Of a DNA stretch of 64,000 nucleotides, positions 1-64,000 are shown one piece after another. The stretch is from Chara braunii (lineage: Eukaryota; Plantae; Charophyceae): positions 2,595,803 through 2,659,802 of the forward strand of contig BFEA01000001.1 of the NCBI GenBank assembly GCA_003427395.1. Direction: 5' to 3'. Numbering within the stretch: the first letter of the stretch is position 1; the number at the start of each line of letters is the position of its first letter. Below the pieces are notes generated by a model that did no database searches, was not told the DNA's origin, and saw only the letters and a program-made list of their open reading frames with translations. The translations under genes were made by a program, and so were the position numbers.

Positions 1-289
1 GGGCACAACCCCCCAAAAACTCCTTAAGACCCGAAATCAAATTTATTCCGCCTTAAAGGAGAGTCGGACCCCCAAGATAATTTTTCTACCTCTAAAGCGG
101 TGGGCCGTACCCCCCCCTAAATCGTTTGCACGACAAAATTAAATTGTACCTCTCTTATATCCCACTCGCACTCCTAAAATATTTTTTGTACCCTTAAAGA
201 GGTGAGTCATACCACCTGCGTAGCACGACGAACGTGTTCGCGCCGCTTCACGTTCACGTGAACAGCTCGCGAAAATAATTGTTTTTTCG

Positions 290-292
<3 letters not shown>

Positions 293-364
<72 letters not shown>

Positions 365-564
365 TCAAATAGAACTGCCCGGTAAACCGTAGGCAGAGAG
401 GGAGAAGAGGACAACAAACGAGGGNNNNNNNNNNNNNNNNNNNNNNNNNNNNNNNNNNNNNNNNNNNNNNNNNNNNNNNNNNNNNNNNNNNNNNNNNNNN
501 NNNNNNNNNNNNNNNNNNNNNNNNNNNNNNNNNNNNNNNNNNNNNNNNNNNNNNNNNNNNNNNN

Positions 565-599
<35 letters not shown>

Positions 600-682
600 T
601 CACAAACAGAACTGCCCGGTAAACCGTAGGCAGAGAGAGAGAAGAGGACAACAAACGAGGGGCTGTGATATATATATATATA
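293..682. repeat. (TA)n microsatellites interleaved with two copies of a ~65 bp unit; third copy at ~47936-48008
   Basis: CAAA(T/C)AGAACTGCCCGGTAAACCGTAGGCAGAGAG..GAAGAGGACAACAAACGAGGG at ~362-424 and ~598-667, either side of an N-gap. A diverged copy also follows a TA tract at 47936. Confidence 0.8.
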
Positions 683-2199
683 CAAGGTTGCCAGACTGAA
701 TGTACGGAGTTCCCTAAGCTCTACACGGGAATACAGGCCCGAAGTCAAAGTCAACTCGTAGGAGTCCACCACAGCCGTCGATCAGATGCATCTCAAAGGC
801 TGTCTGCAGGTATCCAGAAGATTGCGGTCCAAGTGGGACACAGGGAAAGCATGGGATAGCGCTGCATCCAGGCCATGGACTTCAGATAATCTGGGTCGTC
901 GACCCCAGGAGGCTGGAGGCTGGTCAATGCGAGGCAACAGTATATAGAGTTGACCGAGCCACCGTGGAGATCATTGTGCCTTGCATAAGCATGCGGCCAA
1001 GCTGCTCTGCGCACGGCGAGAGGCTGCGGGTGCCAGGCTGTGAGGAAGGGCACCAGCCAGAGTGTGGTGAGGAGAGAGAGAGAGTGGGCGGCCATAGCTG
1101 CCATTGTAGATGTTTCTGGTATACAGCAAGGTGGTGAAGAGATCAGGCTGTGAGACTGGAAGAGGAGATCGCGGAAGGGACTCTTACCTTGTCCTGCCTG
1201 TTGTTGGTATGGTGACACTGCGGCTGTTCTTCACGTTGACAGAGGAAGGGACTTGCCAACCTCCATAGCCTGGAGGAAGGGGAGGTTGTGCGCCCTGATT
1301 GATGGTGCACAGAGACTTCATCAGCCACATGTCAGATTGAGAGAATACTGCTGAGGTGACGCTGAGGGAGATGCCCGAAGGAGGAGAGGGAGAGGAGCAT
1401 AGTTGTATTATTGATTGTTATTGTAATTCTCCTCTCTCTCCTCATTGTCTGTTCTCCTTCCTTGCTCCTCTCTTTGATGATTCACTGGCTTGAAGATTCA
1501 ATCACGTGAGACTTGGACATACAGTGTACTATTTGATATGCGCTGGTTCCAGACATTGCTATTTGGTTGACTGCTTCTCAAGGAGACTGGGCTCACTGCA
1601 GTTTAATTTAAATGCTTTAAGGACATAAATAAATTGGTAACGGAACTTGACCAATGCTACGATACTTGTCCGTTGTTTATTTATTTCATAATAATCTATA
1701 AATCCTTCTTTCCGTTCATGAAGTGAGAGGAGATATGACAATGAGAAAGGTGATGACTCTGATGAGAGCAATTTTTTTCCCCCTAACAAAAAACAAGAAG
1801 GATTGTCGACTCACCAAAGATGTTCCAGCCGCTCTTGAAGAATGTGAGCCTGAATATATAGAGCTTCAGCACCAGTTCAAGGATATACACACCGTTGAAA
1901 AAGTTGTTGACTACAGAGAAGTACCAGCCGCCCGCCACGTTGATTTCTGAGAAGGTCTATAATCATCAGGTGGAAACACACACCGTCGAGATAGATTCAG
2001 AAAGGAAATGAAAACGATGAGAGGAGGACATTAAGCAACACCCAGCAAGCTAGTACTTCTTATCAAAACCCCCCATGAATATTGCGCAAGGAACCAATCA
2101 ATGGGAAACACCAATTTTCCAATCTGCAAAAGTGTAATGACCTGCCAAACAGGCACACAGCTGATTTCTGAGTTTTGCTCATGGAATGTATGCCTTACT

Positions 2200-2520
2200 G
2201 AGTTTCCCACTTGTTGCTGAATTTTCTAAGTCTGTGTGGGTGCATGCTTGCTGGTCTGCATGCCTGTCTGAGTGCTTGTGGGCTTGAGTGTGTGTGTGAC
2301 CCGTAAGGGCACTTGGTTGATCCAAAGGCCCGAAGGGCAGGTACTTACCTGGGGCCGTGACATTGAGGGTTGCGGTGGGAAAAACACTCGCGCGACACTT
2401 AAGAGCAGCGGAAAACACTCAAGTAGCAGGTAGGCCGGTACCACACCAAGTAGAGGTAGATGTGCAGGGTACTCGAGGCCGAGCAGAAGAAGACAAAAGT
2501 TGGCATTTTTAGAGGCCCAG
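2200..2520 (-). repeat. Dispersed ~320 bp repeat, inverted copy of ~45910-46230
   Basis: Reverse complement matches 45910-46230, e.g. GCACATCTACCTCTACTTGGTGTG, TTTTCCGCTGCTCT, CCGCAACCCTCAATGTCACGGCC, ATCAA..AGTGCCCTT.CGGGTCAC. Confidence 0.8.
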
Positions 2521-3417
2521 TAGTTGTAGGGTAGGTCTAGGTGGGTACCAGTCCAACCAGTCCGAGTCTAGGACCTGTACGGGCAATATCAGAGTCTGCA
2601 ATGATGTCTCCCTCCGAAAGGGAGGAGGTACCAGTTGCTTGGAGGCCGCGTGGCCTAGGAAGTCACTCGCCAAGAGGCAAGCAGGCCGCTATATCTCCAG
2701 GAGGAGCAAGGTGCTCCTCCTCATTGTCGGTGTGGAAGTTTGGCGACACGCTGGTTGGAACGCTGGCTGGAGCAGCGCTGCTGGGGAAGGAGCAAGGACA
2801 CGGGGAGAAGAAGACCAGGACCAGGAAGGGGGAACGCCAGAGGTACTTACCTGGCTATGGTGGTTGCCATCTTCATCACCTTGGTGGGCGCTGCAGCAGG
2901 AAGGCCCCAGTTGGGGTAGAGAGACACCAAGAAGGTTCGAGGCAGAGTCAGGCATGGTGGCCTGAGCTAGAGCAGCCATAGCTGCTTTGTGTTGTCCTTT
3001 GCACAGCAGGGCGATGCCCTGGTAGTCCGCCAAAGCCTCGGCCTTGGAGGAAGGAGGAAGAAGGGTGGCCATGGCTATGGTGGACCTCACGTGATACCTG
3101 CAGTAGACAAGGGCTTCGTACATTGATTCTGGTTCAGCCATTCAACATTATTATTATTATTATTTCTTGTTTGAATAAGAGGGGAGGAGATAAGGAGGAG
3201 GAGAGTGGTTGGCGAAGAAGAGGAGCATTATCATTGATCTATGCTGGTGTACGTCATCTTCTTCTTCTTCTTCTTTCCCTGTCCCTCCTCTCAAGTTCAT
3301 TCATTTCTTTTTGCAATTGGACGGCATTGTACTTTCTGATGAATGTGTACTTCGAAATTGGCCAGGATCATAAAAAAAAACTCAAAGCAGGACAAACATA
3401 TATGAACAAAGCTGAAA

Positions 3418-4350
3418 TGAAACGGTATTCACCTGTTCGCAGTAGCCGATGCAGATCCCAGGGCTCGGTCCCTAGACTTACCTTACCTTTGTACAGTATC
3501 TGTGTCAACCCCGAGGGTTGAACCCGTGACCTGTGTATTTGTAAGAGTTGGTAGACTGTCGTCGGGTCCGTAGGTAGTAGGGGTTCGATCTGTAGACCTG
3601 TCGGGTACGAGTCTTAGCAAGGTCTAGAAGTCGTAGCTGTAGTTCCTCCGAAAGGTCAAGGTCGTAGCTACCACAGTATCGAAAGGCCAAGTCCACAGCC
3701 TTCCAGAAGGTCCTTGTAGTGGCCTTTCGAAGTTGCTCACGTTTAGGCTGAGGCAAGTGGGCAAGTGGTGGAGTCCACCCATGCTGAGTCAGCAGTCCCA
3801 GTCCCAGTCAGTCCTAGTCCAGTCAAGCAAGTACCGTATGGGACTGTGTGCACCACGGGCATGGGAAAGGGCCAGACCAATGAGATACAGAAGTATAAAT
3901 CAAGAGGCGGCGCCCAGCCATTCATTCATTTCTGCGTAAGCCATGCGGAAGGGCTGCCACAGCGACTTGTGCGAGGTGGTCTGCAGTGAGCCCGAAGACG
4001 AAGTGGGCGAGAGAAGGAGCTTAGCCATAGCGATAGGGTAGCGGCGGCCATAGCCGCCATAACTGCTAGGAGAGTGGAGCGTGTATGTGTGTGTGTGAGT
4101 GCACAGTGTACTGCGTGTGGGATATCCAAGGTGATCCTAAGACGAGTGCATGTGAACAGGGGAGTTGAGTGAAGTGTCGAACAGAGAGTTGTGTGGGCGC
4201 TGAGGCGCCATAGCCATTTGAAGTGAACTNGNATCTGAACTGCNTTTTTGGCTACCATATCTCTGAGTTCTGAGTGGGCGGTTGTCGCCAGTTTGCTGCG
4301 CAACCTGTTTGCATGCATGTGAAGTGTGAATGAAAGCGAGTCTGATTGCA
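3418..4350 (+). repeat. 5' LTR (visible part)
   Basis: Near-identical to 11366-12265 apart from substitutions, a 24 bp indel and a 3 bp indel. Confidence 0.93.
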
Positions 4351-5700
4351 NNNNNNNNNNNNNNNNNNNNNNNNNNNNNNNNNNNNNNNNNNNNNNNNNN
4401 NNNNNNNNNNNNNNNNNNNNNNNNNNNNNNNNNNNNNNNNNNNNNNNNNNNNNNNNNNNNNNNNNNNNNNNNNNNNNNNNNNNNNNNNNNNNNNNNNNNN
4501 NNNNNNNNNNNNNNNNNNNNNNNNNNNNNNNNNNNNNNNNNNNNNNNNNNNNNNNNNNNNNNNNNNNNNNNNNNNNNNNNNNNNNNNNNNNNNNNNNNNN
4601 NNNNNNNNNNNNNNNNNNNNNNNNNNNNNNNNNNNNNNNNNNNNNNNNNNNNNNNNNNNNNNNNNNNNNNNNNNNNNNNNNNNNNNNNNNNNNNNNNNNN
4701 NNNNNNNNNNNNNNNNNNNNNNNNNNNNNNNNNNNNNNNNNNNNNNNNNNNNNNNNNNNNNNNNNNNNNNNNNNNNNNNNNNNNNNNNNNNNNNNNNNNN
4801 NNNNNNNNNNNNNNNNNNNNNNNNNNNNNNNNNNNNNNNNNNNNNNNNNNNNNNNNNNNNNNNNNNNNNNNNNNNNNNNNNNNNNNNNNNNNNNNNNNNN
4901 NNNNNNNNNNNNNNNNNNNNNNNNNNNNNNNNNNNNNNNNNNNNNNNNNNNNNNNNNNNNNNNNNNNNNNNNNNNNNNNNNNNNNNNNNNNNNNNNNNNN
5001 NNNNNNNNNNNNNNNNNNNNNNNNNNNNNNNNNNNNNNNNNNNNNNNNNNNNNNNNNNNNNNNNNNNNNNNNNNNNNNNNNNNNNNNNNNNNNNNNNNNN
5101 NNNNNNNNNNNNNNNNNNNNNNNNNNNNNNNNNNNNNNNNNNNNNNNNNNNNNNNNNNNNNNNNNNNNNNNNNNNNNNNNNNNNNNNNNNNNNNNNNNNN
5201 NNNNNNNNNNNNNNNNNNNNNNNNNNNNNNNNNNNNNNNNNNNNNNNNNNNNNNNNNNNNNNNNNNNNNNNNNNNNNNNNNNNNNNNNNNNNNNNNNNNN
5301 NNNNNNNNNNNNNNNNNNNNNNNNNNNNNNGTGTCTGACGACTCGACTGTCCCGGAGGACACGAACCCTCCCAAGGACCAGTACTGACCGGCGGGCTGCT
5401 CGGTGTGGCACGGTAGGCCCAAAATCCGAGCTGTGGGCTGCACAACGGGCCGTTTAAGTCCTGGGAGGACCTGCTGATCGCGTCGTCCTGTCTGCGACGT
5501 TAAAGAATTCCTAAGGAGTTACGGGGGTAACAGGTCCTGTAGTGACAGCCTTAGGGTAGGTCCAGGCTAGAGACCCTAGTTGACAGGATCCTGTCCGGAT
5601 TCTGTGGTCCTTAGATTAAGTCCGTAGGTTGAGTCAGTCAGGGGGAGTAGAGTCTAAGTGGTGAGGAGTGGAACCGTTGTTCGGTTGTGCACCAGACACC

Positions 5701-7673
5701 ATGGTTGACACCCGTAGTGGGACGAGTACTGCCCCCTACACCCAAGCTCAAGAGGAGCAAGTCGCCGCCATACTGAGGGAGAGAAGGGAGAAGGAGCTCC
5801 TCAAGCACGCAAAGTTGAAGGCGATAGCGGAGGAGCAGGCGGCGAAGAAGAAGAAGTTGGAGGAAGAGATGAGGAGATTAGTGCAGGAGGAGGAAGAGAA
5901 GAGGAGGGTTGTTGAAGAAGAAGCAGCAGCAAAGGAGGAAGTCGAAGAAGAACCCCTCGAAAAAAGGCGTAAGGACGCGAGGGGAGAAAGCAGTGGCATA
6001 ACGGCGGAGGACAAATGGATGGAAAAGAAAATTAGTGAGTGGGTGGCTAATTTATCGCTGGGAGAGGATGAGGAGGCACTGCTGTACGTGCCTCAGGAGG
6101 AGAGAGAGGCATTCGCTAGGGAGTTGGAAGTGATGGAGGACCCTTTGGATCGCCAGACAACAGAAGATGAAAAGAGGTCGGAGTGGAAATTGCGTCTGAC
6201 GAGGGAGAAGAAGAGAAGGAGGGAGGAAGCCAACCGGATAGCTAGAGAGGTGGAGAAAGTCCAAGCATGCAGACAAGAGGTGCAGGCACAAGCAGAGACC
6301 CCCGCGAAGTTAGATAAGATCTTGGGGTATCTTGAAGTCTTGAGTCAGACCTGGCTGAGGAGCATCAGGCCAATAAGGGCCAAGATGTGACCCTTCATGC
6401 CATTCGGTCAGGGTTTAGAGAGTTTGCGCGCAACGTGGTGACCCACGTCGGGACCGAAGTAAAGAGATTGAAGGAAGGCGCGGAGAAGTTTTGCGTCGGC
6501 ATCGTTGAAGGCGCCAAAGTAGTGGCCACAGCAGAGGCCGCGTCGCGTCCCCGCAAAGAGTCTGTTAAACTCACATTTCCTGACGCTTATAGCAGGAAAA
6601 AGGACGATAGTTTTGATAATTGGGAGGCTAGCATTAATACATATGTCTATTTACAACATATTGCCCCAGAGGAACAAGTCCTCGTAGCCTTCCATGCATT
6701 GAAGGACGAAGCGGCCAGCTTCGCCAGGTCCCTTGCACGCACCGCTGATTGCGAGCACAATATGATTGCATATTCTAGGCTCACCCCTCTCTCCACTTTC
6801 CTCAAACTCCTGCGTGAGAGGTTCGCTGATGTCACAAGGGGCGTCAGGGCCTCGAACAAGCTCCAAACCATCCACTCGCGACTGTGGAGGAGTGCGCGAG
6901 CACTCAAAGCTGTCATGGACGACTTGGTAGTCGTCCTAGACCATGGGGTCACTGAGATCCAGTTGGTCCAGTTATTTTATCGTGCCATGCCAGAGGCCTT
7001 GCGAGGGCATTTCTTCGACAAGACCTAATAGGCCAACGTCACGTATGATACGTTGAGTAGAAAAGTGGTCCTGTTTGAGGCCAAGTCCATGCTATTTTCC
7101 ACTTTCTGGCATAAGGACTTAGATAAGGGTAAGAAGTGGAAGGGTCGTACCATCTCTGGCCAAGTCAGGGCCAAGGATCATTTGATCCTTACTTTAGATG
7201 AAGGTGGTACAATTGAAGTCCCCTACAGTCAGATTGAGTGGGGGCTCGAGGAAGAGGATAGTAGTGTAGGCCAGGGAAGGACCTATGCTGCTGTCGCGGT
7301 TGGAGGGAGGCCGCAAGGTAGAGGAGGAGGCCAAGCCACGGGTGGTCGAGGACCGGGCGCACAGGGGGTTGGCGGCCAAAGGAACCGCCAAGAGGGAGGT
7401 AGGGGTCAAGGTCCCCCGTCAAATCGTCAAGGTCCTAGTCGGTCCCCGCAGCAACGAGGTGGAGGATCACCTCAGAGGAGAGGAGGTTGGCACCCAGGTT
7501 GGCCACAAGGCCGACCTTCGGAAGATTTGGGCCTGGACCAGCGAGTATGGCAGCAACGTATGGACCAGGGTCAGTGCGTTTACTTTGGTGACCCGTCCCA
7601 TATTATTAAATATTGTCCTAAGTATAGACAGGCCCAATGGGCTGCCCAAGAGTCAAAAGGCAGCCATCGGTAG
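5701..7673 (+). pseudogene. gag: Gag: coiled-coil N-terminus, capsid-like region, G/R/Q-rich linker, degenerate zinc knuckle
   Basis: MVDTRSG start at 5701, frameshift near 6360-6390, TAA-TAG at 7026-7031, knuckle remnant CVYFGDPSHIIKYC, TAG at 7671-7673. Confidence 0.85.
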
Positions 7674-10600
7674 GGGTTGCAACTGCCCCTACTACTAGGC
7701 CACGTGGGGAAGCGAGCGCGCGCGAACAGGAAACTCCCACACCACATGTGCCTTCGGCAGAGGTTGCACGCCTTCGACAGAGGTTGCAGGCCGTGCCTAG
7801 CTAGCTGTCTAGAGACTGCTTGTGTTCGTGTCTCTCTAGGCACTTCCCTCACAGGCATGGCAGAAGAGTTGAAGGAGAGAATGCCTGCCTGGGCCAAAAT
7901 GAAGAAGGATAGTAAGGGACAACTAGTCTTAGTGGATGTAGAGGTCTTTAGGAGTAGAGTAGGGTCCCTAATAGACTCAGGGGCCACTCGCAGTTATATT
8001 AGCCGTAGAGCGCTGAAGAAGCTAAGGCTAGGGTTAAAAGTCCAAAAGTTAGAAGACCCCATAGTTAGTGTCCTCGCAGACAACCGCGCTATGCGTGTTA
8101 AGGACTACGTAGAGGGAGTCCAGGTGTATTTCCGCCTAGAGAAAGATGGGAAGGTGGAGAGGGTTCTCCATTCCCTGACTCTCCTCGTACAGGATGACCT
8201 TCCTTTTGATATAGTCTTAGGTATGGATTGGGGAGAGGCAGTAGGGGCCACACTCCACTTAAGAGAGCATGAGTGTAGGCTCCCTAGTCCGTCAGGCAAG
8301 GTTAAGACTGCCCGCCTGTTTCATGTGTCTGGAGTAGATAACTCCTTGGCACATTGCTGTCTCAGTGTTCCCGCGTTCACGCGATTAGTGAGAAAAGTAG
8401 CCTATGTGAGGCATGTCACTGAGCCTAAGGAAGACACACCCATAGACCCAGCTATTGCCAAGCTGCTGGAAGAATTTAAGGATTTGACAGAGCCGCCGAT
8501 ACGAGTAGTGTCGCGGCCAATCCAACATCGTATAGAGATAGAGCCTAGCAGTGGGACTCCTAAGGGAGCAGTCTACAGGATGTCCCCAAGGGAGTTAGAG
8601 GAGCTGCGTAAGCAGTTAGACGAGTTCCTCGAAAAGGGTTGGATTAGGCCCAGTTCATCTCCTTTTGGAGCACCAGTTTTGTTTGTCCCCAAGAAGGAAG
8701 GAGAGTTACGGATGTGCATAGACTATAGGGGTCTTAATGCGATCACAGTGAAGAACGTTGAACCGCTGCCCAGGATAGACGATCTTTTAGATCGGGTGCA
8801 GGGTTGCAGATATTTTTCGAAGATCGATTTGAAGTTCGGATATCATCAGATAGAGGTCCATCCTGATGACCAGTACAAGACTGCATTCTGGACTAGATAT
8901 GGGCATTATGAGTTCATAGGGATGCCCTTCGGACCGACCAATGCGCCAACTACATTTCAGCGATGTATGAATGATTTGTTCAGACCTTGGTTAGATAGAT
9001 TCGTCGTAGTTTACTTAGACGACATTTTAGTATTCAGTAGGACCCTCCAAGAGCACCAGGGTCATTTGAGGCAGGTCTTGGAGAAGCTGAGAGAAGCTAA
9101 CTTCAAGATAAATGCGAAGAAATTCGAGTGGGCCAAGACGCAAGTCTTGTACTTGGGCCACGTTTTAGACGGAGACGACATTAAGCCTGAGGACAGCAAG
9201 ATAGCGGCGATTAGCGATTGGCCGACGCCCCGCACGTTGACTGAGTTGCGGTCGTTCCTAGGCCTAGCGAATTACTATAGGAAGTTCGTGAGGAACTTCT
9301 TGACTATCGCCGCTTCCCTTCGCAGATTGCTCATTGACAAGAAAGAGGCGATCTGGCAGTGGGATTAAGATTGTACGTCTGCGCTGAAGAAATTAAAGCG
9401 CGCATTAATAGAGTACCCTGTCCTCAAAGTAGCAGATCCATCTTTGTCATTTGTCGTCACCATGGACGCGAGTCAGTATGGTATAGGCGCCGTGTTACAG
9501 CAGGACGACGACAATGGCTACAGACCCGTAGAGTTCATGTCAGCGAGGATGCCCTCAGAGAAGGTAGCCACCTCAACGTATGAGAGAGAACTCTACGCTC
9601 TCAGGCAGGCCTTAGAGCACTGGAAGCATTACCTGCTTGGGAGGCACTTCAAGGTGTATTCAGACCACGAGACACTTAGGTGGTTGAAGACACAAACCAA
9701 AATGACACCTAAGTTGACTAGGTGGGCCGCTGAGATAGACCGGTACGACTTTGAGCTCAAGCCTGTTAAAGGAAAGTACAATGTAGTTGCGGACGCTCTA
9801 AGTAGGAGATCAGACTACTTTGGAGCTATAGTTCACTATCTGGATATAGGGAGTGACCTGCAAGAGAGAGTTAGACAGGCGTATGCGCAGGACCCTATTT
9901 ATAGTGACCTCCTCAAGAGAGTTAAGGAGGCCCCAGAGACCAAACCAGATTACCGCACTACAGAGGGGTTGCTATTTGAGAAGACTAATGTAGTAGACGT
10001 CTGTGCGTCCGTAACAGCGAGGAGATTCGTAGTTTGATCCTAGGGGAATGCCACGACACAGAGGGACATTTCGGTTGGCAAAAGACTCTAGCCAATCTGA
10101 TGCATGCGTACACTTGGCCAGGAAGTTGACTGCATAGAGTATGTCCGCAGTTGCAAAGTATGCCAGAGAAACAAGAGTACTACGCGTGCCCCTCTAGATC
10201 TTCTCAGACCCTTGCCTATTCTTGATCAGCTTGGAGATTCTGTGTCCGTTGACTTTATGGACGCCGGTGTCAAGAGTAGGCACGGCAAGAGCCAAGTCAT
10301 GGTCATAGTTGATAGATTTAGCAAGTATGCAGTTTTTGTTCCTTTGCCTGCAGAGGCACGTACTGAGTTAGTAATTCAGAAGTTTTTTTATTTTAGGGTT
10401 AGTGAGCATTGCATCCCATTGTCTATTGTTAGTGATAGAGATACTCGCTTCACGAGTCAGAACTGGCAGGAAATTGATGAGAGTCTATGGATCAAAGTTT
10501 TTGATGTCATCTGGCCGTCACCCAGAGACTAACGGTCAGACTGAGCAGATGAACAAGATCCTGCAGCAAGTTCTGCGCATGTACATTAGACCTGATCAAG

Positions 10601-11326
10601 TCAATTGGGATGAGATGTTGCCCAAGGTAGCCAGTGCGTACAACAATAGTGTGCATCTGTCCACCTGTCGCACTCCCAACGAGTTGCACGAGTCCTTTAG
10701 ACCGCGCAGACCGTTTGAGCGACTTAACCGGGATCAGATTCATAGGCTACTGCCCGGTACCAGGGAGTTCACGATACAGCACGAAAAAGAGCTAGCTACA
10801 GTCGTAGAGAACCTCAGGAAGGCCCAACATCGAATGATAGAGCAAGCCAACAAGCACCGTCGCCCATCGCAGTTCCAAGTAGGCGACTTAGTCTCGGTCA
10901 AGTCCAAAGAGTTTGCTCCTCGCAGAAGTTACTGCCAGCGTACAGGGGACCATGGCCAGTTCTAGAAGTCAAGGGCGGAGAGGATGGGTCGTCCTACACA
11001 GTAGAGATCCCAGCACACCTCCACACCTACCCGGTGTTCCATGCATCAAAGTTGTTGCCGTGTGTCACAAGTCAACAGTTTCCATCTAGAAGGTCCATGA
11101 TCCCTCCAGACATGGATGGAAGATACGACATTGACGGCATTGTAGGTGAAGACGTGTTCAGAACATGAGGTAGAGGTCGTCCATAGAAGCAATATAAGGT
11201 CCGATTTGCGTGTCAGGAACCGGAGGACGATCGCTGGTTTACCAGAACAGAACTGCTAGAAACTGCTCGCGACATAGTTAGGGCCTACGAGAGAGATAAG
11301 GGAAGTAAAGGTCCTGCCTTGGACTG
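7674..11326 (+). pseudogene. pol: Pol: aspartic protease, RT, RNase H, integrase, chromodomain
   Basis: LIDSGAT protease motif; RMCIDYRGLN, YLDD RT motifs; DASQYGIGAVL and NVVADALSR RNase H; SVDFMD, SDRD, ETNGQTEQMN integrase; YDIDGIV..YKVRF..EDDRW chromodomain at ~11120-11300. Several stops and frameshifts. Confidence 0.95.
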
Positions 11327-11365
11327 AGTTATTCTCGGAGGACCCCGAATTTAGGCCGGCAGGAG

Positions 11366-12265
11366 TGAAACACTATTCACCTGTTCGCAGTAGCCGATGC
11401 AGATCCCAGGGCTCGGTCCCTAGACTTATCTTACCTGTGTACAGTATCTGTGTCGACCCCGAGAGTTGAACCCGTGACCTGTGTATTTGTAACGTAGGTA
11501 GTGGGGGTTCGATCTGTAGACTTGTCGGGTAGGAGTCTTAGCAAGTTCTAGAAGTCGTAGCTGTAGCTCCTCCGAAAGGTCAAGGTCGTAGCTGCTACAG
11601 TATCGAAAGGCCAAGTCCACCACGGCCTTCCGGAAGGTCCTAGTAGTGGCCTTTCGAAGTTGCTCACGTTTAGGCTGAGGCAAGTGGGCAAGTGGTGGAG
11701 TCCACCCCTGCTGAGTCAGCAGTCCCAGTCCCAGTCAGTCCTAGTCCAGTCAAGCAAGTACCGTATGGGACTGTGTGCACCACGGGCATGGGAAAGGGGC
11801 AGACCAACGAGGTACAAAAGTATAAATCAAGAGGCAGCGCCCAGCCATTCATTCATTCCTGCGTAAGCCATTCGGGAGCGCAGCCACAGCGACTTGTGCG
11901 AGGTGGTCCGCAGTGGGCCCGAAGATGAAGTGGGCGAGAGAAGGAGCTTAGCCATAGCAATAGGGTAGCGGCGGCCATAGCCGCCATAGCTGCTAGGAGA
12001 GTGTAGCGTGTATGTGTGTGTGTGAGTGCACAGTGTACTGCGTGTGGGATATCCAAGGTGATCCTAAGATGAGTGCGTGTGAACAGGGGAGTTGAGTGAA
12101 GTGTCGAACAGAGAGTTGTGTGGGCGCTGAGGCGCCATAGCCATTTGAAGTGAACTCGAATCTGAACTGCGTTTTTGGCTACCATATCTCTGAGTTCTGA
12201 GTGGGCGGTTGTCGCCAGTTTGCTGCGCAACCTGTTTGCATGCATGTGAAGTGTGAATGAAAGCG
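11366..12265 (+). repeat. 3' LTR (visible part)
   Basis: Follows the PPT and matches 3418-4340. Confidence 0.93.
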
Positions 12266-12733
12266 ANNNNNNNNNNNNNNNNNNNNNNNNNNNNNNNNNN
12301 NNNNNNNNNNNNNNNNNNNNNNNNNNNNNNNNNNNNNNNNNNNNNNNNNNNNNNNNNNNNNNNNNNNNNNNNNNNNNNNNNNNNNNNNNNNNNNNNNNNN
12401 NNNNNNNNNNNNNNNNNNNNNNNNNNNNNNNNNNNNNNNNNNNNNNNNNNNNNNNNNNNNNNNNNNNNNNNNNNNNNNNNNNNNNNNNNNNNNNNNNNNN
12501 NNNNNNNNNNNNNNNNNNNNNNNNNNNNNNNNNNNNNNNNNNNNNNNNNNNNNNNNNNNNNNNNNNNNNNNNNNNNNNNNNNNNNNNNNNNNNNNNNNNN
12601 NNNNNNNNNNNNNNNNNNNNNNNNNNNNNNNNNNNNNNNNNNNNNNNNNNNNNNNNNNNNNNNNNNNNNNNNNNNNNNNNNNNNNNNNNNNNNNNNNNNN
12701 NNNNNNAGCATAACTGTGATGTGACCACCTATA

Positions 12734-12813
<80 letters not shown>

Positions 12814-13389
12814 CTAGCAATGCTGCAGAGTCTGACCATCATGAGTGTGCTCCTTGGCCATCACCAGGTAAGCTAGCCTGTTCCCACCACGAGTGTGCTC
12901 CTTGCCCTTCTCACAGTCACCCCAGACTCAGTGCTAACCCACTTCCAGTCCCAGCGCAGCCATGGCAGCTGCTGGGCGGAGCAGCCACATTGTCTGCTCC
13001 TCACCTTCTCCCTTCATTGAGCACTGAACTGGCCTCTATGTGCTCATACAGAGCTAGTGCTGCAGCCTGTACCTCGGAATGTGTGGAATGCAATGGTCTC
13101 CTCCCTTTTGTTACTTCCTGGACGCCGCGTGTGAGTTTCTGAGGACCAACTGGGCTTGAGGCTGGGTTCCAGCCTCTGAAACTAACTCAGAGTCTGGGTC
13201 TGCTGGTTAGTTGAAGAGGCTGGGGTCCAGCCTCTTTGCAACTGTATCATGCCAGCTTTGACTCAGGGATGGCGGATTTTCCACAGTGTTCACTTAGGGC
13301 CGGGTCTACTTTCTGTTGAGGTTCGCTGAGGCCTGAAGCCTCACAATTGCTTGTTAGAAGGCTCAGAACATTGGACTTTTGAATGGTTG

Positions 13390-16300
13390 AATGATTGAAT
13401 GTTTGCATAATAGGCTGGTGCAGAGGGGTTGCGGACTCGTGGTAGGAAAAGAGAGGCTCAACTCTCGCTCACATGAACTCGACATAACAGGACCCAATAA
13501 ATCTGAGAGTGAAAGGCACAGACTGAACAGGACTGGACTTAGCACACAAGGATTTCAGCAGCGCAATGAATTCGCTTGTACCAAGAATAGAACAAAGCAA
13601 ATCTGGGTTCAATTCGATAACCTATCAGAAGGACTGCATAGCATGATACACATAAGAGGTTGGAAGCCGGGTACCCCAACAATCCAGTTGTCACCTGGTT
13701 GGAAGCCGGCCCGGATTTCCTCACCCCTAACCACGACTCAAGGATCGCCAGCTTGAACGTGCCATCCGGAGAACCCTCAGTCTTTCCTGGCGTATGGCTG
13801 TTCAGGAAAAACGGGCAAAGAGCAACGGTCTTGTGTCCACAAAGACCAACTCGGCATGCTTTCGCTGCCGGGGGCGATACTTGGGAAATGACCCAAATTG
13901 CCCGGCCAAACAATCAGCAGGGAGAAGGCAATCGACCAATCCGACACAGTTGGTGGAATGTGTGACGAAGCCAGGTATCTGGTACGCTGACCGGCCGGAT
14001 TATCGCGGCTGGATCTTTGACTACAACCTGGAAACACCACGATGGGTCAGCAGGAGAACCCTTAGTCAAAGCGGAAGTCTACCCGCCTTACGACAGCAGG
14101 TGGAGACAGACAGGGGCCAAGAAGATGGAGCAAAGTGAGTTGGCCACCTGGCCAAGCCAATAATACACAAGGACGGGATCGATGAAGACAAACTGGAGCT
14201 TCAGACAATGGAGGAACTAGCCACGATAGGGGAGCTGGCAGAGAAGCGTTTTATACTCGCACACAGAAAGAGAAAACCAAGCGTAGACGCAGAAGCACCA
14301 ACACGGACAAACAGACGAGGACATGGACATACTGAAGAAGGACGCCAAGGAAGGAGAAGGCCGGAAGAGAAAGAAGGATGATGGGGCTGAGGCAGCCAGC
14401 AGGGCAGGGGAAGAGGACAGAGGCGAACCAAAGGAGGAAAAGGAGGAAGAGGAGAACGATGGGCAACAAGACTGGGAATGGCTTCAACAATCAGTCCAGG
14501 ATCTGGAGCGGGTGAGGGAACTGGAATTCAAACTCCAGTTGGCTCACCACTGTCACAACCGTAGGGTGCAACAGGCCAGAACAGAAACATCCAAGCAACA
14601 ACCGGGGGGCCTGAACGTCAACAGATTTGAGGTGCTCCAGAAGGAAAGCGAGATGTCAGAATTCCTGGCACAACAATGCAGCCGAAAGACAAGAGTGGAG
14701 GGCGACACCCTCCACACGCACAACCTGGCATACACACACCAGTTCCAATGGCCAGACTCCTGCAAGGACAAAAACGATCTTCCAAGCAAATCCAAAGGGG
14801 GCAAGAAGGCACAGGGGAAGGCAGAAGAGAAGACAGAGGAGCAGCACACCTCAAGACAGGAGGCAAGAGCCACGCAGAACCCGGAACAGTGGCAGACTTG
14901 CGGAGGAAGAAACAGATTGCCGAAGCACAAGTGGCCTCTCTCACGGCCAGAATGAAGACTTCGCAGAACAACATCTGTCGCTGCAAAGATCACAGGCAGA
15001 CGAGCGGCAGCAGTCGGGACAGCAGCAAGGGTGGATGCCAAGAAGAATGAACACATAAGGATCGTCATCCCCTGCCGTTGGAACATAGCCCACAAGGATT
15101 GGGAGGTGGCAGTGCACGAAAATGGAGCCTTCATCACGATGACAGACCGGACGCTCAAGAATGGCACTCTCATAACTCTATTCAAAGACACCCTCATACC
15201 GGTGTTCACCTTGGGAGCCCGCCAAGGCAACACAGAAGACTAGAAGGATGCAGCAGGACAGCAGCACTCAGCAGACCTGCGGCCAGTGATGGTCCGCATC
15301 TCAGAGAAGCTCGTGCTCACTGACGAGCTGGGATGGGTCTCGTGGCAGGCCATGGAGTCAAGTCCGTATGGACTGCTGGGTCCGGGAATAACCCCGGAGA
15401 GGGCGGCTTTCGGAGCAGCCATGGTATTGAGCCACAGGGTGTTCTTGTAGATGCGGGAGGGTGGTACAAGAAGATTAACACATTCTCTGTGAACAAGGAG
15501 GTTTTCTACATGGAGCGCTAGAAAGCTGGATGCCACACAAGCACACAAGATAAACTGAACATAACTTTTCATGGACAATGCGAGGGAACACCAGCACATA
15601 GAGCAGCTTCCCTAACACCAGATCTGCCTGTTGTGTCATGGAATATCAACAGACTAGCGACAATACTCCACAACGACCACAAATGGAGTAACTTCACCAA
15701 GCAGTACACTGGTACGGACCTCACCCACCAGATATTTTGCGCCTGCAGGAGACACACATAACAGTCACCCGGGAGCACCAAGCAGTTCAGAAGGAAATAA
15801 ATAGGCGGCTGAGATGGATCAGTAACGCCCACTGGGCCGGGGTTCCGAGAGCAGGCTCATCAGGAACATCAATACTCGTACACACCAGGTCAGCAGCAGC
15901 ACAGGCTCCAGACATAGAAGCCACCCAGGCGGACGACCAAGAGGGAAGGTGGGTTAAGTTAGATTTTAACTTCAAACAGGAGCATTTTCGTCTCCTGTAC
16001 ATATACTGCCCAAGCGCTCATCAACAGAGGGCAGAACTCATTAATGATTAATGCCCTCACTCCTCTATGTGTCTCACGGACTCTCACCTGCCCCCCTGCT
16101 GCTGGCAGGGGATTGGACAGCAACACAGACCCTGGCCTGGACAGAATGTCAGGAAGAGTCTCAGGTATGGAAGGAGCAGTTTGGGACGAGGCAGCTCGCA
16201 TACATAACATCATGATGGAATAGCAACTGATCGACCCCTACCGCACGCTGCAGCTGACGATGAGAGACTTCACTTACCTCAAACTGCATCCAGCACGTCT

Positions 16301-17510
16301 CAGCCTCACGAATAGACTTCTTTCTACTGCCTTACTTTCCGGGATTGGACCAGAAGTTTGTCTACCTGCACCTAGTTCTGGACGCGGCCCCAGCGAGAGA
16401 ACCGGGTTTCTTCAAAGTCGACAACTCTCTCCTCGAAACCCACACAATGAAGGATTACATAGTCCAAGCGTGTGCGGCACATGGAACGTGGACTATGACC
16501 TTCCCACAACTGGTAGGAAGTCTATCCAATGCCACGACCAAGGTGTCAAGAACCTTAGCCGCTAGGAGGTCGGCCAAAGAAAACGAGCGGGAAGCAGTCC
16601 TGTGAGTGGCAGAGGAAAATCTCATAGCCCAACCGGGCCAAACACGCCTCGAAGAAGCCCTCTTTGCAGCAAAGCAGAAGCTGGCAGAATGGAAGGCTTG
16701 GAAAGAAGGAGGACTACGATTACAGTCACACGTGAAAGTGCTGGAGTAAGGAGAAAAGATGACAGAGTACTCCATCCAAAAAATTGAAGAGCAACTCCCG
16801 AAATAAGCTCATTGACCAGCTGTGTATAGGAGACACTACAACATCCGACCTGAGGCACTGCGTATAGGAGGTCGGTCCAAAATTTTGCAAGTGGCTTAGT
16901 CCTGTACAATGACGCACATGGACAGGTCCATCTCCACAGGTTCCTTTCACCGCCATACAAGATGCCCGGTTTGGTCCGGCAAGGCGACCCCCTGGCGGCA
17001 CCGCTCTTTCTGTTCACGATGGAAGCAGTTCCTTCCTGCGCAAGGACCCGTCAATCGAGAGACTGGTGGCTGAGCCGGCCCAGCCTCGTCATGAGGTTAG
17101 GTTGCCCGCCACCCTGCTTTTTGCCGATGACCTCACAGCTATAGTCAGGGCAACGAGCACGTCGTTCCAGACCCTGACACAAACCATGAAAGCATTCCAG
17201 CTGGCCTCCGAAATGAAAGTCAACTGGCAAAAGACAGCAGGACGGTGGCTGTCGGATATACCCCACAGCCCCCACCAGACGTCTCCCCAGAAGGCTTTGT
17301 CTGGCAAGTCCGCTGCGCTTTTTGGGGATTAAGCTAACAGAAACAGGGCCGGACCACGCAATGGAACCAGAAATACTCACCACGATGCTTCGCAAGATGG
17401 ACACCTGGTCCAGTATTTACTCCTTGTTTGGACGAGCACTAGTCCTAAATGCCTCCATCTTCTCCATGCTCCGGTATGCAGCCACCGTCTGGATTCCGGA
17501 GATAAACATG
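13390..17510 (+). mobile_element. Decayed L1/Tx1-like LINE (ORF1 plus ORF2 APE-RT), internally deleted and 3'-truncated
   Basis: Knuckle remnant CFRC..GNDPNC ~13855. APE motifs VSWNIN ~15632, LQETH, GRWV, YIYCP, LAGDW. RT motifs VRQGDPLAAPLF ~16975 and LLFADD ~17115, then GRALVLN. Many stops and frameshifts; boundaries approximate. Confidence 0.88.
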
Positions 17511-17592
17511 GCCACCACCCTCTCTCTTCGCTGCTTTCCAACTTCTCCTCTCCGAGCGCTCTGTCTCGGTCCTTATCTCCTTATTATTATAT

Positions 17593-17595
<3 letters not shown>

Positions 17596-17683
<88 letters not shown>
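17596..17683. repeat. (CT)n microsatellite
   Basis: Direct read. Similar GA/CT, CA/TG and TTA tracts occur at 12737, 30901, 41350, 44019, 48431, 49962, 50380 and 59468. Confidence 0.95.
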
Positions 17684-17686
<3 letters not shown>

Positions 17687-18104
17687 CGGAAGTGCTTTAC
17701 CATCCTCGGCCGAAATGGACTATTTATTCTCAGTACAACGTGACGACATGTATCTTGGATCCATGCGTCGGTCGAAACATGTCGGGCGAAGCAGATTCAT
17801 GATTCTCCTTCGCCGGCCAGGTTGCCTGTTCGGCAGTGCTGGAGTGCACTTTGAGCTTCATGTTCATTTCATTCGTTTAAATCGCTTGGGCTTCAGGAAA
17901 CTTCCGTCGCGTCTCTGTGTGAAGCATCCACGGTGTCTCTGTTTCTCCTTCACTTCTCAGTATTTCTATTTTCTTTCTTTCCTTCTCTCCTCTCCCTCTT
18001 CTTCTTATTATTATTATTATTCTTATTCTCTTTTTCTTCTTCTTCTTTTTCTTTTTCGTTTTCTCTTTGTTTTTATTTTTTTTTGAAAAATACAGGTCCT
18101 TATG

Positions 18105-18627
18105 GCCCCGGCTCCATTTCCATTCTGGGGAGCATCAGTCCGGTTTCTATTCCACCGGCAAGTCAGGTTAAAACATTACATCATGAAACCCACTAACGCT
18201 TCCTTCCGTCCGGCCGAAGGATCGCTGACCAGCATTGATTACTCCAACATCGTGGAGGATTGACTGTCAGCTTGCCTTACTTCCTCCTTCCCTCTCAGGT
18301 CAACTGCATGACCTGTCAAATAAATAATAAAAAGCAACCGTCCAGACGGATTAATCAATGCTGCTCAGGGGTCCTTCGGCCAGACGGAAGGAAGCGTGAG
18401 TCTGTCTTAATTGTTTTGTATAATTCCGACTTGCCGGTGGAATAGGAACCAGACTGACGCATTCAGCTGCGTGTCCAGCTCAACTGGCGTACTATTCTTT
18501 CGCCTTTTACTAAAGAATACCGTGGGCTGAGCACACTGAGCAGCTTATCACAATTTTTCACGGCCCTTCGCTCCGCCGAATAAAAAGAAAAGGAACCGGA
18601 CTGACGCTCCCCAGAATAGAAGGAGCC
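18105..18627. mobile_element. MITE/foldback-like long inverted repeat
   Basis: TCAGTCCGGTTTCTATTCCACCGGCAAGTC pairs with GACTTGCCGGTGGAATAGGAACCAGACTGA (~18428-18457). ACGCTTCCTTCCGTCCGGCCGAAGGA pairs with TCCTTCGGCCAGACGGAAGGAAGCGT. The outer arm is repeated at ~18591-18627. Confidence 0.75.
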
Positions 18628-19089
18628 TTTGTTTTTTTTTGTTTTTGTTTTAAAAAAAAAGAAAAAAAGAAGCCACTGAAGATTCAATATCGGAGTACGC
18701 CCTCCAACATTATGTGACCTGTGATGAAGCTAGTCCTTCTGCTGGCTGGGGTACTAAGGTACGTCATATGGTCCATGACCACTCTTGTCTTCACCCTTCC
18801 GATTATATAACTGATCAGGTACTCTGTCCATCCGTTGGTACAAGAGGCCGTCTGCTCCAACCTGAACTTGAGATGAACCCGACCTTCCACGTCTATGGTT
18901 GACCCATAACCCCACCACCTTGCCCTTTCCGAGCCTACCTTCTACCACCCCTCGCGTTCTCTACATAGAGACGTCCTTGTGCCAGCTGTGACCCATACCC
19001 GTTCTTGTGTTCTCCCTTCAGATCACACATCACGCAAGGTGGTCTGTCTTCCTGCTGACAGCAAGAGCTGACTTCTCCGGTCTGAGTCC

Positions 19090-19530
19090 AAGTTGAGCCA
19101 GTCCTTCCAACGTATATGATCATCCCGTAGCTCAGCCACCTTGCCATTTAAAAGCCATAGTCTGATAAAATCCATTCTCATCTTTCTCCGCTGATCCTCA
19201 TCCTCAGGCATCAATTGAGTCTCTGCCACTTGCAGCGAATTTCTGTTTGTATCATAGACCTCGTCTCAGCCCGTACCTTCTCCCTTGAGTTGGGAATTCC
19301 TTCAATGGTTCTGCAGCATCGCTCCTTCCAAATGACCCACAAAGTCGCCTTGCTGATCAGGCCGAACCACAACCTCTCTGTCTTCTGACATTGATTCGAG
19401 ATGTTAGTCCAGAGGAGAACTTGGATGGGGTGTTTGGGGAAAGGGGAGGGAAAGAGGGAGTTCCAAAGGGCTGAAGCCCTCGCCCAGTATTCCGTCGCCT
19501 CACTACAATTAACCAGGCAATGTACTCTTC
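19090..19530 (-). pseudogene. 3' fragment of an L1-type LINE ORF2
   Basis: Minus-strand translation ERLWFGLISKATLWVIWKERC matches the W-x-I-W-x-x-R C-terminal motif of L1 ORF2, followed by FIRLWL...W. Confidence 0.6.
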
Positions 19531-20026
19531 TTCTTCTTCTTCCCCTTGCTTCTTACCTCTTTCTTTTCGTTTCCTCTCTGCTCTCCTGCCGTTTTCATCT
19601 TCCCCTCGCTATGGAGTGGCTTTGATTGTTTCTTTGGTTGCTCGATGCTCTCATTTTTTGGTTGCGTGTGTTTCGTATTTTTGCTGAGGTGTTCTATGGC
19701 ACTCTTTGTTACGCTGTTGCAAAATGCAAGCGTGATGACGTGAATAGGCGCAGTAGACAGCATCATCATGATTACTCCTGCTAACACAGTGGCTGTTACT
19801 GTCCTACCTATTGCTGTTATTTTTCCGTCTCCATTGCCCTCTTCGCACCTCTATATTCCATGAGTTCATGAGGTTTGCAACCTTGGTTGCTATGCTTTAG
19901 CTCTCATCTGCTGCTCGTGCAATAACCTTGGTAGGAATCACACTACTCTAGAGTGGTTGCAGGGCATTGCCCACCCCCACTCCCATCGCATAAATCGATA
20001 CTGTTCTTGACTCATTACCCTGATTT

Positions 20027-20110
<84 letters not shown>

Positions 20111-20231
20111 AGTTCTATTGGGGAGTTTGATCTTAACTGCGTTAGCGTGTTTCGAAATACTGCCTATTGATTGGTCTGTGCAGGAATCTATTTGTATCAC
20201 CTAGCGATTCCGTCGTCATCGGCTGTCCAGA

Positions 20232-22500
20232 ATGTCGAGTCCAAGGCTATGCTTCAACTGCAATATGCCCGGACACTTTTCTCAACAGCCTTTGCCGCGC
20301 CTCCCGTCTTTTCCGCAGCTGCCTCCTAGCAACCCCAATCCTTCGCCCATGGCTTCGGGGGGGTCCCTCCCATTGTAGACACCACTGCTTGCTCTTCCCC
20401 CACCACCTTCCAACCCGCACCCTACCAACCCTGGTCAGGCGATTGTGCCATGACAGCCGTGGTGGAAGACCAATCAAGAAAAGCTGGACCGGGTTTACGA
20501 ATTTATGGCAGTCGAGCTTGAGGCGCGTCAAGAGGCACTACATTAGAAAGAGAAGCAACTCAAGGATGAGGAGGAGAAACGGAAGATCAAGGAGGCTGAA
20601 GAGAAAGCCCAGAGGAAGATGAAGGAGCGACAAGTTTTTGAAGAGAGGATCAGCAACATAGTCGATACCAAAATCAATGATGCATGTGAACTCTTTTGGG
20701 GGAGAGCGGACCTGGCAAGAGCATCATATACCGACGGAGGGAATAGCCGCCGGACTGCTGTTGAAATTCCAGGGTGACGGCAGAAAGATTTGGAGAAAGA
20801 GCGTTTGGGAAACAGATTGAGGGGTTGAGATTGGAGTACGGGCATATCAAGAAAAAGATGGATGAGATGTATAGGTCGCTGAAGCAGAATATTACGAGCA
20901 TTAAGAGACCAGCTATGGGAGTATGCATCAGTAGTCCGCCGGAAGCCCCTGTGAGAGGGAAGAGTAAGGTAATTGGAGTTGGGACGCCTACCTCACAAGA
21001 CTTTGAGAAACTATTGAAGGCTTATAATTCGGTCAAAGAGGGAGAATGTATTGCGGATCTAGAAGTGCAAGCTTTAAGGGAAAGATTTGAAAAGGCTGTG
21101 GCAAGGCTCATCAGGCAAGGGCGCACTCTGCGATCGAACCTCACCAAGCATATGGATGAGGCCACAAATGACAAGGATCAGGACAACCTTCCAAAACGGC
21201 AAGACGGGCTCGATGACCTGACCATCAGACCTTCAACCCCCAAGAGGACATCAGGGCGTTTGGCAACGAAGGCGGCGACACTGGAGCGAGCGGAATTCCT
21301 CGAGGAGACAAAGAAATATCTGAAGCGCCTCAAGAAACATGGCCTTCAAACGTTGCGCGATAAGGAGGGTCTTACTTTTATTACTTGTGAGCAAGCGATC
21401 AATGATATAGCCGAGCTCCGTACGATGATCGCCTTCGATGGTCGCCAGGCACAGACGAAGCCAGCTCGATCCATTCTGGAATCTGAGGCAGACGAAGGCC
21501 GCGACGAAGACAGAGATACAGTAGAGTTGCACGACACACAACCGGTGGAAGCTGAGGACAAAGAGCACATTGCTGAAGAATAGGAATTTGGCCCAAGCGT
21601 GAAAACGGTATGGGAACTGTTACAACTCTGCCTACCGCTTCACAAGTCAAAGGTACGTTTGCTGGATCAGGATCTCAACTACCTCCTCCAAATGATTGTC
21701 ACCATGCTCATTCTTCTTCAACAGCTTCCATGGTGTCTCAAGTTTGTCGATAGCCTACTTAGCATGCTTCACTCTGGGTATGACTTTAGACGTTTTCCAG
21801 GACCTGTCGTATATTGTCTAGTGTCCCCTTTCGTAAAGCACTGCTATCGGTTGTACTAATAGGTCACTAAGGCTTAGATGGACCGGACATTTATATCGTA
21901 CTTCTTTTGTTAATGATCCGACACGTTTGGCAAGGAATCACAAACTTTATAGATGGCTATGCAAAACTGGAATCCACCATTATGTTGCTATACCTCTAGC
22001 TGTGGTTGACGGGTCGGACTTAGTAGCTGCGTAACGGAGATTTATTGGATGGTCTTCTCCATATTTGAACTCTCGCTCTGAAGGTCGTAAGAAGAGGAAG
22101 AATGCGAAATGTAGACCAGGTAAGAGGGAGAGAAGGAACAGGGCAAGAAGAACCAACGACTGTACATGGCCAGTAGAGAAGACAAAAATTGACCAAAGCA
22201 AGGGTATAGAACAAGGTTGTAAGGGTAGAATAGCTTCTTTCATCTCCTCCACGGGTACCTCCTCTATCTCCCTCCTGCCCATTTTGAATGAGGCTTTCGG
22301 TTTTGGGTTGTTCTCCTTATCCATTATAGCCAAGGGTGGTGGTTTATTGGCAGACTCGTGGAAGGTCATAAAAAGAGTGTTCGGGTCATCGGTGGTGGTT
22401 AGTATATTCGGTCGTGATCAACTCAAACGATGGATGGTTTGAGAAAAAGATTGCTATTAATGTGGTTGTGCTGGTTAAATTTGTTCAGGATCAGAAAGTC
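20232..22500 (+). mobile_element. 5' part of a Penelope-like element: zinc-knuckle ORF1 and N-terminal GIY-YIG; RT absent
   Basis: ORF1 MSSPRLCFNCNMPGHF...WWKTNQEKLD plus coiled coil, ending 21583. Frameshifted VVYCLVSPFVKHCY/IGCTNRSLRLRWTGH...KLYRWL...RRFI...PYLN at ~21800-22075 is a GIY-YIG motif set. Confidence 0.7.
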
Positions 22501-22653
22501 TAAAGCCAGCCGTGTCACGACTCCTGAGTCACCCGAACGAGAGCAAGGGACTATGCTCTTGGTCCCGCGACGACCTGGTTCACGCATATGAGGTTGTTCG
22601 ATGTTTTTCATAGAAATCATCCAGGAAAACTCTTTGGTTTGTTGTGTCGGCTG

Positions 22654-25600
22654 TTATTCAAAAAAGGTTTGGCTTTTTCCTACGTATGTGTGGACAGGTT
22701 TTCTAAAGTTGTGTCCACGAGGGTTGTGACACCTTTTATCCGAATTGTGGACGTGACGGTCGATAAACAGAGAGGAGTACTCCATCATGTTTGACGAACC
22801 ATCGCATGCGATGACATGGCGTCCTGAGCGAAGCAAGTCCCACATTGTTCCCGCCTGCACGTTGCCCAATAACAGGACACCTTCCCCTTTCTTCGAAAAC
22901 CAGATGCACAAGTTTTTCATTTTTGTTGGTTCCCTCTCCCATATTCCGTACATGGGTCTGCTATCGCCTCGCACACCGATTGCCTCTTTTGTACATCGTA
23001 CAAATAACTCCTCCACGTAATGGGTGTCGAAGAGAGTGTTCCCACGAGGCTTTGCAACCATGACCTTTTTCAAATCATTGCTTGTATCGTGCAACACTAT
23101 GGTCATGGAGTCGCGCCCTCTCAATGGAAGGTTTCCAACTTGGGTGCAGGATGATGCCGCTTCGCTATAACGACGCTAGCGCCCTGAAAGAACTCTCACA
23201 CCCTCCCACCTGAACACGTTCCTCAGGACCATTTCCTCACCTTTCAATGCGCTGAATATGATTAGCGCCCAATGCGTCCCACACAACACCATTATCATTT
23301 GGTGGAACTTGTGAAACCTTTGCTCATTCCATGCGTCGAGATTCTTCAACGGAGCTAAGTCCAACACTGCAAGCTAACAACTCAGCTTCCTCACAGCACT
23401 AGTCAAATCTTCCGTCGGGTGCAGTGCGTCCATAGGTGCGATGCATACAGGAAAATAGGTCATGTGATCTTTGCGCTTGTCCCACATTATGTGCTGAGCA
23501 TTTGAGCTGATCCGCCGCAACTCATCCCTCAATTGGTCGACTGCGCTAAGAATTTCATGCACAAAAAACTTGAGGAAGTACGGATACTCCATATATATTC
23601 CAGTCGTCACCTTGTGCCCCCCGACATTCCCTTTTCCTAGTTTCACCTCATCCACGCCGCCCAATCGTTTTGGGACATTGACGACTTATGTGCTGGAATG
23701 TTCAACTTGGTTTCTTCCCATTTTTCCCTCATCAACCCTCGTGGTGCAAACCGCCTCGTTATGGTATCGTAGCCAATGAAGAACTTGTCATTCCACTCCT
23801 CCTCCGACATCTGCTCTATCTTGAACAAGACATAGTTAAACATGCGCATCATATATTTTTTCCTTCTCACCTCTACGTACAGGTCTTGCATATTCATCAA
23901 TTTTTTCACGAATGTCCAGGATATAGTTAAACATGCGCACCATATATTTCTCCATTATCACCTCCACGTACAAGTATTGCATGTTCATCAATTTTTCACG
24001 AATGCTCTTCCACTCGTGACCACGTGTCCCGCAAGTATTTTCTCGAGGCCCATCTCCTTCTCCCTTGACGTGATATCGTCGAACACCTTCCATGCGCTTC
24101 CTGGGGGATCATTGATGCAAACATAGAAACCCGACGAACTTTTGTTGGACTGGACGTAGTGCACCAACACTTTTTTGCCTTTCACGGTCTTCGCAGCAGG
24201 ACCCGGTTCTAACGCCTCGCCTGCTTTCCCTTCCTGATCCACTGGTTTGATGTCGTCCTGCCTTGGCAGTCCCTCTTTCTCCCATTTGTCAAAGAACTTC
24301 TCAACCAGATTCCACACCACCTTACCGCTCGCCACGAGACACATGTAAGGCCTTAACAAGTTTGTCCAATTCCTCACAAATTTTTTCGCCAATGACTAGT
24401 TCCAGAGCGTGCTGGCAGGAGTCATCCGTATAGCTTTCCGTACAAACTTCTGATATTGCTCACACTGTGAAGTCCTTTCATCCACCATCTTCGCCTGATG
24501 ACAATCACCTTTTGACTCTTTCATATTCTGCCACAGTCCTTTTATAGCAGTCACATTCGAAACGACGATGGGATAACACGTGTCTCCCTGGTGTTGTCAA
24601 ATGTGGAGATGTACGCATACCCCTCCAAATGGTCGTCGTCAAAATACACAACCCCGCCTTCCAAGAATGCACACCCCACTTCTAGGCATCAGGCAATCTG
24701 GCAGCGACTAACGTCTTCGCTGCCTCCCCTGTATGTTGGTCGGCCACGGTGTACCAATGGTAGGAGGCAACTTTGTCATCATCCCACTCCTCCGGCTTTA
24801 CACGCTCCCACTGGTTTCGGCCTTCCTTCTCCACCTGTACGACCGAAGCAAGAATCCACGTGTTTCCGTCCCACTCCTTCTGCTTTTCCGAGTGTTCCAT
24901 TACGTCCCTGATGAGGTGACCAACATCTCGTTCAACGGTCTGTGGTTGTATTGCACGCCTTCCGAAGGGTTGGGCAATATGTTGCCGACGTCAACGAAAA
25001 TTTGGGAAGGTCGATCTATCGCATTGTAGTCCGCGTCGTATTCCAGGAAAAAAACATTTTGTGGTGTCGATAGTGTCGTTGGTCACCTCTCCTGGCTTCG
25101 GTGTTGTATGTCATGGGTCAACCCCCGCCGCTTCGTCCCCAGAGTCCTCCACTTCCTTTGTCTCATCGACCTTTGCTTTCTTCTTTGGTCTCTGGGAATA
25201 TCGAGGGGGTTCACGTTTTTTCTTTGTTGGTTTAACGGATTGGGGCCTCTAAGGATTTCTTGTAAGCCTCCTTTGAGGCCTGTTTTCTGATGAGCTTAGC
25301 TTGTCTCCACTTCTCTTCCTCTATTCTCCCAGCTTTCATTTTCTTCTTGTGCATGCACACAGAGCTCTGTGTGCCATGCAACACACCGGCATCTTCTGTC
25401 GGGCCGTGATCACTTGTGGCCCGAGAATACTCTTCCCGCCTTTTCTATGACCCACTATTCCCGTCGTCTTTCTCGTTCGCCCCACCCTCATCTCCTTCAC
25501 TCCCGCCTTCGTAGCTGTCTTCCCGTTCTTCGGCGTCCTCATCACTTGCATCCTCATCCTCTTCTTCTTCACTCCCATCGCCTTCGTGACCACCATCCTC

Positions 25601-26531
25601 TTTGCCTTCACTACCATCGCCTTCGGCCCAACCATCCTCTAAGTTTTCCTCTTCATGTTCTGCATCGTCGCAGAACCGTTGTTCGTCGTCGTCGCCTTCT
25701 GTCTTTTACGTCGTTGCCCTCAACCCACCACCGCTCACCGTCTCACTGCCGGAAGTGCGAGTCCTCCTCCGTCTTCTCGTCATCATCCTCATGGTCAGTG
25801 GCCCCAAGAACTGGAGACAAAGAAACGTGAGCAACATATTCAGCATGTGATTGTGCCTGTTTTGCAAACACGCCCTTTGACTGGAGTGGAGCGGTGGACT
25901 TTCTCACGCTCTTTGCCTGTGTCGATGTGGTCCCACTTTTGCTAATTTGGGCGGATGTTTTCGTCTCCCCACAACTCTTGCCTACCGCCTTTGGCTAGCA
26001 GACAGAGACTTGGCCCATCGTCTGCAGCTTGTGACATCGCACTTTGTCTACAAAGTCTTGAAGATCACAGTTGAACGACACGAAGGGAGTTGACAACTGC
26101 AGCATGTTGTCAATCGTCGCGATACGGTTCGACACTTTATAGCAATTAACGTGTTTCAGGAACTCAAACAGCCTTATCATCACCATCTGCGACACATCCT
26201 TCTTCGTCAACTTGTCGAACGGTGGCATTGACGCAACGCGGATGCCATAACCTTGAAACTTGTCGACGTGGAGGGACACGAGTTTGTAGTTGTCAGGCAC
26301 CTCGTGACCATCGATGTCGAAACACGTTGTGAGATGGAATCTCATGTGCTCCTCGTCAGGCATGTTCTTATCAAATGAGTAAGTCTTGATACGCCCACAT
26401 AGGTAGTGACTGCCACTCTCGTCCCGCAAGAAAACGACGGGCCCACAGTAGGCGGCTTTCATACCGAGGTTGCAATTGATTGCCCAATACTTCTCTTGGA
26501 ACGTGACGGTCCTTTTGACAACCTTCGGCAT
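22654..26531 (-). pseudogene. Large decayed ORF: unknown N-terminal domain, acidic linker, ParB-like region, degenerate beta-class N6A/N4C methyltransferase-like fold
   Basis: ATG at 26531 (MPKVVK). YNHRPL...WYTVADQHTGEAAK at ~24700-24950. C-terminal IAPMDAL...LAVLDLAP...EREPTKMKNLCIWFSKKGEGVLLLGNVQAGT...GRHVIACD. Multiple stops and frameshifts. Confidence 0.6.
23832..24004. repeat. ~90 bp tandem duplication inside the decayed ORF
   Basis: ATAGTTAAACATGCGCA.CATATATTT...TTCATCAATTTTTCACGAATG occurs twice. Confidence 0.85.
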
Positions 26532-26609
26532 AGAGACCCCTGATGAGCAAGCAGCTGCAGAACACCGCATCCCACACCGGCGTAATACACGGAACAAACA
26601 TACGGTAAG

Positions 26610-26767
26610 GAGAAGAGAGGGGGGGGGGGGGGGAGGCCTCAAGGACCGATGGCAACAACATGCTCCCAATCTTCATTAGTACTGGAACATCCAACCAACG
26701 TTCGGNTCCAACCAACGTTCGGACTGGGTGGTGCCTTGTTAGAGAGAGAGAGAGAGAGAGAGAAAAA

Positions 26768-26800
<33 letters not shown>

Positions 26801-26888
26801 GGCCTCAAGGACCGGTGGCAACATCATGCTGCCAATCTTCATTAGTACTGGAACATCTAACCAACGTTCGGACTGGGTGGTGCCTTGT
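26610..26888. repeat. Tandem duplication with poly-G runs
   Basis: G-run followed by AGGCCTCAAGGACCG...ATTAGTACTGGAACATC.AACCAACGTTCGG twice. May be partly an assembly artefact (an N lies inside). Confidence 0.75.
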
Positions 26889-28427
26889 CGGCCATAACAT
26901 AAAGCATAGCCTGCAATACGCGCACCCGACACGCACATGACGTCTACAAGCACAAACATGGGGAAGGGGTAAGTTGACGAATCATCTGACCACCCCAATT
27001 TGCGTATTTCCCTAACGAGAAAGGGTGCTGATGTGGCTATCAGATACCAGCGAGAGCATCGTTGGCTGCGGGCTGACGTGGCGCTGGTGAAGAGAGAAAG
27101 AGAGAGAGAGTGGGATATCGAGACTGCGGACGTGCCCTGCCGCTCGTGAGAAGTTGATACTTGCACTTGGGTGCTGACGGGCGTAACAACTTCAGGATTG
27201 GATGTAGTGCCACACGCCGGCCCTAGTGTCTGGCCACATTGGTATCTGCAGATGGTGCAGCCGAAGAGGAAAGGATGCTGACATATTGATTGATTGTTAT
27301 GTTGGCTGACTTACTCTAAGTCCGCCGCCGACGGTTGACCGCCCTTGAGGCGGCAGACTGTCCAATGGTCCGGCGCCTTCGACGCCGCCGGAGCATCTGA
27401 TGGTCGTGCCATCCGATGGTCCGACGGCTCGAGGACGCCGGACCATCTGATGCTCCGGCGTCGTCGAGGCATCGCACCCTCAAAGGGTCTGGTGTCACGA
27501 ATGTCGCACGGTGTGAGCGACCCTTTCCTGTGCCTGTGCTGAGGACTGGCCATCGCTTGGTGGGACTGGCCCTTTCCCATTGAGGGAATGGGGAGATTGG
27601 GGTGGTTAGATACGTGCCCTAAGGCCTGGGCATGGCGCAATGGGAACAGCCCTTTCCCGTTAGGGTGGTAGGGATGTTGGGGTGGCAGCAAGTGATTCCC
27701 TGTTAACTTGCTGCCATTGTGATTTTCCTGTGCTAGTGCTGAGAACTGGACATCGCTTGGCCACGTAAGCAATGTCGTCGTCTTCAGTCCACGTCATCAT
27801 CTTCAAGGGAGCGTGTGCGCGCGCATGGGAGTCAATGGCTAGCCCGCGATGATAATCGCGCACGTTTATAAACGCATTTCTTTCCAGTTGCGCGCGGCAC
27901 CTCCCACTTACCTGGGCGCCACCTGGCGCCTGACAGCAGATCACGACGAAGAAGGTGTGCTCCGCTACCAAATTGTAATGAACCCAGTCTGGAAGATACT
28001 CGTCAAATGTCGAAGTACAAGAAAACTCAGCGCTGAATAATGTCTCCAAATAATTGTGAATGTGATCTGTGATACAATGTCTTGTAACCAATGGACGAAG
28101 AGAGGAGAGGGGGAATAGACAATTTAGAGGGTGGAAGAGATGGTATCCATCAATGACCACAGAGATAGTAGCACAAAATTTCCCTCTCCTTCTCCGGGCT
28201 TCCCCTTCGCCTCCACGTCAGCAAACAGTGTCCAATAACGAGGCTGACAAGGCCTGATCACATCAGAGTGCCACATGGCACAGTTCTTCCGTGAAGACGT
28301 TCAGCAGCGTACAGTATCGACGTCAGCAACGAGGAAGTATCCTCTCTTTCAAGCAATCCACAGATCCCGATCTCCCTCCTTGTCGCATTCAACTCAGCAA
28401 TGAAGACAATGTGGCATATGCCACATC

Positions 28428-28760
28428 AGCAAAGAGGCATGTGCCACATCAGCAATGAGGCATGCGCCACATCAGCAATGAGGCATGCGCTACATCAGCA
28501 ATGAGGCATGTGCCACATCTGCAATGTCGAAGACAGCGTGGCTTGCGCCACGTCAGCAGAGGCTGGCGCCAGCAAGCACGCAGCAGTCTCGCATAGTCGT
28601 CCACAGTGCCACCATACAGCCAGCGTCCAGCCAGCATCAAGCCAGCGTCTAGCCAGCATCAAGCCAGCGTTGAGCCAGCGTCCAGCCAGCATCAAGCTAG
28701 CGTCTAGCCAGCGTCAAGCCAGCGTCTAGCCAGCGTCAAGCCAGCGTCAAGCCAGCGTCA
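28428..28760. repeat. 23 bp tandem repeat followed by an 11/15 bp tandem repeat
   Basis: GCCACATCAGCAATGAGGCATG(C/T) about 4-5 times, then CCAGCGTCAAG/CCAGCATCAAG/CCAGCGTCTAG about 10 times. Confidence 0.85.
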
Positions 28761-30689
28761 ACTCAGCATAGCAAGAGTGAATGTTGACTCCCTGGAGGCC
28801 AAGCCTTATCTAGTGTTTGACGAGGTTGACTGGCCTCAGGTCTCCCACCCACGGTGGCTCAGATTGGCTCACAGCCGACGGCCTGCATCTCATACAGTTG
28901 CAGACTTCCACTTGGTCCGAATGCTGTCTTGGTACAAACAAGTGTGTGTGTCTGACCGGCGGCCTGGGCTGGGTCCACGTAGACTTTGACTCGTGGATCT
29001 CAGGCAGTTGACTGAAGTCAACTGTCGGGCACACAGACCCTGAAGCCGAATTCGGGGGTTTATCCCCCTTGATCCCTCACGGCCTTAGGTCAGGGTCGCG
29101 GCCTGTGCGTACCCCTTAGGACACCTCAGGGCATATGGAGCGGGTTATTGCAAAATTGTTTCTTCTTTTCTTTTCTGCACGAACCTTGCCTGTCCGTTGC
29201 CCGTCGGGCCGCACGGGCAGCCCGGTATGGTAGCCCACGTATGCACAGAAATTGCCTGGGTATGTCCATAATTTTAGCATTACGGTAGTTGGGTATAAGA
29301 ACTATCTGGCGGTACCAACCTTGGCCCACCTCAGTCCCGAGAAGGACATAATTTCCACAGGCAATTTTGGGGGTGTAGATTCAAGTTGGGCACTGGGACT
29401 GGGTATAAAGGCGATTCCCATCTTTGAAAGGGTACAGATGCAATTTTCCGACTTAGTATGTTAGCTCAAATTTGGTACCTTTTTTTTTTCGTTTCATTTT
29501 TCCTTCTACAGCTCTACAGTTCCACCATAATTTTTATGCAGGCTTATGGCTCTGGGAGTCTGGGTCCATTCGGTTGTGGTGAGCATTATGCCAGTTTCCT
29601 ACTGACAAATAGGTAAGCATTATAACATATACATTAATTATAGACAATAAATGAATGTATATTGTAGACCATTAATATTAGAGTAATATATAGATCAACT
29701 GCAGCATTTGTTCTCCTTCCAGCCATCATATCATAGCTACTGTTATGAGTCTATACGATGTGAGTCATGTGACCAATACATGGCCTAAATTATATGGGCT
29801 GTAGAAGAGGCTGGCTGGTTGAAGAGAGAGAGAGCTCGAGCAGAAAACTGTCACGACAAGGAAAATGCAAGGCTAGGGCTTTTGAGAGGGAACCTGGATT
29901 GCAATGACCAGAGTGTTGAGCAGTACGATTGTCAATACACCTGTGGTGAAAACTCTCATCTTTGCAACATTCGCGCAGTACAACCGGAAGTCACTGGTAG
30001 ACGCACACATAGATACACACAAACTGTCATAAAAGTGAACATCCATCCTTCACCATTCAAGCAGTACAGTGCTCTCCAATTTCTAGGTACATATAAATAG
30101 ATGACGCCCATCGTGGTTTTCTGTATAATTATTAAAGGAAGGATAGTAATTATTAAAGGAAGGATAGGGCCCCGTAAGACGCTTCCCCTGGGCCCAGCAA
30201 AAATGAGGCCCGCACGGTTGTCTCATGGGACACGAGCTGCCCCACGCAGTAGGGGCTCGAGTTTGTTTGTTTTTTGGCCAGCTGGGGCGGGATCGAGGCT
30301 CGCGGTGGAGTGTTTTTTTGGCTCCCAGTCGGACAGGAATTTCCAGGGCCGTGCGGAGTTGTTCTTTTTTCCGTTTTTGGGTGGCTGGCTCGGGATCAAA
30401 GGTGACACTTGATTTTGTTTTTGGCAGGTTGGACGGGATTTTTTTATTTTCTTCTTTCAAAGTGTCTGTCTTTGCCGTTGTCCTTCCAGCGGTTTGAGCC
30501 CCATCAGTGCCTTTCTCCATTCTGTTGTGTGTTCCCACGTACGCTCAAGGCCTGTCAGACCACGGAGACTCTTTGCCTGTTCTGTTCGTTCTCACTGCCC
30601 TAACGAAATGTACAAAATCAGAATGAATCTTCTGCCAGAATATGGAAAGATAAACCGGCTTACTTTTTGTCTTTTCTGCTGCTTTAAAA

Positions 30690-30896
30690 TGATCCAAGTA
30701 CTCGCAAAGTTCAACTTGCATATGACAGCGCAGATCCACATGAGAGTTCACACATGAGAAGCCAAAACAAGATACAGTCCACACTCGAAGATGTCGTCAC
30801 CAGTATGATTGCCAATATACAAGAATGTTTGTCCGCAGCGGCTCTGCCGCTCACGCACACACAGCGAGACTCAACCAAGCTATGGCTTTCCCCTTC

Positions 30897-30965
<69 letters not shown>

Positions 30966-30966
30966 N

Positions 30967-31059
<93 letters not shown>

Positions 31060-31655
31060 ATGTCTCTCTCCCTCTTCCTTGGATCGTTACCTTGGATACA
31101 CCCATTCAGGTATCGTACACCTTGGCAGCTATGGCCGCCGTCTTCCTGCTCTACCTCTAGCCAAGCTATGGACTATCTTACAGGCGCCCACTTCTTCCTC
31201 AGGCGCATAGTGCCCAAGTTGCCGCAACGCACAAGCAGCAGCAGCGCTTCCGCATCTCGCAACTGAACAAGTGATAAGTCGCTGCACTGGAGCAGCTAAA
31301 TATAGGGCTTGTCTTTGCTTCACTTGGCTTGGCTTGGCCTGCTTCAGACTGGTACCGGTCAGCCGCGGCCTGTCTGCTGCAAACATTTTGTCGGTGCGGT
31401 ACCTTCCGGACTTTCCTGGGACATGCTGCAAAATTGGACTTGGGGACTGTCGGACTGGACTCGGATGCTTCTGGAATTTTCTTGTCGGGTACCGGACAGA
31501 CCTCTACCGACCTACGACGCTTCGGTACCAACCACTACAGACCTACGACGCTTCGACCTTAGAGCCCTACGGCCTACCCTACGGACGGCCCTGGGACTTC
31601 GGACTTGTTAGGACCGTGGGTCCGGGACAGGGTGTCTGCAGCGTGAATCCTTTCA
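30690..31655 (-). repeat. 3' LTR of the second gypsy element
   Basis: Starts TGAAAGG right after the PPT. Probable end ...CTTGGATCA at 30690 gives TGA..TCA termini. Shares the GCGGCCATAGC motif with LTR1. Confidence 0.7.
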
Positions 31656-34600
31656 CTCCCGCTGGCCTTATTTCGAGGTCCGCCGAGAAAAATCCCACTT
31701 TTACCTGTCGTAGCTGTTCAACCCACGTCCAGCCCTCTCATAGTAGGAAACAATGTGAGGGGCTGTTTGTATAAGTTCCTCCCTGGGGAGCGAGCGGTCC
31801 TCGCTGGGTTCCTGATAAGCGAACCTAACTTTATATTGTCTTTGAGGTCTCCCTCGACGACCGGTTTGGAATGTATCTTCAGCAACTATTCGATCTACAT
31901 CATACTTTCCATCCATATCCGGCGGTATCATGGAGCGTCGGGAGGGAAACTGGTCGTTTGTGATGCAGGGAAGTAACTTAGAGGCGTGGAATACCGGATA
32001 GGTATGCAGGTGGGTTGGAATCTCAATCGTGTAGTATGGACCATCTGCCTCTAACTTGACATCTAAGACTTGCCATCGTCCCCTATATGCGGGTAGCAGT
32101 TTCTGCGAAATCCGCTCCTCAGGAATGAACTCCTAGACTTAACCCATACCAGATCTCCTACCGCAAATTGCGATGGTCGTTGATGTTTGTTAGCTTGTTC
32201 TACCATCTGGTGTTGGGCCTTAAGGATGTTTTTCTTGACTTGCTCTAGATCTTTCTCGTACTGGATAGCAAACTCCCTCGTTCCGGGTGGCAATCTCTGA
32301 ATCTGATCTGGGTTCAGACAGTCGATTGGACGTCGAGGTCGCCAGCCCTTGTGCAGCTCGTCCGGTGTGCGTGCTGTCGACAAGTGTACGGAATTGTTAT
32401 ACGCAGCCTGTACTTTGGGAAGGTGCTCATCCCAGTCGATCTGATCGGGCCTAATATACATGCGAAGCACTTGCTGAAGCAGTTTATTCATCTGCTCAGT
32501 CTGACCATAGTTTCCAGATGTCCGCCGGAAGACATTGTCAATTTCGACCCATAGACTTTCATCAACTGTTGCCAATGCTCGCCCGTGAGCCTACTGTCTC
32601 GATCACTGACAATCGATAGCGGGTGCCCGTAATCCTTCACCCAATGATTGAAAAACTCTTTAATCACTAAATCGGTCTTTGCCTCGGCAGGCAGCGGAAT
32701 AGAAGCAGCGAACTTGCTAAACCTGTCTACAACTACCATCACTTGACTCTTACCATTTCTGCTTTTCACTTTCGTGTCCATGAAACGGACTAGCCAGGAC
32801 CGGACGGGATAAGTAGTGGCCTCAACAAGCCCAGTGGCGACTGTGTGGAGCTTTTGTTCCGCTGACACACTTGACAACCCTGGATGTAGGCAATGCAGTT
32901 GTGTTTCATACCGACCCAGGTGTAGGACCGTCGGAGGTTTGCATAAGTCTTCCTCCATCCGCAGTGGCCCTCAATGTCGTGGCGTTCTCCCAAGATCAGA
33001 CTTTTGGTAGTCTCATTGTTTGGGATGCACAGTCTGTCAAACCTATCAGTCTTTTTTCAAATAAGAGTCTGTCACTTACTCTATAGTCTGGAACTTCATG
33101 TGGTGTTGTTTGCACTCTCCTGATGAGTTCGCTGTAAACGGGATCCTCAGTGTACGCAGCTCTAATCTGTTGCTGCTGTTTGGTGTCGGCGTCTAAATAA
33201 GTCAAAATTGCACTGAAAAAGTTTGCGAGTCTACTAAGCGTATCTGCGATGACGTTGTACTTTCCCTTTACTGGCTTCAACTGGAAGTCAAACTGGTCGA
33301 TCTCCCCAGCCCATCTAGTCAACTTAGGAGTCATTCGGGCCTAGGTCTTTAACCAGCATAGAGTCCCACGGTCAGAATAGACTTTGAAATGTCTACCTAG
33401 CAGATAGTGCCGCCAGTGGCTCAGCGCTTCTCTCAAGCCAAGTAACTCACGTTCGTACGTTGACGCAGCGACCTTCTCACTAAGCAATCTACATGACATG
33501 AACTCTACTAGCCTATACCCTTCATCGTTCTGTTGGAGTACAGTGCCTATGCCATATTGGCTTGCGTCAGTAGTTACAATGAATGGCAAGTATGGATCTA
33601 CCTTTTTTAGGACTGGGTATTCGATCAACGCCTTTTCAACTTCTTGAAGGCAAAATTACAGTTTTTATCCCAATTCCAGACTGTTTCCATTCCTCAACAA
33701 CTTACGCAATGGTGCAGCGATCATCGTGAATATTCGCACAAACTTCCGGTAGTAATTCGCTAATCCTAAGAATGTACGCACTTCAGTCAACGTGTGCGGT
33801 GTGGGTCAATCTCTGATGGCTACTATCTTTGCGTCTTCCAGGCTGACCCGTCTTCGTCCAATACGTGGCCTAAGTACAAAACTTGACGCCTAGCCCATTC
33901 GCATTTCTTTGGGTTCACCTTGAACTTTACAGTGCACAACTTCTCTAAACCTAAGCGCAAATGTTGTTGATGCTCCTCTAGAGTCTTACCGAAAATCAAA
34001 ATATTGTCTAGATACGCTACTACAAATTTATCTAACCATTCGCGGAAGAGATCATTCATGCATCTCTGGAATGTAGCAGGGGCATTCGTCATGGCATGAC
34101 CACAAACTCGTAGTGGCCATAGCGAGTCCTAAGGTTGTCTTGTGCTGGTCTTCGGGTTGTACCTCTATCTAATGGTATCCCGATTTCAAGTCAATCTTCG
34201 AGAAGTATGTGCAGCCCTACACTCTATCCAACAAGTCGTCTATCCGCGGCAAAGGTTCAACATTCTTGACCGTAATCACATTCAAACTCCACTAATCTAT
34301 ACACATATACGCAGGTCACCTTCTTTCTTGGGCATAAACAAGACCGATGCGCAGTACGGTGAGGAGTTGGGCTTTATCCAGCCTTTCTCAGTCAGTTCAT
34401 TAAGTTGCTTGCGCAGCTCGTCGAGTTCTTTGGGAGACGTTCTGTAAACCGGTCCCTCGGGAATCTTGCTACCGGGCTCGATCTCTATCGAGTGCTTAAT
34501 CTCTCTTTCGACTACTCCCGCCAGACTTTCCCACATCTGCGAACTTTTCGAACAGTTTCTCAACTTTTGGCAGCGTTGGTATCTCCTCTTTTTTGCCTTC

Positions 34601-35390
34601 ACTTACCGGTCTAACGTATGCTACGAAGACTTGGTCAAGCAAATCGGGTTTGACCACGTGTCTGGCGAACGTGGGGGCACTCGTACAACAAAGGGACAAA
34701 CCGGACTCAACGCCAGACTCACGAAACAACCGCAATTTCTTTTTGCCTCCCTGAGGGCTGGGCAGCCAACATTCATGCTCGCCCATCTTCACATCTGCTC
34801 GCGTGGCTTCTCCCCAACCCGTCCCTAAAATCAGGTCAAAAGGTAGGTTATCCTTCACTAAGAGTGTCAGGGAGTTCAGAACTCTCTCTACCTTAGTCTC
34901 CCCCTCCAACCAAAAGTATGCCTTGATCCCTTTGACATAATCTTCAACTCTCATGTCACGATTGTCTGCGAGCCTACTCACTACCGGCTCATCCAACTCT
35001 TGAAGCTTCATGTCGAGGTGCATCTTCTTCAACCCCCTTCGCCTAGTGTAACTGCTCGTGGACCCACAATCGGCCTAGGCCGCGCATGGCCGCCTCCGGG
35101 GGGGGTTCATAGAACACGCCTACTCGCTCTGTGCTGATCTTTATGTCTGGTAATATAAGTTGCCCTTTGCTCTCCTTCTTTATTTCAGCCCAAGCTTGGC
35201 GACGAGTCATCAACTCATCACCTATGCCGGTGAGAGAACCACCCAGAGAGACCCTAGCACAAGCAGTCTCCGGACAGCTAACTGGGTGGAGGGCTACATC
35301 AAGCTTTGTCGTTGGGACCTTCAGACATGAGGGTGCCTGGTCAGCGCGCGCTTCTACTTGTCTGTCTATGTCTGAAGGCCCAATCCCTTT
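30690..35390 (-). mobile_element. 5'-truncated Ty3/gypsy chromovirus related to the 3418 element
   Basis: Minus-strand protease region (ETACARVSLG), RT (YLDN), RNase H (TDASQYGIG), integrase and chromodomain (YDVDRIV..YKVRFAY). PPT AAGGCCAGCGGGAG precedes an LTR starting TGAAAGG. gag and 5' LTR are missing. Confidence 0.92.
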
Positions 35391-36078
35391 CTTATTACTT
35401 TTCTTTTGATTAGAATACTTGCTTTTTCGTTTTCTATTGTTTTTAAATAAAATACAAAACGTTGAAATCCAAAAAAGAAAATATGGTTTATAGGGCATTT
35501 CAAACCCTACAACCTTTTTTTTTTTCTTTTTTTTCTTTTTTTTTTTAATCTGAGAATTTCTCGGTCGCGCCTGACCGCCTGGGCCATGGCCTGCGGTCGG
35601 GTTCCTGAACGCCCGCCGAGTTTGACCCCGCGGTCATAACAGCCGGGGACACATAGATGAAGAGGTCTTGTCAACTCAAGCTTACAATCGGACTTTCTGG
35701 AGGCAGGAGAGTGCAACCCAAGCGTGAATGTTTGCGCACTTTCAGTAGGTCGGCGCATGTGCATCCTATACATAGACTTGGCAACTCAGAGCAATGGTGG
35801 TGTAATTGACCTAAAGGGTCAAAATGGGTAGGGAATAAGTACATGTTATGCATTCTTAAGACATGTGCAGAGCACTTAGTCTGCTTCGCACATGGAGTGC
35901 CTAATTGCACTCCACAGCCATATCTTGTCTCCACTGGAATAAACACTATGCAGCTCAAGGGGCCCCTCCACGGTACCTTCATGCCAATTACACATGTTCC
36001 TTCGTGCCCATTACACATATTTTATCATGGCGATTACATGTGTTCCTTCATCCCGATTACACGCATTCCTTTGTGCCA

Positions 36079-36363
36079 ATTACAAGTGTACCTTTGGGAA
36101 GTTGGGATAAAAACATGAGCGACTCCTAGGATATGAACACGTAACCGAAGGCACATCAATGTGGATGTACTCGTTCATGCCGATTACAAGTGTCCTTTTG
36201 GGAGAAAAACATGAGCGACTCCTAGGATGTGAACACGTAACCGAAGGCACATCAATGTGGATGTACTCGTTCATGCCGATTAGAAGTGCCCTTTTGGGAG
36301 AAAGACATGAGCGACTCCTAGGATATGAATATGTAACCGAAGGCACATCAATGTGGATGTACT
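36079..36363. repeat. ~96 bp tandem repeat, 3 copies
   Basis: CATGAGCGACTCCTAGGAT.TGAA.A.GTAACCGAAGGCACATCAATGTGGATGTACT three times. Confidence 0.92.
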
Positions 36364-37709
36364 GATCGCTTGGCACCTATGCGCTTCGCATCTTCGCAGA
36401 GGAACATGTACGTACTATAAGGGGGCTGACAATGGCCCTTTGAACAACGTTTTATTGCCCCCCATCCCCCCAACCTTCCCCCGCTTTTCGCCCCAAGGTA
36501 ACCTATTTTCACTTGTTTAAGAAAGGAACTAAGTTCAAATAACCTCTTTTTCCTTCAAATTGTCATCGGGCCAGTAGAAGGTGATGACCCACATGAACAT
36601 GTGCACCCACCGCTCAGCCTCTCGCTGGAATAGGCTTCTCCTTTCACAACGGGCAAACGATACTATTGGTGGGCAATCTGATGACACTGCAGGGGCCAAG
36701 ATGCAATGAAACATAATTATCGTACTTCTGTAGTAATGTCATAAGTTCATAACTGAACAAGTCCGAGTCTTTTACAGTGCTATGTTGTATATGAGAAAGG
36801 TTGGATTCTTTGTGTATAGACCTTATCCTTATTCTCTTTTGACTTGCATGATGTGGAAGTACAATAAGAGGAAGGAGAGACATGTGTCATTTGCTTAAAC
36901 AATTAAAATGACAATTGAATTTTCCTTCTACGTTAGTTTTGAGTCTTTTGACTTTTGTATGCCTTGAGTCCATGGACTATAGGGCCTCGTAAGACCCTCC
37001 TTGGAAATCCAATTTTTAGGAAATCGGTGTAGCTACACCGCATCCTAATTCGCCAAATAAAACGCTCCGGAGAGATTTCCTTGGGTTCCTCGATATCCCC
37101 TGGCAAAACGTCATTGGATTCATGGGGTCCTCGCAAGGTCCCTTGGGTTAAAGGAGTCGTGATTAACAGAGTGTTATGGATCGAGCACCCAGAGGAGAAA
37201 TTGGAGTCGATGTTGGTGCACAGGTCGTCCGTGGTCCATTGGGCGGACATCGCTGGCCTCCACTACCCGACGGGCCGCCAACGGCCTTCCACCGTTACCG
37301 TTGGTGCGAAAATGCATGGGGTTGGTTCTCCAGCTGCAAGGCGCTTCACGGAGCGGGGTTTTCCGTGCACGCGTCGCTGGCCGTGGTGTCCAACAATCGA
37401 CTTTTTCAATTTTTGTACAAGCTATGAAATTGCACTACTGGCCGATTGCAGTCATCTGCGTTGCGTGTTTTGTCGCCTACTGTCGGGTGCATCGATGCAA
37501 GCTTTGTTTGCTACACGCCTTGCATGCTGCGATTCATGGAAGACGTCCTCCGACGGTTCCCACTCCTGCTGCTGGCCACTCTTCTCCTGCTCGTTGTCAA
37601 GTGCGTCGTTGTGCGGGGTCCTCGCAGCAGACGGAAACGACGAACGTCAAGGACGACGGGTCCGGCAGCCGAGAAGGGTGGGAAACAATGCGAAACATCC
37701 GTCCTGGAG

Positions 37710-40116
37710 AGGCGGTTAACTAGTGGTTAATGGAAGGCCAAAAATTCGGGGGGTTTCGCCACGTCGCTACAAGCAATGTTGTCGAAACTTTTGCGAACAA
37801 ACTATGCAGGGTCATAATACAAACATAAAAAAAAACAATCAGGCAAAAAAAAAACGAAAAAATCAAACTCAAGACCACTATAAATCAGAGTTGGCAACTG
37901 GGATTTTTTGGAATACCTGCACCTTACCTACCCATACCCTCCTTGAAAACTAACCACCCATACCCACTGTATAGATGGCCTACCGGACCTTTACCCATCC
38001 TTATCTGCTCAAGAAAAAAAAAATTGTACCTGTACCTGCCCTACCTGAACCCCTTCAGACTGTAACTGCCCATAACTGCCCGTGGACTTTCTATTTCAAA
38101 ACTACCCATGGCCACCTACACCTAGACCTTTTGTTAACCACCTGTACCGTACCCAACCAATTTTTGTTTTCACCCCTACCCACCCGTCCCCACCCACAAT
38201 TGTATGCACCCACCCATAACCATCCACATTTGTGACCCACCCTCCCCTAACCACCCCAAATTGTCCCCAACTACCCCTAAGTGCTCGTATATGTCCCCAA
38301 CCACCCCTAACCGCCACCCCTATCCGCCCCTAACCATCCGCATTTGTGACCCACCCTCCCCTAACTGTCCCGAACCGCCCCTAANNNNNNNNNNNNNNNN
38401 NNNNNNNNNNNNNNNNNNNNNNNNNNNNNNNNNNNNNNNNNNNNNNNNNNNNNNNNNNNNNNNNNNNNNNNNNNNNNNNNNNNNNNNNNNNNNNNNNNNN
38501 NNNNNNNNNNNNNNNNNNNNNNNNNNNNNNNNNNNNNNNNNNNNNNNNNNNNNNNNNNNNNNNNNNNNNNNNNNNNNNNNNNNNNNNNNNNNNNNNNNNN
38601 NNNNNNNNNNNNNNNNNNNNNNNNNNNNNNNNNNNNNNNNNNNNNNNNNNNNNNNNNNNNNNNNNNNNNNNNNNNNNNNNNNNNNNNNNNNNNNNNNNNN
38701 NNNNNNNNNNNNNNNNNNACACACAGAACGGCAACGGGTACAACCACGACGGTCGGACGATGTCCGTGCAGTGGCAAGCACACAGAAGGGCGGGGGGTAC
38801 AACCATGACGGGTGGCCAATTTCCAAGGGGGAACTCCCTGAGGCGAGGCTGGAGCCTTCCAATTTCGAAAGTGGCCAATTTCGAAGTTGGGAGGCTATTT
38901 CCTGAAATATTTTTTTCGCCATTCGCGCCAGGAAAACATATTGTGCCTAAGAAAAAAACAGCCTTGTCGGTCTGCATATTTTCTAGGAAGAAGGGAACGG
39001 GGGGGGGGAAAGGGGGGAAAAGGGGGAAAGGGAGGGAAGGGGGGGAAGGGGGGGGAAGGTAGATATTATGTACAGTTACCCGACTGAATTGCTTACCCGC
39101 CCATACCCATCTGATTTTTTTTTTCACCACCCTATAACGTCTCTACGCATGCTTTTGTTTTTCTTGGCCGCCCATACCTGCGGTTTTTCCCTTTTCACCG
39201 CCAGGACCCGACCATGCCTGCCCGTAATCTCCATGCAGTGCAACCGTGCCTGCCCTGAAATCCACAAATCAAATTTATACCTGCCCATACGGATGCCCCT
39301 CTCCGGAATGGTACCCATACCTGCCCATAACCTGCCGGTTATAGTTGGGTACGGTCAGGTACGGGCAACGGTTATCCAGTTGCCACCTCTGCTATAAATC
39401 CCTATTCGGAGTAGCTTTCGAAGTTCGCCAAAGTTTTTTTCGAGTCTGGTGTTTTTGCTAAGTTTTTTGTTATTGCTTCAAATACGGCAAAACTGAATAC
39501 AGATATACCCTAAAACACATATATAAAAGAAAAACTGAGAATTTTTCTTTTTGCCTGTCATATATGTGTTTTAGGGTATATCTGTATTCAGGTCGCCGTA
39601 TTTGAAGCAATAACAAACTTAGCAAAAACACCAGACTCAGGACGACAGTAGTGGTTAATGGAAGGCCAAAAATTCGGGGGTTTTCGCCACGTCGCTACAA
39701 GCAATGTTGTCGAAACTTTTGCGAACAAACTATGCAGGGTCATAATACAAACATCAAAAAAACAATCAGGCAAAAAAAAAACGAAAATCTTTTATTCTTT
39801 TCTCAGTTTTTCTTTTTGCCTGTTATAATGTGTTTTAGGGTATATCTGTATTCAGTTTCGTCGTATTTGAAGCAATAACAAAAAACTTAGCAAAAACACC
39901 AGACTCGAAAAAAGCTTTGACGAACTCCGAAAGCTACTCCGAATAGGGATTTATAGTGCTCTTGATTTTTATTTTTTTGTTTTTTTTTTGCCTGATTATT
40001 TTTTTTATGTTTGTATTATGACCCTGCATAGTTTGTTCGCAAAAGTTTCGACAACATTGCTTGTAGCGATGCGGCGAAAAACCCCGAATTTTTGGCCTTC
40101 CATTAACCACTAGTGT
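37710..40116. mobile_element. Non-autonomous foldback (Mutator-like) element with long TIRs and a 10 bp TSD
   Basis: TSD CGTCCTGGAG at 37700-37709 and 40117-40126. Arms ACTAGTGGTTAATGGAAGGCC / GGCCTTCCATTAACCACTAGT extend about 300 bp. Confidence 0.8.
37886..39391. mobile_element. Non-autonomous hAT element nested in the foldback element
   Basis: TIR CAGAGTTGGCAACTGG / CCAGTTGCCACCTCTG, perfect 8 bp TSD CTATAAAT, subterminal CCCATACC/ACCC repeats. Confidence 0.9.
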
Positions 40117-41346
40117 CGTCCTGGAGTGTTGAGGAGGTGGTTAAGCTCGCCCAAGCGAAGAGGGATCAGCAAACTCGTTTCAAGGGCATGCCACACAACT
40201 ACGGACGGATGCATAAGAGAGAATGGAACCTGCAGGACCCGCAAAAGCATTTGTCGGAGGTGGGGGTGAACAAGACGACTGACGACATCGGCAAGAAGTG
40301 GGACAACCTCTTCCAGCAGTACAAGAAAGTGCAACCATATTAGAACGCCTATGGGGGGAAGAACTTCTTCAGCCTGACAAATGCGCTGAGAACGGAAGAA
40401 GGCTTCAACTTCAGAATGGACGAGCGTGTATACGATGAGATGGACACCATGTTGAAGGGCAACAAGACCATCTACCTGGACAACACCGCCGACATGAGCA
40501 CTTGTGAAGGAGTGCAAATGCCACGTTCCCCATCAGTTGTTGGAGAATCCGCCACCGGGGCTGATGAGAACGACGACGACGGAGGCTCGATGTGGTAGTC
40601 CGGGTTCAGTGCAAGCAGCACGGGAGGGAACTGCAAGAGGAAGACCATGCGCCAACAGACATTCGACACCATCGCTGAAGTTATGGAGAAACACGGCGCA
40701 TTGATGGCTGACACCTACGACGGGCCAGCAAGCAACAGTGTTTTATTCTGGAGCTGCGGTGCGACATACTTGAGTGTGAGGCTGATGCCCAGCAATGACA
40801 TTACGAGGCGTCCGATGAGGCGAACGGGATGATGTGCACCGCGTTGCTGAAGATCGTCAAAGCCATCAGCGACAGGTCCTGATGCGGCCTCTGCTCCTGC
40901 ATCTGCCGATATTTTCCTGCGGTTGGCCGTCCTGTCCGTGCCTCCACAGGCGTTGTACCCGTCACTTGCTTTGCGTTTATGCTGCAGTGATGGCAGTCAT
41001 TCGGCACAGTTTAGTTCATCGCTCCTGCGTATATGGTTTCTGTTCGACGACGTATTCGTCTATGTATGTATATACATTTGTGTGTATAATACATATATAG
41101 ATGTATATATTTTTTTAGAAGGAGGCAGTTGTTGCGATTTCGCTGCCGATGCGGCACAATTTTTATACGACATGTCCGTGCACTCTTGCGTTTTGAGTTG
41201 CTGGGGTGGGATCCACACCTTGTGTGTTGCGAGCTGCGGCGCCGTTGTCTTGGTATCTTGGTACGATTTGGTTTTCATTCCATTGTATGTTTATATTTTG
41301 CAAGTAATTGTGATGGCTGATTTTGTAACAGCAGTGCCCAAGCCCT

Positions 41347-41430
<84 letters not shown>

Positions 41431-41532
41431 NNNNNNNNNNNNNNNNNNNNNNNNNNNNNNNNNNNNNNNNNNNNNNNNNNNNNNNNNNNNNNNNNNNNNN
41501 NNNNNNNNNNNNNNNNNNNNNNNNNNNNNNNN

Positions 41533-41623
<91 letters not shown>

Positions 41624-42399
41624 GTGTGAGAGAGAGACAGAGAGAGCCTGCCTGCATCAACAAACAAGCACACATGCAAGGACTCGGGGCTGGTGGATGG
41701 ACCGATCGTCAGGGAGGGGCGAAGGTATCGGGGGAGGGGGGTTGTTCGGAGGGCTTCTTGCAAGTTGGGGTGGGAAGACCGAGGGGTAGGAATTTTTTTG
41801 AAGTGCGGAAGGGTGGCTTGGGGTGCTAGGCCGTCCTGGAGGCGGGAAAAAGGCTTGGTCGACGTCCATCTCCAAGGAGTCCACACCGATGAAGCGGGCA
41901 GGCAGTCACTTTGCATGGATGTAGCGACCTTTGGATCTTGGTCTTCAAGTGGTAGCGGAAGGACTACGATCGCTTGCGCAAGGCGATGAAATAAACCCCA
42001 TCCTGCCGGAAGCACGCCGGGGCACGGAACGGTCACGCAAGTATAAAGGACTGACGCGGGTGTGATTCGCAGCATGTGCAGGGCGCCGCAACGCGTATGT
42101 CTTCTCGTGCCTCATCGTCGTGCTTCGTCGTGCGACGACAGGTACGTCCATCGCTGCATTCGTAGGCGAGCAATCACCAAACTCTCCGCAGCGGTGTAGG
42201 CATGACGTGGCACTCTCGTCCGCTATTCGTTTTAGGAGAGGCGAGATCCATCGACAACTCATGGGGCCACATGGACAGTCCCATCCCAAAACGCGAGACA
42301 GTGGATCCGGCGAAGGCGGGGGCGGGCAGATCGGAAGGGGACACGTACCAAAGTCCAAAAGGTCGCGTGGAGTGCGCACAAGGGATTGTCGTCGACGAA

Positions 42400-44012
42400 T
42401 TTGAAGGTCAAGACCTGTCACTCTAGTGGTGACACTGCTGTCCACAGTTCCACGAGCCGACAAAGGACCTCTCCAGGCTGCACAAGCTCGTCGTGTCAAT
42501 CCGTCGAACATCGTCACTGGCTCATTGGCCAGGGTAATTCCATTGACAAACGTGGGAAGCGTGACCATCCAAAGCGCCACCAGCACCGATGGGGAGAGGC
42601 AAGAAGAAGGGAGGCATGAGAAGGCGGGCCGAAAAGACGAGACGACGGAGCGTACTCCGCGGGCTGACAACAATGACGACGAACGTCTCACCAACAGGAA
42701 GAAAAGATCGCGGCAGGAGGAGGACTTGGACGCAAAGTCCAAGCTGTGGACAGACAGAGAGACATTATGGGGGACCGGACCTGGTCGCCTCATCGCCGAC
42801 ATCGTGCACTCTTGCGCAGACTACTGCTGCACAATTGTCAATGGTGATGTTGGCGTCAGCGCTCCCACAAGCCTAAACATGCCAACCAACGACATCCCCT
42901 GCTTCCGGATCGATGATCCAGCTCAGCTCGAGCCAGCTCTTCGCAGGGCGAGGAAGACATAGAATATGGCAATTCGCGTGATCCACGACTGGATCTTTAG
43001 GTCCCCTTCCAGATCCGATGGTTTCGTCCGCATGGAGTCGTATGTCTCCGTTAATTACCCCACGACAGAGGTCGCCAACGGGTGGCCGTGACCCGACCCG
43101 ACCGTATCCAGCCGTAACCGGCAGTTTTGGACGGTTGCGGGTATGGCGGAAAGGCGATGGGCTGGTCCGGCTGGGTGTGAAAATGTGCTGGTGGAATTTG
43201 GGTGGGTTGGGAAAGTTTCGAGGGGGCATGATCGGGCTTGGCTGGGTGTTGAAAAAACGCCTGGGCAGGTACGGCTGGGTGGAGGTTTGGCCTGGGTGAC
43301 CCGGAGCCTGTAGGCCACTATAGTAGTATACTAGTATAGGACCTATAGCCTATAGGTAGTAGCCTAGTAGGTACTAGGTGGTACGTAGAATTAGGACCAG
43401 GCCACAATTTTAAATTGGTCTGGCTTCTCTATTTTTCACCACCAGGTCGCAGGTATAGGGGTATTAGGGTCCCTTTCCTCCGATGGTTTTTTCTTTTTGA
43501 CCGTTGTGGCAGCTGTGGCTGACCAACGGGCCTCGCTCCAACACTCACTAAATCAGTAAACTGAGTATGTGGCGGAAGATTCATACTCATTTTACTGATT
43601 TAGTGAGTGCTAGAGCAAGGCCACCTAATAGGCTGAATACCTAGCCTCTGTAACCCTCCGTAGTATCACGCCGCCAAAAATTTGAAGTTGAACTTCGAAA
43701 CTTCTTCGAAGCTTCGATTGGCGGCGGGGCGCTGGGTTTCTCCGACCACAGCAACGACAGTCCAACGTCGTACGGTGCCATGCAGCGCAAGCGTCCTTGC
43801 AAACGAGCGTAGCGAGGAAACCCGGCATACAAGCACGCACGATATTGCAAGCGTCATGGCAAGCGCTGCAAGCGTAAAAAAAACAAGCGTGGCGATGGCG
43901 AGCGCCGAGCATGGCGAAGGCAGGCGCGAAAGCATGGCAACATTGGCGAGGTTGATGGGGCATGCCTATGCACGTGCAGCGGCGAGCCCACAAACGTGGT
44001 GACTTTCGCGCG

Positions 44013-44085
<73 letters not shown>

Positions 44086-44086
44086 N

Positions 44087-44156
<70 letters not shown>

Positions 44157-45200
44157 CCACTTGGTCTTTTTGAAGGGGAAAAAAAAGTTCCTTGACTCAC
44201 ATTTGGTCCTTTGCACCTCGTAGAAATGTTTGATATGCTTGTCATTTTCTCAAAATTAACTTGAAGTGTTTAAATGTGTTGTCGAATTGCAAACAAAGTT
44301 ATGGTGAGTGCGGTAGTTTGTGGATGGAAGGTGAATTTCTAACATGCAATGACAATGACCTGAGTTTGAAATTACGGAAGAAAAGAAGGGCATGCTTGCT
44401 GGGTGGTAAACTTTAGGCATGGATACGGGCGGGCACGGGTGGATGGAAATTGGTCGTGGGTGCCGGCGGATGCGGGTGGATTAAATCTAGGCCTGGGTAT
44501 GGCTGGGTAGGGGTAAGGGTTTCACTGAAGATGCTGGGTGGGCTGGGTACGAGTAAAAAACAAATTTAATTAGCTTGGGTGGGCTGGGTCTGGGTAAAAA
44601 AATTTGTATTTACGTGGGTGGCAGTGGGTGAGGGTACATGTGATATATCCAGGCTTGGACTGGGTCGGATGTGGGTGGGAGAAAAAATTGGTTTGGCGAC
44701 CTCTGCCCCACGGATCTGGTGAGAGGAGTGTGGCAGTCCTAGTGGTCGAGGGTGGTCTTTCCCAGCGTGGTTTATCACACGGTCATCCTGAAGATGGACA
44801 TTCCGTTGAGGTATGCTGGGGCGCATCGAGGACAGGCCGGAGGACGATGACATGGCTGCCCACAAGGAGTCCACGGTCTTACGTTTGGCGTCGTGCTTCG
44901 AAGACGCGCTCCGCGACAGCCAATGGTCCGACAATGGGAAAATGTCCTAGTCGAGGTTGAACAGAATCGCGGATGCCCTCCGCCTCCTTCTTGCTATGCG
45001 CATGTGGATCATACGTATGAGTAGCGACGACGTCCGATCTCATGAGGAGGCGTCTTACTACTCGCAGCTCGTCGCGACGCCCACACTGTTGGCGGCAGGG
45101 TTTGCAGTCGTTCAACTGACACAGGCATATTGTGAGCTCCGGGAATGTTATTCTCTCTCGGCTTGGGAAGCCGCCCTTGACGTTGGGTGCGTTTCCTAAC
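42400..45200 (+). pseudogene. Decayed unknown ORF downstream of the trihelix ORF, split by a hAT insertion
   Basis: LWTDRETLWGTGPG...WIFRS...ESYVSVNYP|TDLVRGVW...EDRPEDDDMAAH reads in frame once 43066-44705 and one TSD are removed. Confidence 0.6.
43066..44705. mobile_element. Non-autonomous hAT element
   Basis: TIR CAGAGGTCGCCAA / TTGGCGACCTCTG, 8 bp TSD CCCCACGA / CCCCACGG, GGGT-rich subterminal repeats. TIR is related to the 37886 element. Confidence 0.88.
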
Positions 45201-45909
45201 TACATCCCGGAGTGGGCGGCATGCGGAGTGTGCTTCAACCACAATGGGTTTAACGGACCCTGACGTGGTGGCGAGGATGGACTGGAGGGTGACGGGACCT
45301 GTCGAAGACGAAAGGAAGGACGACAGAGACAATGAAGATGGAGGGTCGTGAGAGTGGCAGTCTTGCACCTTTTTCTCGCATTGTCTGCGTACGGAGCAGA
45401 AGCACCCGTGGTTGATGGCGTTGTCGGAGCAAACACCCTTACAAGGGTATTTGCTCATGATTTTGCATTCGATGCAGTATCGGCGCAGGTCACCGTGTCG
45501 GAGACAGGATGGAGTAAAAAGTGAGAATTTTTTTGGCATAGCGCCGTGAAGCAAACTTCTCGACCATTGAGGTCGAGATTTCTAGACAATCATACACAGT
45601 GATACGACGCATACGACAACAGGTAAGGGTTAGTAAAAATTAAAAGTCTCCGGCCACAAGAGCCGGAGGATTGGATGAGGACAAAAAAAGGTCGTGTGGG
45701 ATGCATCGACCACGAACTAAATCAGTCAAAGGTTCAGGCGGTAAGGGAAAAACAAATTAGATCGAGTCTAGAGACGTCGGACCAACCGGTACGGGAAAAT
45801 CTGGTCGTTGCGCCGCCGAAGCGGACTGAAATAATAATATAAGTCCCCGCCGCGCGGCCAGGGCAGCCAATAGAAATGTGCCACCACCACACCAAGCGGC
45901 GACGGCTGG

Positions 45910-46230
45910 TGTTGGCCCTCTAAAAATGTCAACTGTTGTCTTCCTTTCCGCGGCCTCGAGGGTCGGGCACATCTACCTCTACTTGGTGTGATACCGTTAT
46001 CCGCTATGTGAGTATTTTCCGCTGCTCTGAAGTGTCGCGGACCTCTTTCCCCGCCACTTGAATGTTTTCCGTGCCGCAACCCTCAATGTCACGGCCGCAG
46101 GCAAGTACCGGCCCTTTGGGCCAACAGATGAATCAAGTGCCCTTGCGGGTCACGCATACACTCGAGCCGACAAGCAATCAGACAGGCTTGCGAACCAGCA
46201 AGCGTGCACACACACTAACTTATGAAAAAC
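45910..46230 (+). repeat. Dispersed repeat, copy of 2200-2520
   Basis: See the 2200-2520 entry. Confidence 0.8.
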
Positions 46231-47880
46231 GGGCCCAGTCCACTGGTCGGGCTGAGCCCCGCTACTGTTTATGAACTAAGTTGCTCCCCTTTTACTCGAA
46301 GTGGGAGCTAGCTCAGTAGGTTTAGGTGCAGGACTGCCAAACACAGGGTGTAGGGATCGAGTTCACCCAACCACTAAAGCTAGCTCCTTTTTGTCAAGGA
46401 ACACCAATATGCTTTCACCTTGGGCTCAGGTGGTCGGGGCTCGAACCCGTGATCTCATTCTTCAGAGGCTGTTACAGTTTGGTCCGCTGTAACGAGGCGT
46501 GTACACTTGGCACGTACAGAAAGTTAGTAGTTAGATTNNNNNNNNNNNNNNNNNNNNNNNNNNNNNNNNNNNNNNNNNNNNNNNNNNNNNNNNNNNNNNN
46601 NNNNNNNNNNNNNNNNNNNNNNNNNNNNNNNNNNNNNNNNNNNNNNNNNNNNNNNNNNNNNNNNNNNNNNNNNNNNNNNNNNNNNNNNNNNNNNNNNNNN
46701 NNNNNNNNNNNNNNNNNNNNNNNNNNNNNNNNNNNNNNNNNNNNNNNNNNNNNNNNNNNNNNNNNNNNNNNNNNNNNNNNNNNNNNNNNNNNNNNNNNNN
46801 NNNNNNNNNNNNNNNNNNNNNNNNNNNNNNNNNNNNNNNNNNNNNNNNNNNNNNNNNNNNNNNNNNNNNNNNNNNNNNNNNNNNNNNNNNNNNNNNNNNN
46901 NNNNNNNNNNNNNNNNNNNNNNNNNNNNNNNNNNNNNNNNNNNNNNNNNNNNNNNNNNNNNNNNNNNNNNNNNNNNNNNNNNNNNNNNNNNNNNNNNNNN
47001 NNNNCAGCAGGGAACGTGAGGGGGATGTGCGCGCTGAGGTAGAGGTTGGATGAAAGAACGCGCGATGAGAGGAAGCGGGTGCAGGGAGGTAGCGATCGCA
47101 AACGAGGAGAAAAGGGGCACGGACGCTAAAGAGAGGGGTACGGGGGCAAGGAAAGGGAAAGGCACATGCCAGCGAGCAGAAGTGGGACGCGCGGGGAGAT
47201 GAAGATGAAGAAGGAGGAGAGGGAGAAAAGAGGAGGAGTGGAGGCGACTTACCTGTCGCCCATCCTCGGCTTCAGCACCCTCATCCCATAGAGGGTGGGT
47301 GCAACTTTGTTGGGATGTTGTTTTCGTGTCCACACTCACAAACGGAGCGTTCCGGCAGTATTCGGAGGTGTCGAGACTCGTGAGAAGGCTCTGCACTCGT
47401 TGTCGTCCAAGCAGCGTCGTAGAGCAACTCATCAGCCGACAGGTAAGTCTCCAGCCCCGCAACTATCATCACGCTACCTCTATCAATAGGAGGAGCAAAA
47501 TCGAATGAATCTCCGGCAACAATGTGGAAATATACGCCGCCGCTTGTGCTGTTGCTGTTGCGCCTTCGTCGCTGTTCGCCCGTTGTTGCGTCTTCGTCCC
47601 GCCTCATCCGCCGACTTGCCAGTTATGTACGTTTGTTTGTGTGTGTGTGTGTGTGGCGAGCGACCAATCTCACACTGCTTTCACTGATAGGATGAGCTAC
47701 ATCAAATAAAACTCTCACAAAAACACAAAAATCTATACTACTACTACTACGTTCGTGCGTGTGTGGGAAGTGCGCACGTGTGTGTATGAGTGAGAGAGAG
47801 AGAAAGGGAGAGTATGCGTGTGAGAGGGAGAAAGAGGGAGAGAAAGGGACAGAGAGCCGTCTACGTATGGGAGGAATATG

Positions 47881-47931
<51 letters not shown>

Positions 47932-48064
47932 GTACATCATCAAACAGAACTGCCAGGTAAACCATGGAAAGAGGGGGAGAAGGAGAAAACAAACGAGAGG
48001 CCGTGACGAATTGTTCCATTGGAATTTCACACACGCACATGTACAGAGAGAGAGAGAAGGATGA

Positions 48065-48425
48065 TGATGATGATGATGTGAGGGCACATACCTCGTATTG
48101 GCTGTGGTCTGCATTGGTCGACGTCTTCAAGTACTTCGTCGGCTACTCACGTCGACTGTTGCATTGTCAATTAGTAGGCTAGTGGTAACTGTGTGGGGAA
48201 TAGGCTGGGCATCGAAGCACCAAGTAGGGAGAAGGGTCTGGAAGCATATGTTCGTGGTGGGAGAGCGAGCTCTCCTTGACATTTGGTTTTCAGTGTTACG
48301 ATTCTCCCTTGGTGTTATATTAGTGCAATGTTGCTTTCTGGATACGGCTATACATTCTGACTTTCAATGTGATTGTGCATTCTGAATATTGCCATCTTGT
48401 TATTGCTCAATTCCTTTGCGCACTA

Positions 48426-48490
<65 letters not shown>

Positions 48491-49958
48491 CGAGTTTTAA
48501 TCTTAGCTATAATATGTGACTGTCGAAGCGAAGGGGGCAAAAATGGAGGGGATGATGCATTAGGGGGTAGAAGAGTACAGTGGGAGAAAGAAAAGAGGAG
48601 GGAAAACGCATAGAGAAGAAAGGCGGGTGCGGAGTGGAAAGAAGGTGGCGAAGGAGTGAAGCAAGCATATAGGTGAAAGAGGAATGTGCATGACTTGAAG
48701 AAAAGAAGCGGATGTGTAGGAGGGGATACGATTGAAAAAGTGAAGGTGGAGTAGGCTCTTACTTATTCTACACCTCTCGAGCCAATCCACACGGTCGGAC
48801 TGCATGAAAGTTCAATATGCCTTCCTCTCTCTTGCCACTCATTCGTCCCATTACGGTTTTGGGTAATAGTAAATAGGGGCCAGAGAATCTCGTAGTTAGT
48901 ACATGGGAGATAGAGAGAATGAGAGAAAAGGAAGAAGAAGAAGGGAGAGAGAAAGGAGACGAGAAGCAAAAAAAACATATAGATAAACAGATACAGACTG
49001 ACCAGACAAAGGTAAAATAGCGACAGACAAACAGTCAGACAGACTGACAAACAAAGACAGTCAAACAAAAACAGACAGTCTGATAAGACAAAACCACGGA
49101 TAGGAACAGACAGACACATGCCGATAGCGACAGACAAACTGACGGACCAAGACAGACTGACGGACAAACGGACAGAGACAGATAAACAGACGAAACAGAT
49201 ACCGACAGCGACAAACAGATAGACAACGACACACAAAAACAGACATACAGGAACAGACAGGCACAGACAGGCAGACACACGCACGCATAGACATAGCCAC
49301 ACACCCGCAGACACAGAGAGAGAGAAAGGGAAGAAGAGACAGTCGACCAAACAGACACATAACGGACAGACAACACAGATAGAGAAGAGAGTTACTTACC
49401 GTAAGGTGAGGATGCAGGTATTGGGCTGCTGACTTTTGAGTTATTAAGCATAGGGTGACTGATCTCTGAAACTGTTTAAAGTTATAATTTATTGAAACTT
49501 CTAAGTTGCGCATATCTGGAGTTTGCCTCTCTGGTTTCCAGTGTGGGTATTGTATGATCTCTCCGTGAGTGTGTGTGTGAATGTGTGTGTCTGTGTGTGT
49601 GTGTGTGCACATGTGTGAGTTCATGCGCATGCTTGCATCCAAGTTATGTCATGTTCGTTATACACGGCCACCGGATAGGCACGACTGTGCCAGAATGTCT
49701 CCGATTGATCGGGAGGTTGGTCCCAATAGTCTTTCCGGGAGGCATTTGACTGATGGATAAGGGTTCATCGCATCACACAGATTCAGTGATACCCCTAAGG
49801 AAAATGGTCATCATACGAACCCTGCAGCAGACTGTCGGATCACGCCCCTGACACAGGCACCCGTAAGTCTGAGAAACTAATATGACACAGTCATAAAACC
49901 CGTTGTGTGTATGTGTATATGCGAGAAGAATAGAGGAAGAGAAAGAAGGAGGAGAATG

Positions 49959-50013
<55 letters not shown>

Positions 50014-50385
50014 GTGACGATGTAAGGGCACGTACCTAGGCTTGGTGATAGTCTACGGGGGTCGAAGCCTGAATGTACTTAGATTCGGTTGTTGACGTCA
50101 ATTGGATACATTGTCAATTCATTGGCTGCTAGCCTGCTAGCGAGTTGTGTGGCTGTAGCCTGTGTATTGAGCTCGGGTAGAGGGAGGACTCTGAGTACTT
50201 ATATCTGGGAATAATGAGAGCATAATCTTACTGACATTCAGATTCAGAACTTTGGTTCTCCGTTGATGGAATGCGAGTACATTACTGTCTTCCGGACGCT
50301 GACGGACTTCCTGGCTTTCAATGTGATCTCGCGATATGCAATCTGTCCTTCCACCTTTGCCCATTGCCTTACGGTGCTATTATTA

Positions 50386-50456
<71 letters not shown>

Positions 50457-50470
50457 GTTGTTATTAATGT
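48065..50470. repeat. Two diverged ~350 bp units (48070-48430, 50015-50380), each between a GA/GAT tract and (TTA)n
   Basis: Shared GATGT.AGGGCAC.TACCT, CATTGTCAATT and CTG.CTTTCAATGTGAT in the same order with the same flanking microsatellites. Confidence 0.65.
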
Positions 50471-51153
50471 TGTTATTGATTCAGTAGTTTGTGGTCTCAA
50501 CCAGCCTCATGCCGCCCTAAGAGAAGGCAGGCCTTAATGTCCGCCAAGGGCCCTTACCCCTGCATTTTTTTGATAGGGGTCGTGAACAGTAATGCAGGCT
50601 AGTTGGTTGAAGTCCGCCCCGGGCACACGCAGCATGAGGCCAGCATAGTAAGATGGGGGCCGCAAGCCACTAAGACGGTAGCATTGTCGCCGCATCCACG
50701 CACGGGCACTAAACGGCTTGGGCCGCGGCCAAACAGCATGACACCAGCAGACTATGGTCAGGCAGGGCATCAAACGCACATGGTTCTAGAAACACGCGTA
50801 CCGAACGGTGAGCGGGTTGCTATGCCCCGGGGTGTGTGGTAGGAACAAGGATAATGCATGAGGGAGAAAAAAAAATGTTAGAAAATGAGAAAAAGAAGGA
50901 GGAGGAAAGTGAAATAAGGAGGGGATCAATGGCAAAGAGGGCGAAAAGACTGTTTTTGTGGCTCCTGCATGTTTGTTTTTTTTTCAAAGAGATAAATTAT
51001 TTATTGTACTAAAAATATTCTCTTTACTATTGCTCCCTAAACTTTTATTTTTTCGGTTGATTGTCATTGTTATTGACTATCATTCATTAATTAGTATCAT
51101 GGAAAAGAAAGCGGATCAGATGGGGAGGGAAAGAGCAAGGTACCAGAGGGAGA

Positions 51154-53017
51154 CATCGTCACCGTGTGACGATGCCTACCTCCTCCATTCTCCTCTGTTC
51201 TCTCCTTGATTTAATCCCTTCTTTTCCTTTTTCTCCATATTTATCCAGTAATATTATTATAATCATCGTCATTGTTATCATATTGCTATTGAAGGTAATG
51301 AGAAAGATCAGATTTGAGAATTATGGGGCACTGGAGTGGAGAGAGACATCGTCACCGTGTGATGGTGCCTACCTCCTCCATCCTTCCCCATTCTCCCGTG
51401 ATCTAATCCCCTCACTTCCCTTTGTTTTCACAAACTATCCAAAATGGTATGATATCTTTGAATGAAAAATCTACTCTATGGAGAAGGATCAAACAGACGG
51501 AGACAACAGGGCGATTGCGGGAGCTCTGCCGGAACTAGGAGGAACTCTGGAGGCAGGGAACCATGAGGTATGCGTCACCTATTCCGTTCGCATATACCCA
51601 TACAAGTTACAACCTTCTACTGGATTGCCCGTATGGGTGTGTGATATATTGTTTGTGTCTTCTTCAGGACTAAAAGTGTATCGAAATGAAAAAAGGTATA
51701 CGATTGAAGCAAGAATCCTGTCTGATGAAAGGAAGGAACCTAGGAGAACCGAGAAGGAACCTAGTTTGCTTGGGTTTGGGAAACAAAGTTGTGTGATGGA
51801 GGTTCCCGTGGGGTCGTCACACTGTTTGCATGGGCTGACTAAGATGGATGACGGGGTACTTGCCGTGCAAAATTACCCTGCCATTCATCTGACTAAAGTG
51901 ACAATTGATGAAATGTCTGTTTGATTTCAGCATTAGTGACGAGAAGCTGCCGTGCAGTTTTCTTGTTACCTTACAGGCTAGATCTAGAAAGTAATTCGGT
52001 ACTCCCGTGGGGTACATGTCTTCAAACGACTAACAAAAGCAAAGGTAGTGGGAGGCTCCCGTGGGGTTCTCCTATCACAGATCTGACCAAACTTGGAAAG
52101 GAACTAGGTACTCACCGTGCGAGTACACGAACCCCTAAGTCTGGGTCGATCTGCCCGACTTCCCGTGGGAGTCAACATACCTTTTGCTCATTTACGATGC
52201 ATAGGCAAATAGATGAACGGTCAGGGCAACTTAACTAAGAGTTGTTTTGACTGATTTCCTACGCATCAAACTGATAGTAGGGTAACTCCCGGGAGGGTTA
52301 CCCTAATACTTGTTTGATCTGGGGATCGACTAAAAGGAGCAAGGAAATGAGGTGATTGTGTTTGGGCAGTAGACGAATACTCCCGGGTGAGTAACCCTAC
52401 TACTTGTTTGAGTATAATTGATGGATGGCATGATTGATTACTAACGGCCTATCTATTTAACATTGAAGCAGGAAACAGGAGACTTCCGTGGGGTCATCCT
52501 TTTGCTTGTTTGACTCTATCTTAACAGGTATAATAAGATACTCCAGCAAAGGGAGGATCTGGTGTTTGCCTGAGTCCACTAACATAATCCTAGCTCGTCT
52601 GACTCTGAGAAAGCAGTAGGGTGACTCCCGTAGGGTCATCTTATTACACTTTTGAGGATAGACTGAGCTCTGGTTAAAGAGTAATAGAAGGTTTCCGTGA
52701 AGATCACCTATTACTAACTAGAATTATGTATTGACACCTGAATCTGAAGTGTTTTTCTTAATGTTGGGTCAAGTGTGGAGATGGTTCGACCATGACCTCC
52801 TAACTATCTGCTTAACTAATAAAAGGATGCTCTCATATGAGTTATCCGGTCGCCTGCATAAGACTGTTTGAGACAATTGATTGGATAAAGACTGCATGGA
52901 CTTTGAAGAGTGGTTGAGTGTTCCCGTGGGGCTACTAAACTACTCCTTTGACTAACAATTTTTGCCTGGAATTGATCAAGTAGTGGAAGATTCCCGGGTG
53001 AGTCGACCCACTGCTTG
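51154..53017 (+). ncRNA. Array of 16 stem-loops with a conserved CCG(T/G)(G/A) apical loop (putative cis-acting RNA)
   Basis: Loop motifs at 51162, 51355, 51806, 51863, 51950, 52005, 52059, 52115, 52163, 52289, 52383, 52486, 52628, 52695, 52924 and 52994. Each is centred in an inverted repeat with a different stem sequence and many G-T pairs on the + strand. Confidence 0.75.
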
Positions 53018-56000
53018 TGTATGTCAGGACAAGAAGAACAGAAAGGAAAAGTGGACTGCTTCAGCGCGAGCGACTCTAAAAGTCATAGAAAAAACAGAAT
53101 AAGAGGCAAATACCGCGGAGACAAAGAATTAGAAAAGAAGAAGCTCCGCGTAGCCTCAGTACATTAATAAACTCCTAAGGGAGAAAACGTCAAATGGCAT
53201 GAATTGATCTTAGCTAGACTGCCGCGTAAGCACCAAACGGAGTGCTTATCCGCAGGAAAAAGAAATACAGAGACTGAGAGTAGGGGAAATGTGAGTTTCC
53301 CTAAGATAACTTAGGACATAGGCAAGAGACTCCTTGAACAAAAGGAGAAGGGGTGACAGACGACTGAGGGTAGGTAGAAACTAGGGGTTATACTTTGGGA
53401 TGTTAATCCCAAAGCTCACAGACCAGATCTAAGGGCTTGACCCTTAGATATCAATATGTCGAAAATCGAGTGGGGGTGTTGAATCTTTGTTGACCTGTGT
53501 GTGTGCAGGTCCCTGTTTTGATCTACAGCAATTGAAGGAGAAGTCATATAAAGAGGACTCAATTTTTTTGTTACCTCTCGATAACAGGTCGGTCGTTGTC
53601 GATTCAACTTTTCCCCTTTGACTTGATACCCACGTCTAAAATCAAACCCTGTAGTCAGTAAAACTGTCACCTGTGGTCATTGCCTAAATGGTCCTGGTCA
53701 CTCTCAAGGGTCCTTTGAAGAAATGTGAGGGGGTTGGGCTTACGTCTCAGGAAAGATAGAGTTGTCATACATGGTTTGGGGAGTGAGGGACAATGTCAAT
53801 GGTTGATGGTTGATGTCGTCAGTGCATGGCATGTGAACTGTTTTTGCATCATTTTGTGCAGGTCTGTCTTGTGCATGATTTGGATTGAACTGGGATTGAC
53901 ATCGTGAAGAGTCTTGGACACACATCACTTGTGAAAGTGAGAAGGGTTCCCAACGGTAATACCTCTGTATTCATTTTTAGTCTTATATAACTTTTATACC
54001 ATATGATGTTCAGTCATATGTTAAGTAGAATAAAATGCCCTTGGTAGTGACAAGGTTTGTTTGATACTTTGATCATAGTGGTCAGAAGGAGATGTTTTGG
54101 GAGCAGAAGCGAAAATGGACGACCATCTCAAAGTTTGACCTGAATATCTAACGGCCATGAAGGATGAGAGGAGCTTTCTGCTTGGCACCGCCAGTCTTCT
54201 GCTGTTCAAAGAAGATAAGGGCATTGCGCGCAATCTGCAAAGGTAAAACATGGCCGGTATAACGGTGTGCTGATCACCACCCGCATGCTGAACAGAGAAA
54301 GGAGACATGTGAAGAGGATATGTTCTCACGAGAGTGCATGACGCGCGTGAAGTAAGGAGAGACGGTTCGCATGAGAAAGTTTACGCGCGAGTTAGCTGCT
54401 GACGTCAGCATTTTGTCGCAACATGAATCTTGATTCAACTTCAACATGACACCCGTCAGCTCCTTGCTTCTTGAAATTCGAGAAGTTGAGAGGGAACGTG
54501 CAGGCTGCTTATCATTATGAGTGGGGCCATGCTAAGTTTTTGTTATGGAGGATGATAGTGATGAGTATTGTTTGTTTGGTTAGTGAGCCCAGCGGTCAGG
54601 GCCTAACATCTGATAGACTTAAGATGTGAGTTCAAGCTTTACAAGCGAAGACCAGTCATCCTCGACAGGAGTAGTGGTTGCGAGACCGATAGGACTAAGC
54701 TGACAGCTAAGTATACTTGGGTACCGAAAGATCATGCCGCTTAAGGGAGTGGTTGATAGCGACCAAAATTAAAAGAACCTTAATAAGACTCTAGATATTG
54801 CGTTCCCACGTAATCCTGACAAGGCCGCTTGGTAGGGTGAGTGGGTAGTGTCTTGGAAGGGTCAAGTAGCTTTGCACAGCAAGAGGGGTAGTTTTACTGT
54901 TNGCTCTGAGCTCTTCTGAAGTTTTCGCTCTTAATAAAGGTATTTTCTTCCTTTTCTTGATCGGTCATTCGACGCTGCCGAAGGACTCTTGTGCTANTCT
55001 CACAGACACTCGGACTGAATTGAGCGTGATGGTCTAGTTTTGACTAATGAACAAGAGAAAACTGGTGCTGAGAAAAGTCGCTTACCTGCTGGCTAAATAT
55101 TTNCTTGACGGGGATTAGTGATCTGCACTTTAATTTTAGCTGGCTCAAGTGTATAATGGGTAACGGGTAAGCCATCGGGAANCAGAGTGCATTTGTGGGT
55201 TGAGAAAAGTACACACAGTTCATGTTATGCGGTACTCAGAGGAACGCTCAACTAGGTTCTGGTATGCCAGCTCACCTGTGAGTTGGATTGCGGAATCTAA
55301 TTACTCANAAGATAAAATCCCATGAGATGCTATGATGTGTTGTGACATTTTAGGNAGAGCCGGGTCTTAATTGTTAAATTTTCTTGTCTTTTAAGGGGGC
55401 NAGAGCAGNGGGNTCAATGTCTTGAGGAGTGAGCTTGGTGAGTAANTATGNNTTTTTGTTGTGTTTCCCTGAGCCATGGTACTCGAGGACAGACTGAGTG
55501 GGGCCTACAATTTCCTTGAAATCCTTTTGAGTGAGTTATCAGGGATGGTTTCGTAACTAGTTCGGCACTAGGCGAGACTCAGACCTGAGCTTCACTTGTA
55601 TCAATAACAAAAGTATTGTGTGATACATGAGTGGAGATCGTAGTTGCACTATTCGGGTGATGAGGGCTTTTGTTGACGTTGCCCCGCGCTCTGTGCATAA
55701 TGAACCGTGTGGTGTAGAGTCTGTCGCAAGAGTGTCCATCTTTAACAAAAGCCAGACCAGGAGGTGAGCATGCTCTGATTGAATTCGTAATCAACCTTTG
55801 GGGGTGAGATTTGTCTTTGTAGTCGAGCGTGAGGGACAGGGTGGTCCTCCGTCAATAGCACCCCAAGTTTTGTTATCTGAAGGGTCAGGACCATCCGTGA
55901 TGGGTCTCTATCCCGAAGTTGAGGAGTTAAATTGAGAACTGTTCGCAGGGGAAACTCTTGTAGCCTTGCGTCTATTTCAGGAAAACTTTGACTCATGCGA

Positions 56001-56116
56001 AACAGACTCAGGCAATCTGCAAATGGACCCAGACAACCCAGTGTGGGCTCCGGTAATTCAGTATAAGTACAGACAAACCCTGTGTGTAACTCTGTGATAC
56101 CGATCGTGAAGAAGTC

Positions 56117-56362
56117 ATGAAGAAGGACGAAATTCTAATGGTGAAAGGTAGATCGGATAGGGATAAGAGAGAAGGCTGGGAGGAAGAGGCGAGTAGGGAT
56201 ATGGAAGGACATAGACTAACTAAAAGAGAGTTTGCGGTTGAAACAGTAGGAGAGAGAAGGTACATCGAATTTGTGATCTACTTTGACGGGCCCGATGGTA
56301 AACTGCATAGTACTGGTTTTTCGCTAGAGAGCGTGGAGCAGGCCAAGGCAAAACTTGCGTGA
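56117..56362 (+). CDS. Small unknown protein (81 aa), paralog of 57865-58116
   Basis: Ungapped alignment from the start Met gives 18/81 identities to the 83 aa ORF. Confidence 0.6.
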   Translation: MKKDEILMVKGRSDRDKREGWEEEASRDMEGHRLTKREFAVETVGERRYIEFVIYFDGPDGKLHSTGFSLESVEQAKAKLA

Positions 56363-56634
56363 GCCCAACAGAGTTGAGATCATTGTTTCCATAATTTTTA
56401 CTAGTGTCCAAATAGTGGCAGTCTGCAGCCTCCTCCGTGGCATGAGGATGCTGGTGTCAACAATCCAAATACTCGGTACATATTTAGACAGTCAGAGCTG
56501 GGACTAGGCTAGGATCAGCGTTCAGACATCGGGGTTGACACAGTAACCAGAGTGGTAACCGGAAACGGCTGTCAGAGAACAGGTTTTCTAGGCAGCAATT
56601 GGGGACCGTGTCTAGAACAAGTATTCGAAAGGCA

Positions 56635-56745
56635 TCCGGAACCATACTCAGAACCGTATCCGGAACCATACTCAGAACCGTATCCGGAACCATACTCAGA
56701 ATCATATCCGGAACCATACTCCGAACCATACTCGGATTCTTACTC
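56635..56745. repeat. 12/24 bp tandem repeat
   Basis: CCGGAACCATACTCAGAACCGTAT about 4 times. A decayed 12 bp period recurs at ~57380-57500. Confidence 0.85.
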
Positions 56746-57864
56746 AGCCACTATTCGGTCCTTTACTTGATTGATGTTTCGCAACCAGTCAGTGGTCAGA
56801 GAAGGCACTTCTGAATGAAAATTTTTGCGGCAATAGTCAGTCGTTAACCAAGTGGTGGTCAGACAGTGACAGGACCAGCAACCAGAACGGCAAGCAGATT
56901 AGGGGTCAAAGCCTCATCCAAAAACTACAACTAAAAGAAAAAAAAGAGGGAGAAAGGGGGCGAGGGTAGCCCTCAAGGCAGTATTTTGAAGAAATAGCAT
57001 TCAAAGCCGACTCCTAGAACGTTTCTAGTGCAGCGCCCGGGACTGTACTCGAAACCGTGTTCAGATTGGGACAGTTCTTAACAAATAGTTCAATCACTAT
57101 TTTAATCCATAGTTGTTTAACAGACGGTCAACTTGACCTGACAGCGGACGTTCATTGGCAGACTACGGTTATCTCGACCTCTAGCAACTTGCCCTTTATC
57201 AGCAAACATCAACAACACTCAGTCTACACCGTCAACAGTCAAACGACAGCGTTCAGTTTTCAGTCAGCGACTAATCAACATCTAACCAGCCAAAAGAGAA
57301 GGTGTTTAGATCAGGACTCATATTATTTTGAACGGTATTCAGGTCCGGATTTGGGCTCTGTACTTTGGACTTAACTGTGCTCGGAACTGTACTTGGGCAG
57401 TACTCGTAACTGTACTCGGAGCTGTACTCAGAGCGGTTCTTAGGAAAGTACTTGGAGCCACATTTAGAGCGGTACTTAGGATGGTGCTCTGAACGGTATT
57501 TAACTGTGGATTCGGTTACCTCTCAATTTGCATTTAATCAGCAAACAGCCAACTCAAACGGCAACGAGTGTTCTTTATCAAGCAATAAGTTTTCAGAGCA
57601 GCAATCAGCCAGTAATTGGAAACAACCCTCCAGAGCAGTAATTGCAGTAGTAGCAGTCAACTGGTAATCAAACGGTGAGCGAATGACAACAGAGAACTGT
57701 ATCTAGAACAACAACCACTGCCAACCAGGAACAGCAGCAGGAAACGACAATCTGAAACAACCATTCAAAACAGCAATCTGCCCAATAATCTTTTCACACT
57801 TGTATCATCCAAGAGTCACTCGTATCGAGTTGGTGATCTGATGTAACGAGAATTCAGTGAGAAT

Positions 57865-58116
57865 ATGGACAACAATAGCACAGTCAGAGTCTCCTGCTTG
57901 CTGTATCAGAGTGCTCAAGAGACCTGGAGGGAGAAAGCAGTTGAGGAGTACAATCAGCAGACCGCTATGATGATGGAACGCGCGCTGGTTCTCGTGAGGG
58001 ATCATACAGAAATCGAATACACATACTACCTGCATGATAAGATTGGCAGACTATGTGTCACCATAACTTCAGTGGGCACTATTGAGGAAGCAAGGAGGAT
58101 CGTGGGCAACCACTAG
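57865..58116 (+). CDS. Small unknown protein (83 aa), paralog of 56117-56362
   Basis: Shares ExWxExA, ExAxxxV, IE[FY]xxY and G[KR]LxxTxxS[LV]x[ST][VI]ExA with the 81 aa ORF. Confidence 0.6.
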   Translation: MDNNSTVRVSCLLYQSAQETWREKAVEEYNQQTAMMMERALVLVRDHTEIEYTYYLHDKIGRLCVTITSVGTIEEARRIVGNH

Positions 58117-58315
58117 TGAGTGTTTTGTCTCTGAACGAGTACAGCTCACTTATCCGGACAACCAACAATCATCTAATCAGCAGTCAATTAGCAGCAATCA
58201 GTTATTATTAGTGATCAGTTTCTAGCAATCAGTCTTCAGCAATCATTTTCCTGCAGTCGGTTTGGTAATCTGTTCCCCGGGACCGTCTGATCAGCTTGTA
58301 CTGGCAAGAGTACTC

Positions 58316-58978
58316 ATGAGCACAGTTCAGTCTATGCCGGTAAGTGAGTCAGTGCTGGCCAACCTCAATTGGATCTCATGCAAAGAGGCATTTCATTATC
58401 AGTATGTTAGTGTCATTGGTTTCAGACAGGGAGATCTGTCAAACTTCGTTGTCCAGACCAGTTTTGCTGATGGCACTATCCACGATTTGAGGCCTTATCT
58501 GAAGAAGGGCAAGGAGGCTCATGAACTTTTCGATCCGGTCTGGATCTCAGCCACCAATTGTCTTGAGCAGAGAGAGGGGGAGCTCGATGAGAGTGGTACT
58601 ACATTGATCCGCAGCTTCGGGCCGGCGCTTTATACTGACTATCCTAGGCCTCCGGTCCCTTCTCTTATCACTGATGGCACGAGTTGGTTGGATGTGATCG
58701 GTTTGGCAAAGAGGTACATCTCTCCGACGGTGATCGACATTGAGGCGTTGACTGTGCCCACTAGGTATCCCTACCTTAGACGAGGGGTCTTTTCAGTAGA
58801 CGGGTTGCCTACATTGTGGGAGGAGTTTTGCTCTATGGTTAATTACCATGTTATGTGCCTCGGATGGTCGTGTTCAGAGTTTGCTGGCTACAAGTGGCAT
58901 TTTATCACGAAGCCCCAGTCTCAGACTGTACGTGGGCACCAGAAAAGATCAGTGAAAAGAGAGATTGTGAGAGGCTGA
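58316..58978 (+). CDS. Orphan 220 aa protein
   Basis: Uninterrupted, compositionally complex ORF from ATG 58316, with AATAAA at ~59252 downstream. No recognised domain. Confidence 0.45.
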   Translation: MSTVQSMPVSESVLANLNWISCKEAFHYQYVSVIGFRQGDLSNFVVQTSFADGTIHDLRPYLKKGKEAHELFDPVWISATNCLEQREGELDESGTTLIRSFGPALYTDYPRPPVPSLITDGTSWLDVIGLAKRYISPTVIDIEALTVPTRYPYLRRGVFSVDGLPTLWEEFCSMVNYHVMCLGWSCSEFAGYKWHFITKPQSQTVRGHQKRSVKREIVRG

Positions 58979-59464
58979 CCAGAGGGATGAGTGAGGACTC
59001 TTGAGAGGTGCTGACCATGCCCGTTTACATGTACTTTCTGAGATTATTATGAGTTCTCATTCTTCCCTCATTCAATTGCCCCTATCTTTGCTCAAGTCAG
59101 TCAGTCTTATTTTCTGCATTATTCTTGCTTGATGATTGCCTTCGTGGATGCTTTGTCACAGTTCTCAAAATCAGATTGACAATTGATGCATGCATAGCAC
59201 CCCATAACTTTATGATCATTATTTGCATAACTCTCTACTGTTCCGAATCAAAATAAAAGATTCCTAAGACCGGGGACCGGCGAAGACCGCAATTGAAGGG
59301 TCTCGCTCAAAGCCGAACGCACACAACAGGAAGGGACTTGCATTATTTAATTCATTTTATTTATTGCAATCACATACAAAATCCTGCGTGACAGCCTGTT
59401 GGCTTTCCGATCGCCCGAAGTGGCCCGACTGGAAAAAGTGCGACAACGCGCGTATGTGTGCGCG

Positions 59465-59531
<67 letters not shown>

Positions 59532-59546
59532 NNNNNNNNNNNNNNN

Positions 59547-59661
<115 letters not shown>

Positions 59662-59749
59662 AAGAGCAAGTAAGTTTCCACTGTCGCGGTCAACCTCATG
59701 GTACTTCCACTGACAAACAAAGCCTCGCGCATCAACGCGCGATAGTGTG

Positions 59750-60157
59750 AGGGAGCGGGGGAGGCAGCAGGAGCGGAAGAGGCAGTGGGAGTGGGAGTGG
59801 GAGTGGGAGTGGGAGAGGCAGCGGGAGCGGGGGAGGCAGCGGGAGTGGGGGAGGTAGCGGGAGCGGGAGAGGCAGCAGGATCGGGGGCGGGAGGCAATGG
59901 GAGCATGAGCAGGGGAGGCAGCGGGGGTGGGAGAGGCAGCAGGAGCGGAAGAGGCAGTGGGAGTGGGAGCGGGAGAGGCAACGGGAGTGGGGGAGGCGGC
60001 GGGAGTGGGGGAGGCAGCGGGAGCGGGAGAGGCAGTAGGATCGGGAGTGGGAGAGGCAGCGGGAGAGGCAGCAGGGGAGGCAGCAGGATCGGGAATGAGA
60101 GAGGCAGCGGGAACGTGAGCAGGGGAGGCAGTGGGGGTGGCAGCGGGAGCGGGCAGC
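59750..60157. repeat. G-rich degenerate 6/18 bp minisatellite
   Basis: GAGCGGGAGAGGCAGCGG-like units between microsatellites. Confidence 0.85.
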
Positions 60158-60329
60158 GTATGTGTGTATGTGTGCATATGTGTGGTCGTGTATGTGTGTG
60201 TGTGTGTGTGCGTATGTGTGTATACGTATGTGTGTGTGCGCTCGCGTGTTTGTGTGTAAATGTGTTTGTTTGTGTGTGAGTGTGTGTGTGCCTGCACACA
60301 CATTTTTTTTCCCGAATACATTCCTCAAG

Positions 60330-60792
60330 AATCAACAAAAGAGTTTGGAATCGATCGTGCCAAAAATGCGAACGTGAAGGCAAAGCGAAAGTCAGTTCCA
60401 AGAAAAAATCTCTGCAAGATATTCGTATTTTGCATAAATCTACCAACCTTCAGATTTCAAAGACTGTCTTTTATCGGGCCGTTGAAGAAATTACCAAGGA
60501 CAGGAAGAACGACGCCCGAGTGCATCTCCTTCCTCTCCAAGCTCTTCAAGCTCTTCAAGAGATTTCAGAGCAATGGATAAGTCAATTATTCCGAGACACG
60601 GTTTTGGTAGCATCTTGTACCAGACGTGTGTCAGTCCTTCCTAAGGATCTCCACACCGTCATTATGATACGGAACGATGAATTCAGTGAGGGGTGGAAGG
60701 AGAAAGTTAGGGATTGCATACCACCAGCACCTTTGACAAGTTATGAGAAGACTTGGGTACAGCGGATGAAACCAAGGCGGACAAAGAAATGA
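60330..60792 (+). CDS. Highly divergent histone H3-like protein (histone fold plus C-terminal extension); start unresolved, possibly a pseudogene
   Basis: SLQDIRILHKSTNLQISKTVFYRAVEEI...ALQEISEQWISQLFRDT...RVSVLPKDL...IR aligns with H3 [28 protein letters not shown]...ALQEAAEAYLVGLFEDT...RVTIMPKDI...IR. No in-frame ATG upstream of the fold. Confidence 0.8.
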
Positions 60793-63296
60793 AATGTAGA
60801 CGAAGTTTGACTGTGAAGAGTTGTACGTGTAACATACGCCAAGAGGGGGAATGTTAAGGTTTTTTTTTTTTGACTTTTTTTTTTCTAGGCACTTTGTTGC
60901 TACGGCGGAGGCTTAGACGTGCTCCTCAGCACAACAGAACAAAGATTCGATGACCAATGAACTCAATGATGATGAATATTATTCCATGGTTTGAGGAGAA
61001 TGAACTTTCAGGGTTGTAGTGTTTACAACAAAACACAGAATTGTGCATGTGCTTTATATTCCTTGGTTCCGTTTTTTACTATGGAAATGGCGGTTTTTTT
61101 TCTGGTTATCGTCATGGCATCGCGGTTGGTTGTTTCCTGTTGTTCGGCATCTGGTGCAGGGGCGGTGCTCATATGTAGGAAATGACATCCGCGTTTGTCT
61201 TTTACGTTGTTCCTGGTGGGGTTCAAAGCCGATCGTGTTTTGATCTGCATCCCGGATGGTTTTGTCTTGTTGTTCGGTCTATTTTGGCGTGGCATCATAG
61301 CGCTGCTCTCATGTGGGACTAATCATCCAGGTTCTGGTTTTGTCTTGGGATGTATTGTTGTCGGACATGTTGAAATTTCTGAATAAGGCATTTGAGTTCA
61401 CGGACGTCCGCAGCCATATCAGCATTGGAAACTTTTATATATAGTCGTGTTGTGAAAAAAAAAAAAAAAAAAAAGGATATCCTGGTTGCTTTTGTCCCGT
61501 CGTTTTCCCTTTGGCGCGGCGGCAACTATTTGTGTTTGTGTTATTGCTTGTTGCCCCCTGTTCAGTTATATTTCGCTATTCCCTTCCTCTTTTCTTCGCC
61601 TTTTTGCCTTTCGGGCCTTCGACTGTGTACAAGTGGATCGATATGACACACGGGGGTGGGGGCAGCCGACGCTCAATCTACATCCACGTGGGCGGCCTTG
61701 CATGCAAGAGGTTCTGAACAGGGGGAGTTTTTCTAAACTGGAAATAAAATATGAATTTAATTTATTTTTTTTTCGTTTTTGCGCTTTGATAAATGTGTGA
61801 CNNNNNNNNNNNNNNNNNNNNNNNNNNNNNNNNNNNNNNNNNNNNNNNNNNNNNNNNNNNNNNNNNNNNNNNNNNNNNNNNNNNNNNNNNNNNNNNNNNN
61901 NNNNNNNNNNNNNNNNNNNNNNNNNNNNNNNNNNNNNNNNNNNNNNNNNNNNNNNNNNNNNNNNNNNNNNNNNNNNNNNNNNNNNNNNNNNNNNNNNNNN
62001 NNNNNNNNNNNNNNNNNNNNNNNNNNNNNNNNNNNNNNNNNNNNNNNNNNNNNNNNNNNNNNNNNNNNNNNNNNNNNNNNNNNNNNNNNNNNNNNNNNNN
62101 NNNNNNNNNNNNNNNNNNNNNNNNNNNNNNNNNNNNNNNNNNNNNNNNNNNNNNNNNNNNNNNNNNNNNNNNNNNNNNNNNNNNNNNNNNNNNNNNNNNN
62201 NNNNNNNNNNNNNNNNNNNNNNNNNNNNNNNNNNNNNNNNNNNNNNNNNNNNNNNNNNNNNNNNNNNNNNNNNNNNNNNNNNNNNNNNNNNNNNNNNNNN
62301 NNNNNNNNNNNNNNNNNNNNNNNNNNNNNNNNNNNNNNNNNNNNNNNNNNNNNNNNNNNNNNNNNNNNNNNNNNNNNNNNNNNNNNNNNNNNNNNNNNNN
62401 NNNNNNNNNNNNNNNNNNNNNNNNNNNNNNNNNNNNNNNNNNNNNNNNNNNNNNNNNNNNNNNNNNNNNNNNNNNNNNNNNNNNNNNNNNNNNNNNNNNN
62501 NNNNNNNNNNNNNNNNNNNNNNNNNNNNNNNNNNNNNNNNNNNNNNNNNNNNNNNNNNNNNNNNNNNNNNNNNNNNNNNNNNNNNNNNNNNNNNNNNNNN
62601 NNNNNNNNNNNNNNNNNNNNNNNNNNNNNNNNNNNNNNNNNNNNNNNNNNNNNNNNNNNNNNNNNNNNNNNNNNNNNNNNNNNNNNNNNNNNNNNNNNNN
62701 NNNNNNNNNNNNNNNNNNNNNNNNNNNNNNNNNNNNNNNNNNNNNNNNNNNNNNNNNNNNNNNNNNNNNNNNNNNNNNNNNNNNNNNNNNNNNNNNAAAA
62801 GAATTAAAATGAGTGATTGTGCCAACACCTTTTCGACACTGCCATTTTTGCCGATTTTTAATTATTTTTTGCCATTGACAAATGCCCTGAAAATTTACAG
62901 ATATGTAGTTTACATAATCAATAACTCATTAACAAATTTTAAAAAAATAATAAAAATTGTTAGGTCCCGAAATAAAGTGAAAACAAAAGCTAAAAATGAA
63001 AAAAAACAAAATAGTGAGTAGGCGAGCATGTTTTGACACCCCCATCTTTGACGATTTTTAATGTTTTTTTGGCTCAGCAGGATGACTTCAAATTTGTAGG
63101 CGCGTAGGTTACATCATAGAGGACTCACAAAAAACAATTCAGAAAAAAAAACTAATTTCTAGGCCCCGAAATTGTTTTTGGCGGGGGCCGAACCTAAGGT
63201 ATTCGGCCCCCGAACGCTCGAACGTTCGGGGGCCAGCCCGGGGCCCCCCAAACATTCGGTCAGGTAACCCTGTATATATATATATATATATATATA

Positions 63297-63443
63297 GGCG
63301 GTTATGCTCTGTGTCATACTGCATCATGATGCTGGAAGGAAGACAAACCACCTTAACGAAATGTCGTTGCCCGACATAACGCCTGCATATACAGTCACAC
63401 AGAAGACACACACACACAAAAAAAAAGAAGAAAAAAAAAAAAG

Positions 63444-63484
<41 letters not shown>

Positions 63485-63600
63485 TTTGTCTCTTTGTCGT
63501 AAAGGTGGTTATGCTCCGTGTCCTACTGCATCCTAATCCAGGAAGGGAACCGAACCACCTTTACGACATGGCGTTGCTCGAGTGACATAGACACACGCAC

Positions 63601-63647
<47 letters not shown>

Positions 63648-63769
63648 TACACAGAGAGAGAGAGGATTTGTGTCTTTGGCGTAAAGGTGGTTATGCTTAG
63701 TGTCCTACTGCATAAGGATGCAGGAAGGGAGTCAAACCACCTTTACGACATACCGTTGCTCGAGTGACA

Positions 63770-63808
<39 letters not shown>

Positions 63809-63961
63809 ATATAAAGAGAGAGACAAAGGATTTATGTCTTTGTCGTAAAGGTGGTTATGCTCTGTGTCCGAATGCATCAAGATGCAGGAAGGGAGCCAAA
63901 CCACCTTTACGACACACCGTAGCTTGACTGACACAAACACAGACATACGTACACACAGAGC

Positions 63962-64000
<39 letters not shown>
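63297..64000. repeat. Four tandem ~180 bp units, each a hairpin plus CA/GA microsatellite
   Basis: TGTCGTAAAGGTGGTT-N~42-AACCACCTTTACGACA at ~63496, ~63677 and ~63841, with a partial copy at ~63297. Confidence 0.9.

What the first reader, a model, noticed from the sequence alone, without database searches (positions are those of the whole stretch)
51060..59335. Unclassified ~8 kb element: structured leader plus three same-strand orphan ORFs, no RT or transposase
Seen: a microsatellite-free block in an otherwise microsatellite-rich window. Its order is hairpin array, structured region, ORF 81 aa, 12 bp repeats, purine tract (~56933-56967), ORF 83 aa, ORF 220 aa, pyrimidine-rich tail, AATAAA (~59252), and ...CACAACA. 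I could not identify a TSD or paired LTRs. Inference: a very long solo LTR, a non-autonomous retroelement, or an endogenised virus-like segment with accessory genes.
Basis: inference. Interest (0 to 1): 0.75.

Follow-up and report, generated by a model that had tools for sequence, protein, structure and literature searches.

The report
Giant gene-carrying retrotransposon LTR in Chara
This block is the broken right-hand end of an abundant jumping gene, likely from the stonewort alga Chara: a row of 16 hairpins with the same loop is followed by a terminal repeat, likely about 6 kb long, that likely holds three small protein genes inside it, a layout known from some retroviruses but not found in the plant retrotransposon papers checked.

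Summary
The parts are real, but the element is an LTR retrotransposon, not a virus. Other genomic copies stop matching at 59445 (…GCGACA). Some go on into the Athila-type tRNA primer site, others into unrelated flanks, so 59445 is an LTR end. The best left end is a G-tract followed by TGTTGAA at 53477. That gives a 5.97-kb 3' LTR, preceded by an internal region with 16 covarying CCG(U/G)G-loop hairpins. No gag-pol, second LTR or TSD was found. ORF81 and ORF83 are old paralogs. ORF220 is under purifying selection (dN/dS 0.28), has an N-terminal domain predicted to fold, and matches no known family. The nearest named relatives are Chara braunii gene models. The left LTR edge and the linkage of all parts in one full copy are inferred, because no genome was held. 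The scan has already noted similar layouts on other DNA: genes inside liverwort and fungal LTRs, and a same-loop hairpin array in another Chara LTR. Verdict: new variant of a known kind.

The parts
51140..53017 (+). Array of 16 hairpins with variable stems and a shared C-CG(U/G)-G apical loop; likely 3' internal non-coding region of the retrotransposon
   Evidence: 75% of 144 cells paired vs 61% shuffled, 24 double-sided changes vs 10.6, 0 of 500 shuffles (units were chosen by folding, so this leans positive); summed DNA contig depth 650-10,000 (X1) over 51255-53424 vs about 10 at the unique locus
51512..51572 (+). 50-nt piece shared with many more copies, ending in a predicted splice donor (AG|GTATG at 51566-51572)
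   Evidence: loose ends at 51512 and 51561-51570, depth 25,000-38,000; donor motif; splicing not shown
53030..53467 (+). Structured region with two perfect 9-bp hairpins (53393-53414, 53427-53449) just before the PPT
   Evidence: z -3.29
53468..53476 (+). Likely polypurine tract (GAGTGGGGG)
   Evidence: only RGGGG+TGTTRNR match in the 64-kb window; 10 of 300 shuffles of the block give one; a joint in both DNA runs resumes at 53472
53477..59445 (+). Likely 3' LTR, 5,969 bp, TGTTGAA...GCGACA; right end shown, left end inferred
   Evidence: PBS-type and random-flank loose ends at 59445-59448; terminal consensus TGTTRNR...YNYAACA in PMC3601003
53984..53990 (+). Only TATAWAW box in the block, just downstream of a copy-depth peak; candidate promoter
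   Evidence: weak, 81% of 300 shuffles contain one; depth peak at 53580-53889
56117..56362 (+). ORF81, paralog of ORF83
   Evidence: BLASTP E 8e-6, 18 of 77 identical, no gaps; 0 of 5000 shuffles; DNA identity by codon position 0.47/0.48/0.29
56634..56747 (+). 12/24-bp tandem repeat (a related one at 57373-57481), varying in length between copies
   Evidence: joints 56727->56637 and 57429->57373
57865..58116 (+). ORF83
   Evidence: against L001 dN/dS 0.42, not significant (p 0.075; off-frame controls 0.95 and 0.49); AF2 model unusable (pLDDT 46)
58316..58978 (+). ORF220: N-terminal ~118-aa alpha/beta domain of no known family, plus a low-confidence tail
   Evidence: dN/dS 0.28 vs off-frame 1.07 and 0.89, p 1e-5; relatives P0001, P0002 (Chara braunii), P0004, P0005; pLDDT 75-88 over residues 1-110
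59252..59445 (+). AATAAA and likely R/U5; the highest copy depth in the block
   Evidence: depth 21,000-176,000
59446..59450 (+). Right flank ACGCG (NCGN-type target site)
   Evidence: the random-flank loose ends also lean to C-G at positions 2-3

Best explanation
The block is the right-hand end of a high-copy LTR retrotransposon, likely of Chara and likely Athila/OTA-like, made of a hairpin array that likely lies in the 3' internal region, a likely polypurine tract, and a 3' LTR, likely 6 kb long, that likely carries three selected accessory genes. Shown: the LTR ends at 59445; other copies continue there into a tRNA primer site or into unrelated flanks; the hairpins covary on the sense strand; ORF81/83 and ORF220 evolved as proteins; no gag-pol or second LTR was found for this copy. 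Inferred: the LTR starts at 53477; the genes lie in U3/R and are therefore duplicated at every reverse transcription and left behind in solo LTRs. They would be read from a sub-genomic RNA that starts in the LTR (TATA at 53984) or is spliced in (predicted donor 51568, predicted acceptors 53508 and 53861) and ends after AATAAA 59252, with ORF83 and ORF220 reached through AUG-poor spacers. Function, committed but weak (about 0.3): the hairpins are repeated protein docking sites that mark the unspliced genomic RNA (14 of 16 lie in the predicted intron) for export or packaging, and the small proteins are trans-acting helpers of the element's own RNA, as retroviral accessory proteins are. This copy is 5'-truncated and diverged, so it is likely dead.
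For: Loose ends behind 59446 (44 and 63 contigs) carry the primer site that the ATHILAfinder preprint gives as TGGCGCCGTTGCC, after a short A-rich spacer as described there. Loose ends behind 59445 and 59448 (65, 84, 58 contigs) have agreement of only 0.35-0.38, i.e. many different flanks. Depth is highest at the right end, as expected if R/U5 is more conserved than U3 (PMC3601003). G-tract+TGTTRNR is unique in the window (p about 0.03 within the block); depth rises 1.6-1.7-fold from 53405 to 53527, and a joint in both DNA runs resumes at 53472. No random-flank cluster is listed within 58267-59338, where depth is 11,000-176,000, which argues against an LTR start downstream of the ORF220 start. 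All 30 of 30 bins in both lays are covered at several times the unique-locus depth from 51100 on. Coding evidence. ATG depletion in the two spacers before ORF83 and ORF220: 7 seen vs 18.6 expected, p 0.002. Repeat arrays between pol and the 3' LTR and LTRs up to about 5 kb are typical of non-chromoviruses.
Against: No loose-end cluster is listed at 53477 (only 24 of 1,793 rows shown), so the left edge is not shown. A second G-tract+TG lies at 55800. Depth also steps up 5-10-fold near 57.8 kb, and L001 begins to match at 57805, next to a TG at 57801. The middle (54.2-57.8 kb) has 10-50 times less depth than both ends, and no listed contig piece is longer than 558 nt, so linkage of all parts in other copies is not shown. 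Summed contig depth is not a copy number (tool's warning). No RNA read supports a splice joint among the 15 of 159 joints shown. Only 6 of 818 X6 reads on the ORF side are 99% alike or more. The stretch 54020-56116 before ORF81 is not ATG-poor (41 vs 39). The TATA box is chance-level. No fold or family points to an RNA-binding function.
Confidence: 0.55

Rival explanations
1. Same element, shorter LTR. The LTR starts near 57801 (1.65 kb; ORF83 and ORF220 inside, ORF81 outside) or near 58.98 kb (0.46 kb; all ORFs outside). [quoted passage not shown]
For: Depth steps at about 57.8 kb and 58.94 kb. L001 matches from 57805, with TG at 57801. Athila LTRs are usually 1-2 kb, and sense 3' extra ORFs are common.
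Against: 57801 is preceded by pyrimidines, not a PPT, and a depth-78 contig runs through it (record 11). The loose ends listed at 58960-59238 have agreement 0.55-0.87, i.e. subfamily variants rather than random flanks (18 of 1,472 rows shown).
Confidence: 0.22
2. An even longer LTR (8.3 kb or more) that includes the hairpin array, its left end lost or diverged in this copy; the G-tract at 53468 is chance.
For: An unreviewed scan note reports a same-loop hairpin array inside another Chara LTR (e1-10641911). Predicted splice sites flank the array as they would a leader intron. No left-end cluster is listed at 53477.
Against: No TSD. Depth falls gradually to 17-140 left of 51100 instead of showing a conserved terminus. 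The PPT+TGTTRNR match has p about 0.03.
Confidence: 0.15
3. A chance chimera: a high-copy repeat (51.2-54.2 kb) next to the LTR of another family (57.8-59.4 kb).
For: The two high-depth zones are separated by a low-depth middle.
Against: The middle is itself multi-copy throughout the laid parts (depth 100-740 vs 10-15), holds ORF81, a paralog of ORF83, and all features share one strand.
Confidence: 0.06
4. An endogenised virus segment with accessory genes.
For: Two unnamed metagenome proteins (P0004, P0005) share the ORF220 domain at 26-28% identity; their source is unknown.
Against: LTR end plus tRNA primer site; no viral hits.
Confidence: 0.02

Closest known systems
Athila lineage (Ty3/gypsy, non-chromovirus OTA; Neumann 2019 PMC6317226; ATHILAfinder 10.64898/2026.03.20.713144; passages read)
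   Same: Same tRNA-Asp/Asn primer site after a short A-rich spacer; extra sense ORFs; large non-coding regions.
   Different: Extra ORFs there are defined as lying up- or downstream of the polyprotein, and PF03078 is not matched here. Brassicaceae Athila LTRs are 1-2 kb against a likely 6 kb here. Phylogeny could not be tested.
Ogre/Retand (Tat) elements (PMC6317226, PMC11963269; passages read)
   Same: Repeat arrays between pol and the 3' LTR; LTRs up to about 5 kb in non-chromoviruses.
   Different: Their arrays are tandem sequence repeats, whereas here the stems differ and only loop and pairing are kept. Retand ORFs are antisense and internal, and its LTRs are 315-1,194 bp.
Phygy (moss non-chromovirus; PMC6317226)
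   Same: NCGN target preference; the flank here is ACGC and other copies' flanks lean the same way.
   Different: Phygy elements are short, with the polyprotein filling the internal part.
MMTV sag, a gene in U3 of a retroviral LTR (PMC12548423, passages read); HIV nef and foamy bel genes (recalled)
   Same: Accessory protein gene carried in the LTR and copied with it.
   Different: Retroviruses, one gene, no sequence relation; here likely three genes, two of them paralogs, in an algal retrotransposon.
Retrosat2/RIRE3/RIRE8 (PMC3485330, passages read)
   Same: LTRs over 3 kb and an orphan extra ORF.
   Different: ORF0 lies upstream of gag-pol, not in the LTR.

Membership tests
LTR retrotransposon | LTR 3' end in CA followed by a tRNA primer binding site in 5' copies | tested here: met
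   loose ends at 59445-59446; motif as
LTR retrotransposon | Polypurine tract directly before a TG LTR start | tested here: inconclusive
   good candidate at 53468-53483; no junction reads listed there
LTR retrotransposon | Two LTRs in direct repeat around gag-pol | tested here: not met
   this copy: no second copy in the window (query 50000-61500), no pol match downstream of 35327; other copies not testable, no genome held
Solo LTR | Same 4-5 bp target duplication on both sides | tested here: not met
   right flank ACGCG; left of 53477 is GGGGG; no ACGC(G)+TG at any candidate left end
Athila | PBS TGGCGCCGTTGCC after an AT-rich 3-6 nt spacer | tested here: met
Athila | RT/RH/INT phylogeny within OTA and no aRH domain | not testable with these tools
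   no polyprotein in this copy, no genome
Athila | Athila ORF-1 domain PF03078 in a 3' extra ORF (only 16% of Athila have it) | tested here: not met
   no such hit among 8 + 13 window ORFs scanned
Athila / Tat | 5-bp target site duplication | not testable with these tools
   only one flank is present
Phygy | NCGN insertion preference | tested here: inconclusive
   flank ACGC; flank consensus of low agreement
Phygy | Short element without large non-coding regions | tested here: not met
   at least 8.3 kb of non-polyprotein sequence
Endogenous virus | Viral replication or capsid genes | tested here: not met
GNAT or other known fold for ORF220 | Significant structural match | tested here: inconclusive
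   best VIA Z 5.4, rmsd 4.0, 92 aligned; none at Z 8 or above among 48,161 chains; Foldseek none at E 0.001

The most novel reading that the evidence does not exclude
A charophyte Gypsy lineage has turned its ~6-kb LTR into a self-contained three-gene transcription unit (own promoter, genes, poly(A) signal), so that solo LTRs and truncated copies spread through the genome supply trans-acting proteins; these proteins recognise a 16-fold same-loop hairpin array found only in the unspliced genomic RNA, a Rev/RRE-like circuit evolved independently in an algal retrotransposon.
Probability: 0.2. Interest if true: 0.8.

Novelty: new variant of a known kind. Interest (0 to 1): 0.56.

Why it matters
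Plant retrotransposon reviews place extra genes in the internal region (PMC7264820, main text read), and the standard survey capped LTRs at 6,000 bp and extra ORFs at 250 codons or more, so short genes inside a 6-kb LTR would be missed by design. If the layout holds, the genes are duplicated at every transposition and survive in solo LTRs, as in complex retroviruses. The same-loop array is also a ready-made target for finding out what marks retrotransposon RNA for export or packaging in plants, where the function of 3' arrays is stated to be unknown. If the LTR proves short, this is an ordinary Athila-like element with new extra ORFs.

Tried and rejected
No genome was held and L001 lies in no held genome, so copy number, TSD and gag-pol could not be read directly. 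Word-index protein searches found nothing: ORF220 0 of 133 candidates; ORF81/83 alignment 0 of 3 and 0 of 227. Pfam gave nothing credible for 7 of 8 ORFs (the eighth is the histone fold outside the block) or for 13 further window frames (PARP and ParcG hits are below cut-off). Rfam: 2 matches, both far below gathering score. No tRNA. ESM Atlas: best 0.84 (ALO-like, lead only) for ORF220 and no usable hit for ORF83. Fold searches: no significant match. A common origin of ORF81/83 and ORF220 was not supported (hhalign probability 0.2%). No further paralogs in the window by HMM. Viral contigs: 0 of 2, 0 of 37 and 0 DNA matches; prokaryote genomes 0 of 14. Of the 6 phmmer hits, P0003 (tandem repeat protein) and P0006 (repeat protein) were dropped as spurious. 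P0001 and P0002 join ORF220 pieces to RT fragments and look like stitched gene models, so they were not taken as true fusions. No RNA holder was listed among 24 runs; 5 of the 24 runs were laid. The purine tract at 56933 was rejected as PPT because no TG follows it. The perfect TGTCGC matches at 50685, 54414 and 55722 were rejected as left ends: no TSD, no PPT, low depth. Literature: searches listed no paper whose title or abstract start describes this Chara family or a protein gene inside a plant retrotransposon LTR. The library lacks most subscription papers, I did not see the Chara genome paper or Repbase/REXdb entries, and I opened no supplements (Neumann's Additional files 1 and 5 hold the per-lineage PBS and TSD tables).
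Full report
Context. The window is rich in microsatellites and Gypsy elements: a + strand element with 93%-identical LTRs at about 3418-12266 and a - strand pol at 31863-35327. No genome was held. The closest named relatives of a protein from the block are two Chara braunii gene models (85% and 67% identity), so the host is very likely Chara. The block's lack of microsatellites is unremarkable: it is the third longest gap among 29 tracts, and the two longer gaps are the Gypsy elements.

The block is a repeat. I laid contigs of two DNA runs on 50480-55102 and 55453-59466. 5,669 and 5,793 contigs lay on the first part, 8,287 and 8,358 on the second, and only 585, 441, 858 and 744 of them were 99% alike or more. 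The unique locus has depth about 10 (X1) and 15 (X4). Summed depth is 17-140 left of 51100, 650-28,000 over 51255-54199, 100-740 over the laid parts of 54200-57864, 1,600-3,400 over 57865-58266, 11,000-28,000 over ORF220 and 14,000-176,000 over the last 530 nt. The tool warns that this is no copy number. It does show a large, diverged family with conserved ends and a subfamily-specific middle.

The right end is an LTR end. Two kinds of loose end pile up at 59445-59448. One kind (44 and 63 contigs, agreement 0.61 and 0.74) reads a few As and then the primer site that the ATHILAfinder preprint gives for Athila, TGGCGCCGTTGCC for tRNA-Asp/Asn after an AT-rich 3-6 nt spacer (passages). The other kind (65, 84 and 58 contigs) has agreement 0.35-0.38: many different flanks. 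This is what 5' LTRs and 3' or solo LTRs give at a shared end, here ...GTGCGACA at 59445. The flank ACGC fits the NCGN target preference that Neumann et al. report only for moss Phygy elements (passages).

The left end is inferred. A published terminal consensus is TGTTRNR...YNYAACA (PMC3601003, passages). The window holds one G-tract followed by TGTTRNR, at 53472-53483 (11 of 100 whole-window shuffles and 10 of 300 block shuffles give one). Depth rises 1.6-1.7-fold across it and a joint in both runs resumes at 53472. That gives PPT 53468-53476 and a 5,969-bp 3' LTR. Against it: no random-flank cluster is listed there (24 of 1,793 rows shown), a weaker candidate lies at 55800, and depth also steps up near 57.8 kb, where the decayed copy L001 starts to match beside a TG. 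That site has no PPT and is bridged by a multi-copy contig. No TSD matches any candidate left end, there is no second LTR, and the window's own pol proteins find no match downstream of 35327. The copy is therefore read as the 3' end of a truncated element, not a solo LTR.

The genes. ORF81 and ORF83 align without gaps (18 of 77 identical, E 8e-6; 0 of 5000 shuffles) and keep codon positions 1 and 2 (0.47, 0.48) while position 3 is near random (0.29), as expected for old paralogs under selection. ORF220 against L001, a copy with stops and frameshifts, gives dN/dS 0.28 over 132 codons, against 1.07 and 0.89 in the other frames (p 1e-5). ORF83 gives 0.42, not significant. P0002 shares the start Met and 121 residues, and two unnamed 131-139 aa metagenome proteins match the first 130 residues at 26-28% (E 2e-8 and 2e-7; 120 aligned without a gap). 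AlphaFold2 on 6 sequences gives a confident alpha/beta domain over residues 1-110 and a low-confidence tail. Pfam, PHROGs, the ESM Atlas, Foldseek and VIA-align name nothing (best Z 5.4). Under every LTR start upstream of 58316, ORF220 lies in the LTR. A start downstream of it should have left a large random-flank cluster in the deepest part of the lay, and none is among the 18 of 1,472 rows shown.

The hairpins. Sixteen units between 51140 and 53017 share C-C-G at the loop (invariant in 16 of 16) and a closing G (15 of 16), while stems differ. Pairing is kept: 75% of 144 cells against 61% shuffled, 24 double-sided changes against 10.6, 0 of 500 shuffles. The units were picked by folding, so this leans positive; the motif-in-loop test, 16 of 23 against 6 of 22, is less biased. 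G-U pairs are common and one window folds far better on + than on - (z -6.2 vs -1.9), which points to sense RNA; the first unit folds on both strands. A predicted donor (51568) and acceptors (53508, 53861; read from the sequence) would remove 14 of the 16 hairpins. No RNA read shows this splice among the joints listed.

Expression. RNA reads are few (35 and 337 on the first part, 818 and 6 on the second), mostly under 95% alike and, in the best run, on both strands. They come from other copies and show neither a transcript nor silence.

Mechanism. Shown: LTR end, primer site in other copies, covarying hairpins, selected ORFs. Inferred: a 6-kb LTR whose genes are copied at each reverse transcription; a sub-genomic RNA ending after AATAAA 59252, with AUG-poor spacers before ORF83 and ORF220 (7 vs 18.6); hairpins as docking sites on unspliced RNA; proteins as trans-acting helpers of that RNA. 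The last step is a guess at about 0.3, and an anti-silencing role is about as open.

Comparison. Non-chromovirus elements have extra ORFs, repeat arrays and LTRs up to about 5 kb; Retand arrays lie between pol and the 3' LTR with unknown function; the review of extra ORFs treats them as internal (main text). A gene in the LTR is known from MMTV sag (passages). It works like a complex-retrovirus LTR on an Athila-like element; Athila membership is met for the primer site only and cannot be tested by phylogeny. Unreviewed scan notes describe related layouts in a liverwort, in fungi and in another Chara family; they are leads, not support, and sequence look-ups found no note on this family.

Verdict: new variant of a known kind, interest 0.56.

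Noticed in passing
window 60280-60792 (+): Open frame of 170 codons without an early ATG, encoding a strongly diverged histone H3-like fold (PF00125 E 1.5e-12; best PDB histone H3 E 6e-13), right after a GGGAGC-type tandem array (59751-60153). Possibly a spliced H3 variant or a pseudogene.
   Followed up: partly
window 51512-51572: A 50-nt piece with much higher copy depth than its neighbours, followed in other copies by a GT donor-like motif; all 25 X5 reads there have the first mate on the - strand, which would mean sense RNA in a stranded library.
   Followed up: partly
window 59446 onward in other copies: Flanks of many copies lean to an NCG start, suggesting CG-directed integration, which Neumann et al. 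report only for Phygy.
   Followed up: partly
window 3418-12266 and 31863-35327: Two decayed chromodomain-type Ty3/gypsy elements on opposite strands; the first has LTRs 93% alike. The chromodomain label is my reading, not scanned.
   Followed up: no
window 50000-50443 and 48047-48490: Two copies (68-79%) of a short repeat bounded by (AG)n/(TTA)n tracts, forming the left neighbour of the block.
   Followed up: no
window 39392-40123 and 37719-37886: Nested long inverted repeats, 90-97% alike, 130-170 nt arms; MITE- or foldback-like.
   Followed up: no
L001 420-1151: Ulp1-type protease frame (PF02902 E 9e-25) upstream of the decayed copy, likely from a DNA transposon.
   Followed up: no
proteins P0004, P0005, P0007: Stand-alone 131-139 aa metagenome proteins on contigs of 513-667 nt share the ORF220 domain; they may come from related elements of other algae.
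   Followed up: partly

Follow-up and report, generated by a model that had tools for sequence, protein, structure and literature searches.

Large non-chromovirus LTR elements often contain tandem arrays (PMC6317226; PMC11963269), and in the OTA group (Athila, Tat, Ogre, Retand) the upper size of the LTR is about 5 kb (PMC6317226). The retrotransposon lineage of Chara braunii analysed here resembles both OTA and the moss lineage Phygy in the PR-RT-RH-INT order of its domains and in a primer site for a tRNA other than tRNA-Met; it also shares extra ORFs, very long LTRs and tandem arrays with OTA, and the 4-bp NCGN target with Phygy (PMC6317226). Its LTRs, however, exceed those of OTA, with 6–7 kb in a full-length relative (locus L016) and most likely at least 8.3 kb in the window, the whole stretch of 64,000 nucleotides analysed here. 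Phygy elements are short and coding over nearly the whole interior, whereas the Chara lineage has giant LTRs and several extra ORFs, which are sense-oriented and located inside the LTR and the leader. Conserved accessory ORFs of a possibly regulatory nature stand beside repeat arrays in the Gypsy element Retand as well, but there they are antisense and lie between pol and the 3′ LTR (PMC11963269).

Two types of hairpin systems can be compared with the array described below. Several palindromes near the LTR promoter are found in Sireviruses (PMC4728375). These are, however, Copia elements, while the relative at L016 has the Gypsy domain order; furthermore, their palindromes are few and poorly conserved, whereas the 11 to 16 units of the Chara arrays keep one loop on covarying stems and are located, unlike the palindromes, downstream of the putative TATA box. 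The second type comprises HIV-1 TAR/Tat and RRE/Rev and the pseudo-triloops of BMV, HBV epsilon and the IRE, with which the array has in common a loop predicted to be closed by C1-G5 (PMC3884659). With TAR and RRE it also shares a probable location in the 5′ part of the LTR transcript and the presence of small accessory ORFs on the same element, and one unit (CCGGGA) is a single base away from the TAR loop. These RNAs have no homology to the array, and the comparison with Rfam proposed in an earlier note on this DNA, performed with gathering and E-value thresholds, gave no relevant family. The array has 16 copies against one in the TAR-type systems, is made mostly of plain triloops and has no TAR bulge. 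The IRE loop CAGUGN is absent, all 16 loops starting with CCG, and the unpaired C that the IRE has five pairs below the loop is absent in 16 of 16 units.

The findings bear on the self-recognition of RNA by plant LTR retrotransposons and on the function of their many extra ORFs: a structurally constrained RNA array occurs together with possible partner proteins that are under purifying selection, and a sister family has a different loop, so that specificity can be tested by loop and protein swaps. Our data indicate that this is a real, selected array of RNA type in what is most likely a giant gene-carrying Gypsy LTR, previously unassigned; no earlier description of the array or of the LTR was found in the literature searched. 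LTRs above 8 kb with genes of their own would widen the known range of LTR architectures.

The hairpin array, its pairing and its sister arrays

The window is repeat-rich algal DNA of Chara braunii, and a Gypsy pol within it shows 87% identity to gene models of this species; the genomic relatives compared are all from the Chara braunii assembly. Sixteen hairpins with a constant CCG(U/G)(G/A) loop were found on the + strand at 51154–53017, each at the place given in the earlier note, together with the outlying CCGTG hairpin that it had reported (55889–55906, +; loop at 55895). The loops of units 1 to 8 start at 51162, 51355, 51806, 51863, 51950, 52005, 52059 and 52115, and those of units 9 to 16 at 52163, 52289, 52383, 52486, 52628, 52695, 52924 and 52994. 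The loop is CCGTG in 12 units, CCGTA in one and CCGGG plus one base in the other three. Units 1 and 2 (51146–51423, +; both CCGTG) are a 193-nt duplicate, 83% alike, upstream of a conserved promoter block, while the main array of units 3 to 16 (51783–53017, +) begins about 190 nt past a TATA-like box. Twelve of the 15 gaps between units measure 48–142 nt, close to the usual spacing of 50–140 nt noted before, and the remaining three are 193, 451 and 229 nt long. The stems have 10–20 bp with internal loops. The C1-G5 pseudo-triloop that had been suggested for the loops may hold for a part of them: six-base loops, in which this geometry, with a 1–5 pair across the loop and the sixth base bulged, is possible, occur in 3–4 of the 16 units, and the rest are predicted as C-G closed C[CGU]G triloops. 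By loop type, the prediction for the CCGUG and CCGUA loops (13 units) is mostly a CGU triloop closed by C-G, and for the three loops of CCGGG plus one base it is the pseudo-triloop form. The Roquin CDE and Smaug SRE loops, whose readers are animal or fungal, fit part of the units only and were rejected.

On the + strand of 51101–53060, 14 of the 19 CCG[TG][GA] words close an ungapped stem of at least 4 pairs. Such stems numbered 0.15 on average and 2 at most in 1000 dinucleotide shuffles of the same segment, in agreement with the expectation that CCG(T/G)G would be centred on hairpins more often than in shuffled sequence. No CCG[TG][GA] word closes a stem of at least 4 pairs on the − strand of this segment, and in the remainder of the window the stem-closing words are 5 of 153 (+) and 2 of 147 (−). 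As a control chosen post hoc, the best loop-start 3-mer of any kind was taken; it reached at most 9 in 200 shuffles, against the 14 observed. CCGTG words are absent from the − strand of 53100–59400, and a further 341 kb or so of Chara DNA contained no other CCGUG array. Many units have upper-stem and flanking words in common. TRF detected no tandem array in 51154–53017 and the mean column identity is 52%, which, in a eukaryotic context, supports the view already expressed that the array is neither a CRISPR nor a simple tandem repeat; judged from its sequence, it is a degenerate repeat derived from a single ancestral unit. The loop, which contains a CpG, is kept in 16 of 16 units though the region is CpG-depleted (o/e 0.51 outside the loops).

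Pairing was analysed on a loop-anchored alignment; from a MAFFT alignment of the complete units RNAalifold obtained no structure, owing to misaligned hairpin arms. The stems covary, as the earlier note had proposed: of 75 cells, 70 are paired between the two arms of the same unit, whereas an exchange of arms among the units leaves 51.6 ± 3.2 (maximum 65 in 20000), and double-sided changes occur in 21 cells, a value as high being reached in 0 of 500 shuffles and slid controls being far lower; since the units share descent, these counts and those of the hairpins are not fully independent observations. The five pairs beneath the loop comprise 57 Watson-Crick, 19 G-T and 2 A-C pairs. The ratio of G-U over A-C (19:2) favours a single-stranded structure of the + strand, and folding of both strands of the array region against 12 shuffles gave z = −5.7 on the + and −3.7 on the − strand, so that the proposed + strand structure gains support from G-T bias, folding and covariation. 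The statement that stem imperfections are largely G-T on the + strand is valid near the loop only; over loosely extended stems no G-T excess over base composition was seen, by a strand-symmetric measure that over-extended the stems. The sense direction of the element is that of the + strand as well, as given by ORFs with a dN/dS of about 0.2 and, in the relative, by the LTR end followed by the primer site. The kept CpG loop and the changing stems appear as the pattern that is left by selection on a single-stranded structure.

The promoter block upstream of the main array (51499–51657, +) is homologous to L016 82705–82860 (70%, E 3e-13) and to L011 22953–23154. It contains the putative TATA box CATATA (51591–51596, +), which is degenerate and readable on either strand and aligns with the canonical CTATAAA of L016 (82793–82799), which reads on the + strand. 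Hairpin arrays lie about 250 nt past the promoter block in L016 and L011 as well, with a constant loop that differs from that of the window. L016 83056–83964 contains 11 hairpins with a UAAGUU loop (one UAAGAU), the apical pairs of which vary (CCA/TGG, CTA/TAG, CTG/CAG) and which fold better on the + strand in 11 of 11 units. Five hairpins with a UAAGAU loop (one UAACAU) and double-sided changes precede the end of the locus in L011. Homology picks up again after the arrays, where a non-coding stretch of the window (53525–53949, +) is conserved with L016 84792–85232 (nhmmer E 7e-5). As far as can be read from this comparison, which covers the promoter block, the array and the following stretch of the sister family, the position and architecture of the array are conserved and the loop is family-specific.

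The probable LTR that carries the array

The element was classified by means of L016 79966–28880 (−), a full-length Ty3/Gypsy element with giant LTRs and several ORFs inside the LTR. Protease, RT, RNase H and integrase follow each other in this order at 70034–65434. The 5′ LTR (79966–73958, 6.0 kb) starts with TGTCG and ends with CGACA; the 3′ LTR extends from about 62040 (TGTCG) to 28880 (CGACA) and is broken by nested insertions. CCGG is present on both outer flanks, a 4-bp NCGN target duplication, and the 18-nt primer site at 73953, directly after the 5′ LTR, is presumably that of tRNA-Asp. Four to five tandem paralogues of ORF C (see below) lie between the primer site and gag, a second member of the lineage is nested at 44326–47305, and the RT is about 25% identical to the chromovirus RT of the window. 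This full-length family carries many young tandem palindromic repeats that fold without preference for the sense strand. An RNA array is therefore not found throughout the lineage.

In the window, a conserved 16-nt motif, a terminal stem-loop and a final GCGACA (59381–59445, +) form the 3′ end of the probable LTR. The same end was found in L001, in L002 (twice) and in both LTRs of L016, which shares the 16-nt motif and the final GCGACA with the window; the alignment of the two LTR ends is short (score 40, against a maximum of 35 in shuffles). The copies that reach the shared end finish with GCGACA (GTGACA in L001), and beyond it their flanks are unrelated, beginning with ACGC, ACAT, ACGC and CCGC; the window LTR is followed by ACGC, an NCGN target. 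The flanks of five insertions are ACGC, ACGC, CCGC, CCGG and ACAT, the last being possibly an NCGN target altered by CpG decay. No primer site follows the LTR end at 59445, which would make the copy a 3′ or solo LTR; it has no pol of its own and is probably inactive. TGTCGC (50685) and TGTTAG (50876) are candidates for the left boundary (50685–51145, +), neither with a matching target duplication, and a piece of an unrelated chromovirus-type LTR (50493–50618) adjoins them.

The LTR end, the ORF C paralogues and the ORF D motif shared with L016 lead us to interpret 51146–59445, with a left end that may lie further upstream, as most likely the LTR of a related family, of + sense and with a length of no less than 8.3 kb; the continuity from the array to the LTR end rests on the window locus and on piecewise homology. 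The earlier note had spoken of an unclassified element. It is, instead, most likely a giant LTR that belongs to a non-chromovirus Ty3/Gypsy retrotransposon of Chara braunii. A 5′-truncated LINE or Penelope-like element, a Helitron, DIRS, Dada and a minus-strand LTR with antisense ORFs had been considered and were displaced by the structure of L016. Nothing related to the element was found in five of seven randomly chosen Chara loci.

Several ORFs are distributed along the LTR. A putative Arg/Lys-rich ORF of 48 codons, for which no homologue was found, begins directly 3′ of the last hairpin (53021–53167, +). Acceptor-like sites are present at 53508 and 53861; the two strands could not be told apart by a generic scan for splice sites. 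ORF D (55044–55118, +) is the remnant of a conserved coding motif of 25 codons, 68% identical to L001 and 48% to L016 74998–74924, inside the LTR of the full-length element. ORF A (56117–56362, +; 81 aa) is by alignment a paralogue of ORF B and shows a third-position excess in the copies L001 and L002. Tandem repeats of 12/24 nt, also found in L001, separate ORF A from ORF B (56634–57481, +, with blocks at 56634–56747 and 57373–57481). ORF B (57865–58116, +; 83 aa) has a predicted alpha/beta domain (pLDDT 75) and a dN/dS of 0.23 against L001, and ORF C (58316–58978, +; 220 aa) has a dN/dS of 0.18–0.28 in four copies. The N-terminal 130-aa domain of ORF C is common to the 4–5 L016 paralogues (22–27% identity, E down to 1e-13). 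The selection tests used the copies in L001, L002 (two) and L007, in the + frame. By these substitution patterns, the ORFs encode three small proteins under purifying selection. They are followed by an AATAAA (59252–59257, +), kept in L001 and L002, which may serve as polyadenylation signal.

A Pfam search of all 88 open stretches of 50480–59400 and of ORFs A to C gave no credible domain, and none such as TRP28; broken ORFs were searched as separate stop-to-stop pieces. A PDB sequence search and a fold search with ORF C gave no match. A word-based search for ORF C found none among proteins of 131–416 aa and returned the query only among those of 417–1328 aa, other lengths being outside its scope. 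ORFs B and C matched no known RNA-binding fold in the libraries searched, a blank that is not proof of a new fold. Weak fold matches of ORF B to PD-(D/E)XK-like proteins and Rai1/DXO (E 0.01 or worse) were not accepted. The viral contigs contained no relatives of ORF C, and four isolated exact pattern matches there were taken as chance. Relatives of ORF C were seen on two short metagenome contigs (L008 and L014, ENA sample ERZ27272674), with up to 62% identity to an L016 paralogue and with the next ORF behind them. These relatives make it probable that the lineage is present in a further organism, which may be a charophyte.

Proposed role of the array

We propose, with a probability of about 0.55, that the array would act as a multivalent platform for protein binding, located where the LTR transcript begins; a protein encoded by the element would read it and so mark the RNA of the family as its own. 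Transcription would start near 51620 on the + strand, so that the initial 1.4 kb of the LTR transcript would be made up of units 3 to 16; for units 1 and 2, upstream of the TATA box, an upstream start or read-through into a 3′ LTR would be needed. In each hairpin a stem of about 5 bp, seated on an internal loop, would expose a triloop closed by C-G, and the many copies would provide a multivalent landing pad for the protein. Proteins can be bound in the same way by a triloop or by a pseudo-triloop (PMC3884659), in keeping with the occurrence of both five- and six-base loops in the array. As each family keeps one loop and the families differ in it, the reader would most likely be encoded by the element, the candidates being the small LTR and leader proteins A, B, C and D, or Gag. 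This protein may decide the fate of the RNA, through elongation or read-through past the polyadenylation signal of the LTR, nuclear export of unspliced RNA, or packaging. The logic would be that of TAR/Tat or RRE/Rev in a retrotransposon of the plant lineage. If the LTR forms its own transcription unit, with a polyadenylation signal near its end (59252), a switch between accessory mRNA and genomic RNA would be needed, a task that the platform could perform. A sponge would be the least likely job for the array because the loop is family-specific.

Only tentatively do we extend this to a family-specific loop code, in which each family would have 10–16 hairpins, an LTR gene cassette of 6–9 kb and its own LTR-encoded reader of undescribed fold, with Tat/Rev-like feedback or self-recognition and coevolution of loop and protein. 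If binding is confirmed, each loop with its protein would provide a new orthogonal RNA-protein tag comparable to MS2/PP7.

Less probable is that the same RNA array is read by a host protein, or works without protein, either by giving rise to small RNAs from the hairpins or as a silencing shield. Such a role has been proposed for the LTR palindromes of Sireviruses, which form hairpins, diverge between families and are siRNA hotspots (PMC4728375), and the blank for RNA-binding folds in ORFs B and C points the same way. Small RNA production, however, needs long stems and not a fixed loop, whereas the stems have here 10–20 bp and the loop is conserved; a host reader, for its part, leaves the differing loops of the sister families unexplained.

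It is rather unlikely that the units work at the DNA level, as promoter-proximal binding sites of a transcription factor or an anti-silencing factor, with palindromic flanks that would be a by-product or would form single-stranded DNA hairpins during reverse transcription. VANDAL transposons encode DNA-binding anti-silencing proteins with family-specific motifs, the arrays adjoin the TATA-like block, their core words are constant, and the sister loop holds CCAAT on the − strand in L011. However, recognition of double-stranded DNA selects neither compensatory pairing nor G-T over A-C on one strand, as seen in the window (19:2) and in the 11 of 11 units of L016, and most L016 units have lost the CCAAT word and kept the hairpin. 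Finally, the array as a neutral relic, the decayed product of an old tandem amplification of one palindromic unit, would agree with the shared ancestry of the units, with the frequency of tandem arrays in large non-chromovirus LTR elements (PMC6317226, PMC11963269) and with the plain tandem palindromes of the full-length L016 family, but it is already disfavoured, as spacers and stems have diverged past TRF detection while the CpG loop is kept in every unit and the stems show double-sided changes.

Other features of the window and of the related loci

Further CCGTG words with weak stems occur on the + strand inside the LTR, at 56435, 56606 and 57055. Inside the promoter block of L011, at 22979, there is a lone 9-bp hairpin with an ACGTG loop, near the loop motif of the window. 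A segment resembling U6 snRNA by eye lies 2.2–2.6 kb upstream of the promoter block in L011 (20700–20790, below the Rfam threshold) and L016 (80140–80210). Fragment arrays resembling U2 snRNA by eye, with GA microsatellites, surround the two LTR-end copies of L002 (5900–6830 and 11000–11740). The metagenome record L007 (BFBZ01006156.1) contains Chara-type repeat DNA and has, at 420–1151, an ORF that resembles Ulp1 protease by eye beside a truncated copy of the element.

Elsewhere in the window, a common Chara Gypsy element occupies 3418–12266 (+), with LTRs of about 920 nt that are 93% identical, and an older fragment of a related family lies at 31749–35286 (−). A U5 snRNA gene (18465–18578, +; 78.7 bits) is located immediately 3′ of a 330-nt imperfect inverted repeat (18132–18460). 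Just beyond the LTR, a degenerate core-histone-like ORF was found at 60280–60792 (+; Pfam Histone, E 1.5e-12), and a 164-nt tandem repeat with AC microsatellite spacers at 63293–63957.

What the first reader, a model, noticed from the sequence alone, without database searches (positions are those of the whole stretch)
56117..58116. Two ~80 aa ORFs are ungapped paralogs of an unrecognised small-protein family
Seen: aligned from Met1 without gaps, the 81 and 83 aa proteins share 18 identities (M1 V9 E19 W21 E23 A25 E38 A40 V44 I50 E51 Y55 G61 L63 T66 S69 E74 A76) and many conservative swaps (F/Y52, K/R62, L/V70, S/T72, V/I73, K/R77), with little obvious DNA similarity. Inference: an old duplication kept under protein-level selection. 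A compact alpha/beta fold like this is a natural candidate for the factor that binds the upstream CCGUG hairpin array, by analogy to Rev/RRE or coat protein/operator pairs.
Basis: partly seen in the sequence, partly recalled or inferred. Interest (0 to 1): 0.8.

Follow-up and report, generated by a model that had tools for sequence, protein, structure and literature searches.

The report
Twin small genes in algal retrotransposon
Two related 80-amino-acid genes of a family with no known relatives outside the stonewort alga Chara sit in a repeated element, likely in the unusually long end repeat of a jumping gene; at least one has been kept under protein-level selection, and they would likely act as helper proteins for the element, but nothing yet ties them to the nearby RNA hairpins.

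Summary
The paralogy is real. ORF A (56117-56362) and ORF B (57865-58116) align without gaps at 18 of 81 identities (0 of 20,000 shuffles reach it), and differ most at third codon positions. A search of 1.8 billion proteins found two more members, both Chara braunii gene models; one bridges A and B, the other joins an A orthologue to Gypsy gag-pol. Both ORFs lie in a multicopy repeat, followed by a 220-codon ORF C and a very high-copy end in CA at 59445. Among other copies of B, 20 of 39 listed variants are synonymous (12.8 expected), with no stops or indels and no change at A/B-shared columns. Best reading: accessory genes in the U3 of a long Gypsy LTR (about 0.6). The left end and PBS were not shown, and a Penelope-like element remains possible. 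The hairpin array is real, but the partner idea has no support: both proteins are acidic, no fold match is significant, and the array may belong to another element. This scan has already reported LTR-borne genes in other genomes and accessory-gene arrays elsewhere in Chara.

The parts
56117..56362 (+). ORF A, 81 aa, paralog 1
   Evidence: orthologue P0001 is 66% identical over 44 aa; summed DNA contig depth about 250-340
57865..58116 (+). ORF B, 83 aa, paralog 2; in about 80% of the laid depth the stop lies one codon further
   Evidence: 20 synonymous and 19 non-synonymous listed variants, no stop, no indel
58316..58978 (+). ORF C, 220 aa, unrelated to A/B, no known family; same repeat, higher depth
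   Evidence: none of the 12 listed indel rows falls in it; selection not tested
56363..57864 (+). A-B spacer with 12/24/48-bp tandem repeats (56634-56747, 57373-57481), poor in sense-strand ATG
   Evidence: 7 ATG against 16.0 expected and 23 CAT
59239..59445 (+). Very high-copy terminal segment ending in CA, followed by a (TG)n/(GA)n microsatellite; likely R-U5 of an LTR
   Evidence: depth about 119,000 in bin 59240-59374; two low-depth contigs match up to 59448 and run on for about 580 and 2,160 unlike bases; sequence
51789..53014 (+). Array of 11 hairpins with a CCGUG-type loop; membership of the same element not shown
51478..51924 (+). ORF D, 148 aa, no family, unrelated to A, B, C; membership of the element not shown
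55627..56100 (+). Frame of about 155 codons with internal stops just before A; possibly a decayed further gene, not related to A-D
   Evidence: by inspection only
54972..54981 (+). Candidate left end 1 at 54976 (ACGC then TG; exact 4-bp match to the right flank; element 4,470 bp); not significant on its own
50017..50031 (+). Candidate left end 2 at 50021 (ACGA then TG; one mismatch; element 9,425 bp); may instead start a separate 430-bp repeat

Best explanation
A and B are two diverged paralogous genes carried by a multicopy repeat of Chara braunii, likely in the U3 part of a long (4.5 kb or more) Ty3/Gypsy LTR left here as a solo or 3' LTR, and they likely encode small acidic adaptor proteins that would act in trans to help the element escape or regulate host control. 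Shown: paralogy; further family members in two Chara gene models; multicopy status; purifying selection among copies of B; an element end at about 59445. Inferred: that the element is an LTR (about 0.6). In that case every LTR, full or solo, would carry the A-B-C cassette, the genes would lie in the 3' part of the genomic RNA like MMTV Sag, and the conserved 200-bp end would be an R-U5 shared by many subfamilies whose U3 and gene content diverge. Inferred, weaker: expression from the sense RNA by leaky scanning or reinitiation across the AUG-poor spacer, or from spliced subgenomic RNAs. Weakest (about 0.35): a protein-binding regulatory or counter-silencing role rather than RNA-hairpin binding.
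For: Paralogy. Family: the A+B profile against 1.84 billion proteins gave 3 hits at E<=0.001. Two are Chara braunii gene models; the third is a 5,666-aa repeat protein that scores at most 2.8 bits per domain with the 4-sequence profile. P0001 joins an A orthologue to a downstream gag-like stretch and RT/RNase H in the same sense. Repeat status: 7,702 contigs of one DNA run were laid, with depth rising from about 300 (A) to about 1,850 (B), 3,000-12,000 (C) and about 119,000 (end); the exact match to this copy has depth 11. Selection: 20 of 39 in-ORF variants are synonymous against 12.8 expected (p=0.01, crude omega 0.46); 0 stops; 0 indels; 0 of 16 changed codons lie at the 17 non-Met shared columns (p=0.016). 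None of 11 listed indel sites falls in A, B or C, which cover 29% of the stretch (p=0.023). Terminus: it ends in CA. Two low-depth contigs run far into unlike sequence downstream but break about 60-70 bases upstream, as expected if the upstream sequence is also repeated. Subfamily divergence confined to the 5' half of LTRs is published for Podospora crapaud (abstract). Plant LTRs of up to about 5 kb are known (passage). Charge: pI 5.7 and 5.5. AUG depletion of the spacer.
Against: No second LTR, PBS or gag-pol lies next to this copy in the window. The left end is not fixed, and ACG-N-TG sites occur at chance rate (13 in 16 kb). The link to Gypsy rests on one automatic gene model in a genome full of Gypsy elements. 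The depth gradient and the microsatellite flank also fit a 5'-truncated Penelope-like element. The selection test used 40 of 51 variant rows (the best supported), from one run; variants share ancestry; third-position excess alone is borderline (19 against 13.7, p=0.055); zero stops alone is not significant (p=0.23). A was not tested for selection among copies. The 10 listed near-fixed differences in C are 9 non-synonymous and 1 synonymous; I read them as private changes of this copy, so this copy may be decaying. The third member P0002 is basic (pI 9.6), so acidity is not family-wide. RNA reads are few: 22, 792 and 6 in three libraries, depth about 1.5 over A and 5-6 over B in the best one, on both mate strands, and only 6 of 792 are 99% alike. 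Seven upstream ATGs remain in the spacer, and ATG is only the third most depleted trinucleotide. No evidence bears directly on function.
Confidence: 0.55

Rival explanations
1. A and B are selected genes of a Gypsy element but lie in its internal region (sense extra ORFs between pol and a short 3' LTR of 200-470 bp), the gag-pol of this copy being lost.
For: Extra ORFs between pol and the 3' LTR are the commonest published arrangement, often with tandem repeats (PMC7264820 main text; PMC11963269 abstract). A TG at 59239 marks the start of the most conserved segment, and many joints rejoin there.
Against: No purine tract precedes 59239 on the + strand. Loose ends just upstream are diverged homologues of the window, not a boundary. 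P0001 places the A orthologue upstream of gag, which fits a 5' LTR better.
Confidence: 0.15
2. The repeat is a 5'-truncating Penelope-like (Chlamys-type) or other non-LTR element, perhaps non-autonomous, that carries the small genes and inserts in microsatellites.
For: Depth rises about 400-fold towards the right end, which abuts (TG)n. Chlamys elements are very abundant in Chara, 5'-truncated and target (CA)n (PMC8557442 section 9). Two published Chara consensi end in a similar GTGACAA.
Against: No RT or GIY-YIG frame lies in the stretch. A 22-base motif of the terminal segment is absent, on the one strand searched, from that paper's supplement. The 7 of 8 Chara consensus 3' ends visible in passages do not otherwise resemble it by eye. 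Only 1% of laid contigs run on into unlike sequence.
Confidence: 0.15
3. One reading: A and/or B bind the CCGUG-loop hairpins in the element's RNA, as Rex/RexRE or a phage coat protein and its operator do, to export or package it.
For: The array is real, with paired changes in the stems: 12 cells change on both sides against 5.9 in shuffles, 0 of 500. Response elements in or overlapping the 3' LTR are known for HTLV Rex and MMTV Rem (PMC12789967 passages). Weak fold likeness of A to eL38 (Z 5.6) and SRP14 (Z 4.7). Two CCGUG-like stems flank A (55894, 56434).
Against: A and B are net acidic with no arginine-rich motif. The fold scores are below the level of chance arrangements, and B's model gives different best hits. 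The two flanking stems do not fold better than shuffles (z -0.3 and -0.2). If the left end is 54976, the array is outside the element. In the pair count the +1 slide scores as well as the named register, so the exact register is loose. This rival is compatible with the best explanation on location and differs on function.
Confidence: 0.12
4. The ORFs are relics: once selected in master elements, now non-functional in all living copies.
For: This copy carries private non-synonymous changes in A, B and C. Little RNA. No exact match among about 15 billion proteins.
Against: Frames stay open among many diverged copies of B. Some family RNA is present in one library.
Confidence: 0.25
5. A and B are ordinary host small genes or chance ORFs.
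For: None beyond their lying in a eukaryotic genome.
Against: Multicopy repeat context, shuffle tests, third member.
Confidence: 0.03

Closest known systems
Additional/extra ORFs of plant Ty3/Gypsy elements (Ogre, Retand, Grande gene23, Athila; PMC7264820 main text read; PMC6317226 passages; PMC11963269 abstract; Retrosat2 ORF0, PMC3485330, search listing only)
   Same: Conserved genes without relatives outside the element, of unknown function, near tandem repeats, proposed to act like retroviral accessory proteins.
   Different: Published ones lie in the internal region and were counted from 250 codons up. These are about 80 codons, duplicated, share no sequence with them in the searches run, and likely lie inside the LTR.
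MMTV Sag and the Rem/RmRE and HTLV Rex/RexRE systems (PMC12789967 passages; that Sag lies in U3 is recalled)
   Same: Accessory gene and structured RNA element in or overlapping the long terminal repeat.
   Different: No env or membrane protein, no arginine-rich motif in A or B, no sequence or fold match; host is an alga.
Chlamys Penelope-like elements of Chara braunii (PMC8557442 sections 9 and 10, passages, supplement passages)
   Same: Same genome, high copy number, microsatellite neighbourhood, copy number rising to the 3' end.
   Different: No RT/GIY-YIG frame and no hammerhead found here; no match to the published ends seen.
Podospora crapaud LTR subfamilies (PMC10787394, abstract only)
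   Same: LTR divergence concentrated in the 5' half with a shared 3' half.
   Different: No genes in the LTR are mentioned in the abstract; fungal host.

Membership tests
LTR of a Ty3/Gypsy retrotransposon | Interspersed multicopy repeat with a sharp end | tested here: met
   7,702 contigs laid; low-depth contigs leave the match at 59445-59448
LTR of a Ty3/Gypsy retrotransposon | TG...CA termini | tested here: inconclusive
   CA at 59444-59445; two candidate TG starts (54976, 50021), neither established
LTR of a Ty3/Gypsy retrotransposon | 4-5 bp target site duplication | tested here: inconclusive
   ACGC/ACGC for 54976, ACGA/ACGC for 50021; such sites occur at chance rate
LTR of a Ty3/Gypsy retrotransposon | Occurs as paired direct repeats around PBS-gag-pol-PPT in full copies | tested here: inconclusive
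   Not so in this window; one gene model elsewhere joins the A orthologue to Gypsy gag-pol; whole genome not held
Extra ORFs of plant LTR retrotransposons | Conserved open frame under selection in many copies | tested here: met
   for B only; A only by indel avoidance and an orthologue
Extra ORFs of plant LTR retrotransposons | No relatives outside the element family | tested here: met
   only Chara gene models found; no Pfam family; within the sensitivity of these searches
Extra ORFs of plant LTR retrotransposons | Position in the internal region relative to gag-pol | tested here: inconclusive
   no gag-pol next to this copy; evidence leans to the LTR
Chlamys/Penelope-like elements | RT plus GIY-YIG ORF | tested here: not met
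   no such frame in 50000-59500; does not exclude a non-autonomous element
Chlamys/Penelope-like elements | 5' truncation and microsatellite target | tested here: inconclusive
   depth gradient and (TG)n flank fit, but diverged subfamilies explain them too
Rev/Rex/Rem-type RNA export regulators | Arginine-rich RNA-binding motif (feature recalled) | tested here: not met
   A 16 K+R against 18 D+E, B 9 against 12; no arginine cluster seen
Rev/Rex/Rem-type RNA export regulators | Cognate structured element in the same RNA | tested here: inconclusive
   array real but not shown to be in the same element
Rev/Rex/Rem-type RNA export regulators | Specific binding and export activity | not testable with these tools
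   needs EMSA or a reporter
Known small RNA-binding or coat-protein folds | Significant structural match | tested here: inconclusive
   best Z 6.0 for A (rmsd 5.2, 68 aligned) and 6.8 for B (Rai1 223-296, rmsd 2.5, 65 aligned); models at pLDDT 63 and 68

The most novel reading that the evidence does not exclude
Chara has a Gypsy lineage whose LTR is a 9.4-kb mini-genome (50021-59445). It would hold a hairpin array and a polycistronic cassette of at least four genes (D, A, B, C), in which the duplicated small proteins A and B bind the array as a Rex/RexRE-like regulatory loop, so that even solo LTRs carry a complete trans-acting regulator.
Probability: 0.08. Interest if true: 0.8.

Novelty: new variant of a known kind. 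Interest (0 to 1): 0.45.

Why it matters
LTRs are taken to be non-coding, and surveys of extra retrotransposon ORFs used a 250-codon floor and looked at the internal region, so small genes in LTRs would be missed. A multi-gene cassette in an LTR would be copied twice per insertion and survive in solo LTRs. It offers a new 80-aa protein family, small enough to solve, for the open question of what retrotransposon accessory proteins do. It also explains some spurious 'hypothetical protein' models in the Chara annotation. The function is not established, and the location in an LTR is inferred.

Tried and rejected
No whole genome is held, so copies could not be extracted or aligned. Word-based protein searches: B alone, no candidate; ORF C, 0 of 268 candidates; 4-sequence alignment against longer proteins, 2 of 1,630 candidates, both already known. 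Exact look-ups of 13 window proteins: none in the collection. ESM Atlas: no usable hit for A; for C only sub-0.9 likeness to ALO domains, rejected. Pfam: nothing for A, B, C, D. PDB by sequence profile: best E 0.25. Foldseek: no match at E<=0.001 in viral or PDB libraries. B's model resembles the C-terminal half of PD-(D/E)XK nuclease cores (Rai1/DXO, Z 6.8), but this is under the chance level and not shared by A's model, so I did not adopt it. The two models disagree at residues 29-44 (strand in A, helix in B). Resemblance by eye to MBD, AP2/arm-binding and dsRBD motifs (recalled) did not appear in the fold lists. A-B complex prediction: no answer, score 0.00 twice. Viral contigs: 0 of 107 pattern matches confirmed. 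Metagenomes: 0 matches for a terminal 22-mer and 0 of 240 for the alignment. Sequencing-run search: no RNA holder listed. No further paralog in the window's six frames. P0003 rejected as a false hit. Test of whether the tail of P0002 is the antisense shadow of a gag-pol frame: no score clearly above shuffles. Rfam: nothing in the element. The terminal segment does not fold better than shuffles (z -0.85). The bacterial promoter scan does not apply to a eukaryote. Look-ups of earlier findings by place and sequence found no look-alike. Literature searches listed no description of these genes. The 2018 Chara genome paper, Repbase and Dfam could not be read and may hold the element.

Full report
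Observation. ORF A (56117-56362, 81 aa) and ORF B (57865-58116, 83 aa) are present on the + strand. None of 20,000 shuffles reached 18 identities (max 17), the ungapped score of 55 (max 8) or the local score of 60 (max 55). DNA identity is 38, 38 and 22 of 81 at codon positions 1, 2 and 3. The local score alone would be marginal given about 15,750 possible ORF pairs in the window; the global register and a third member remove the doubt.

Family and host. Single-sequence searches found nothing. A profile of A+B against 1.84 billion representatives gave 3 hits at E<=0.001. Two are Chara braunii gene models. P0002 begins with a full-length third paralog (22 identities to A, 24 to B). P0001 begins with an A orthologue (66% over 44 aa) that the gene model joins to a gag-like stretch (my reading) and RT/RNase H. 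The third hit is a 5,666-aa repeat protein and was rejected. The window is rich in Gypsy fragments and microsatellites, in line with Chara. No relatives were found in viral or metagenome contigs.

Context. Contigs of one DNA run (X1) cover 55460-59480 throughout: 7,702 were laid, mostly 80-95% alike. Summed depth is about 250-340 over A, about 1,850 over B, 3,000-12,000 over a third ORF C (58316-58978, 220 aa, no family) and about 119,000 over 59240-59374. The exact match to this copy has depth 11. The tool warns that depth is not copy number, but the stretch is plainly a repeat whose right end is shared by far more copies than its genes. It ends in CA at 59445 before a (TG)n/(GA)n tract. Two low-depth contigs run 580 and 2,160 bases into unlike sequence beyond that point and break 60-70 bases upstream of their match. 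No second copy, PBS or gag-pol adjoins it in the window. The left end is open. Position 54976 gives an exact 4-bp duplication (4,470 bp), and 50021 gives one with a mismatch (9,425 bp). Such sites occur at chance rate, and 50021 may start a separate 430-bp repeat with a 62% sister at 48077.

Selection. For B, 366 contigs were laid; 40 of 51 variant rows were shown, 39 of them inside the frame. Twenty are synonymous against 12.8 expected for the same mutation types (p=0.01; crude omega 0.46). None makes a stop (p=0.23 alone) and no indel is listed. Third-position excess is borderline (p=0.055). None of the 16 changed codons lies at the 17 non-Met columns shared by A and B (p=0.016), while 4 synonymous changes do. 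The antisense frame that shares third positions shows the same synonymous count but holds stops. Across the 4-kb lay, 12 of 16 indel rows were shown, at 11 sites, none in A, B or C (p=0.023). Limits: one run, variants related by descent, A not tested this way. The near-fixed differences listed in C are 9 of 10 non-synonymous, which I read as private decay of this copy.

Expression. Three oligo-dT libraries, 6-13% of each read, gave 22, 792 and 6 reads. In the best one, depth is about 1.5 over A, 5-6 over B and about 15-43 over C, on both mate strands; only 6 of 792 reads are 99% alike. The family is weakly represented in RNA; this copy is not shown to be expressed. The A-B spacer has 7 sense ATGs against 16.0 expected and 23 on the other strand, and the B-C spacer has none. 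This is a modest hint that several genes are read from one sense RNA.

Structure and the partner idea. Both models are small alpha/beta folds with a first strand, a helix from W21, a hairpin at 49-72 and a C-terminal helix. They disagree at 29-44 and have mean pLDDT 63 and 68. No match is significant (best Z 6.0 and 6.8). A and B are net acidic (pI 5.7, 5.5), though P0002's domain is basic. The CCGUG array is real: 11 copies, invariant core, paired stem changes above shuffles though with a loose register. It lies 3.1-4.3 kb upstream of A, and falls outside the element if the left end is 54976. I give hairpin binding about 0.12.

Best explanation. These are accessory genes of a Chara mobile element (about 0.9), likely in the U3 of a long Gypsy LTR whose R-U5 is shared by many subfamilies (about 0.6). 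They likely act in trans as small adaptors that regulate the element or blunt host control (about 0.35; by analogy only). Rivals: internal extra ORFs before a short LTR, a 5'-truncating Penelope-like element, hairpin binding, and relic status.

Comparison with what is known. Extra ORFs of unknown function are common in plant Gypsy elements but are described from the internal region (PMC7264820, main text read; PMC11963269, abstract) and were surveyed from 250 codons up (PMC6317226, passages). Retroviral response elements lie in or overlap the 3' LTR (PMC12789967, passages). Chara Chlamys elements are described in PMC8557442 (sections 9 and 10, passages, and supplement passages; one figure page held no text) and do not match by the limited tests possible. 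LTR subfamilies that diverge in their 5' half are known (PMC10787394, abstract). Eight literature searches listed no description of this family; the 2018 Chara genome paper and repeat databases were not available. Earlier notes of this scan report accessory-gene arrays and a same-loop hairpin array in other Chara elements and genes inside LTRs in moss, liverwort, fungal and arthropod genomes. These are unchecked leads, not support, and they show that the arrangement is not unique to this window.

Verdict. A real, selected and undescribed small-protein family in a Chara repeat: a new variant of a known kind. Element class is likely but not proven, and function is untested. Interest 0.45.

Noticed in passing
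window 60280-60792 (+): Divergent histone H3-like ORF of 170 aa (Pfam Histone, E 1.5e-12) just outside the element, with an unusual N-terminus and a C-terminal extension; not in the protein collection by exact match.
   Followed up: partly
window 48077-48500 and 50021-50477: Two 62%-identical copies of a roughly 430-bp repeat, each preceded by (GA)n and ending in (TAT)n; possibly a SINE-like or microsatellite-targeting element.
   Followed up: partly
window 18465-18578 (+): U5 spliceosomal RNA above the Rfam gathering score.
   Followed up: no
window 3418-12700: Gypsy element with two 93%-identical LTR parts (3418-4339, 11366-12266) and a broken gag-pol; its LTR is unrelated to the element studied.
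   Followed up: no
window 31700-35500 (-): Second, decayed Gypsy pol; its end looks like a chromodomain by eye (motif recalled, not tested).
   Followed up: no
window 54902-55452: Eleven isolated N positions in 550 bases, suggesting uncertain assembly of this part of the repeat.
   Followed up: no
window 58970-59445: In two sparse RNA libraries (22 and 6 reads in all) first mates lie on opposite strands either side of about 59100-59240, which would fit divergent transcription; too few reads to conclude.
   Followed up: no
P0001, P0002: Both Chara gene models appear to be artefacts that splice or extend a small repeat-borne ORF into unrelated sequence.
   Followed up: partly
window 63293-63957: Tandem repeat of about 200-bp units with embedded microsatellites.
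   Followed up: no
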